From Prorocentrum cordatum (taxonomy: Eukaryota), in NCBI GenBank assembly GCA_963575745.1, contig CAUYUJ010000201.1:62001-116915 (forward strand): a stretch of 54,915 bases of DNA, read 5' to 3'. Under the pieces are notes generated by a model. That model was not told the origin of the DNA. It saw nothing but the letters and a program-made list of their open reading frames with translations, and searched no databases. The translations under genes were made by a program, and so were the position numbers. Of the stretch, positions 1-54,915 are shown one piece after another. Position 1 is the stretch's first letter. Each line of letters opens with the position of its first letter.

Positions 1-3000
1 CAGGCGGCGCGACATGCCACAAGCCCCCATACCCTTGAAGAGGATGACGTATTCCTTGCCGTTGATCTCTACCTGAGTGCACTGTTCCAAGGCCACAACC
101 ACTGTGTTCTGAGGCTGCGCGGACGTCGTCTCGGCCGTCTCGGCGCCAGCATTGTCGGCATTGTCACCGCGCGGGCTGGACTCAGCATCTGGAGCGGTCA
201 GGGGCAGGGCCACGGCAGAGGCTTTCCCCCGAAGCGCGTCGGCGCCTTCCTCGAAACCCAGGCAGAGTAAGCTCTTCCATGTTTGCAGCGCCGCAAGCTC
301 TTGGGCATCCATCCGTCGGAGCCGCTCCTGAAGCAATAACTGCATAACCATTGACTTGACCAAGGTATCAACACCTTCGGGCACTGCGCCAGGGAACTCA
401 ACCTGCAGTGCCTTCACGATGTCGGCCTTCTTCATGCACTCGATCTTGGACTTGACCTGCGCTTCGCGGCTCCTTTGGGCGGTGGCGAAATCACTGCCTC
501 TCGACCTCCAATCGTCCTTGTCGTCCCCCTCCATATTCCTGCTCCCTCCTCTCCCTCCTCCGCATCATCATCTTCTCCTCCCCGGGCTCCTCCCCCTCCT
601 TCTAATACTCCTCCTCCGCTCCCCCCCCTTGGGATTAAAACGCCACCGCGGTCCGCAACATTGCAACGACGGGCTTCTTCACCACTCGGCCCTTCAAGAT
701 TTCGGCAATCTCGAACACCCTGAGCCACAATGCCTCGCTGGAGGGGTTCCCGTTCTCTACGCTATCGTACCCGAAAATGTCGGCCTCCACGGCGGCCCCG
801 AATTCGATCCCATTGATGATGTACTGCTTGATGGGCTCGCTGCCGAACTGCGCGTTCTCTGCAATCAGCTTCAATGCCTTCTGAATGTAGAGGAACCTCG
901 TGCGGTGGGTAGCCACGACGTCGGATTGGTCAGCCCAGAGCTCAGCCACCCATTGGGCCAAGGAGGCGTCGACCGACTGGAGCCGGATGGTCAGCATGGT
1001 ACTTTCCTTGTCAACTTTGCGCTTCTCATCGACCCATGCATTTTTGTCCTCGGAGGGCGAAACCAAACACGACGGCCGACCCCCAAACACAAGACAACCG
1101 ACCAGGGGGGGCAGAAACGAAAGCACCCCAGGACCCAACACTTTCGAAAGGTGTTTAAGCTTAGAGGCGCCATGTTTGATGACGCCCAGTCCTTGTCATC
1201 ACTTATCTGATCGAGCAACGTCAGAATGTAACCAGAAATCCGATACAAGCAAGACGGCGCATGCATATCCAGAACTTTGAAAGCATCCGAGACAATAGTT
1301 CGACATGTTGCCTGCAGATCGTCTCCTGGGTACACCCTGCCCTTCGAGCGCAAGAGAGTCGAGCTGATCCTGGTCACGACAACGTGTGTCTGCTCGAGGT
1401 ACGTCAGGTTCTGCAAGGGAGGGTTGTCGGTGAGGAAGTCGGCGACCAGCTTCTTAGTCCTCGTCCGACTCTTGCCGTCGCTGCCGATTGCCATGTTGAG
1501 CGAGGCCAAACATGAAGCCATATCAACATCATCTTGATGTGTCGACGCCACGCCATCTTTTGCACAGTCGTTTATATCATCACCCTCGGGTTTGGGCTTC
1601 TCCACGAGCTCGCTGTGCACGTCGTAAATGTGATCCATGATGCGAGGGCGCAACATCTTCCACAGTGCGAAGTGTTCCTCCTCAGAGTCTCTGTCGCCGA
1701 ACTGGAACACAACCTTCCCCTTGTCCGACTGGAGCTTCATCCCCAAGCGAACTCCGAACCTCACCATCCGGCGGAGTTCACCAGTATTCCAATGTGAACG
1801 GTCAATTTTCCGCACTGGGTGGACAACAGCGTTCATCACGTCATCCAGGAACATGGTCGAGCGGACTGTTGATCCCGCTTGCGTGCAATGTGCCACGGCA
1901 TCTGGCGTGACGGCGGCCTTAGCAGACCCCTTCGGCTTAGCCTTGCCTTTTGCCTTCGGGTTCGCCACCGTCGTCAGCAGACGCTTGGCAGGGCTCGCGG
2001 ACAACGCATCTTTGAAGATGGAAGAGTCGGCCATCGGAGTGGTCAGCTGCACCAGGCGCTTACAATCAGAAGTCTTCTGCAATATCCAGCGCACGTCGCG
2101 GTCCGGGTGGTTCACGTAGTCCACGTCAGTAGCAATCTCTTGCGCGACATCTGCCTCCCCATCGTCATCGTCATCCTTGGGCTGGGGCTCAAAGACGGTC
2201 GGCACCGCGTACTTGAGAACCTCGAACATCGCATCGCCAAAGGCCCCGTGGTAGCTGTCCTTGGCCAGCACGTCCCCGATCTTGTCGAACACGAGGAACA
2301 TGGCCTTCGGATTCATGCGACGCTCCTCGAACACCACGAACTCCCCCCACCAGTCCACCAGCCTGTCCCATATCTGCAAAGCGTCGCACCTCTTCTTGAA
2401 TAAAGCTGCGCGCTTGAAATCCTCAAGCCCGTCGAACATCTCCCTGTAGTTCTCCTTGACGAATCTGTTGTACTTCGCCTCGAAGCCCTTGAAGCGGCTG
2501 CCGTTGCCATCGTCACCCTTGTTCCCGGAGCTGCCCGCATCTGCATCGTCCAGCTGCGCGTCATCGGCAGACCGTTTCTTAGCAGCATCTCGCTCATCCT
2601 TGAGGAACTTCACCCAGTGCGCTGCAATCACTGGTGTAATCTCAAGCCTCTCGACGAAGGACGTGGAAGATCCCACTGCGACCATGGAGTTGCACTGGAC
2701 CTTGATCCAGATCTGCGCGTCTACTGGGATCTGGGGGTTCAACAGCACGATGCGGGGCACCTGGCAGAAAAGTTAAGCTTCCTGTCCCCCCTTCAGGACT
2801 GCCCCCCACATCCACATCCCTCTCCCCGAGGAGCCCGAGGAGGGATGGGGATGGGTGGCCATGAGGGCGAGGAGGGGTGGACGGACACGATGACCATCAG
2901 GGACGTCGGGGTCACCACCCCTGGAGGTCGAAACCAACATGTTGTTGTAATGTGCGGCCCCATGGGCCCCAGGAGGAGCCCCCTTTCCCCACCTCCCCTC

Positions 3001-3554
3001 TCGGCCCCCTCACCCTCCATATTCATCTTTCTCCTCGTTCCTCTGACTCTGACTCGGCGCTCATTTAACCCTTGACCTCCATCCACCTCCTCCTTCTCCC
3101 CTCATCGCCCGACGGCCGACGTGCCCGCCCGCCCCGGGGGGGGGGTTCTTAATTTGCTGGCAGGGGGAACCTGGTTCGCGATCAGCAGTCGGACCTGCTC
3201 GTTGGGCTGCTTCGTGTCCTCCACGTGCTGGATCATATCATAGCACGCTTCGATGAGCGTCGCCCCCCCCAGCACGTGGAGCTGCCATTTCCGCGGGTCC
3301 AGCTGGTCTGGGACGACCATGATGTCCCCTGCGCGGTCCCCCCAGTTCACCCCCTTCGCCAGGCCGAGCTTTTTGTAATAGCGCCTGGTCGCCCTCTGCT
3401 GGCGGTTGTTGATCTTGTGCCGCACGAACACTCTGGTCCCGTCCTCGTGAAAAAATGGCTGAGTCGTTCCTGGCCACGGGAGGGCGTAGTCAGCATTGAA
3501 CTGCAGAGGGTGGCTCTGGCGCTTTCAGCCGACCGATGTCACGGTGGCGGCCAT
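1..3554 (-). pseudogene. Large multi-exon protein (>950 aa visible) with ParB/Srx-like N-terminal domain; premature stop near start; 3' end lies beyond window
   Basis: Inferred exons 3554-3171, 2760-1135, 1048-647 and 528-<1 join in frame. Intron 2761-3170 is CAG|GT...CAG|G and gives ...LIANQ|VPRIVLL. Intron 529-646 is GT-AG phase 0. Intron 1049-1134 is less certain. ATG at 3554 is followed by an in-frame TGA at 3527-3525. The N-terminus GDIMVV...LHVLGGATLIEA...VPRIVLL...WIKVQCN...TSFVERL resembles the ParB pattern (I.V...IIDG.HR..A...IP.IV...EN..R..L..E). Confidence 0.6.
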
Positions 3555-3569
3555 CTGAACATGTTTCGC

Positions 3570-3900
3570 TACCTGGAATTTTGGGATGCGTTTCAGTCCG
3601 AGTATCTTGATCCAAGCCCGCAGCGCGTGAACCATCACACTTGGAATGAGAATTCGGCTTAGCCCAAGAGGGCTCCAGAGAACTGGAATGTGAAACGCCT
3701 GAATCTGAATATCTCAGGCACGACGTGGGTGGATCAAGAAACCTGGAATGCGGGAAACGCCTCAGTCCAGTACCGTGTCCTGGAATGTGAACTCAGTCCG
3801 AGCATCTTGACACATGCCCGCACTGGGTGGATCAAGATTCCTCGAATGTGAACAAGCCTCAGTCCGAGTATCTTGATCCAAGCCTCCAAGCCCGCATACT
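3570..3900. repeat. Cluster of short degenerate repeats
   Basis: TCAGTCCGAGYATCTTGA recurs at ~3593, ~3793 and ~3859, CTGGAATGTGAA-like motifs recur, and inverted GGATCAAGA copies are present. Confidence 0.6.
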
Positions 3901-4549
3901 GAGAAGGCGAAAGGGCTTCAAATGTTCAGACGGCCATAACCATGATATCGGCAGCGGTTGGGTTGGGCATTTGGGGGCCTCCTCTGGGCTGGGTGGCTTT
4001 CGATGGCTTCTGCTGCGTTTCAGGGCCAGGGTCATCTGCGAAATAGCTCGGCGCCTCCCAGGGGTCTCAGGGCCAGCTCAGAACCGCGAAAACAACATTC
4101 AGATGACCGCGTCCGTTTGAACGCGCGCTGGCCCTTCATGGGTCCGTCTCGGACCCGTTCCAGAGCCAACTGAAATTGATTGGAGCCTCTTGGGGTCCTC
4201 GTCAGGGCCTCGCAACCGACACCTCATGTGCTGTCTGGCATCATCCAGAGCAGCCGCGCGGGGCCGCCTCTCCTCGCTCCCGGCCCCTTTGCTTGGCTCG
4301 CACCAGAGCCCACCCCTGGGCCGCCCAATGGCGGCGCCTGCGCGCGCAGCACGGCGCCCTCCTTGCCCGGGCGGCGGTTCTCGTAGCTGGAGAAGCCGCC
4401 GTCGAAGGCGCCGGGCGACCCCAGCTGGTCAGTGGCCCCAGCCTATCGGGAGAGGAGGGGGGGGCCAACCTGGTAGTGGGCAGAAGCTTTACTTGCGCAG
4501 AAGGCCAACACAGGCCATTTAAGCAAGGAAGGAATGCAAATTCCTAATG

Positions 4550-5283
4550 TCGGCCCGCAAACACCAACCATATGCAGCTGTGAGTACCGCGTTGTGGTAC
4601 CGCTCTCGGTGGAACCCTCTATGGGGCCACGATCCTCGTAAAGGGTGTGCCGAAATGGGCGGGGGGGCGCATGCAAAACCTGCTGCTGGGGCCTTTGGTG
4701 GAGGTGGAGCTCCCTATGGAGCCGCGATCCTCGTGAAGAGTGTGCCCAAATGAGTGGGGAGACGCATGCAATCCCTGCCGCTGGGGCCTTCGTTGGAGCT
4801 CTGAGCTCCCTATGGGGCCACGATCCTCGTGGGGGGTGTGCCACAATGGGCGGGGGGACCAATGCAAACCCTGCCGCCGGGGCTTTCGGTGGAGCTACGT
4901 ATGGGGCCACAATCCTCGGGAGGGGTGTGCCGACATGGGTGGGGGGGCACATGCAAACCTTGCCGCTGGGGCCTTCGGTGGAGCTCCCCGTGGGGCCACG
5001 ATCCTCGCGAGGGGTGTGCCGACATGGGCGGGGGGACGCATGCAATCCCTGCCGCTGGGGCCTTCGGTGGAGCTCCCTATGGGGCCACGATCCTCGTGAG
5101 GCTCGTGAGGGGTGCGCCGACATGGTGGAAATGCGGCGAGCAGCAGCAGGAGTGGGAGAAGGGAAGAGGGGGAGGAGAGGAGGGAGGGGGCAGCGGGGGG
5201 AGGAGGAGGTGAAGCGCGTTTTTTTTGTTTTTTTCCAAAAAAAAACGAAGACCCAACGCCACAGCATGGTCAAGGTTGGGAAA
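4550..5283 (+). mobile_element. Non-autonomous VNTR-containing (SINE-like) element, copy 1
   Basis: Head ATATGCAGCTGTGAGT.CCGCGTTGTGG..CCGCTCTCGGTGGAA, then ~6 tandem 89-96 bp units (GGAGCTCCCTATGGGGCCACGATCCTCG...), a purine tract and a 3' end AAAACGA.GACCCAAC...GTTGGGAAA. The same modules occur at 18340-18740 on the minus strand. Confidence 0.7.
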
Positions 5284-5379
5284 CTCTCTTGCCACCTGAA
5301 ACCTTTTGAGGCCAACCACCTGGTAGTGGGCAAGAGCTGGACCAAGGGATCACGGCAGTAAGTAAAGGGTGCGATGTGG

Positions 5380-5529
5380 AATGTCTGCGCCTTGACGTTC
5401 GAGCTCGCGCGGAGCCCCCAAGAGGCGGGTCAGCAACCGATCAAACGTTCGCTAGCGGACGTTTGAAGACTGACCCGCCTCGAGGAAGGACAGCGCTTGC
5501 TCAAACGTCGGGCGTGTCACTTCGACATT
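5380..5529. other. ~150-bp nested imperfect palindrome (long hairpin)
   Basis: Arms around centre GCTAGC (5451-5456): TCAAACGTTCGC/GCGGACGTTTGA, GAGGCGGGTCAG/CTGACCCGCCTC, GACGTTCGAGC/GCTCAAACGTC and AATGTC/GACATT. Confidence 0.8.
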
Positions 5530-6288
5530 GGAAGTCCAAAAGCGTGGCCTCCTCCACCTCAGCACCTCCACCTCCACCCCCGTCTCCCGCAGCCTTGAGG
5601 CTGGCGGTCAGCGCGGCGATCGGGTCCGACGACGTCGAGGCCGCCGCAGCTGCGTCGCGGCCGAGACCTGGCGGGCGGGGGACTCCAGCAACGAGCAGGG
5701 GCCGAGAAGGGCAGCACGCATCAGCGGCGAAGGAGGACGAGGATGACGAGGATCAGGAGACGGACGAGAGGAAGGGATAGATGTCGGGAAGGAGGAGGAG
5801 GAGGAAGAAGAGGGAGAAAAGGAGAAGGAGAGGAGGGGAGGAGGAGCGATGACAGATGGAAGAGGAGACGGAGGAGAAGAAAGGAGAGATGAGAGATAGA
5901 GGAGGAGCTTGCAGGAGAAAGGAGGGGAGGAGAGGAGGATAGGAGGAGGGATGCACAGCCGGTGCAGCCGACTGATGGAAACGCGTTGAAGGAGGGCTGG
6001 ATAGAGGTGCACTTTCCTTGTCAGTTGCCCAGGCGGGGGGCCAGCCGACTTGTCTGACTTGTCTAGACTCGGACGCGCGATCCGAAAGCCGAGCGCAGGG
6101 CAGCCAGCAGACCTGCACTGCCCGCCAGCCAGCTCCAAGCGAAGCACTATCCTCCTATCCTCCCTATCGCCGCCCTCCTCCGCTCTCCTTCTCCCACCCG
6201 CCGCCCTCCTCCGATTCGTATCGGCATTTCTCCATCCACTCACCTCCTCACTGGCGGGCCTCGTCCACATTTGGGACCGAGGGCTCAC

Positions 6289-8082
6289 TCACAAGGACCT
6301 CTGGCGCTTGATCGCCCGAGCGCGCTTCCTGGCGACTTCGGCAGCTGCCTCGGCCTCCTCTGAAACCAAAGCAGGGGTCAGCGCAGAGTCGATGCGCGGG
6401 CAAGGGGCAGCCGGGAATGCGATGTCACCAGACTGCTCAGGCACGCGCACTACCAGCAACCATCGATAACGATACACAATGGCGAACACAACTGACCCGA
6501 TAGAATTAACGTGCATTGCATTGCCTAGCTCGCAGAGCATAGAGTTCCGCGTGCGATAAGGAAAAGAGTTGGTAGAACCCCTGGTGAATTGGCAGTCGAC
6601 ACCGTGATACATCCTAACAGCTTCTGGGGTCACTGGGAAGCCCATCGACAAAAACGTCTCGAGTGGCGTCAACCACCTCTCGAGCTCAGCCATCCACGTG
6701 ATCCCCATCCCCCTGCGCAGGGTATGTAAGGGGCCCGTGACTGGGCTGTTCACTTGCTTCTTGATGGTTTGCCCCAGATCCCAATTGCGGCCAGGCAGCT
6801 GCTTCGAGAACTGTTCGAGCCGCTCACGTTCGGTCAAAGTCAAAGCGTACTTCCACGAGCCGTGCGGGTCGTTGAACTTGTCGCCTGCTCGGTGCCTCGC
6901 TTTCACGTCTGTTCTCGAAACCGCCCATTCGTACTCTTCTGCCAATTCCTCCTCTGAGCTCACGCAGTACGACGAAGGTGAGTACCCGCAGCCTCGAGCG
7001 AAGCAGCGGTCGATGAACTCTTGCATGGACATGTGGGGTCCCCGGGGAGGCGGCACATTCAAGCCCTTGAGGAGACCCACCACGAACTGGCGAGGCCGGC
7101 GCGTGCTCCAGCCTTGGTCGCAGGCGTTGAGAGTCACGCGTTCGAGGGAGTAGTGTCCCCCGAGAGCCCGCCGGTACTCGTCATCGCCTTGCTGCGGAAC
7201 GCACTCGAAGATCACCGTGGGTTCCTCGGGTCGGCGGTTGAAAGACGTGGCCCTGAGGGATGCGGTCTAAGAACGAAGGGCCTTTAATCATGTAAATCTA
7301 TCCTGAGGCCTAGCCCTGGGGCCCCACCCCTCAGGGCCCACATCTTTGAACAGCCGACCGAAATTACCAGAGGGAGGAGCACTAGGGGCAAGGGGGAGAA
7401 CGGGGAGTCTAAGGTCACGGGGCCCAGGGGCAGGAGAGGGGGAGGGGGCTCGCCCAAAGAGCAGGTTCAGTCGCAATGGTATTTGGCGCCCTTTTTGAGT
7501 CAGCCAGTCCAAGAGATCGAGTCGCTGCCGCAATCCTATCCATAGTACATTGTAGCCTTCTCCTTCTCGAGAGCCGCGGCTGCCGAAAGTGGAGTCATGC
7601 ACGCATGGAAACCCACTGCAATGGACATGGGTGCGAGATAAACTGCAGTACCCCCCGCATTTCAAACACCAGAGCCTCTTGGTCCGAGTTGGGTTTGATA
7701 GAATCAATCGTCTCCTGGCGTCGACATCTGTCAGCGGGAGCTTTGCCAGCTGGTCTCGCACACGGGGTGTTAGTACTTCATACCAGTCTTGAAAAGCATG
7801 ACGTGGGGCATGAGGTCCACTGTGGAGCATTTCTTCCATGGCCTTCCCGTCCTTCTCGATAACCCAATCGGACGCGACCGAGTATCCCAAAATGGTCCCA
7901 ACAACCCTCGCACTCAAGTCGAAAGTCATAATCCCTGAGCAGCCCGACGAAACCGTGAGGAGGCGGTGCATGCGGTGCCCGTCGGTGCAATCAGCCATGT
8001 GCCCGCACAGAGCATCAGCTTCATCTTTGCCGTGGGTCGCCCACATCAGAGATGACTGAACCGATGCGCATGTGATGGGCAT
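6289..8082 (-). CDS. C5 cytosine DNA methyltransferase (DNMT), at least two exons
   Basis: Motifs occur in canonical order: I SGCSGI, II VIEKD, III FQD, a CLKCGGYC insertion, IV SGFPC (catalytic Cys), then an intron ~7225-7509 (acceptor GAG|GAA CCC, donor probably GA), VI IFECV, VIII RRPRQF, IX RWLTPLE..MGFP and X LGNAMHV. The start codon and possible extra 3' exons (~5500-5670) are uncertain. Confidence 0.88.
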
Positions 8083-8266
8083 CTGGGGCCCCTCAGCTGG
8101 GGCCCGAGAAGGGCTGGCAGCCTCAATCTGACCGCAACGCCCGTTCAGCAAGCGACTGCAGTTCGACCCGAAACGGCAACGGACGGTGGGATCTGATGGG
8201 TTCGTACGGAATAATATCCTATGATCACGGCGGGTACCACACGACGAAAGAGACAGGGGGGAGGAG

Positions 8267-8286
8267 TCCGTAGCCCTTGGCTCAAG
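8267..8286 (+). other. Relic dinoflagellate spliced leader
   Basis: TCCGTAGCCCTTGGCTCAAG versus DinoSL TCCGTAGCCATTTTGGCTCAAG; both ends are identical with a small internal deletion. Confidence 0.8.
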
Positions 8287-8299
8287 CCATTGCGATTGA

Positions 8300-8715
8300 C
8301 TCCTTCTCGGGGCCTTCCTTGGGGCCCTCCTGGAGTTGTTTGTTCTCACTCACCCTTGCCTGGCCGAGCCGTTCTCTCTTCAATGGGCTCTCATCCCCCA
8401 AAATTGGGACCTCCTGGAGTTTACTTGGGATCTCCAAGAAGGCACCAAGAAGGCTCCAAGAGGGCCCCGAGAGGGGCCCCCCTGCTGTCAAGGACGGGGA
8501 CCGCCATCGTGACAGTAGGGGCGCCATCTTGGTGCCTTTCTTGGTGCCCTCCTGGGGCCTTCTTGTGACCCATCAGGAAGCCTCCCAGGGCTCCGAGAAG
8601 GCCCCAAGAGAGCTCCAAGAGGGCCCCGAGAGGAGCCCCCCTGCTGTCAAGGACGAGAGTCGCCATCTTGACAGCAGGGTGGCCCTCTAGAGGCCTTTCT
8701 TGGAGCCCTCCTGAC
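8300..8715. repeat. GGCCCCAAGA/CTCCAAGA-type repeat with ~160-bp duplication carrying a hairpin
   Basis: CTGCTGTCA...TGACAGYAG stem at ~8482-8519 and ~8641-8677 within duplicated CTCCAAGAGGGCCCCGAGAGG context. A related array lies at 24830-25090. Confidence 0.65.
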
Positions 8716-9039
8716 AAGTATGACTTGTCACTTCTCGGTCCGCCGAATGATTGTGCCGGCTGGTGTTATGGAGTTGATTTCCAGGAGTTGCCTTGCCTTG
8801 CTTTGCCTATGTTCATGCTCTCCTCATTCCTCCACGCTCCGTCTCTCCGTCCACCCTGATCCCTCACCCTGATCTCCCCAGAAATGCCCGACAACATTCG
8901 ACACCTTATGGCTGGCATACGAAAAGAAAAATGATCCCGCACCCGTCTCTCCCTCTCCCTCCTGCGCGCCCTGGGACGACGGACAGTGACGGACGCTTAG
9001 GCGCCCTGTCAGTGCCGCCTATGACCTTTATAAGCATGC

Positions 9040-9870
9040 GAGCCCTATGGTCCTCGTGAGCCCGGTGAGACCTATGAGCCCTATGAGCCCCATGAGCCCC
9101 AGCCCCATTAGGCGTCTGAGCCATTTGAGCCCTCTGAGCCCTATGAGCCATATCACCCCTATCAGCCCTATAAGCCATATGAGCCCTAGGAGCCCTAGGA
9201 GCCCTATGAGGCGTTTGAGCCCTACGAGCTCTGTGGGCCCTGTGAGACCTCTGAGCCCTCTGTGCCTTACGAGCCATATGGGCATTATGAGCCCTATGAG
9301 TCCTATGAGCACCCTGGGCCCTATGAGCCGCATGCGCCGCATGAGCCCTATGAGCCTTATGAGCCATCTGAGCCCTATGAGCCTCATGAGACCTATGAGC
9401 CCTATGAGCCCTATGAGTCCTATGTGCCCTATAGGCCTCATGAGCCCTGTGAGCTCTATAAGCCCTATGGACCCTACGAGCCCTACGAGCATTCAAAAGC
9501 CAATCCAACAGAGACCCCCAAACAAAGAGATTCCATGAGACGTTCTGCCAATGTCAGCCCCGAAGCAAATCAAACAGAGACCCCAAAAGCATACACCCTG
9601 AGCCCTACTAGCCCTATTATCCATACGAGGCATATGAACCCTGTGAGTCATATGAGCCCTATGAGCCCTACGAGCCCTACGAGCCCGATGAGCCATATGA
9701 GCCCATATGAGCCCTATGAGCCCTATGAGCCCTACGAGCCCTAGCCCTACGACCCATATGAACCCTATGAGCCCTGTGAGTCCTATGAGCCGTGTGAACC
9801 ATATCAGTCATATGAGTTCTCGGTGCCTTATGAGCTCTCTGAGCCCTGCGAACCCCATGTGACCTACGAT
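9040..9870 (+). repeat. 9-bp minisatellite (GAGCCCTAT)n
   Basis: Directly visible degenerate tandem 9-mers; they generate the spurious SPM/YEP/AHR ORFs. Confidence 0.95.
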
Positions 9871-10214
9871 GGTAAAGGCGAAGCGCAGCGAGCCGGTAAC
9901 ATCTTGTATGCTTGTACCTCTTACATATGTACATGCACACATATGTATACACATATGCATAGGCATATATGTACACACATACATTGTATGCATACATACG
10001 TACCCGCACCACCCCGAACCAACAACAAGGCATACATGCAGCTATATCGAGGTTCGTATGTCGGTAAGCAGGTCATGACCATTGAATAAACACTGCACCG
10101 TTGGGCATATAGGGGTACTCGCGTATAGTTGCTGGCACATCTTGGACTGTATTGGCATGGTCCTGGGGCGGGTGTACAACTCTCATCTGCTGGTTGGACT
10201 CGTCCCCCGCTCGA

Positions 10215-11330
10215 TGCCATCCGCGGGGCGAGCGTCCCCAGAGGAGGGCAGCCGTGGGGGGCCCCTCCCACTGACAGGGGAGAGCACCCCCACATGATAC
10301 CACCCGTGGGAAGCAGATCCCCACGGGTGACCTGGTCCGTGGGGGGGACACCCCCACGCGAGGTCAGCCGTGGGGGGATCCTCCCCACAGGAGGGTAGCC
10401 GTGGGGGACATCCCCCCACGGATGATATGATCTGTGGGGGGGTGACCCCCACATGAGGCCGCCCGTGGGGGCCACCTCCCCACGGGCGACCTGGTCCGTG
10501 GGGGGAACACCCCCACGCGAGGTCATCTGTGCGGGGATCATCCCCACAGGAGGGTAGCCGTGGGGGGCATCCCCCCACGGATGGTCTGATCTGTGGGGGG
10601 GTGACCCCCACATGAGGTCGTCTGTGGGGGTCACCTCCCCACGGGCGACCTGGTCCGTGGGGGGAACACCCCCACGCGAGGTCCTCTGTGGGGGAATCAT
10701 CCCCACAGGAGGGTCAGGAGGGTAGCCGTGGGGGTCATCCCCCCACGGATGGGGTCGATCTGTGGGGGGGTGACCCCCAATTGAGGCCCGCGCCCGTGGG
10801 GGTCACCTCCCCACGGCGACATTGTCCGTGGGGGAACACCCCCACGCAAGGTCATCCGTGGGGGGATCCTCTCCACAAGGAGGAGCCGTGTGGGGGGCAA
10901 TCCCCACAGGATGGTCTTATCTGTGGGGGGGTGACCCCCACATGAGGTCGCCCGTGGGGGTCACCTCCCCACGGGCGACCTGGTCCGTGGGGGGAACACC
11001 CCCACGCGAGGTCATCCGTGGGGGGATCATCCCCACAGGAGGGTAGCCGTGGGGGACATCCCCCCACGGATGGTCTGATCTGTGGGGGGGTCTCCCACAC
11101 ATGAGGTCGCCCGTGGGGGTCACCTCCCCACAAGCGACCTGGTCCGTGGGGGGGACACCCCCACGCGAGGTCATCCGTGGGGGGGGTCATCCCCACAGGA
11201 GGGCAGCCGTGGGGGGCGTCCCCTCACGGATGGTCTTATCGGTGGGGGGGTCACCCCCACATGAGGCCGCCCGTGGGGGTCACGCCCCCACGAGCGACTT
11301 GGCACGAGGGGGGACACTCCCACACGATGT
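10215..11330. repeat. ~160-bp higher-order satellite of ~32-bp palindromic subunits
   Basis: Landmark ACATGA recurs at ~10292, 10451, 10610, (10780 variant), 10940, 11100 and 11261. Each unit has five GTGGGGG-N-CCCCCAC modules. Confidence 0.9.
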
Positions 11331-13263
11331 CACGCGTTGCGATATCACCGCCTCAGGATGGCAGCCATACGATGGACCTCCGCACGGATGGTCTGCTCAG
11401 TGGGGGCTACATCGTTCTGAAAGAAAACACCGTTTGAGCAATCAAATTGTCGTGCGCGGACCGTTTGATACAGGAGGCACAGTCTTGAAGTGCCCCACCC
11501 TTCCCTTCTCGGCGGGCGGTTTTGAAGCATGGCCCCCGACCTTGGCAACTACGCATGGGGTTCTCTCGAGGCCATCTTGGGCATCTCTTGGGCCCCTCTT
11601 GGAACCATCTTTGTGGCCTTCTTGGGCACGTGAAGGAACGCAACATGTGGAGGACCACCTCCACATACTAGATCATCCATGGGAGGGCCCCCATCCACCC
11701 AATGGCCGCGCGCCCCACCCCCCAGACGAAGCACCAGTGGAATGGGGCGGAGGTGCGCTCACGGATCACGGCCAGGGCCAAGTCATTCGATCGGACAGCA
11801 TGGTTGCGCTAGTAGGCCCGTTAGCGCCCGCGTTCCACCATGTACGGCATCCATATGATCCAAAAGAGAAGCCCAAACATCAGTGGACCCACACCCGAGG
11901 CGACGATGCGATGCTTGCTTTGCGTGTGGCACATCCAATGAGACGCGACCTGGCCCCTCGCTGGCCTCGCGTGCTCCCCAATCGGGCTTGTCAGGGCACG
12001 CCATCTCGGGCAACACGGTTGGGCCCCACACGGGCCTTCGTCTAATCACCATTGGTGTCTCACAGTGGCCCGGTAAGTCTCCACGATGGGGCGCGCTCCT
12101 TACAGTCAGACTTAGGCCAAAAGAACATCCCTCAAGAACATGAGACCCCCTGTCGGTCAAAACAAGCATAAAATCCTAGGGTACCTTCTCCAGGATACAC
12201 ACTACGTTCTAACAACCACGAACAGCATTAGGGTAGCCTCCCCGAACCGACCTCGATTTTATACCCCGTTCCGAGAGACCGGACCTTCCAGCATGTCCAT
12301 GGTCGCCATCACCATCTGATCGTTGTTGAGCTCGCCGCCCTCTGCGCCGCCCGAGCTCTGCGCGCCCTTCGCGCCCGACATTGCTGTCGGCTGGCCCAGT
12401 GGCGAGTGGGTGAGCTGGAGGGGAGGGACCTGCTGCAGCTGCAGCAGCTTGAGGCTGAGGCTGACGCGGCAAGCTCACTGACTCACCAACGAGGCCCGAT
12501 GCGCCTCGATGTGTTTGTTTACCCTCGCCCCGATGCGAACGCACCCTCCCTCGGCCCCATGGGGCCCCTCGGTCACTCCCGGGACCCTCGCTGCTCGGGA
12601 CGCAAGAAGAGGGGAGTTCATTTGGCACAGCCAGGGCTGAACCTAAACGGTGTTTGTCGTGTTCGTTTTGTTATTGTGTTCCTTTGCTTTTGTCTCGAAA
12701 CCACCTTTGCAGCAAAACGAAGTCGAAACGAACACGACCCACGAAATCACCAAAAATACCGTTTAGGTCCAGCCCTGGAGAGCTCGAGAGACGCGACATC
12801 GGCTTCCAAACCAGGGCGAGCGAGAGGGAGAGAGGGGTCGAAGGGAAGAGCTAATTGTGCCCAGGGATGCAGGGTGGCAGGAGGAGACCATGCCCAATCT
12901 ATTGTGTGTCAGCGTCTGAGCGGCTGAACGAGCAGAGCCACAGACAGAGGTTTTCAACTCACCATGAGGCTTCGGTCGGGTGCCGGCCCGTCTTACGCTG
13001 AGCAACGTTGGCAGAAAAGACTAGAATACAGGTCATGCGCTCATGACGTTCCTGCGTCATCAGCGGGTGGAGCCTCTGGGCCTGGGGGCCTCCTTAGGAG
13101 CTCCTGGCACAAGGGGCACAAGTTGGGCTCTAAGGGAATGAAGTCGACGAACGGGCAAGCGTCGTACGCTTCCGAAGCACATCTACCTATACTGTCAACC
13201 ATGGGCAATGGGTCGCCGTGCTCACGGATCAACTGGTCCATGTCTGATCCTGTCTCTCTGTGC

Positions 13264-13264
<1 letters not shown>

Positions 13265-13337
<73 letters not shown>

Positions 13338-13890
13338 TTACCTCGCTCTCTCTCCCTCGGCTTGCCTCTCATTCCCTCCCTCCTTCCCTCCCTCCCCCCA
13401 CACCTTCCTTTCTCCCTCCCTCCCTCCATCCATATATAAGTGTTCATTTCTAGGTACACATACATATATATATACATACATACATACATGCATGTGCGTG
13501 CATCCGCGGGGGGATTTGCGCCAAACTTCAGGGCCCACCACACCCCCCATATACGTGATACATGCATACAGGCATACAACCATACATACATACATACATA
13601 CATACATACATACATACATGCATGCATGCATGCATGCATGCATGCATGCATGCATGCATACATACATACATACATACATACATACATACACACATACGTA
13701 CGTACGTACGTACGTACATGTATGCATGCATGCATGCATGCATGCATACATACATACATACATGAATACATACACGCATGCAAACACACAGACAAACAGT
13801 CAGACAGACAGGCATGTTAGTGTACATATACACACACGTATACATATACATGTACATATACTCATATTCTACAAATACATATACACAACT
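13265..13890. repeat. Compound microsatellite (CT)n, (TACA)n, (TGCA)n, (TACG)n within last transposase intron
   Basis: Directly visible. Confidence 0.95.
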
Positions 13891-13929
13891 ACACCAGAGT
13901 TTGCAGGCTCAGTGCGCTACGCCTTTTGA

Positions 13930-15080
13930 AATCATAGGTCTCAGAGGGCCCAGAGGGGATCATATGCCAGATAGGACTCATAGGGCTCTTAAGCTCGTAG
14001 GGTTCCGAGAGCTCATAGGGCTTATTAGGGTTCATGCGGCTCATAGGGCTCATAGGGCTCACAAGGCCCATAGGACTCATAGGGCTCATATGGGGTCATA
14101 TCGCTTATAGAGCTCATAGGGCTCATGGGGCTCATGGGGCTCAGCTCATAGGGCTCACAGCGCGGCTAGGGCTAGCGGGCTCACAGAGCTCATGGGCCCT
14201 ATAGGGCTCATAGGGCTCATGGGCCTCATGAGGTCCACAGGGCTTATGCGGCTCAAAGGTCTCATAGGGGTCATAGGGCGTATCGGGCTTATAGGGCTCA
14301 TAGGGCTCATAAGGTTCATTGGGCTCAGAAGGCTCGTGGGGCTCATGGGGCTCATGGGGCTCATAGAGTTTATCGGGCACATAGGACTCATCGGGCTCAT
14401 AGGGCTCATGAGGTTCATAGGGCTCACAAGGCTCATAGGGCTCAGAGGGCCCAGGGGGGACTCATAGGGCGCAGAGGGCTCACAGGGCCCACAGGGTTTG
14501 TAAGGTTCATAGAAGTTCATAGAGATCAAACGCTTCATATGGCTCATAGGGCCCATAGGGCCCATAGGGCTAACAGGGCTCACGCGGCTCATAGGGCTCA
14601 TGGGCTCACAGGGTCATAGGGCTTGCAGAGCTCATACGGCTCAGAGGGCTCACAGGGCCCACAGGGCTTATAGGGGTCATGAGGCTCAGAGGGCTCATAG
14701 GGCTAACTGCTCAGAGGGCTCATAGAGGTCATAGTCCATAGGACGGTCATAGTGTTCATGGGGCTGGTAGGTCTCACTGGGCTCGCCGGGCTCATATTGC
14801 TCATAGGGCCCATTGGGCCCGTAGGGCTCACCCACAGGGCTCACAGGGCTCATAGGGCTCGTAGGGCTCATAGGGCTCGTAGGGCTCATAGGGCTCAGAG
14901 GGCCCATAGTGCTCAGAGGGCCCAGGAGGGACTCAGAGGGCTCGTAAGGCTTAGAGGGCTCAGAGGGCTCATAGGGCTCACATGTCTCGTAAGGTTCATT
15001 GGGCTCACATGCCTCATTGGGCTCATCGGGATCATAGGGATCAGAGGGCTCACGGGGCTCAGAGGGCCCATAGGGATCAT
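13930..15080 (-). repeat. 9-bp minisatellite, reverse-orientation copy (ATAGGGCTC)n
   Basis: Reverse complement of the 9040-9870 array. Confidence 0.95.
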
Positions 15081-18000
15081 ATACACATGCATTCACATGT
15101 GTATGCTTCTTTTTGTTTCTCTCTCTCTCTCTCTCTCTCCCCCTCCCTCTCCCACGCACACACTCTCTCTCTCTCTCGCTCTCTGTCTCTCTCTCTCTCT
15201 CTCTCCCCACCCCGCACCTTCCAGGGAATCTCCCGCGTCAGGGTCGAGGATGGCACCTCTGGCGCCCGTCACTGGCCCCCCGGGGCCCAAACGCCCAGAC
15301 GCCCAAGTCTAGCCGACCCCCGAAATCAACCCGCATAATGAGGATGCGCGGCAAGGATGCAATGGCCTTGGTAGGCCTTGTCGACTCTTTGCGAGCAGGG
15401 CGCGGCCAGCAAAAGTGGCCAAGGATGGGCCGAAGGGGAAGGATTCAAGGGCAACCTCGGAACGTCGCTCATCCTCATTACGCGGGTTGACGGTAACATT
15501 AGGATCCAACTTTTCCCTCGCCCATTTCCCGTTCGCAGCTCCGCGCCATCCATCGAGGCCGAGCTGCGCCGCCAGCCTGGCCGAGCAGGCGTCGCGCCAG
15601 CCCATCATGCAGAACTTGCAGCGCCTAGCGGCGGGCGGGGCAGGGAAGCGCACGAGAGAGCTCGCCGCCGCCGATCACCCAAGGGAGACGAGACAGGCAC
15701 GAGTCTGACAGATGCTCAATACTCATTCCCCTGGTCACGCTGCCCAGACTCAGTGCCCGAAAACACAATGCAAATGCATCGGCGATGCATCGGCTGTCGC
15801 TACCTCACCTCCTCTTATCTCATCGTGCCCCTCCAAGACTCCAACACCAGCCCTCCCCACATTCCCTCACTCATCACCCATCCCTCCCCCTGCTTCTCCC
15901 TCCCCTCCTCCTTCTTCGTCTACCTCCCCCCGAAGCAAGACCGCGGCCTGGCGTTGGCCCAGTCAGCTGCGCACACAGCGCAGCGGGCCCCAGCGTCGGC
16001 CATGTGGGCCCGGAACATGCCCATGGCCCTGAGCACGTGGGGCGGGACCTTCGTCTTCTTCCAGTGCTTGACAGTCCTCCTCATACCTGGCGGGCGAAAC
16101 AAGCGCGAGAGATAGAGAATCCAGCCATGGGCAAATGTGAATCAGGCGTCGGAGCTGGGGCCTCCGGGCATGCGAAGGTCGAGGTGGGTTGAGCATGATT
16201 GGCATGGCATATGGATGCGCGAACAAAATGAGTAGCAGACATAGAGAATAGCAGACACAGATGAATTTGGCGGGAGGTCACGTGCTCCGATATCCGGAAT
16301 GAAGATCTTCATGGCCCCTGACGTCAGATCGTCCAGGAACTCTGTTTTGTACCTCTCCGGCCGGGCTCGCAGACGCGAGGGAATCCGAAGTCAAAAGAGG
16401 GCTAGTCAGGAGAGAAGGACTAGGAGCAGGGGCCAGGAGGGGTCAAGGACGCGAGGGCAAGGAGGTGAAGGAGGGGGTAGGGGTAGGACGAGGACGCTTG
16501 CCAAGGGCTGCCAAGGGTTGCCCGTGCAATGCCAAGCAACGCCAATGCCAAGCAACGCGAAGAGGAGAAGGATAACGAGGAGAAGGGGGGATTCTGACAA
16601 CGACCACTGCAGAGAGAGGGCCCAGAGGGCACTGTCTCCGCTTCCCTGCTGGCGGCCTGTAGTCGATGATCCCGTCGGCGGGGTCAACGTGAATGACGCG
16701 GCCCTTCCCCTTCTCCACGTCGTCCCAGAAAATCCATTCAATACTGCCGCTGCCGTCTTCATCAGTCACCAATACCAGAGATACACACCTGTTGTCAGAG
16801 ATCCAGTGCGAAGGGTCCCGAAGCTCACTCAGGGCGTCGGCCGTCGCGAGGACGCCGTTTGCCCATGCGTTCAACACGCTGGCAGCTGAGGCGTCCGTGA
16901 TGGGCGGGACAGGGTCGACGTCGCCGCCTGCCCCGATGCCAGCTGCCAACGCCGCCTGCAGATATGCTTCCTCCTCTAGTCTCGCCAAGTCGTGCTCCAT
17001 GGTGTGGTCTCGGTCTTTCAGCTCCGCTGCCCGTCGGTCCATCGCGATCGCCTCGCCACTGCCCAGTAGCCGCCGTCGCCAGTGCTGCCGCCCTCTCCAT
17101 GGACTCCATCTCGATGAGCAAAGCTGGATCGACGCCGCCCTCGTCCTCGCCGGCATCGCCCGGCCCCCCTTTGGCAGCCAAGAAGCCCTCGAATGCTGTA
17201 GGGCCGCCGCCGCCAGAGTCGACGTCGGGGCCACCCTCGTCTTCGCCTGGGCGAGCTGCAGACTTCTCAAACTCAGCCCACAGTTCAGCGAGCAAGGATT
17301 GGTCGAAGGCACCATCGTCTCCAGCCTCGCCATCGCTGCCGTCGTCAGCGGCGTCGCCGAGGGGTCCTCCTCCGCCTGTGCCGTCGTCGCCACCTCCATC
17401 ATCTCCGTCATCACGCCGCCTCACTCTCCTAGCCGCCCAGCACCTGCAAACGCCAGCCAGACTCCGCGCTCCGTGCTGGCCATCGAGTCGAGCTCGCCGT
17501 AGTGATTCCTGGTCCCAGGACACTCTGAGCACCACGAGCTTAACTGCGGGCCTGAGTCTCCCATCCCTGCCGCACCGGCAGCGCAGTTCAGCATGAATAA
17601 GATCGCACACAGCTTTGATTGGCAAGAACGACAATGGTAGATTCAATACGAAGTGCTCGCTCGAGAGAATGCCCACTGCCATCCAGAACCCACGATTGAA
17701 TTTATGAGCGACCATCCAAGCGGTGTCCATGCGCTTGCCTCCAACTGTCAGGCAGACCACCCACTTGGCACTAGGCGTACGACCTGGGTAAAGGGTGAGA
17801 AGTGTCGCGGCCACTCGAGCGGCACATCTCGGCTGCGGGGCTGCTCTGGCGCGCTTCGGCGCAACAGCAGCATCGAGAAGAGGCGGCGGCTCTTCGGGGG
17901 CCCGTGGCTGCCCCCCTGCCTCCTCCTCAGGCTGGTCGGGCCCCTCGGGGATCTCATCCTCAGCTCGAGCGGGCCCATCTTGCAGCGGATGTAACTCTTC

Positions 18001-18339
18001 GGGGCCCTGCAGTGGTAGAAATGGGCACTCTAATGGATCTGTCGGGAACCTGGCCTTATCATCCAGAGCGATCAACGCCTCACTGTGCAGGGAAACGCAC
18101 ATGGAGACGGCGTGGTCCAACGACTCCGGGGACTTGCCAATCCAAGACATCGACTTTTTCAGCAGAGCTCTGCTAGATATTAACTTGAGGCCTGCGGCGG
18201 GCGCCATCGAGAACAATTTCTTAATTATTGAATTGAGGCCTTCGATCTCCTGGGTGTCGGAGGCGAGCATGCAACCGATGCAGTGAAAGAGCTCCCAAAG
18301 CTGAAGCTCCAAGAGCCCGGAGCGGGAGGTCTCCTGCTA

Positions 18340-18740
18340 TATTATTTGTTCCCAATCATCCTGTAGCGTTGGGTCCTCGTTTTGAGGAGACAGCGCCCCG
18401 CGTCTCACCTCCTCCCGCTGCCCCCCCCCTCCCCCTCCCCCCTCCTCCCAATCCTGCTTCTGCTCGCCGCATGTCCGCCATGTCGGCACACCCCTCATGA
18501 GGATGGCGGTCCCATAGGGAGCTCCACCGAAGGCCCCAGCGGCAGGGTTTGCATGCGCCCCCCCCACCCATTTCGGCACACCCCTCACGAGGCTCCACCG
18601 AAGGCCCCAGCGGCAGGGTTGGCACGCGCACCCCCGCCCATTTCGGCACACCCCTCACCAGGATCGTGGCCCCATTGGGGTTTCCACCGAGAGCGGTGCC
18701 CACAACGCGGCACTCACAGCTGCATATTGTTGGGCCCTTC
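18340..18740 (-). mobile_element. VNTR-containing SINE-like element, copy 2, inside a transposase intron
   Basis: Same head, 2-3 VNTR units, purine tract and 3' end CAAAACGAGGACCCAACGCTACAGGATGATTGGGAA as 4550-5283. Confidence 0.7.
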
Positions 18741-21700
18741 GCCAGGGTAATATGTTAAGCGGCCCCCCGGGATGGAAGGACGGAGCGGGGCAGGGTAGAC
18801 GAGCGACGCAATGGGGCCAGCGTTTGAGGGACAGGAGGGGCAAGGAGGATAAAGAACAGGAGGAGCAGGAGGGGAAAGGGCGAGGAGGATGAGCAAGGAG
18901 GGGCGGATGATAACAACACAAACAGGAACATGCAGAACATGCAGGATCCTCCAGCTCTGTTTGGCAGCAATATGCAATCTTCCAAGGTGTAGCCAAAGAA
19001 ACATCATCACAATATGAATTCCCACTAGGATCATCATAGAGAAGCTGCAGCCACGTGGAAGCCGCCTGCCGACGCTTCTCCGACCTGACGTTGTAGTCGT
19101 CGTGGGACATCCACAGTATCGTGTAAGGAAACTCAGCCAACTGGCGCACGAAGCGTCGGTTGAAGTCGGCCGCCAGATCAAGCACATGTTCCACGCAAGT
19201 AAGTCGAATAGAACTCATATCCACGTCGCCTGGAACATGAAACCAAACGGACTCCCACTTCTCGGCGTACGGACTCCCCTCCTCGAGCAGTGCATCCCAC
19301 TCCCCTGCGATCTCAGCCGATACGGATACCACGAGCTCCGATAGAGTGGACACGCAGCTGGCCTCGAACACGTCCTGGCGCCGATCGGCCATCCCCTTCG
19401 ACTTCTTTTCAAACCAGTGGAGCAAATGGGTCAGAGGACCTCCAGAAACGTGAAATATTGCAGTTGTCACCCAATGCTCTGCGCTGTGGGCGGCTGCCAG
19501 CGCATCTGCCTGCCACCTCCCCATCCTCTGCCTGTAGCCTTCGGCCTCAGGGTCCAGTGCAAGGTCGTCGGGGTTGCCAGCGGGATCTCCTGCTGCCTCA
19601 GGGTCAAATACCTTTTGAAATACTGCTGAGACCTCGCGCCGGGTGGCGAAAAGGAAAAAGGCTGCTGTCTTATAACATGCTCCGAAGCGGCCGATGAGGG
19701 GCCTCGGTGGCAATCGACCAGCAGCCGCCTTGGCTCTGTCACTGCTGGTGAGACTTTCCCATACTTTGTAGATTCGTGCTGACATGTGGGGGGCCCTCCA
19801 GCAATTGGCCATCTTGGCCAGATTAGAATAATAAGACGAGTGCTTCGACAATTGTTTCTTCGCCATTAAGTGCATTTGATGGATGAGGCAGAACGTCCAA
19901 CATATCCAAACGAAAGGCGAGTGCTTCATCTCCTGAACCATGCGAGTGCGGCAGCCCTTGACGTCGGGGCCAGCATCCGTTCCCCCCAAGAATACAGCGA
20001 TATGTTTCCAATGGCATTCCTCCTCGTCCTCCCCCGGGCGGCGTTGCTGAGCGATGGAGCGCAACATCGCCTCGCTCTCCGTCAAGTTGTCCGTGGCCTC
20101 CTGGGCGCAGTAACGGGGGGGCTGGCAAACCATCCAACGCGAGAATCTGACAAACAGTGATGCTTGATTTCTGAATCAAGTCAGCCAGCGCGCCAAGCCG
20201 AATCCAGCCGTGGCATACGAGGATAGAAGCCTGGACCGAGTCTGAGCTTTGAACGCATAACATGCAAAGTCCTGCACGCGCGCACGTTCGCGATCTGCCA
20301 TCGTGTAAAGGCCCTGTTGAGAAAGCTTGCTCTCCCACAGATGCTTCTGGTTCAGCCCAGTGTTTGTCAGGGGGACCCAAGCCAAATCAGGCCAAAGCAA
20401 AGCGGATGAATGCTGAGGGCTAATGTTTGTCACCACCGTGGCCGCGTCGTCCAAAGTAATGCGGGGCGTGCAGAATGCGGACCACAGTTCAGATCCAAAT
20501 ATCTTATGAGATCGCCACTCGGTGGAATTTGCAGCATCTCCTCTCACGGCGTGCACTTCCCACGACAACACCGGGGTGCCGAACTCTCTGGCATAGCGGG
20601 CACACGGCCCAGGACGACTGCACATGATGTCCAAATACTCAGCCAACTTAGCAAACTCAGTTCTGAAATAATTCACGCCTTGGCAAAATATGGCAGCCCT
20701 GGTGAGGTTCTCAGCCTTGGCCGCCGTTCTGTCGGACACAGGCGCTTCCTGTCCACTGCCCGCGCTCCACTCTGCGAACGCACGAAAGAAACAGAGACCA
20801 TCGGAGGAAGGTGAAGAGAAAAGGTAGGCAAGGAGAAACGAGGGGGGAGAAATAAGGACAACAGTAAAAAAAAAAAACAAAAAAACAAAAAAAGGAATAA
20901 AGAAAAGAAAGGCAAGCAGAGATATAAAGGGATGCGAGGAGAAAAAATTAAAGTGGAGGTAAATCAGGAGGAGGGACGCAGGCGCAGGCAGGAGGTAGAG
21001 GCAAGGGAGTATGCGTGCAGGAGGTAGGAGGCAAAGGGGGGAGGGTAGGAGGCAGCAGGGATGGGTTGGATAGTGAAGCAAGGAAAAGTCCACCCCCCCC
21101 CACCCGCCACCCTCGATGGTCTATCATTGGTCGATTTCGTGGCAAGAGAGAGATGAGAAGACGACGGGGATGGCACTCAGGGGGGAGGAGCAAAATGAAA
21201 AGCATTGGGTCAGGGGCGTAAGGGTCCAGTGGCATGCTGAGCTAGGAGACCCCACCCACCCCCGTGTCCAGCATCTGAAGAGTAGTCTGACATCCAGCGT
21301 ACCCGTAGTTCCTCTTGAACCCCAGTCTGTACCACCCCTCCTTCTCCATAGTGCATCGCACAGGTTCCACAGGCACACCGTCTGCATCCGTTTTTTGCTT
21401 CCGAGGCGCTTTCACAAAGGTGAAGCCGCGCATTCTGGATTTCATTTGCTCCAGCTCAGTCTCAAGCTTGACTATTCGTTTCTTGTCTTTCGTGGCCTCT
21501 CTTGTCATCAATTGTATCTGTGCTAACCGTTCGGCTGATTTGTTCTGTACTCTCTGACTCTGCAAAGTGATATCCAACGCAGCCCGAACGAGATCTGGAT
21601 GAGACATGTTCCGAAACGCAGACTCAAGAGCTCTCCGAGATTCTGAACCACGAAGCACCAGCTGTCCATCATCCCCTCTTGCCGAAGCGCGGGTGCGCAA

Positions 21701-22782
21701 GACTATAGCGTCGGCGCCTTCTTGAGGCGCATCCTCTGCGGCTCCGCTATGACGTTGTTGTTCTCCCCCCCCCCATTTTGAGATATGCGATGCTATGTTA
21801 TCTCACCCGCGTGCCCCTCTCAACGATCTCATGATCGATCTCACTCAACAGGACACCACAGGACACCACGGGTCACCACGGAACATCAGAGAGGGGAAAG
21901 CGACGAGCGAGGGCAAGAGTTGACAGGGCTGGCGCAGGGGCCGGCGCGGGTGGGGGAGGGAAGTGCAGAGGTCATGAAATCCAGGGCGAAGTAAATGAAG
22001 GAGTACCTCTCCCTGCCCCATCTGTCCCTGCCCCTCCTCGAAGTAAAGCACTGTGGACTTGGTGATCCACCAACTGGCCCATAGCTCTGGCAGTCGGTCC
22101 CATATGCATACCTGCCTGCGCCAGGACGTCCACCAGGTCGAGCACAGAGTACGGCGGGCCCGACGTTGGTGGAGTCCATCCGCCTGCCACCGGCGCGGGG
22201 AGCGACGGCATAGATCGGAGGTTCAAAGATGGGGCCCGAAAGATAAGATGAAAGATAAGACGGGACCCGAATCATAGTTTGCATTGCTCGAGGCCCCTCA
22301 CCCGTGGGGCCCAATCCTTCACGTCCCCATCTTTGAACCTGCAGGGGCGTTTCACTCAGACAAGCAACATAAGCATACATGTTCGGAGGTCTGCGCGGCG
22401 GAGTTATTGGAGCTGTGCTGGCCCTCCCTCCCTGGCGCGCGAAGCGCGCCAGTGGAGGCGCTGGAGGCGCCGCCGAGGGGGTCCAGCGTCGACCCAACAA
22501 ACCCGAGCGGACCTCCGAACGTCTATGTTTATGTTGCTTGATTCATCTAGAGCACGATGCTGCACTGTTCGCCTATCATCTTGCTGCATCCTGCCCTCCC
22601 CCCGAGCTGGCCTGGGCACACGGCCCCAGCCGACTGGACGGCGTTGCGGAGCGCCGCGGCCGTCTGGAAAAGCATGTAGCACCCATTGCTTGGGACCGTA
22701 TGGTGGTGAGCGAAACGGCCTAAAGCCCTGGCCAGCACACCGTCCATGCACTCCCGCTGGGGGGCTGTAAGCCCCCTCAGGA

Positions 22783-22795
22783 AGCCAAAATGGCT
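22783..22795 (-). other. Partial spliced-leader relic upstream of transposase
   Basis: Minus strand AGCCATTTTGGCT is a 13-nt exact match to the DinoSL core. Confidence 0.45.
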
Positions 22796-24829
22796 GAAGC
22801 ATCGACGCGAAGGACCCAACTACATTCCAACACTTCCCCGACCTTGAGGCGTTCGGATTCGCAGGGATCTCCCCGGGCCCCCTACTCGCACGGGATTTTT
22901 CTGACATCATACGCTAGACCCATAAAAAAACACCCTTTATGGGATCACAGGCGTGCGACATCACATCCAGGACCTCGAGTCACCCCTACTAGCTCACGGG
23001 ATTACGCCGACGAGTCACAGCTACTATAGATGTTTTTCTTTTTTTTCTGGGGGACATATGAAGTACACCACAAAAAGTGTCCATGATACTCCTGTACATA
23101 TGTAGCACGCGCGCTATGACTATTGATCATGTCACACACGCGCACATTTTTTCCTACTACCCAGGGGCATGTGGGGGTGCAGCGCCCTTCGCCCCCCCAC
23201 CGAAACCCTCCCGTGGGGAGCAAAACCTCTGTCCCCCCACCGCCCTCACTTTTCAGCCCGAAGGCTCCTTATTCGATTCCCAGAGGAGTAGGAGGAAAAG
23301 GAGAGAGGAGAGAGCGGAGGGAGGCGGGAGGGACAATTTCCCAAGAGGGCTTGCTTTCTGTAAAAATGTCTGTAGATAGATGGTTGTGGTGGTTCTCTTT
23401 GATTTCGCTGAGGCGCAAGCGCCATGACAGCCTTCCTTGGTCGGGAAATCCTTCCCCCACCCCGTACTGCCGACGCCGACGGCGCACAAAATTGCAAAAT
23501 CGAGGCTCAGACACCGTGGTAGATTTCGGTATCCAGAACGACTCAACGATGGTGCAAAACATGGCCTTCAACTCGGCGGGCGGTCTTCGTGAACCCCAGG
23601 CCCTTCTTCGGTGGGGCCAGGTTTTGTATAGGGAGACCATCTGGCCCACGGGAGTTCTCCCAGCGCTTCGGACGAAGAGGCCCCTGGAGCTGGCGCATTC
23701 CCTCCTAAGCCGCCCTTCTGGGGCGCCTCAGAAGAACAAGCTCGCGTCTTCTTCGTATGGGCCGTCCGCGCTTGCACGCTGCGCGTCTGGTATGTGTGCG
23801 CGCAGGAACCAAATCTCAACACCAGCGGCTCTCGGAGGGGCTGGAGCGGGGAGCGCGAGGGTCTCTGGCCCCTCCGCCTCCGCCAGGAGAGGCACCCGCG
23901 AGCCCTGTCTCCTCCCTGTGTCGCACGGGCCAATCCCCGCCAGCGCGGCTTTCTCGGTGCCACCTGGCGAGAACGTGCTGAGACCAGTCCTCCCCCCCCC
24001 GATCCCCTCCATGGCGCGTGGCAGGAGGACGAGGAGGAGGAGGAGGAGGAGGAGGAGGAGGAGGAGGAGGAGCAGTCCCGGGACCCGTCAGCCAGCTTGC
24101 CTAGCGCAGAAGCACTACAGGCCATGCAGGCGTCTGCTCGGGGAGAACCCCGCGCCCGCCCGCAGGATCTGGAGGACGACGACGACGACGGCGAGGACAC
24201 AAGCACGGAGGTCGGCGGTTTCGGGGATGGACAGACCCCCCTTAGTAAAACGTGGTTTAGTGAAAACGACCTGAGGCCCAAACCTGGCGGGCGCAAGCCT
24301 GGAAAATAACGGCCACGGCGCCCTCTCGAGAACCGAAAACTGACAATTCACTAATCGACGTGTCACTGTTGGGGGTTCTGTCCGCCTCCGACGGTTCAAA
24401 GATGGGGCCCTAGGGTGGATCTACATTGTTTGATGCACCACGTCCTTCGGACCTCTAGAGGGCAGAAAATCCACCCCCATAAGAATCACCCCGACAAGTG
24501 AAGCCGTTTAGCAGACGCACCCAAAGAAGGAATCGAGCAGGACACGGCTGTTAAGCAAACGCCTAGGTCCGTCTAGTAAACGTCAGTTGTCAGGTCCAGG
24601 TGGCTTTTCCTCCCTCGAACCCCGTCCCTCAAGACCTCATCTTTGAACCACCGTGCTCGTCGTTCGTCCCCCCTGCGGCGTGCGCTCGTTCTCTGGCGCT
24701 CCAGCCCCCGCACCCTCCAGCTCGGCGGCGCCCTTCCTGCCCACCGCACGACGGCCCACACAGGCCAGCGCGCGCATCCTCGGTCGCGGGCCTGGGCGCC
24801 CCGGGGCCGCTCTCCTCCCACGCTTCCTG

Positions 24830-25090
24830 CGGGCCGCGCCCGACGGCCCGGGGCCCCAAGACGGCCCACGAGACCCTCACGACGGCCCCAAGACGGCCCC
24901 TTAGAGCTCCAAGGGTGGCGCCAAGGCGCCCAGAGAGGGACCCTGGACTGCCCAGACAGGGCCCCAAGACGGCCTCCGAAGGCCAAGAGGTCCCATAGAT
25001 GCCCCCGAAGGCCCCCAAGAGGCCCCCAAGAGGCCCCAGGAAGCTCCCAAGAGGCCCCTCAGAGGCCCCATAAAAAGCTACCAGGAAGCC
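24830..25090. repeat. Degenerate ~11-bp GGCCCCAAGA(C/G) array
   Basis: Directly visible; related to 8300-8715. Confidence 0.7.
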
Positions 25091-26149
25091 CCCCTACGCG
25101 GCCCGCTTTCGCACCCTGGGTCGAACTCGCCCGCTGCAAGATTTTCCCCAGGCCAGCAGTCGGTGCGCGGGTGTCTGCACCACGTCTCCGACTGAGGCCC
25201 CAGCCGTCCAGCCTGGGGCGCCTCGGGGACGCGCATGCTGGCACCCCCCTCGTGCAGGCCGCTTCCGCCAAGGGCGACATTGTCTTGCGCACATGCCGCG
25301 TCTGCTCGAAGCCTGCTCGAAGCCTGGAGCTGACGTTGATGCGCGGGCGCCCTCCCCACGCTCCCGGCCCAGGGCCGCCAGTCCGCGGCGCCTCACTGGG
25401 AGGCGAGCAGTCCTTCCCTCCCGCGTGGAACGTCGTCGACTGCCCGGACCCTCTGTCTGAGCCCGTGGGCAGACCCACCGCGTGAGCGGTTCGTGACCAG
25501 ACATCCGACCATGTTGCTCCTTCGATGCGCGGCCCCCGGAGTCCCAGGTCCTGCCCTGGAGGCAGGTCTTCGCCCCGGGCCCAGACACGGCCCCCAGAGG
25601 CCGAACTCGAGGAAAAACGCCTGGACCGAAAAGCTCAGATCGTCGGACTGGGTGCACAGTTTCTTCTCTTTCTTCCCCTTCTTCTTATTCGGCATCCGCT
25701 TCGGCCCCGTTGGGCGCGGATCGGCCCGCAACCATCTTGATGCTCTACCCTCTGATACTACCTAGCTCCTCCTCGACGCCGCCTTGGGCAGGAGGGCCAT
25801 CGCCATGACTGATCATCGCCATGCACAGCTTCTCGTCCCCGCGTGCTGCCGTTCGCGCGTGGACGCATCCGCCTGTCACCCTCCGGCACGCCGCCCGTGG
25901 GCCGTATATTCTCGCGGGTAGAGCCTGCTTCGGACGCTCGAGGGAGCGAAGAGGGAGGGGGGAGAGGGGACGAGAAGGAAGGGAGGAGGAGCAGGAGAAG
26001 GAGAACTACGAGACTACGAGGAGGAGGAGGAGGAGGAGGAGGAGGAAGAAGATGGCACGGAGGAGGAGCAGCAGCAGCAGGGATGTGGGAGACGTCATCG
26101 TGAGAGGAGGGAGGAGGGAGGAGAGAGGGAGGGAGATCGTTCGCATCGC

Positions 26150-26745
26150 CAATGCCACATATTTGATCAAAGATGGAGGCCCGATGCAGATACCGGCGAC
26201 GCCGTTGATTGGCACAGACGAGACTACCTGGCAAATTCCACTATGGACGAAAGGCGGTCGTGGTTCCACATTTGCACGGTCAATATCGACGCCAATGATG
26301 GTAAACTGTGACTACAGATTGACGCCGGCACTCGGGCAGGCCGGTGATCAGCAGCAGCGCGGGTGATAGAAGTGGTGTCCACCATGGGCGATTCGACCAC
26401 TGACAGGCCATTGGTGATAGGGACACTTATACCAGCATTCCGTTCCTCTGTCCATCACAGCTGAGGCGATGGCTCTTGCCGAATCGGCGCGGGTAATTTC
26501 CAGTTGGGTTATCACTAGCACACTGCCGTCACAGGAGCGCCTTAGGCTTTGCAAATACATGGAATTAAATGACGGAGGGAGGGAGGCGAAGCGAAACGAA
26601 GCGAAGCGAACGCTGGGTCGTGCGAGCGCCATGGTGTGGAAGATGTGGCCTCGACATGGAAGATCTCAGATTCAGGCTTGTGAAACGCATGCCGCATGCC
26701 CGCTCATCTGAGGTCCATCACTCTGTGCGCCAGGCGGCACCAAGC
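26150..26745 (+). mobile_element. Decayed 3' fragment of a non-LTR retrotransposon (RNase H-like remnant)
   Basis: Hand translation gives VDWHRR-DYLANSTMDERRSW...LQIDAGTR..*SAAARVI...SITAEAMALAE with stops and a frameshift. The fragment is flanked by (GGA)n tracts. Confidence 0.45.
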
Positions 26746-26815
26746 GGAGGAGGGGGGAGGACGAAGAACGAGGAGGCGCGGAGGAGGAGGAGGAGGAGGA
26801 GGAGGAGCAAGGGCC

Positions 26816-27958
26816 TCAGGACAGGCCGGCTTCTATACCGCTCTGAATCATGGCCAGCTTCCGCTCCAGGAGCACGGACATCATCGCGGTGGCAGCCTGC
26901 GCCTCCGTGCCGGCCCGCCTCAGCGCGGGGAACCTGAGCCGCCAACCGCTCGGGGTTGCGAGGCGCCTCTCGGGAAGCAGGACGGGAGCCGAGGAGAAGA
27001 GGCGGCGGGAGGAAGAGGAGGGAGGAGTCTTCGCCTCCCCTCCCCCTCCTTCTCATCCTTCTGCTTCCTCCTCTTCCTCCTTGTCCTCATCCTCCTCGTC
27101 CTCCACACATCCTCCTCGATGCCCAGGCCCTGAGGGCCCCACCTCCCCACACCACCCCACCCTTCGCCCAAATCCGCCGACTTGAAGTCGAGGCACCCCT
27201 CCACCGTGGCCAGGCGCAGCAGAAGAGCCGGCGGACGTGGCGTAGGCCCAATGCATCGCTCCCTCCTTGGCCTTCTCCTCCGCATCGTGGAAGCTCTCCA
27301 TAGCACCCTCGAGGACGTTGAGCTGGCTTGCGCAGGTCATCCGCTTGGCCTCCCTGGCCCTCCACAGCAGCCTGTGGTTGGCCTCCTCGATGTCGCCGTT
27401 GGCCTGCACGACGGCATCGTCTCTCTCCTTCTGCACCTCCACCTCGCGGATCTGCTCCTGGATCTCGGCGGCCTTCTCGGAAGCATAGTCCATGATGCCC
27501 TTCCTGGCGTTGTCGACCATCCACTGGGGCACCTCCTGATTCTGCACCTTCAGCTCGTGAGCCTTGCAGGCCGCCCAGCGGTTTGACCACCTGTCGTCTT
27601 CCTTCACCAGCTCAATCATCCACTCGGGCGTCTCCTTACCCTCCGCCTTCAGGCGCTTGACCTCCGACACGGCCCACTTGAGCTTGCCCCTGTTCTCGTC
27701 ATCGGTCACGATCTTGTCCATCCACTCGGGGATCGTCTGGTTCTCCTCGCGCAGCTTCGCCGCCTGCTTCTTGGCCCACTGGAGAGTGGCGTGCTGCTGC
27801 ATGCGCTCTTTCCGCTGCTGCCAGGTCAGTTCGGTCTCGTTCTTGCACCACTCCGGTGCTTCCTCCAGGGAGCTGAAGGACGAGACCACGCCCAGCATGC
27901 CCGTCGCTGTCGCGGCACTGCCCAGCATTGCGGAAGCGAAGAGCAGTGCAAGCGACAT
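26816..27958 (-). CDS. Putative secreted helical-repeat protein, two exons, one apparent frameshift
   Basis: GCCGCCATG start and hydrophobic N-terminus MSLALLFASAMLGSAATA. Three ~33-aa repeats WA..A..L..E....P.WM...V..D are followed by a coiled coil, with strong GC3 bias. After a 1-nt shift near 27230 the frame ALLLRLATVEGCLDFKSADLGEG splices (phase 2, GT 27160..AG 26934) to FPALRRAGTEAQAATAMMSVLLERKLAMIQSGIEAGLS*. Confidence 0.7.
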
Positions 27959-28037
27959 GGCGGCTGGTCAAGGTGGGGGCACAACCAATCAAATATATGA
28001 TATATAGAAGCCAGTGTGGGTCCCACGGCACAAGCGG

Positions 28038-28059
28038 CTTGCGCTAATATGACTACTAG
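28038..28059 (-). other. Degenerate spliced-leader relic ~80 nt upstream of ATG 27958
   Basis: CTAGTAGTCATATTAGCGCAAG versus TCCGTAGCCATTTTGGCTCAAG: 15 of the last 19 nt match without gaps, on the same strand as the gene. Confidence 0.6.
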
Positions 28060-28249
28060 CCGGCCGCTCTGCGATTGATCGGGAATTTCTGTATATAGAA
28101 AAAGGGGCGTGCGCTTGTGGGCGAGAGGAGAATGAGCGGGAGGCGGTGGTGCGGCGGCTGAGGATGAAGAGGTTGAGGATCAGGAGAGCGAGGCTCGCGA
28201 GAGCAAGGGTCACGCGGGCGAGGATCAGGCGAGCGTGGAGCAAGAGGGC

Positions 28250-28975
28250 CTCTGAAGGCCTCCTTGGGAAGCCTCCAGGTGTCCCACGCGAGAGCGCCGC
28301 ATTTCGCTGGAAACGGAACAGGGGGGCCTCTGAAGGCCTCCAAGCTCCAGGGGGCGGTTTTCTGAGGATGTCCACTCGAGGGCGCCAGTTTGGAATTCGC
28401 CAGCGGATTTCCTGGATCTCGCCGGAAACGGAACAGGAGGGGCTCTGAAGGCCTCCTCGGGGAGCCTCTGGGGGCCGGTTTTCTGAGGATGTCCCACGCG
28501 AAGGCGCCGGTTTGGAATTATTCCTCGCCAGATTTTCCGGATCTCGACGAAAACGGAACTAGGAGGGCCTTTGAAAGCCTCCTTGGGGATGCTGCGGGGG
28601 CGGGTTTTCTGAGGATGTCCCACGCGAAGGCGCCAGTTTGGAATTCGTCGCCGGATTCCCTGGATCTCGCCGAAAATGAAACAGGGGGGCCTCTGAATGC
28701 CTCCTTGGGGATGCTCTGGGGACTTGTTTTCTGAGGATGTCCCACGCGAGGGTGCCAATTTGGAATTCGTCCCCGGATTTCCCGGATCTCGCTGGGGAAT
28801 AGGGGGGCCTCTGAAGGCCTCCTCGGGGAAGCTCCGGTGGCCGGTTTTCTGAGGATGTCCCACGCGAGGGCGCCAGTTTGGAATTCGTCGCTGGATTTCC
28901 CGAATCTCGGCGGAAACGGATCAGGTTTGGAATTCGTCGCCGGATTTCCCGGATCTCGCCGGAAACGGAAAGGGG
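28250..28975. repeat. ~122-bp tandem repeat, ~6 copies
   Basis: TTCTGAGGATGTCC recurs at ~28360, 28481, 28607, 28729 and 28847, with a GAATTC in most units. Confidence 0.9.
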
Positions 28976-30461
28976 GGGCGGTTGGCGGGCTTCTTCTCTC
29001 GCGCGCCGGGGGTCAGGATGACGTGAGTTCCACAGAAACACCCGCAAACGAGAGGGGGAGAACGGAGACTGGGAGGCGAAGATGATGGTAAGGATGAAGA
29101 GGAAGGTAAAAGGAGGAAGAGGAAGACGAGAAACCAGAATCTTCCGACCGACTTTCTCTCTAATGCTTACAGACGGTGTAAATTTTCTAATTGGCATCCT
29201 CCAGCATTCCTCCGACATTCCTCCTCGGTGCTCGTTGGAGCGAGCGGGGAGGAGGGAGCAGGGAGGAGAAAGAGGAAGGAGGGACCAGGCAAGGGAAGGG
29301 AGGGGAGGGAGGAAGCACCGAGCGGGCAGGAAGAGAGCAGGGGGGAGGGACGAAACAAAAGGGAGGCCGGAAGGCGGAGGCAGAAAGGAGGAGAGCGAAG
29401 GGCGGATTGGCAGCGCGCACAAACGAGCGGAGGAAGGGTCGAAGGCTTCTTGGAAGGAGGCGGCTTCTTAGAAGGCGCCAGCCTTACATCTACAGGTAAG
29501 GCCCGTGCCGTCTAAGCAGCAGGGGTGCTTCTAAGAAGCCCTCCACCCTCCCCCCACCCCACCGCGCGCATCTCTGATTGAGCATGGGAAGGACCAGTGT
29601 TCCGAAAACTACCCTTCTCCCAATGCCGTGCCTTGGCATGGTGGCATGGTCAACCACTCGCCCCCTGCACCCATCCTTCCAGCAGACAGCTCCAGCAGAC
29701 ACAGTGGCCGTCTCGGCCAGCATTCCCGCCAGATACGGCCGAGAGTCCTCCTCGGATCCTCGTTAGAGATTCTAGGCCCCTTCGGCAGTGCGCGTCCCAC
29801 TGCACTAGGAGTCCTCAACCTTCGCACATGCAGGCTGGCACTGCGCCCACACGCAGTGGGCCCCAGAACCGACAGCGCGCGAGAGTCGTGCAGCTCCCTT
29901 CCACCCACCCACCCCGGCAGCCTCGACCTTCGCACCTGCACGCTGGCACTGCGCCCACACGCAGCGCAAACAGATGGCGATGTGGACACGAGAAGCGACA
30001 GCACGCGAGAGGCCTTCTCGGGCCTTCCGCGAGACATCACTGCGGCCCAGAGCCGCTTGTACAGCCCCTGGGCGGCGCGGCTCGAAGCCGAACAGTGCGC
30101 GCAAGGAGCCAGTAACACGGCAGGTGCGAAAGCGGTCTCGGCGCGGCCCTGAGAGCGCCCGCCCAAACTCAGATTAACTGAACCGGCGAACGAACAACAC
30201 AGAGCCATACCTGTAGGTGGAACTCAGGGGGCTATGGGTGCGTGTTGCCGGACAGGGGCCCCCGCTCAAACGGGAGCCTCCCCCAGGGTCTGGAGCGGGC
30301 CGCGGCATTGCTTGCACCACTTCCACCACGCCAAGTTTTCGCCGCAGCCACATGTTTCGCATCGGACCAGCTGGCCCTGAACGAGAGAGCCATCCATGCA
30401 CGCAACCCGTTGCGCAAGATAGAGCGTCCACGGCCGCACGAGGGCTCGCCGTGGAGATCGT

Positions 30462-30476
30462 GAGAGAGAGAGAGAG

Positions 30477-30513
<37 letters not shown>
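30462..30513 (+). repeat. (GA)n followed by a long poly(A) run, possible retroposon tail
   Basis: Directly visible. Confidence 0.6.
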
Positions 30514-30515
<2 letters not shown>

Positions 30516-32054
30516 GCCTGGCTGCGGGGCAGCCGTCTTCGAGCCAGCCTTTGAAAGAAAATAGAGAAAAGGTAGAGGGGAAAAAGAAGAGTAAGAGGAG
30601 AAAGTGGAATAGAAATAAAAAGAAAAGAAGGGAAAAAGTAAGAAGGGGACAGATAAAAAGGCCTTTTGAGAGAGGTGTTAAAAGGGAGGGAGCGAGAGGT
30701 GGGCTGAGGGGAGGAAGTAGGTTAACTAGGGGGAAAGAGGGATGGAAGAATCAGGGGGAGAAATGTGAAAAGGGAGGAGGGAGGGAGGAGGCAAAAGGAA
30801 GAAGGGGGGGAGAAAGGAGAGAAGGATTAAAGAAGGCCAAAATGTTGAGCGGGCGAGAAGCCGTGTCCTCATCCTTCCTCTTCTCCTCCCTCCTCCTCCT
30901 CCTCCTCCTCCTCCTCCTTCTCGCTCGCCACGAGCACTAATATAGCCCCAGACATACAACAGGGCTGGCGCAATGAGCGCAGCGATTAAAGAAGATGAGG
31001 CAAGGGCCTTCTCGCGTGCTCCTTTTCGCATCGGCCGTCGCTGCTCCCCTGTCTCGCGCTCGGAGTGTGGGAGGCGCCGAGGCGAGAGCGCCATTCGGAA
31101 CGGCCGAAGACGTCCCGAGTGGAACAGAAAGCACATGTGTTTTCCACCACATTGTGGGAAACACTGTATGAAAAATCCGCACGTGGGAGGGGCAGATGTA
31201 GGGATGCCGTCGTGGGAGAGAGGAGAGTTGTACTCCGAATGAGTAATTGTACAGGGTGAGAGAGGGAAAAGGGAGGGGAGACAGGAGGGAAGGAGGGAAG
31301 CAGGCCAGAGCAGGTGGAGGATGAGGACGACAAGGAGATGCGAGTGCACATCTGGGCACACAGACGGCAACAGAGGCCCAGGTCCGGCCCGCGCGCGTGC
31401 TTCGGCCTTGTGGCCGGGCGGTGGCAGCTCCATGATGCGCAGCGTGGTCTGTGTGGTGCCCGTCTTGCGCTCGGTGAACGCGAAGACACCTCTCCGAGGG
31501 TGGGGGGCAAGGGCAGGAAGGGACAAGACAAGGCAAGCGCGCGATGTCGGTCCGACTGGACCGGCCCCAGAGGATGGCAGCGCGGGGGCGGAGCCATCAG
31601 GAGTCGGTCTGAGCTGGGAGAGCTCGCGTGGTGGAGGCTGAGACTTGGATGCACAGGGCACGGACGGAGTCAGATGGTGCGCAGCCAGGGGCGGAATGGT
31701 GGGGCAGGAGCAGGGGGGGCGGAGAGCGAGGGGAAGGGGCAAGGAGGGAAGGGGTGAAGGGGAACGGGGAGCGGGAGAACGTGGGAGCGAGGGTGATGGG
31801 TGATGGGTGATGGGGAATGGGACGCGGGAGGGGGGGATATATAGGCAGTGAGGCGGTTCTCATGATAGGCTACGGCGTGGGTGCCCACTGCCAACGGGCG
31901 AGCCTTGCCAACCGAGTACAGAGTACGGCGCGCGAGAGCAGCCTACGCAAGGAGGACGGCCAACTGGCAGCTTGCGAACAGCGCAGGGGCCTTGGAAATC
32001 CTGAGAGCCACGCCACTTAGAGCGATAAATCTTGATCCCAGGGTCGCCGCCGCG

Positions 32055-34137
<2,083 letters not shown>

Positions 34138-34989
34138 GAGTCCCAAGACAATTGAGAGACGAACAGAAAAAACAAACGCCGTTGTTAAGTCGATCCCTTC
34201 CCTTCCCTGCTGGGTGGGTGGGGATACGGGGGGAGGGCAGGGGTGGGGGGGCAGGGGAGGGGTAAGGGGGCGGGGGTCCCTGGTCAGATTGCCGCCCCCC
34301 AGAGGTGCTGGCGGGTCCCCAGGGGTGAACCCACCTGTTGGACAGGAGGGACAAGGAGGGGTTCCCCCTGTGGGGGGAGCTGGCCCTGGTCCCCAGGCCC
34401 AGGTCCCGACCCCGGCCCCGGCTGTGGCTCCAGCCCCAGCCCTGCCCCAGACCCGGCCTCGGCCCCAGCCCCAGGGTCCCGGGGGGAAGGCCCAGGGGCC
34501 CGGGGGAAGTCCCGCCTTCAGGGTCGGCGGCACCGGCCGTAAGGCCTTCACAATATAATGACTTGCTCTATCTCGCTGCCCCTCCGCGCAACAGATTCCA
34601 ATGTGTAGGCATCCCCAGCTGACGGGAGACGGACCACACGCGAGAGTAGAGAGGAGCGAGAAGGCGGACGAGGGAGGAAAGAGGACGGTGGAAGGAGGAA
34701 GGCGGAGGTAGGGTGGAGGAAGGAGGACGGCGGGTATAGGGAGGGTGGAGGGTGGAGGTCGACGCGGGAGGATGGAGGGCAGAGGGCGGAGAGCGACGGA
34801 CGGAGAGTGGAGGAGAGGAGAAAGGAGGGTGGAGCAGAGAGGGTGGAGGGAGAACAGACCGAGGGACCATCAACACCATAAACATCACCCTCGATTCATT
34901 ATCCTTATGAGCAACCCCTCCCTGTCGCACCCCGAGGCCAGTCGGAATGGCGGGCCATTTCACCACTTCTGTTCCTGAAGCTTAGAATG

Positions 34990-35717
34990 CAAGAACATCA
35001 CGGATTGAGGGCGGGTGGTTTTCAAAATGTGGCTCTCGCCTTAGCGCCGCGCACCATCTTAAAAATTGCAAGAGCTTCACAAATGGAGGGCGGGTAAATG
35101 TGGCTCTCGCATGAGCGCCGCGCACAATCGTCATTTAAACGTGCATGAGTTTCATGGATGGGAGGACGATCCTTTGCAAAATGTGGCTCTCGGCTTTGTT
35201 GACGTCCCAGAAACGGCGTTGTGGCACGATTTCGAAGCGCCAGGGCGCAATTGTTAAAATGATTCGTGGTGTTGAAGTCCCTGTAATGGTGTTCTGGTAA
35301 GAGTCAGGGTCGTCAAGACGAACAGGAAGGGTGATTTGCAGCGGTGAAGTCCGAGGAAAGGCGTTCTGGCACAATTCAGGATGTTTAAACGGTTGTTTTC
35401 AAACGGGGCACTTCTTTCAGTGAATGGCTTCTGACGAGGGAGCTTGGAGGGAGGGCGTATTGCAGCATCGTTGATGAGTCTTGGGTTTACACTGGTCCTT
35501 CTCCTTCTCCTTCTCCTCCTCCCGCGCCTCCTCGTCCGCCTTCGGATTGTTAAAAAAAGAGAAGGAAGGAGGCCACAACTTCGCGATCTGGCCACAGTGT
35601 GGCCGTGAACTGGCCACGGAGTCAACGAATAACCTGAACCGAAGATGATGAGCATTCGCTTAATCGCGCTCCCCTGTCTCCTCTTCCTCACCCTCCTCCT
35701 CCTCATCATCATCAACC

Positions 35718-35769
<52 letters not shown>

Positions 35770-36450
35770 CATCCTCATCCTCATCCTCATCCTCATCCTC
35801 ATCCTCATCCTCCTCATCATCATCATCATCATCCTCATCATCATCATCATCATCATCATCATCAGTTTTGATCAGAAATAATTCCTTTTTGCCGCATCCC
35901 CAGACATACAAGCAGGGCGGGTCAAGCGTTTTGCCTGAGAGATCCTCACCAAGTACAATCCTGAAGCTTAAACTTTGCAAAACCCTCAAGACTTGAGGGC
36001 GGGTCAGTTTCAAAATGTGGCTCCCGCCTTATCGCTTCGCACATTCGTCTTGAGAAGGTGCAACATTCTCAAGGATGGAAGGCGGGTCGCTTCCAAAGTG
36101 TGGAGTCGCCTTAGCGCTGCGCACAGTCGTGTTAAAAAGTCTGCAACAGCTTCAAGGATGGCGGGCGGGTCGTTGCCAAAATGTGGTTTGCGCCTTGGCG
36201 CCGCAAACATTCGCATTAAAGAATGCATCAGTTTCACGGGTTTGTATGGTTGAAGTACCAGGAAGGGTTTCTGGCACGATTTAGGACTGCCGAGGCGCAA
36301 CAGACACGTTGGTTCGCGGTGTTGAAGTCTGAGGAATGGAATTCTGCCACGATTTGAAATTGTCAGGACGCAACAGCCATGCTCATCCACGGCGTTGAAG
36401 TCCCAAGAACGGTGTCTTGGCAAAATTGAAGATTATCAGACGCTTGTCTC
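34990..36450. repeat. Dispersed/tandem repeat family with AAATGTGGCTCTCGCCTTAGCGCCGCGCAC core, plus (CAT)n at 35700-35862
   Basis: Core motif recurs at ~35025, 35097, 35179, 36013, 36096 and 36179; CTGGCACGATT and GTTGAAGTC motifs also recur. Confidence 0.7.
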
Positions 36451-36696
36451 CCGATGGGGCACTTCTCGCAAAGAAAACAACGGATAGTAGGGACGTGTGA
36501 AGAGGGAACTCGGAGGGAGGATGTATTGCAGCATCGTCGGCGCGTCCTAAGCTTACACTGGACTTATCTGTCTCATCCTTCTCCCCGTCCCTGTCCTCCT
36601 TTTGTTCTCCTCCACCTTAAATATGTATGCCTGGTTTCCTTCCGGTATCCTCCTTATCCTCTCCCCTCCTCCTCCTCCTCCTCCTCCTCCTCCTCC

Positions 36697-36871
36697 TGCA
36701 AAACCCCGAGGAGGGTTCTGCACGGGAGCCTGGCAACAATGATAACGATAGGTCACCTTTATACTCCCGAACGGCAAAGCAGGTCTATGTAGCTTCGACC
36801 GTTAAACACTTGAGCCAAAGGCAGCAGGGTTACTATTCCTCCCCTGTCACACGCACGCTTGCATGTTAACA
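36697..36871 (-). repeat. 3' LTR (175 bp, TG...CA)
   Basis: TGCAAAACC...GTTAACA, directly preceded on the minus strand by the polypurine tract GAGGGGGG (36879-36872). It is homologous to 47323-47567 (shared CACCTTTATACTCCC, GGTCTATGT, AACACTTGAGC, AGGGTTACTATTC). Confidence 0.85.
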
Positions 36872-37278
36872 CCCCCCTCGGACGCCAGTCCGCATTGGCT
36901 GACGGGGAGGTGCCTATAAACGCAAAGACAGGTTAAATCAAGCAACAGGCTGCATGGACATCGTTATACTACCGAATTCGAAATATCTCATAACAACGTT
37001 CACGAGCACCACGTCTCTCAGACATGCAACGTGAGCTCAAGTAAACATTCAATCAGTTACGAGTTTAAATGTAGCATCCAAAGTTCACACGGCAGGCTAG
37101 CATTTATATGGTTTTGATTGTTTTCGCTTTTTATGCGCCAATACCTGCGGTAACCATAAAATATGCACCTGCAAATAGATTCAGCTCAATAGTCTACTGC
37201 AACGCTATTGTTAAGCCTGGTTGAGAGGGGAGATGAGAGAGAGCGTAAAAGAAAAGCATGCCGGTCACCTGTCACCGT

Positions 37279-39849
37279 TTACGAGCGGCGCGGGCGCCTC
37301 ACTGACGGAGCACGCGCGCCTCTGGACTTCGGTAAACCACGGTGCCCCACGCTGGCCGCCGTATAGGACGACACCCTGTTAAGGGCCTGCGTCGGGCTGT
37401 AATAGTCGGTGTCCAGGTACGCGTTAATGCGCTCCTCGTCGTCCAGCCAGCACCCCTCGTCAAAGCTCTTGGTGGACCCGTCAACAATGTTGTGGTAAGT
37501 GCCGATGGCCCTCCAGTAACTGGCGTGGGGAGCCTTCAGCAGAGGTTTACCACCTGGATTGTTGCGGAGGTGCTCCTCGACCGCAACTCCGGTAAACGGG
37601 TTCACAGTCCAGGCCGGGTCGGTAAGCCAGTTGGGGAAGTCGTCGCACGGCAACCATCCAAACCAACAGAGCTTCTCGCGGTGGTCACTTTTACGCTCGG
37701 TGATGTGATCAGCGGGCCAGTTGTCACGGTAAAGTGCCCTCATGGACCCCTGATCGTTAAGAGCGACGTCTAGGATGGTCTGGTGCCAGTAAACCGGAGG
37801 CTTGTTGATGCTGCCCTTTAACTCCTCGGCGCTCCTGACCTCGAGATCCTCGATGAAGTAGTTGCGGTAATACACCTGGAGCCCGTTCATGTAACGGCAA
37901 TAGAGCTTGGCAAGGTCGTGCGTCGCAAACCTGATCACGGTAACCCCAGTTGAGATGTAACCGTGCGGTCCGTAAGTGTCTTCCACCAGGTGCTTAACGG
38001 AGACCACAGTGGGGTTGCCGTGGGGCAGCATCCCGGCCCACGTTAGCAGAAGGCCGTTAAGCTGCTTCTCGTTCATTTCTGGTGCCTTGTTGACGTAGAC
38101 CTGTGTATCTGGGCAGCTGTGAACGTCGAACCACACTGGGTGGAGATCGGTAACGTGGATCGGCGGCACGTACTCGTCGTCGAACAGGGATTGTACGTGC
38201 CCGACCGCGTCAACCCACTCGTCGTGCTTGGCCAGCTCCTTCTCCGTCAACTGAGATCTCCAGCTGCACGGGCCCTTCAACACTGAGTAACCGAGGAAGC
38301 CGTAAGCGTGCTGCCCGTAAATGTCGACGAACACCTCATCGTAGTCGTTAAGCTCCCGCCCCGCGTTGCCCTGAATAGACCGACCACCTGGAGTCGTTAA
38401 CCCCTCTTTTGCCACATGTCCGACGAAGTTGCCTTCGAACCTGCGCCAGTTGTCGCGCGTCTTCATCGTTAACGCGACTACTTCCCTGGGGTCGGGCTCC
38501 ACCTTGTAGTTGACGTCGCGGTCCTCGCTCCTGTCGTTCGCCATGGGCATGCGGCCGTTGACATGGCACAGTGGGCGGTGCATGCCCCTGGCAACGTTCC
38601 GCGAGTATGCCGCAAGCTGCTCGCCCGCACGGTTAACAGCTTGAGGCTGCGGTGGAGGAACGTGCTGGGTCGATAACTTATTGGGCACCGGAGGCGGGGG
38701 ATTCATGCCGCTAACACTGCTCGATGCACCTGACTCGCCAAGGCCTGGAGGAGGCGGCTTGGGCGCCCTCACGTTCACCACCGGGGCAGGACCTTTTGGT
38801 ACTTCGTCACGTTGACTGCCCTGTGCGCGATTTTCATCCATCTTCATTCCCAGCTGCAGTAACTCTTCCAGTTCCCGTTTACGCTCATGCATGGCCTTGG
38901 GTGCTTTCTTGTAAACAGGTTGAGGTGACGTTGACTGCGGGATCTTATTCGGCGACACGGATCGACCGAACCCTCTGGTCTTGGGCGTGGTGCCGGTAAA
39001 GCCCTGAGCCGGGGGTGCACCCGATGCCGCGGCAGCTCGGGCTAGAGGCTTGCTGGCCTCGGCCGCCGCGTTGACTGCAGTGGGAGGCGCCTTGGCGGCC
39101 ACTGCCGTTGGGGGCTGCTCGGGTAACGGCGGAGGAACCTGCGGGATGTTGGTAACCGGGGAGTTGATCGGGTCATGCAAGAACCTCTGTAATCCTTCGA
39201 GCCTCTCGGTTACACTCACCAACATGCGCAGCGCCGCATCACGTTTACCCTCGAAGTCCTGCAGGGGCGTGATGTTCTCGGTAAGGCGCTTGGCGGTGTT
39301 CAGGGGGTAACCAATGTTGTCGTTGATGCGCCTATACTTGGTTGCATTCTCCTCCGTGTTAACTCCCGAGTCACGATTCTGAATGTTCAGGTCCGTAATC
39401 GTCGCCATCAGAGCGTTAATATCCGCCTGCGCCCTTTGGAGATTCTCGTTGACGTCGTCACTGTCCTGGATCAGCGCCTCGTTCTGCCGCGTTAATTCCT
39501 CGATCCTCTTCGCCATGTCATCCGCGGCCCTTTGCACCTCGTCAACGTGTTTGTCGTAGGCTCCGTGGAAGTTGATCGCCATGTTAGTGAGGGTTACGGT
39601 AAACCCGTGAGCAACGTGCACCATGTCGTCAACACGGCGGTTGAGGTTCTCACGCGTAACCGGTCCATCCCCAGCCGGGCTCTGGTCGACCATGGAGCCG
39701 TTAATGGTGAGGTTGACCTGGGGAGCCGCCACGCCTTCGTTCACGCCCAAGAGTAAGAGGTAATGGGTGGAGAAGGCCTTTAATAGCTGCAGTTTGCTTG
39801 ACAGAAATGAGCTGCGAACATCAACATTCGGTAGCTGGCGCAAGCTCAT
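37279..39849 (-). CDS. Extra ORF3 of the Copia element (856 aa): coiled coil, Pro-rich linker, RRM-containing C-terminal region
   Basis: Uninterrupted 2.57-kb ORF between the RNase H stop and the PPT, overlapping the pol end by 29 nt. It has a heptad segment (VDEVQRAADDMAKRIEELTRQNEAL...) and an RRM-like segment QVYVNKAP-EMNEKQLNGLL...VVSVKHL...STGVTVIRFATHDLAKLYCRYMNGLQV at ~38110-37865. Confidence 0.85.
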   Translation of the reverse strand: MSLRQLPNVDVRSSFLSSKLQLLKAFSTHYLLLLGVNEGVAAPQVNLTINGSMVDQSPAGDGPVTRENLNRRVDDMVHVAHGFTVTLTNMAINFHGAYDKHVDEVQRAADDMAKRIEELTRQNEALIQDSDDVNENLQRAQADINALMATITDLNIQNRDSGVNTEENATKYRRINDNIGYPLNTAKRLTENITPLQDFEGKRDAALRMLVSVTERLEGLQRFLHDPINSPVTNIPQVPPPLPEQPPTAVAAKAPPTAVNAAAEASKPLARAAAASGAPPAQGFTGTTPKTRGFGRSVSPNKIPQSTSPQPVYKKAPKAMHERKRELEELLQLGMKMDENRAQGSQRDEVPKGPAPVVNVRAPKPPPPGLGESGASSSVSGMNPPPPVPNKLSTQHVPPPQPQAVNRAGEQLAAYSRNVARGMHRPLCHVNGRMPMANDRSEDRDVNYKVEPDPREVVALTMKTRDNWRRFEGNFVGHVAKEGLTTPGGRSIQGNAGRELNDYDEVFVDIYGQHAYGFLGYSVLKGPCSWRSQLTEKELAKHDEWVDAVGHVQSLFDDEYVPPIHVTDLHPVWFDVHSCPDTQVYVNKAPEMNEKQLNGLLLTWAGMLPHGNPTVVSVKHLVEDTYGPHGYISTGVTVIRFATHDLAKLYCRYMNGLQVYYRNYFIEDLEVRSAEELKGSINKPPVYWHQTILDVALNDQGSMRALYRDNWPADHITERKSDHREKLCWFGWLPCDDFPNWLTDPAWTVNPFTGVAVEEHLRNNPGGKPLLKAPHASYWRAIGTYHNIVDGSTKSFDEGCWLDDEERINAYLDTDYYSPTQALNRVSSYTAASVGHRGLPKSRGARAPSVRRPRRS

Positions 39850-42800
39850 GCCTACCTGTTAATGCACATTGATTCGTGTTTCGCAGATGTGTGCTCATGC
39901 TTTCACGACTGACATACTTGGTCAACGCATCCGCTGCATTCTCGTGTGTCGCTACTTTCCCAATACGAATCACTCCCTCCTTAACTTTCTGCTGTAACCA
40001 CAATTGACACACCTCGATATGTCTTACTTTCCCCAAGCCTCGTCTGCTCGCAATGGCAATCGCAGCCGTGGCGTCGCTCTTCATTGTAATCCCAACTTCC
40101 AAGTTAAAGTCTCTTAATACTGCCTGAAGTCCTAAACCCACTGATCCTCCTTTCACAAGTTCATAATACTCTGCTTCACCTGACGATAATGCGATGACAC
40201 TCTGAGTCGTGCTCCAAGATTTAATGAGATGTTTACCCCACATTACTACTCCTCCACTCGTAGACTTCCTCGTTCGCTTACATCCTGCGTAATCCGTGTC
40301 GGTCCAAATAGTTAATTCTTGGGGCTGCTCCTGCTATTGATACACATAGCTGCTTCTGCTGCGGTACTTCAAATACTTTCCTAACTTGACTAAACCCTTC
40401 CAAGAACTCATCGTTGGCTTTGACATGGCCCTAGCGAGTTCCTTTACAGAATACTGCATGTCAGACCTGTCCTGAGCTAAGTAATTTGCTCTGGCCGTCA
40501 ACGGTTGATATATTTTAGTCATGTTGGGCGAAAGTTCTACCTCATCTCCCTCTTCAACTGGAATTCGCTCACCTGGCACTTCAGTCCTCACTTTTACTCC
40601 TTCTAGCTCAAGCTCTTTCACAATTATCTCTGCATGCCTTTGATCTGCCTCATACCTCAATCCTTCCTTCGTCCATTCCACAATCCTGTTAAGAATTCTG
40701 ATCGCCTTCATGTCCTCCTTCCCTGGTCCAAGTCGTCCTCTCACCTTCACTTCAAACTCCTCCTTAATTTTATTGTCAAACCAGTCGAGATCATGATCGC
40801 CTCCTAACCGCGTGAAATCATCTCCATGAACTGTTAACCATAACGCTCGACTCTCATGCTTGAACACGCATGGTGACGCAATTCCGCTCTTGAACCCAGC
40901 CTCGTTAGCAAAGTCCATGTAACAGTCTTCCCAGTTGCTCGCAGCGTCTCTGGTTCCGTACATTGATTTTAACAGTTTTCCGCACATACCTGGTTCATAG
41001 TCTTCGTCTGGTAACCTGATAAATATGTCTTTCTGTGCAGGAGCGTAAAAGTAAGCTCGTTTGATGTCAACGAATGCTAACTTTAATCCTTTCTCACGCT
41101 CACCGTTCGTGAATCCAACTCCCTCGGTAACTGCCATTGAGAAAAGCAGTTTTTGTGCCTCCAGTGGAGGTGTAGCTGCGAATATGTTCTTTTCTATGGA
41201 ATTGTATTTAACCTGCTGGGCTACCAGCCTTGATCTGCGGTCTGGGCTTAACTCATCTCCTTTGTTGATGTCTATCCATCTGGTTCCGATGGGCGCCTTC
41301 CCCGCGATTTGCCAACACACTTCCTCCTTCACTTTCTCGTAAACTTTGTGTTTCCTGAATTGTTCCATTTCTTCTTGACGTGCTTTTACAGTCAATTTAG
41401 GGTCGAGCTCGTTTCCTGTGACATCATCCCAAGCCTGAGTAATCTCTCCGTTTTCTTTGTGGACAACGTTGATCGTGTTCATTGGGAGAGGGTTAACTGT
41501 ACCAGTTCTTTCGCACGCCGCACATGTGCTAGGCGTCTTGAGCCATCCCCCATGCTCACATGCACAGCACTTCCACCTGTGTGGAGCAATTTCGCCGACA
41601 GCTTCATACGTAAAAGTGGTGGAAGTGTTAACTGGTCCCTTCTTAAACATTCTCCTTCTCTCTTTCCCTGTGATCTCGTTCACAGGCCTGTCCTCGATAA
41701 TCTTCCCGGTGTCCATGTCAGCGGTAATTCTCCTAATGCGTGAACTCCATTGCGGTCCACTTGGTCCCGGCAGCATTAATCTTTGTGTTCCACAATCTCT
41801 CCTCGTCCACGTTAACTGGTGCTTGTGCTTCCTATCTTCGTTCTCATGTTCACATGCCCAGTTAATCTCGCTTATCTGCGCCTCACTTTGTTCTTCTTCT
41901 TCGACTTCCACGTTCGCTACTTCTTCTTCTTTAAATGTACCCCCTTGACGACCGTCGATCTTCATTTGCTTTACAAGTCCTTTCAGTATCGCTCGACACA
42001 GTTCATCTGGGTAGACCTCTGATCTGTGCGTCCTACCGCCACCAGTTAACTCCATGTGTCGACGTTGCCCTTTACATTTCCAACTTAACTCATGGCCGAT
42101 GGCTGAACTATTTGTCATGAACTTGGTCGGTTTCTTAATGAACATCTCTTCGCCTTTGACCATCTGCTTTAAGTCGTAACAGCACAAATCTCCATCGTAT
42201 ACTTTGACATCCTTGTTTCTGAGTAACCGTTGCACCGTTGAAGTGCCCCAGCTGGTTGCTCCTGCAGGGTGCTCAAACAGAAAGTATAACCCACTTCGCC
42301 GTTGAATTTCACAATGCTCCATCGCAAACGTCAAATGCTTGATCCCGTAATCCAACATCTGTTTCACACGGTCAGACCTAATCTTTTAAAGTTGAACGTT
42401 TGGAGTCTGCTGAAGGCTGCGCACATGGGGCTCACCACCAGTAACAGGGCTGCTTTGGATTTGACAATCTTTTTCGCTTTCGCACGCATGGCTGGCACAT
42501 TAAAAACCCATGGGTTACCATGTTGGTCTCGCGTCGTTAAGTCCATTGCTAATCCCGGTATCAATCCCATTTTTTCTGCCATTCCAGTAACTCTCACCGG
42601 CGAATACGCCTCGGTCACGTGCGCCTGAGTCTCGTGTTGACATGCCCCATGGAGCCTGGTGGCTCTCCTTACTTCGTTTAATTGACGTACGATGTTCAAT
42701 TCCCCACTTGTCAACCATTCAACCAGTTCAGAGTCAAATCCCATCATGTTGAGCCCCAATCTGATGTCGTTTACTTCTGACATTTCTTCGTCTTGTTCCA

Positions 42801-44687
42801 TATCCAGTTGACGATGTTGAGTTGCCTGTTGATCTTCTTCGCCATGGTCGTCCTCTGCTTTTCGTTTAATGGGTTTACTCGGGGAATCTTTCATCTCTTC
42901 ATCTTCCACTTCGAACTCGGTCCATCCGGTCCAGTAACCGTTAAAGGGGATTCCCATAGCCCATGTTTGATCGTCTCCATCTTCACCATACCAAGCATCT
43001 TCGTGCTCATGTATCTTGCCGCCGTCAATCATGATCGCGTGGGTATATCTTTTAGGCTTAAGTTTGTCCCAATCTACTGGACACCCACCATTGGTGGGGA
43101 AGGCTAACTCTTTCCTCGGTCGTCGGTGCTGGCATATAACTTTGTTTCCCTTTATCACCCACTCGTCCTTAGGTTCCTCAACTTTGGCGCTCGGCGGAGG
43201 CGGTACATTGATCCTCAGTTTCTTCGCTTGAGTTTCTGATTCTTGTTCGCGATTTTCTGGTGCACGACTTTTACCCTCAAGCCTTAACTGTGCAGACGCT
43301 AGCCTTGCCTGGATGCTCGGGCTCTCTTGTTTCTTTAACCATTCAATAACTCGAGCCCTGCAATCAGCGTTATGCGGTCTGTGTTCTTTGTCTCCTCTCA
43401 CGAGGCATTTACATCCGTAACACCCTGGTGTCGGTCCCATTTTCAAGTATTCGTGCTTTTTAACTGCAATCCCTCGTGCAATGAGCGGCTTCGTCTCAGG
43501 CGCAATTAATTCTTGCCCTGGTAGATCCATGGGTACCATGGTCCTAGACTGTAATTCCATTCCCGCTGTGCTCGGGTCAGGCTGCCAAGGTAACCCCTTT
43601 ATTTCGGTGATCTCGGCAATATTCCATCTTTCCGCATCACTTCCTTTTCTTTTAAACTCGTGCGCCTTGATTGCACCATTGGGCGTCCCAATAATTAGCT
43701 CTTGACTCTTCTCGTTTATGCCTAGAAACACTCCACTTTCCCATCTCATTTCGAGCTTCTCGCGGCCTTTGTGCGCAGGTGTCTTCAAATACATGACGCA
43801 CTCACCAAACTCAGGAATTTGCTTGTTAAACTTTCGCCCCCTGCACCTCTCATGGGCCGTCTTCCCATCCGTGTCTATTGTGAACTTGTTAATCCAAGAG
43901 GACGCGTAGCTCACCAGCCAAGGTATTATCTGATGGCTTTCACCAAACTCAGTCTTATAATTGGCATCTAAGGCGCTCTTTAACGTTCTGACCTGACCCT
44001 GCACTGTCCTAACGGCTCTCTCAATTTCGCCGTTGGCCTTTGAGTCGCCTACTGGGCTAACTTCAACTCCCATGTCAAGATCACACGAAGCTTTAATCCT
44101 ATTGGCCAGTGCTGTGGTTGCCGCTTCCCCATCACTTTTGAGCATCACCTTCCTGTATCCGGTAAAACTTATCATGTCACATCCTACTTTTACCGAGTAC
44201 GAGTCCACTCCCTTTTTCATCAACACTCTGCTCCAAGTTAATTTGGTCTCTCTGCAATGCATGACCAAAATTGGATTGCCATTGCCGGTGCTTTCACCTT
44301 CATCCTTTCTTCCTTTAAGCCACATGTAGTCCATTGAAATCACTGGCACGTTTCCGTTCCCCTCTCTTTTGCGTCTACGGTGATTGCGTCTGCGCGCTTT
44401 CCCTCTGACGCAATGTGGGCACCAACTTCGGTAAGGTAATGCGTCGTGTTATGCGCTTCAACTTCCTCCTTTGAGGGCCTCATGTCACAGTGAACTTTCT
44501 TTGGTAACTCCGCTTGATCACCCACAAATACATCTTCCACATCACTTAACTCACTATCGTTGCCCCCACTTTCACTCCCTTCGTCTCCTTCGGTATTAAA
44601 GACGTTTAAGTTTTCGCTTGGTCTTACGGGTGATGGGGGGCTTAGTAGAACAGATCCGCCTCCAGGGTTCCCGGCCGCGGAAAACCC
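39821..44687 (-). pseudogene. pol: pol: integrase, accessory domains, MTase-like domain, reverse transcriptase, RNase H (2 frameshifts, 1 stop)
   Basis: IN zinc finger H..TH.PYRSWCPHC (1-nt shift ~44437) and DDE core SMDY/KSDGE/NGEIERAV. A further shift lies at ~42365. RT motifs are DIKRAYF, KSMYGTRDAASNW and VHGDDF. A TAG at 40334 precedes RNase H TDTDYAGCKRTRKSTSGG, SSGEAEYY, RHIEV and NAADALTK. Confidence 0.93.
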
Positions 44688-47190
44688 TCAGTTACGTTCA
44701 CTTCACTCCTGGGATTGACGGCCTCCGCTGGTCCCTTCGGTACTGCGATGTTGAACTGGAATGTGCCATTCTTCTCGTGAATGGTTGTGAACTTACCGGT
44801 CGCCTTGTTCATGATGTGGCTCAGGGATCTCCCGTTAGAATCCTTGTCGAACACCACTCTATTTCCAGCGTTTACCATCTCTCTGACAGATCCTAGGACT
44901 TTGTTGACCTCTGCTACCTGAATCGGCATACTGACGGCGTTCCCATGCTCATTTTTACCTGTGATCACTCGTTGACCATAATTCTTTATCGTGGTTCCAT
45001 TTGCTGCACTGTAGCGTCGTCCCTGCTTTGACGCGTCCGTATGCTTAATAGGGAAATGAGTGCCAACTTTGGGGGGTCCCACTGCGTTGCATGCGCCGGA
45101 GTCCACGGTAACCACGATCGTCTCATGCGTTGCACTTGGTGGTGGCACCGCGTTAATCTCTGGATCACAGCCCCGCATCTCAATTAGCCCGATTTCCTTG
45201 CACTTCTCCAGCCAACTTTTTTCCTGCCTCACGCTTTTACTTATTCTCTGGTCCCATTGACTAGCATGATTACAGTCCCCGTTACACTGGTGTTCCTGAT
45301 AAATTCTTTTCAAATTCGCCGCGTTGTTACGTGCCGTTTTCTTTCTGGCGTAATAGGGCAGGTCCCATTTCTCGTTAACCTCCTCGATTGCAGGCTGGTC
45401 TAGCGGCACGTTCATTGCTTCCTTCATCTCAACGCTGAGAACATGCTGTGGTTGGCCGAACGAGGTGGTTTGTTCAATCTGAGTGTTCACTGCAGGTTTC
45501 TCTTGCTCAACTTCGTTGGCGGTCTTCTTGGGGCCCGGACAGTTAATGGCGATATGCCCTTTTCCGCCACACTTGTAACACTCACGCTCGCTGTGCGGGG
45601 TGAACTTCCCTTGGCCTCCGTAGCTTCCTCCCCGCGAGCTACTTCCTTTACCCCCCTGTTTGCCTCCGATCTTACCTTTCACATAGGATCCGTAAGTGGC
45701 TCGGTAACCTTTGCCTTTTCCGCCCTTGCCACCTTTACCTCCTTTGGTGAACTGTTTAGGTCTTGTGCAGTTTCTGGCTAAATGGCCCATGCCTCCACAA
45801 TTGTAACACCTGGGGCCCGCTCCTTTACCTTTGCCTTTGTTTACGGCGTCAATTTCTTCATATTCTCCACCGTCACTCTCATTGGCCCAGGACCCGTAAT
45901 TCCACGATCCATCTTCTGACCACAAGTTTCCATCTTCGTCAACCCATCCTGTTTGGTCCCAAACATTTTCGGACCCTTGACTCATCTCGTTGATATTCCC
46001 AATGTCCATTGCATCCTTATTTTTCGTATCTGAGTCAAGTTTCTTTTTACGCGCCCAGTCTTCGCACTTTGAGTGCAATTTCTGAAATGAGTCAATGTTA
46101 AGCGCGTCAGGCGTTCGCCAACACGCCTGCTGCCATTCGTCGAACCAGTCATTCGCGCGCACCATTATGGCCCTGAGCGCGGTGACTTTAAAAGGAAGAG
46201 GCAGCGAGTAATCTTACCATATTTCTCAAGATTTTCTGCCAACGCGCTCCATTCCTCAAGTCGGGTAACGGTGTCAGTGATCTTCTTGGGCGGCTCAGGA
46301 TTCATGGCATGCGTCATTTTTGATGATAAGGTCGCCCCGGTTACCGCCGAGTACCATTTGTAAACCTTTTGCCAAGCCATGATTCCATCTCCATCCATCA
46401 GTCCCTTTAATTTTCCTCTGGCCTCCGCACCTTCAAGTTTCTCGTTCAGAATGTACCATAAGTCTTCCTCCATCTGAGTTTTGTCTCCCTCGGTGAACTC
46501 ATATTCGCCTTTGTTGTCGTCCTCGGCCTGTTTGGCTTGATTCGCCTTCGGGTACTCACTTGCAGTTAATCGGCCGTTCATTATGCGTATGATGTCGTCA
46601 TCGTCCTCCTCTGGTACGACTCCGTCAAGCGTCTCCAGCTTCTTGTTTAGCATTTTCAGTGCCGGTCGGTAACTCGGCTTCACTTGGGCTAGTGCGTTCA
46701 AGAACTTGTCGCTCCAGTCTCTGAACTTTGCTCTTTCCCCACTGAAGTTCTTTAGCGCCTGTAATGCTTTATATTCGCTTATCGGTTTACTGCTCCCGTG
46801 CTTGCTTCCGCTTCCTCCTTTAATCGCTTCCGAGACCTGACCAAACCTTTCGATCAACTTTTCTTGTACTTCACTGTTGGTCTCCAACTCGGTGACTCTT
46901 TCCACCAATCTGCGAGCATCCCTTTCGAGTGCAGCGCTTCTCTTTGTGATCGCTAACAGCATGCTGTTGGTCTTGTGGGCACTCTGTAACATTTGGAACG
47001 CTTCGGCATTCGATACCTCCCTTCGATCCTGTGTTACTCGCTCGTTAATGAACGTTGCGAGTCCGAAATGGTTCGCGAGTAGCGCCGTCTGAACGTAACT
47101 GAAGTCTCCGCTCATGTATGCTTGCTCGCACAGATCGTTGAAGCGATTCGGGTCCATGTTGACACCCAGACAATCTCCGGCACGCGGCAA
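44642..47190 (-). pseudogene. gag: gag-protease ORF (1-nt frameshift ~46215)
   Basis: FSGERAKFRDW capsid-like motif, zinc knuckles CYNCGGMGHLARNC and CYKCGGKGHIAINC, GKG-rich tract, and aspartic protease VTVDSGA in the same frame, ending at TAA 44642. Confidence 0.9.
44655..44687 (-). promoter_or_regulatory. Putative -1 programmed ribosomal frameshift signal
   Basis: G GGT TTT heptamer (44687-44681) is in phase with the gag frame. The -1 frame has a TGA immediately upstream and is then open into the IN zinc finger. A stem CCGGG-AAC-CCTGG starts 6 nt downstream. Confidence 0.65.
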
Positions 47191-47310
47191 CGAATGTGCG
47201 CGATCATAGACGTGGACGGCATCCGGCCGAGGTCGCTCTACGTGGAGGACTCGTAATGCAGGGTCATGAGCGCAGCTGCGCTCGCACGACTGCCATGGCT
47301 ACCGTCGCAT

Positions 47311-47322
47311 CCGACTATACCA
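47311..47322 (-). other. Primer-binding-site-like sequence
   Basis: Minus strand reads ...CA|TGGTATAGTCGG directly after the 5' LTR. TGGTAT matches the usual tRNA-iMet type start; the remainder is uncertain. Confidence 0.55.
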
Positions 47323-47567
47323 TGGCAGGAAGAAAGAGCACCGAGTATGGTTGCAGTGCACGGAGCCGTGTGTCAAATTGTACAAACTAAGGTTCCACCT
47401 TTATACTCCCCGAACTAACACAGCGGTCTATGTCATCGCAGCTTCGGACCGTGATTAGAACACTTGAGCGCAGAGGCAGCTAGGGTTACTATTCACTATG
47501 AGCCCCTGGTCACTGACTTCAGATTACTCTATCAGACGGCCTTGCATCTCGGCGAACCTATTTATCA
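47323..47567 (-). repeat. 5' LTR, insertion-rich copy (~245 bp)
   Basis: Colinear with 36697-36871 but with many short insertions; the right boundary is approximate. Confidence 0.65.
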
Positions 47568-47916
47568 CCTCTGTGCACTCCTCGCCAACCTCCTCTCACC
47601 ACTTACGACGGCCTGAGCTCTACACCACTACAGGATCGACGGGGGTATGCGACATGCCTGACGCTTGTTTCGGACTGCAATTATAATCCCCAAGCAAAAT
47701 GCTTCACGTATCAAGAAAAAAGAAGTGCGCCCGCCAGTTCAATCGATTTTTCTTCCATCCTAGCCGATTCGACTTCTTGTTAGCAGTGCGAAAGAGCTCC
47801 TTCCTCCTCCTCCTCTCCTCCCCTCCTCCTCCTCCTCCTCCTCCCACTCCCATCTGGTTACTCCTCCAGGTCCGTGTAATCATCCTATTCCTCCCCCGCC
47901 TCCTCCTCCTCCTCCT

Positions 47917-47936
47917 CAGTGACATGTTGGCTCAAG
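47917..47936 (+). other. Spliced-leader relic upstream of the decayed LINE
   Basis: CAGTGACATGTTGGCTCAAG; the last 14 nt match DinoSL CATTTTGGCTCAAG at 13/14. Confidence 0.55.
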
Positions 47937-48549
47937 ATCGATTGTTCCCGTGAGAACGAAGTGGATACCGCTGGTCCGCGGCCAGCTATCACCCACTTCA
48001 GGCCACCTCAGTCGAGCTGCACGCTGCTGAGAGCAAGCCTCTCTTCTCCTTCCTCCCCACGGCGACTGCACGCCTCATAGCGTGCGCCGCCTTCTTCTCA
48101 CAGTGGGCAGTGCCAAGCAACAGCGGCATGCAGCGGCTCAGCCACGGTACTGTAAGTAGCGCAAGCATGCCCAGTGTGGCACACATTAAATAAACAAGTC
48201 AGATCACACGTGGTGCTCGCAGTGCAGTCTGCCAAAGGAAAGCACGTTCAAGGGTGTACCTCCTCCCAGGGTGCCTGGGAAGCGCCCCCCTCAAGGTTCG
48301 TATCAGCGGGAGTAGGCGCTGGAGAAACAGCGCTCTGAGTTACGAAAGCACTTGCGGGAATTGCAGGGCAGCAGCGACAGCGACAAGTTAGGGGTCGGGG
48401 CCACCAGCTTGGGCATAGCCTTACACCTCAGACGCGGTCGCAGTCAAGCGTGGCCGCATTTAGGAGATCGGTCAAATTGTCAAGTTCTTGGGCCCGGTGA
48501 CTCGGCAGTCAAGACAAGGTTGGCGGCAGAGCGTGATCAACTGACTGCA

Positions 48550-51500
48550 AATTTTGAAGAGGATAAACCTTTTGAGGCGAGTCTGCAGAGTTTGCCTTAG
48601 TCAGTTCCCAACTGCCAGGGCCAAGAAAAACGACTGCGCGGCCAAACTGGCGTCGGCTGAGGAGGCTGCGGCTAAGGCTACGCAGGCAGTCAAGGCGGCG
48701 GTGGCCGAAGCCGCTGCAACAGCCCACATCATCGAGCTTGGGGAAAGGTTACGTTCGATGTTGGTCCCAGTTACTGCGTACGAGTACGAGTCTCTCGACA
48801 GCAAGCAAGCTTTGTCGGCCATCTTGCCAGGGCTGGAGTCCACTGTCCTGGCCCGATGCCATTATCAAGGCCCTCGGGGGGTCATACAAGTTTTCGTTCC
48901 AGGTAGGCCCTTGAGGCAGAACGTTAGCGTAACGTGAACAACAAACACATCATGCGGCCGGTCCGGCATGTCTTTCTGAGCTGGCCTGCTCTCGAGCGGC
49001 CACCCGAGCACGCAAAGCCACCAGCCTATCATTGGTGACAAGTGGGCGGAGCGGCACAAGAGAGACACTGAGTAGCGGCCGAAGCAGCTAAAGATACAGC
49101 GGCTGAAGCATCGCTACGTCGAGCTGGCCCTACACTGCCACGCGACACGTAGCGGGGATCCAATCCCTGACGGATTCGCTGCTGAGCGCACTGGCCGTTG
49201 AGGCTGGGTGCGGAAGGACAGGGTTTGCACAGGTTCCTTGCGTCTAACCTCGCATGCATGGCGGCTGAGGTTGCGAAGGTCAAACAGTCGGCAGCGGAGC
49301 AGGCTCATCATCCAGAGCGCGAGGCAGCTTCAGGGGAGGAGGAGATACCCACGGACCGCTGCTGAGCCTCCTGTGCAGCTGGGCCCGTCGGCAGCGCCCG
49401 CGGTACACGCGCCCGAGGTGCAAGCGTGGAGCAGTCCTCCAACGGAGTCCATCCGTAGCCTCGACGGCGCCTCCTGCCGCGAGCATCGCTCGAGGCCTGC
49501 GGCATCGATGTGCCTGCCCGCAGCGACGACGACGCTCCTGAATCTGAACGCCGTGATCGTCTCTCTCAGCAGCGTCTGGATGCAAGAAGCTCAAAGCAAG
49601 ATGCACAGTGGCGCAGGTCGCTGGTGATGTTGGTCGAACCCGGTTACGGAATGGCGATGCCACACACTCATCATCTTGGCTCGAACCAAATCGGCTGTGG
49701 TGCGACACCCAACTTTCATGGTCCTCCTGGTGGCGCTCGTGCTGACAGAGACTTGGGTGGGTTGGGTGGCGCCATTTCCTACAGTGCTCACGGTGGGTCA
49801 TCGTGCCCAGTTCCTCCTAGGCTTCCTGGTGGTGCTCGTGCTGACCGAGGCTTGGGTGGGCTGGGTGGTGGCACTTCCAACGAGTGCTCCCTTGTCCCTC
49901 CTTCCCTCCTGGTGACGATCGCGCTGGCAGCGGATTGGGTGGGCTGGGCAGGCTTCCTTCCAGCGATACTTCCAACAGTATCTCCAACGGCTCCAGGCCC
50001 CCTGGCGGTGCAGGCATGGCTGCCAGCACAAGGCCTCTCCGGCCCCATCCCTCACATCCTGCTGGCGGTCTTCGCGCTCAGAGCCTGGCGGGTGGGAATC
50101 GGGAGCGGCTCACTTCCAGCGCGCGGCCCGCGCGCAGCGCAGAGGGCGGCCCCCTGCCCGTCGATGCACAGCGCAAGCACTGCTCCAGCAGGCCTTCGCC
50201 ACGGGCCACTGGAGTAGGTCGGCTAGACGCAAGAGTGACCCTGGGCAAGAGTGACATTTGGTGCGCAGCTTTGGGGGGCGCGAGGGGGCCAAACCCAAGG
50301 GCGCGGGCCGCTTATATCGCATCGTGCTCGGCGATCGAGGAGAGCCCGACGAGCCCGCACCAAAGGTCACTCCGGCGAAGGGTCACTCCGACGTCTAGTC
50401 GAGTGGGGACGGGCAGCCTGGCTGGGCCTCGCGCGGTCCCTACAGGTTCTTCGGTGGCACCCTCTGCCTCGACGGCGCCATCGACGAAGGTTTCGGCGCG
50501 CCCACAGGCACTAGCTCGCGTCCCGAAGGCTACGTTCGTGACGATCAACTCTAGTTCGCTAGGCCCGCTCTGTGGCTACCCCATCACGTCGCAGGTGCAG
50601 GTGATGCTGGCACAGGATCACCACGCTGGCTGACACGGCATTTGGAGCGCGGTGGATAACGACGACGGCGGCCCTGGCACGTCTGGTAGAGTTGCGATGT
50701 CCGTGCGCTCCAATGTCACCACCACTGCTCCGCCTGGAGCTCATGGGCCAGAGCTCGTCGCAGGCAGGCTTTCTGCAGCGCGAGCGCGCTCCTTCTTGCA
50801 AGGAGGAATTGTGCTCCTGTCTGTCGACCTTGACTGTACAGGACTGTTGTGTCCAACCAACCAGGCGATCATTTGGGGGCTCTCAGGGCAGCTGGCGGTC
50901 TTTAAACGGCCTGCAAGTTCCATGGGTCAGTGGGGCCGACTAGAACATGGAACTCGTTGCGTCGAGCCAGTCGGGCGGATCGAAGCCATCGGAGCGACCA
51001 CTTGGGTTGCCGAAGCCTGCCCACCTCGGCAAACAGCCCCAGGATGCCGCAGCGACTGTTTCGTCTGCAGCAAATCGCTGGCCCCACTGAGCCCTGCTCT
51101 CCCCCTCGTCGTCGAGGATGCCTCCACCGTCCCTCCTCTCCCCGCGGGGCTGCGCCTCTCCGCCAAACCCACGCCTGCGTGGGTGACATTGCCCACAGAA
51201 CCCACGACGCGTTCTCCGACCCCTCCCATGGGCCGCAGACGCCCGCCTCTGTCTCCGCAGCAGGCGGCCTTGGACGTCGCCAGCAGTGGCAACGACCTGT
51301 CTGCCGCGGCGCCCGCTTGGGATTTGGTGCTGGGCGGGCCCGAGCGCGAGCTCGCGGCCAGGCGGGGCCGCGCCAGGCCCGAGGCCAAGGCCGATCCGGG
51401 CCGCGGGGAGGCTCGGGAGATCCAGTGGCGAGACCTGGTTCGCGAGCCCCACCCCCGAGCGCAGGACGCACAAGGGGTCCGCGCACTGAGGCCTGGTCGG

Positions 51501-52700
51501 CTGCTTCAGGCTGGCCCAAGCACGTGGCCAAGTTGCGACAGCTCTTTGTCCAAGGAGTCGAGTTGTCGCAGGCGTCGGGTGCTGCGCGTTTTTTTTCTTA
51601 CAGAGGCTTCTGTGCAACTCACGCACGCGGCACGCGATCTCTTTCCCAGCGGCCTTGCGGTTCTGACCAGGGGAGATTGCGCCGAGGCTCTGGCCCGCGT
51701 CTACTCCCAGGCCCAAGGAACGATCCAGGACACCCAGAATGAGGCCTCGAATGCTTGGAAGCAGCGAGCCAGAGACGATTTCGCTCCAGGAGCCTCCAGG
51801 GCACATCGCTTCTCCCAGGTCTAAGCTGCTCAAGAAGTTCTCAGCCACCAAACCAGACTGGCACCGCACCAGCTTGCAGATGGCGAGCTGCAGCCCTCGA
51901 CGGATGTCTGGCGCGCTCACGACAATATACGTCTCGAGTGCTCCCCTGCGCCCGACAGTTGGCCCGTCCCCCCGCGTGTTTCTGGGGGTCCGGTACCAGG
52001 CTGGCTGCGCCTACTCTTGAAGGATGGCAGCGGGCCTCACGGGCATTCATCTTCGGGCTCTGGTGCATTTGCCGAGGCAGGCTCACGAGACCATAGCGAC
52101 CATTTTTAATTTGTGCGAAGAGCTCCTGGCTTGGCCAACGGACCGAGCGCGCAGCGCGTTGGTCAGACTAGCCAAGCCCGAGGGGGGCGCCAGGCCCATC
52201 GCCTTAATCCATTGTTTTGCCGAGTGCGGGACGAAGTCAGGAAGCCCATCACTTTTGAGCGGCAGGATCGCCCCAACTGACTGGAGGTCTGGGGGGCTCG
52301 CAGGCGCCACAGTTCCTCAGACAGCGCGTTCGCGCATGACCTCGAGGCTGAAATAGCCAGCTTGGTTGGTGATGTCGCGGTCTCTGCGCTGCTTGACATG
52401 GTGAAGTTGCGTGAGATGATTCACTCAAACGTGCGTAAAGAGGCTGAGGCTTCGTCCTTTCCCCGTCGCCTCGCTTGGATGCTCGTGGACTTGCAAAGAC
52501 AGTCACGACGCCCCAAGGCGTTCGGCAATCTCTCGCGGCCTCTCACGGCGCGCCAAGGCACCCCAGACGGGTGCAACCATGTGACGGGAATGCTTGCTTC
52601 TGCTCACGCGTCGTGCTTCAAAGCATATCAGCGCCATGTCTCCGCGCTTCACGCCTAGAGCTCTGGTAGACGACGTGTCTGTCCAGCTGGTCTCGCCGCC
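48550..52700 (+). mobile_element. Decayed LINE-like non-LTR retrotransposon (APE endonuclease + RT), truncated after the catalytic DD
   Basis: EN-like FVTINSSSL...VMLAQDHH...TSGRVAM...GRLSAA...LLSVDL at ~50530-50900. RT motifs LAKPEGGARPIAL, ALLDMVK, QGTPDGC and LVDDVSV at ~52170-52690. Many stops and frameshifts; the 5' limit is approximate. Confidence 0.8.
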
Positions 52701-52714
52701 AGCTGACTATGTTA

Positions 52715-52845
52715 GCATTTCCCAACCATCCTGTGGTGCTGGGTCCTCGTTTTGAAGAGGCAGCGCCCAGTGTCTCTCCCTCCCTTCCGCCTCCTCCTCC
52801 CCCACCTCCTCCTCCCTCCCTCCTCCCCCCATAGGGAGCTGCCGT
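52715..52845 (-). mobile_element. 3' end of the SINE-like family, copy 3, interrupting the LINE RT
   Basis: Minus strand GCTCCCTATGGGG, purine tract, then CTCTTCAAAACGAGGACCCAGCACCACAGGATGGTTGGGAA. Confidence 0.7.
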
Positions 52846-53473
52846 CCCGGGCCAGGGGCCTTTTCCAGCACACAGGGTGATGAGGCTGGCCGCCTCCGCC
52901 GGGACAGCAGCCACGCGCGTCGCCCCCGCCGGGCGCCTCCTGGCAAGCGCAAGCGACCGCGCGCAACGAGGCTCCTCCGGCCGGCGCTGCTGCAGCCCGC
53001 CGAGGCAGCACCTCCGCGCCCCTGCACGGAGACTCGGCTACGCGGCCCGCGTCGGCCGCCGCCCGCACATGCAGGACGTCGCCGCGCTGGTCGCCGCGCT
53101 GGTTCGCCGTCCCGTTCCGCTTCCACCTGCTGCGCGGCAGCGTGACGTGCCGTCACCGGACGCCCATCCACGCGTGCTACTTCGTGCCCATGATGCCGGT
53201 CCTGTACATGCAGATGATGATGTTTCTCACTCTCATCCGCCGCCTGCCCATCCGCCGCCCCTCTTTCCAATGCGGAGCGCGCCGTCGCCGTCGCCGCCGG
53301 TTACGCGGGCGACGTTTGTCACTGCTGCTGATGTGCCGACGTCGCCGCCGGCTACGCCCCCTCGCTCTTCGGCAAGTGGCTCTGCAGTTGCCGCCGAGTC
53401 CGACGTCCCGCCGTCCGAGGAATCTTCGCACAGCACTACCGACTCCGACGAGTTCGCGTACCCGCGCAGTGTC

Positions 53474-53519
<46 letters not shown>

Positions 53520-54349
53520 CGGTGCCGCGCGGTGCCGCCGACGCTGCTTGGCGAGGGCTCTGGCGACTGGGGGGGGCTCTGGTGATCAAAGGGCTGCTCC
53601 GCCTGAAGCTGCTCAGCATGCGGCCCCTGCTGCTGCGGCGGCGCCGCTGGAGGCGCCCTTGCCCGCGGCCAGCGCGACCGCGCGGGCCTGCACGCCGCAG
53701 CTGCCGCGCACGCCGCCGCGCGCTCAGGCCGAGGGCGATGAGCAGCCCAGGCCGACGGAGGTGAAGAGGGCGCAGCGGACGGCGCCAGCCGACATGGAGC
53801 CCCAGGATGCCGGAGGACCGCTCGTGATAGCGGGCAGTCTGACGGCGGCAGGGATGCGTCTCCCCGCGCTGGAACGGGGCCCCGCCCTTCGGAGCTACTG
53901 GCGGCGCGTGGCACAGGAACGCGCTGCCGCTGCCAGCTCCGCGTGGGCGGCAGGATGAGGCTCGTTTCTCACATTCATTGGCTTGCGTCGCATCCCCTCC
54001 CTTCCTCGGTTAGCGCGAAGGTAATAGCAGTTGTTTGCCTCCGCCGTCGTCGTTCGTCCGCGTCGAGAGGGCGCGAAGTTTTCCTTCCCCCGCTCACGTA
54101 CGAGATGTCACGACATCACGAGAGCAGGAGAGTTTCAGTCTGTGTCCCAGCCTTCTCCCCGGCTCTCTTCCGCGCCACGAGAGCAGGAGGAACTCGGTTT
54201 GTGTCCCAGCCCTCTTTCTCCCTCTCCTCATTCACTTGTCCTCCCTCCATCCCTCCCTCCATTGCCCCTCCCGAGTGGCCGCGAGCCCACGCCGTGGCAA
54301 TTGATTCGTTGCGCGCTCCGCTGCTGGCCGCTCGTTTTGAGAGAGTGGG

Positions 54350-54915
54350 CGTCTCCCCCACCCAGCACAGCCCGCCGTGGCCCCAGAGGGAGCTCCGCCG
54401 AAGGCTCCAGTGGCTGCACTCGCATGCGCCTACCCCACCCAGCACAGCGTTTCGTGGGGGGAGCTTCACCGAAGGTCCCAGCGGCTGCACTCGCATGCGT
54501 CTCCCCCACCCAGCACAGCGCGCCGTTGCCCCATAGGGAGCTAAGGCCCCAGTGGCTGCACTCGCATGCGTCTCCCCTGGCCAGTACAGCGCTTAGGGGG
54601 TTCGACCGAAGGCTCCAGTGGCTGCACTCGCATGCGTCTCCACCAACCAGCACAGCGTTTCGTGGCCCGAATCAGAAAGCCCACCGAAGGCCCCAGTGGC
54701 TGCACTCGCATGCGTCTCTCCCACCCAACAGCGGTTCGCGGCTTCCTAGGGAGCTCCACCGAAGGCCCCAGCGGATGCACCCGCATGCGTCCCCACCACC
54801 CAATACAGCGCTTCGTGGCCCCCAGGACCCTCTAACGAAGGCCCCAGTGGCTGCACTCGCATGCGTCTCCCACGCTCAGTGCAGCGCTTCGTGGCCCCAT
54901 AGGGAGCCCCACCGA
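54350..54915 (-). repeat. 66-78-bp tandem repeat related to the SINE-like VNTR, runs off right edge
   Basis: GCAC.CGCATGCG recurs at ~54416, 54487, 54558, 54624, 54702, 54777 and 54853, and shares GGCCCCATAGGGAGCTCCACCGAAGGCCCCAG with 18480-18680. Confidence 0.9.

Follow-up and report, generated by a model that had tools for sequence, protein, structure and literature searches.

A conserved third open reading frame with a coiled coil and a predicted RRM-fold core in a Ty1/Copia retrotransposon lineage represented in Prorocentrum cordatum

A retrotransposon of Prorocentrum cordatum, identified by its coding content as a decayed copy of a Ty1/Copia LTR element, carries a third open reading frame (ORF3) 3' of the RNase H domain and on the same strand, and the occurrence of this frame in related elements marks it as a conserved element-borne accessory gene and rules out a chance ORF. 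In the window, by which we mean the whole stretch of 54,915 nucleotides analysed here, ORF3 occupies 37279..39849 on the minus strand and runs from an ATG to a TAA in the +1 frame relative to pol, encoding 856 amino acids just as the initial annotation had reported downstream of RNase H. The ORF3 ATG precedes the pol stop codon by 26 nt, which gives the two ORFs an overlap of 29 nt (39821-39849), and the same arrangement is found in an intact relative on a metagenome contig of 10.5 kb (L001). LTR retrotransposons with extra ORFs have been described before, mostly without a known function for the ORF, and an env-like role is the usual interpretation when such an ORF occupies the env position. 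To our knowledge, a layout of coiled coil plus RRM has previously been tied to LINE ORF1 proteins. On balance, and as a judgement on gene and RNA-binding mechanism jointly, we favour the view that the ~10.4-kb elements of a Ty1/Copia lineage in marine protists possess ORF3 as a true third gene; its product, with the same slight preference, is best read as an accessory protein that oligomerises and binds RNA in analogy to LINE-1 ORF1p.

The carrier has the coding regions of a Copia element in a damaged state. Gag, probably together with protease, lies at 44645..47157 (minus) and contains two CCHC zinc knuckles (Pfam zf-CCHC, E 8.8e-11, 2 stretches), and pol, at 39821..44702 (minus), contains an integrase-like region, a DNMT-fold domain, RVT_2 and RNase H. 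The Copia-type reverse transcriptase (RVT_2, E 8.7e-12 in the window and 5.9e-17 in L001) has the integrase upstream of it; this integrase-like region matches SH3_retrovirus at E 0.00056, below the family threshold, and a relative of the pol protein (P0098) carries PF00665. Mapping the intact L001 ORFs onto the window shows gag-pol to be interrupted at exactly four places, by three frameshifts and an in-frame stop codon, the number that had been counted from the letters. In tblastn the match of L001 ORF1 changes frame between aa 352 and 355, with aa 37-352 aligned at 47157-46216 and aa 355-857 at 46210-44645, which places a frameshift near 46213, and the L001 ORF2 matches the window pol in three frames, with frameshifts near 44439 and 42376-42409; an in-frame TAG lies at 40334-40336. 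Other copies have an extra base at the frameshift sites, at 46213/46216 in gag and at 44437 and 42375 in pol. The change of frame between gag and pol (~44645/44702) is native, because L001 shares it.

The termini are short and dissimilar. The 3' LTR (TGTTAA...TTTTGCA, 36697..36871, minus), after which comes a (GGA)n microsatellite, aligns end to end with the LTR of L001 and is covered by family contigs in three of the four sequencing runs; directly before it we read a polypurine tract, CGAGGGGGG (36872..36880, minus), where L001 has GAGAGGGGG preceding its 3' LTR. At the other end a 5' LTR-like sequence (47323..47540, minus, its start approximate) ends in CA directly before TGGTATAGTCGG (47311..47322, minus, likewise read directly), which from general knowledge of LTR elements we take to be the primer-binding site; L001 has TGGTAGCGGAG at the corresponding place after its LTR. 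This 5' sequence is atypical for the family, and the bin that covers it (47346-47700) has zero depth in all four sequencing runs. The pair measures ~175 and ~218 nt, and a gapped local alignment of 47513-47341 with 36850-36706 is identical in 131 of 177 columns (74%). Three repeat searches of the window for a long LTR pair returned only a 100-nt stretch at 80% (BLASTN), and no target-site duplication was found on reading the window sequence; the terminal repeats of L001 are 131 nt long and 99% alike. The placement of ORF3 inside LTRs by the initial annotation thus holds in a loose sense, for short LTR-like flanks, and not for a closely matching or long repeat pair. As a separate observation, the most conserved LTR island common to the window 3' LTR and L001 is 95% alike over 20 nt and resembles the 3'-terminal part of the spliced leader of dinoflagellates. 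Within the window the spliced-leader 11-mer is not enriched (3 matches with at most one mismatch versus 1.14 expected, with 12 of 100 shuffles reaching 3), the full-length leader was not found with up to three mismatches allowed, and we treat the likeness as a lead only.

ORF3 contains no lesion in 2571 nt, versus four in the ~7340 nt of gag-pol. The open frame amid four gag-pol lesions, to which the initial annotation drew attention, is real, and it is without weight as evidence, since the Poisson probability of finding no lesion in ORF3 is ~0.25 and the chance that all four lesions miss it is ~0.30. Among the listed sites, ORF3 of the window has two synonymous and six non-synonymous private substitutions, a count that is anecdotal because only the 39 best-supported of ~1037 variable sites were used; these substitutions look neutral, as in a neutrally decaying copy. 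Selection on this copy, as read from its intact ORF3, was rejected on the lesion arithmetic together with this count. The same figures bear on whether the window's ORF3 might be a domesticated host gene that has survived its element, a reading that could draw on the contrast between the open frame and the lesions of gag-pol and on the great dissimilarity of the two window LTRs. The open frame is compatible with chance, the listed private substitutions are two synonymous to six non-synonymous, and the window element is one of many copies (57-1927 contig pieces at at least 90% identity, four sequencing runs), so that we consider domestication very improbable.

Evidence that ORF3 belongs to the lineage comes from its relatives. 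ORF3 is not a frame unique to this copy and identical to a host gene, an alternative that the initial annotation had named: full-length relatives of 841, 863, 854 and 876 aa exist, and no identical host gene was found. An exhaustive search with the C-terminal domain returned 71 homologues at E<=0.001. L001, the sole return of a single metagenome scan, has the same order as the window, with a gag containing CCHC, a pol containing RVT_2 and an ORF3 of 876 aa; 11 cluster members have this 876-aa form, and for 8 of these the contig measures 10.4-11.3 kb. Identity between window and L001 is 57% (408/710) and 65% (444/684) in pol and only 32% in the ORF3 domain; against P0007 the C-terminal domain is 32% identical over 407 aa (E 9e-62). 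Among closer relatives (P0001, P0002 and P0092) this domain is 68-69% identical with no gapped column in 410, the coiled-coil region is 46-51% identical with 0-1 gaps, and the linker is 36-40% identical with 52-73 gapped columns, a domain-wise pattern that is as expected for a protein sequence under selection. ORF3 appears to be old and maintained, and no passenger, because its architecture and position have been kept across strongly diverged lineages of both pol and ORF3. Searches of viral contigs and prokaryote genome contigs found no ORF3 relative, and no Rfam family was found anywhere in the window. The ten homologue clusters examined all come from ENA, JGI/IMG, Logan and MetaClust, where they are named 'hypothetical protein' or bear a GOS scaffold label; since marine plankton data are rich in this unannotated family, giving it a name would clear up many 'hypothetical' ORFs.

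Base composition sets ORF3 apart from pol. The statement of the initial annotation that ORF3 is the more GC-rich of the two is correct (GC 0.588 and GC3 0.72, versus GC 0.46-0.48 and GC3 0.44-0.50 for the window pol pieces, with GC3 of 0.49-0.50 in the INT and RT pieces and 0.44 in the RNase H piece), and gag lies at GC3 0.56-0.64 in both lineages. The further step, that this contrast signals capture, is not sufficiently supported by composition alone, as the contrast in L001 is equal (GC3 0.71 in ORF3 versus 0.52 in pol). Because this distant relative shows the same bias, high GC3 is a trait of the gene and not of this copy, and the contrast could equally reflect codon-usage selection for high expression as origin. 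Such conserved GC3-biased codon usage suggests that ORF3 is needed in stoichiometric rather than catalytic amounts. A host RRM gene captured as a passenger or recent module, with its GC richness inherited from the host, would account for the agreement between ORF3 and the window average (GC 0.582), which pol does not share, and additional ORFs of LTR elements are described in PMC7264820 as often being captured host sequences. It is nevertheless improbable, for architecture and position have been kept although pol differs by 35-43% and the ORF3 domain by 68%, and no cellular homologue is found among the 71 matches. An ancient capture followed by co-option is compatible with the explanation that we prefer, an accessory gene maintained by the element.

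Five parts make up the ORF3 protein: the N-terminal region is helical and includes a coiled coil, and a linker, an RRM-centred domain and a basic tail follow it. The coiled-coil core (39388..39555, minus; residues 99-154) consists of 8 unbroken heptads (~56 residues) in which 14 of 16 a/d positions are hydrophobic, a score reached by none of 200 shuffles, equalled in P0001 and P0002 and approached in P0007 (13/16); a two-copy complex prediction for residues 60-235 scored 0.01, with the fold of the partner uncertain. The linker (38560..39144, minus; residues 236-430) is a gap-rich, disordered stretch of ~200 residues with 19-22 Pro plus Ala per 50 residues in bins 251-300 and 351-400. The conserved C-terminal domain (37330..38559, minus; residues 431-840) is made up of a helical N-subdomain of ~150 residues, the RRM core and a Trp-rich C-subdomain, with ~190 conserved residues following the RRM; an ESM Atlas search with residues 675-840 returned no match. 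Finally, the Arg/Ser-rich tail (37282..37329, minus; residues 841-856) is basic, with 7 K/R and no D/E in 17 residues, and the other ORF3 tails listed are mostly basic and rich in Ser/Gly. The N-terminal coiled coil, the Pro/Ala linker and the lack of a convincing transmembrane anchor, all proposed by the initial annotation, were borne out by these measurements and by hydropathy: in a crude Kyte-Doolittle scan, used rather than a dedicated predictor of transmembrane segments or signal peptides, no transmembrane segment was found in ORF3 of the window, the best 19-residue mean being 1.19 in the non-conserved first 45 residues.

These properties bear directly on an env-like function of the Sirevirus or errantivirus type, by which ORF3 would act in membrane interaction or cell-to-cell transfer. 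ORF3 is a sense ORF between pol and the 3' LTR, as env-like ORFs are, and it has a coiled coil. Against such a function, no 19-residue mean of at least 1.6 occurs in the window protein or in P0001, P0002, P0007 and P0008; the maxima of the four relatives (0.96, 0.95, 1.56 and 1.15) are never at a conserved terminal position, and the peaks fall either within the helix region of the RRM or among the first 45 residues, which are not conserved. Moreover, the N-terminus is not conserved, with relatives beginning ~43 residues later, the BFVD search returned no viral glycoprotein and no match at E<=0.001 (best E 0.06), and the core fold is that of an RRM. The env-like reading is largely refuted, and of the alternatives weighed here we give it the least credence.

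The fold of the C-terminal domain was addressed by structure prediction. An AlphaFold2 model of the conserved domain (pTM 0.76, mean pLDDT 69.9) contains a predicted RRM-fold core (37858..38103, minus; residues 583-664, model residues 156-237) of b1-a1-b2-b3-a2-b4 topology, with elements E156-160, H167-175, E188-197, E204-214, H217-227 and E231-237 and 10-residue pLDDT blocks of ~72-93. The matches listed by Foldseek against the PDB are almost all RRMs (E 0.02-0.12, probability up to 1.0, TM up to 0.75 normalised to target length), none of them at E<=0.001 and the best at 0.02. When the model was compared with 48,161 chains by VIA-align, all of the best 50 rows listed were RRM or RRM-like (Z 4.3-5.3, rmsd 1.7-8.3 A, 73-113 residues aligned); a Z below 8 may, by the program's own warning, reflect a common arrangement, and the Z for ORF3 is at most 5.3. 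The RRM call rests on the uniformity of these lists, because the individual fold scores are modest. In agreement with it, 12 of 14 matches in a profile search against the PDB were RRM proteins (best hnRNP M, E 0.0023), RRM_1 was the Pfam family most often matched by family members (3/49, best E 0.023), and the weak ESM Atlas leads for the C-terminal domain (below 0.9) include RRM_1 clusters at ranks 5 and 12. The window ORF3 sequence itself matched no Pfam family even at E<=10 and lies below every RRM threshold. The ~400-aa region with RNP2- and RNP1-like strands that had been noticed by eye is therefore supported by the AlphaFold2 model and the Foldseek and VIA-align searches, which predict the RRM fold that the initial annotation had expected there.

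Judged by its motifs, scored against the RNP consensus as given in textbooks, the ORF3 RRM is non-canonical. An aromatic residue occupies position 2 of RNP2 in 23 of 28 sequences, and RNP1 keeps its Gly in 30 of 31, has Arg at position 7 in 24 of 29 and shows an aromatic at position 8 in 27 of 30. In canonical RRMs two RNP1 aromatics stack on bases; in ORF3 these are missing, with an aromatic at position 3 in 0 of 31 sequences and at position 5 in 2 of 31. Like canonical RRMs (ELAV/Hu, hnRNP M, CstF-64/Rna15, the eIF3b RRM), ORF3 shows the b-a-b-b-a-b fold with a weak profile match, and it keeps an RNP2-like V-Y-V, the RNP1 Gly and the terminal aromatic; it differs from them in lacking the RNP1 aromatics at positions 3 and 5 and in having its RRM embedded in a 410-aa domain. 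RRMs that lack the RNP1 aromatics often bind proteins instead. ORF3p might thus be a protein-protein adaptor, in which a UHM-like or occluded RRM and its flanking subdomains recruit a host factor; candidate partners would belong to the export, translation, chromatin or anti-silencing machinery, and the coiled coil would supply avidity. UHM and Nup35 MPPN domains do appear among the VIA-align matches listed (e.g. rows 38 and 42), and ~250 conserved Trp-rich residues flank the RRM, residues that lie outside it and could carry the real activity of ORF3p. We regard an adaptor as rather unlikely, although not negligibly so, in view of the retained RNP2 aromatic and RNP1 position 7 Arg and of the basic Arg/Ser tails, which suit nucleic-acid binding. 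In addition, the RNP motifs of L1 ORF1p are also non-canonical, yet that protein binds RNA, according to PMC6428221.

In the RNA-binding mechanism that we favour, ORF3p would oligomerise through its coiled coil, and the RRM-centred domain with the basic tail would bind single-stranded RNA, most plausibly the element's own transcript. The resulting ribonucleoprotein would be formed or stabilised for packaging, export or protection, and ORF3p would then be functionally analogous to LINE-1 ORF1p while working alongside a normal CCHC Gag. The suggestion of an RNA-binding accessory protein in the initial annotation therefore stands as regards a conserved accessory gene with an RRM-fold core; RNA binding is what we infer from that core, and the missing RNP1 aromatics count against it. 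So does the presence in the element of a CCHC Gag, which is the usual RNA chaperone.

The analogy to ORF1p is one of layout. According to PMC6428221, L1 ORF1p has a monomer of roughly 40 kDa that consists of two halves: the N-terminal half varies but retains a conserved coiled coil, and the C-terminal half, itself conserved, carries a non-canonical RRM together with a CTD. ORF3p resembles that protein, as described there, in being retroelement-encoded, in a fast-evolving N-terminal half that keeps its coiled coil and in a conserved C-terminal half in which a non-canonical RRM is followed by a further domain. It differs in its size, at 856 aa versus a monomer of the weight given there, in its disordered linker of ~200 residues, in the helical subdomain of ~150 residues before the RRM, and in its location 3' of pol, where it comes third among the ORFs of an LTR element that has RVT_2, a CCHC gag and PBS-like and PPT-like sequences. 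There is no detectable sequence similarity, and the relation is one of analogy and not of family membership; Pfam gave no match, and ORF1p itself provides no row among the PDB profile, Foldseek and VIA-align matches listed, an absence that carries no weight against homology.

Other systems share the position or the size of ORF3 or its carrier. In plant LTR retrotransposons (Sireviruses, Athila, Bagy2), PMC7264820 describes extra sense ORFs that follow pol and precede the 3' LTR as env-like and conserved lineage-wide. ORF3 has the same sense position and lineage-wide conservation as these ORFs, whereas it is without a transmembrane segment and has an RRM core; the terms 'RRM', 'RNA-binding' and 'RNA binding' are absent from the main text of that paper. 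The heat-activated Ty1-copia elements SmTCL1-4 of Symbiodinium microadriaticum, of which SmTCL3 is ~10 kb, are comparable by description in being Copia-type and ~10 kb, and differ in that the components described for them in the first part of PMC5776459 are confined to RT, integrase, RNase H and LTRs, without a third ORF. A literature search for third ORFs with an RRM in LTR or Copia elements found no such gene, within a coverage that leaves most subscription journals outside. The ORF3 layout points to convergent handling of retroelement RNA in both great retrotransposon classes, and the frame provides a concrete, expressible protein for testing. A bolder proposal, which we offer tentatively and with distinctly less confidence than RNA binding itself, is that a Copia lineage convergently evolved or anciently captured an ORF1p-like module, in which an oligomerising coiled coil is joined to a non-canonical RRM and an Arg/Ser tail, and that this module is expressed apart from gag-pol and is needed by the element for its RNA biology where host mRNA processing is unusual. 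Such a module might be a Rev-like export or anti-splicing factor, or a second RNP-forming protein.

The pol of this lineage is predicted to hold a second unusual component, a cryptic C5-cytosine-methyltransferase-fold domain (41957..42612, minus), which in this copy is split by a frameshift. Were the ORF1p-like module to be confirmed beside it, these would be the most accessory-rich Copia elements described. Two methyltransferase-type motifs are recognisable in the domain, SPMC (42409-42432), which resembles motif IV, and FEHP (42260-42277), which resembles motif VI; motif I is altered, and Pfam recognised nothing in the domain. In a model of the L001 homologue the core (residues 50-275) has a pLDDT of ~80-94, and a Foldseek search of this model against the PDB returned 16 matches at E<=0.001, all of them C5 methyltransferases.

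The ORF3 gene of the decayed Ty1/Copia element (37279-39849, minus strand) comprises 856 codons from an ATG start to a TAA stop, and is preceded on the same strand by gag, an integrase-like region, RVT_2 and RNase H, the order of a Copia-type element. The gag region carries two CCHC zinc knuckles (E 8.8e-11), and the RVT_2 reverse transcriptase is recognised at E 8.7e-12. ORF3 lies in the +1 frame, and its ATG precedes the stop codon of pol by 26 nt, giving an overlap of 29 nt (39821-39849). A word-indexed search returned two relatives, 841 and 863 aa long, that are 54-55% identical at 95% query cover, and a search for longer proteins returned a further relative of 854 aa and no fused forms. 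With the last 429 residues as query, an exhaustive HMMER search matched 71 proteins at E<=0.001, mostly fragments (34 at <=1e-10 and 9 at <=1e-30), among them a 475-aa protein at 31% identity and P0007, a distant 876-aa relative aligned at its residues 477-865 with 34% identity. The source databases name these relatives nothing beyond 'hypothetical protein'.

P0007 represents a cluster of 11 members, all 876 aa, eight of which lie on contigs of 10.4-11.3 kb. L001, a metagenome contig of this cluster (10,523 nt), contains three intact ORFs: gag with CCHC (210-2783), pol with RVT_2 (2723-7567), and an ORF3 in the +1 frame that overlaps the end of pol (7506-10136). Its ends are 131-nt repeats that are 99% alike. 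Pol is 57-65% identical between L001 and the window, as against 32% (131/407, E 9e-62) for the C-terminal domain of ORF3, and the N-terminal halves of the two ORF3 proteins can no longer be aligned. Position and architecture are nonetheless the same; ORF3 has thus persisted over a long divergence and has changed faster than pol. Judged from these relationships, ORF3 is one of the element's genes, and a passenger gene, carried along as cargo, is unlikely.

The initial annotation had taken a composition unlike that of pol as a sign of capture. The difference is real, with a GC3 of 0.72 for ORF3, 0.44-0.50 for the pol pieces and 0.56-0.58 for gag, and it recurs in L001 (0.71, 0.52 and 0.64 for ORF3, pol and gag); it is therefore a stable property of the gene rather than of the window copy. 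Capture is only one of two readings that it fits: the gene may have been taken up long ago from a host rich in GC, or selection may have favoured efficient translation of a protein needed in abundance. The rise in GC3 from pol through gag to ORF3 would favour the latter.

Conservation against three closer relatives differs by domain. The C-terminal domain (410 columns) is 68-69% identical with no gapped columns, the helical region 46-51% with 0-1 gapped columns, and the linker 36-40% with 52-73 gapped columns. Residues 1-45, the stretch overlapping pol, are not conserved, and relatives begin at about residue 43. The N-terminal coiled coil, the Pro/Ala linker and the lack of a convincing transmembrane anchor proposed earlier are all borne out. 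Residues 99-154 form eight unbroken heptads with hydrophobic residues at 14/16 a/d positions, a score reached by 0/200 shuffles and equalled in the relatives P0001 and P0002; P0007 scores 13/16 elsewhere in its N-terminal half. Residues ~236-430 are Pro/Ala-rich, and residues 841-856 are Arg/Ser-rich and basic, a character shared by most of the 26 C-terminal tails listed. No segment of ORF3 resembles a membrane anchor. An env-like gene, for which position is the only feature in common, is unlikely.

Residues 431-840 were modelled from a 49-sequence alignment with a mean pLDDT of 69.9 and a pTM of 0.76. Model residues 156-237 (ORF3 583-664) adopt a β-α-β-β-α-β arrangement with block pLDDT values of ~72-93. 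Foldseek searches of the PDB with this model gave no match at E<=0.001; the list consists almost entirely of RRM domains (E 0.02-0.12, probabilities up to 1.0), including those of HuD, HuR, hnRNP M, SETD1A, CstF-64 and RBM39. All 50 matches listed by VIA-align among 48,161 representative chains are RRM or RRM-like (Z 4.3-5.3), for example the RRMs of Rna15 (Z 5.3, rmsd 2.9 Å, 84 residues) and eIF3b (Z 5.2, 2.2 Å, 87 residues); these alignments span model residues 143-294 and so barely cover the conserved, Trp-rich flanks of ~150 residues before and ~190 after the RRM. The family profile matched 14 PDB sequences at E<=10, of which 12 are RRM proteins (best hnRNP M, E 0.0023). In Pfam the window ORF3 sequence itself has no match, and RRM_1 is the family matched by most members (3/49, best E 0.023). 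Individually these lines are weak or modest; taken together, they indicate that ORF3 very probably contains an RRM fold. The prediction of such a fold, named beforehand as a test, is upheld by the β-α-β-β-α-β model and by fold lists that are nearly all RRM.

The RNP2/RNP1-like strands of the initial annotation are borne out by the model and its fold matches. Position 2 is aromatic in 23/28 RNP2 sequences and Gly in 30/31 RNP1 sequences, and RNP1 positions 7 and 8 are Arg in 24/29 and aromatic in 27/30, respectively; RNP1 position 3 is aromatic in 0/31 and position 5 in 2/31. As read from the alignment, the motif is non-canonical. ORF3 thus resembles RRM proteins by fold, but falls below Pfam thresholds and departs from the RNP1 definition.

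By analogy, we propose that the ORF3 product is an RNA-binding accessory protein that would form oligomers. Through the coiled coil, several RRM-centred domains and their basic tails would come together on single-stranded RNA; the most plausible ligand is the element's own transcript, and the protein would act in cis. Chief among the rivals is a protein adaptor, a reading favoured by an RRM that is devoid of the stacking aromatics. The closest working model for an RNA-binding ORF3 protein is LINE-1 ORF1p, described in a review (PMC6428221) as combining a variable N-terminal half bearing a conserved coiled coil with a conserved C-terminal half of non-canonical RRM and CTD. We do not place ORF3 in the ORF1p family, since it has no sequence match to ORF1p and no fold match among those listed, and belongs to another element class and another position in the element. 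The main text of a review on plant additional ORFs (PMC7264820) mentions neither RRM nor RNA binding, and the available sections of two dinoflagellate Copia papers (PMC5776459, PMC5890265) mention no third ORF. No account of such a gene emerged from our literature search, by which an ORF1p-like make-up would be unprecedented for additional ORFs of LTR retrotransposons.

Mapping of the three intact L001 ORFs onto the window by tblastn revealed exactly four breaks in gag-pol: frameshifts near 46213, 44439 and 42376-42409 and an in-frame TAG at 40334-40336. The frame change at ~44645/44702 is native, because gag and pol of L001 also occupy overlapping frames. Contigs of four public runs aligned to the element have one extra base at 46213/46216, 44437 and 42375; some or all of the other aligned copies therefore lack at least the three frameshifts. 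The earlier count of four lesions in gag-pol and none in ORF3 was correct and carries little weight: at four lesions per ~7340 nt, 1.4 would be expected in 2571 nt, and P(none) is ~0.25. Of ~1037 variable sites, 39 were read as private, the window copy differing there from essentially all aligned contigs. These comprise 2 synonymous and 6 non-synonymous changes in ORF3 and 13 and 18, respectively, in gag-pol, the pattern of a neutrally decaying copy. The element in the window is dead, and its ORF3 remains open by chance; a domesticated gene, retained for the host, is unlikely.

Repeat searches found no long repeat pair flanking the element, and its LTR features were located with L001 as guide. 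The 3' LTR (36871-36697, minus strand; TGTTAA...TTTTGCA) directly follows the polypurine tract CGAGGGGGG, and a 5' LTR-like stretch (47323-47540, minus strand), ending at 47323, directly precedes the PBS-like TGGTATAGTCGG. The two stretches are identical in 131/177 columns (74%), and no target-site duplication is evident around the element. In the four runs, which otherwise cover the element, the 5' stretch has zero depth throughout (4/4); the 3' LTR is covered in 3/4. Because the LTR mismatch exceeds the modest decay of the coding region, the unlike LTRs suggest recombination between dissimilar family members or an assembly join.

The best-conserved island of the otherwise diverged LTRs is TTTGGCTCAAGTGTTT (window 36800-36822, minus strand; L001 ~96-115 and 10456-10475), 95% identical over 20 nt. 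It resembles the 3' terminus of the spliced leader of dinoflagellates; the 11-mer in question is not enriched within the window, and the full leader is absent there. (GGA)n microsatellites adjoin the 3' LTR end in the window (36654-36705) and the 5' LTR start in L001 (1-38), and another lies ~260 nt upstream of the window 5' LTR (47800-47925); the element may prefer GGA repeats for insertion. Just downstream of the element, 34988-36208 contains five copies of 67-nt direct repeats (61-100% identity) and two-copy repeats of 64-91 nt spaced by ~920-1070 nt, adjoining long (CAT/CCT)n tracts. A tandem array of eight units of ~71-77 nt (61-100% identity) occupies the window end (54310-54894).

In this Copia lineage, pol contains a conserved domain of ~225 residues between integrase and RT (window 41957-42612, minus strand; L001 4640-5902) that neither Pfam nor PDB sequence searches recognise. 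Its AlphaFold2 model matches C5 cytosine methyltransferases, with 16 Foldseek matches at E<=0.001 that include DNMT1 (best, 8e-5), Dnmt2, MET1, DNMT3A/B and M.HaeIII. Among the aligned pol relatives, the Cys of motif IV (SPxC) and the Glu of motif VI (EHP) are each present in 7/7 sequences that span the site; in motif I of that alignment, the glycine loop is altered. De Mendoza et al. 2018 (PMC5890265) state that Copia elements in Symbiodinium have no DNMT domain; the novelty of the pol domain is uncertain, because a 2025 paper (PMC12344493) mentions members of the DNMT3 group that lie within LTR Copia structures. A separate 325-codon frame at 6289-7266 (minus strand) matches Pfam DNA_methylase, a C-5 cytosine methylase family (E 2.7e-05, 24.2 bits, cut-off 22). 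Like the occurrence of the element in marine metagenomes, this frame is compatible with a dinoflagellate host, though no proof of one, and it may belong to another methyltransferase-bearing mobile element.
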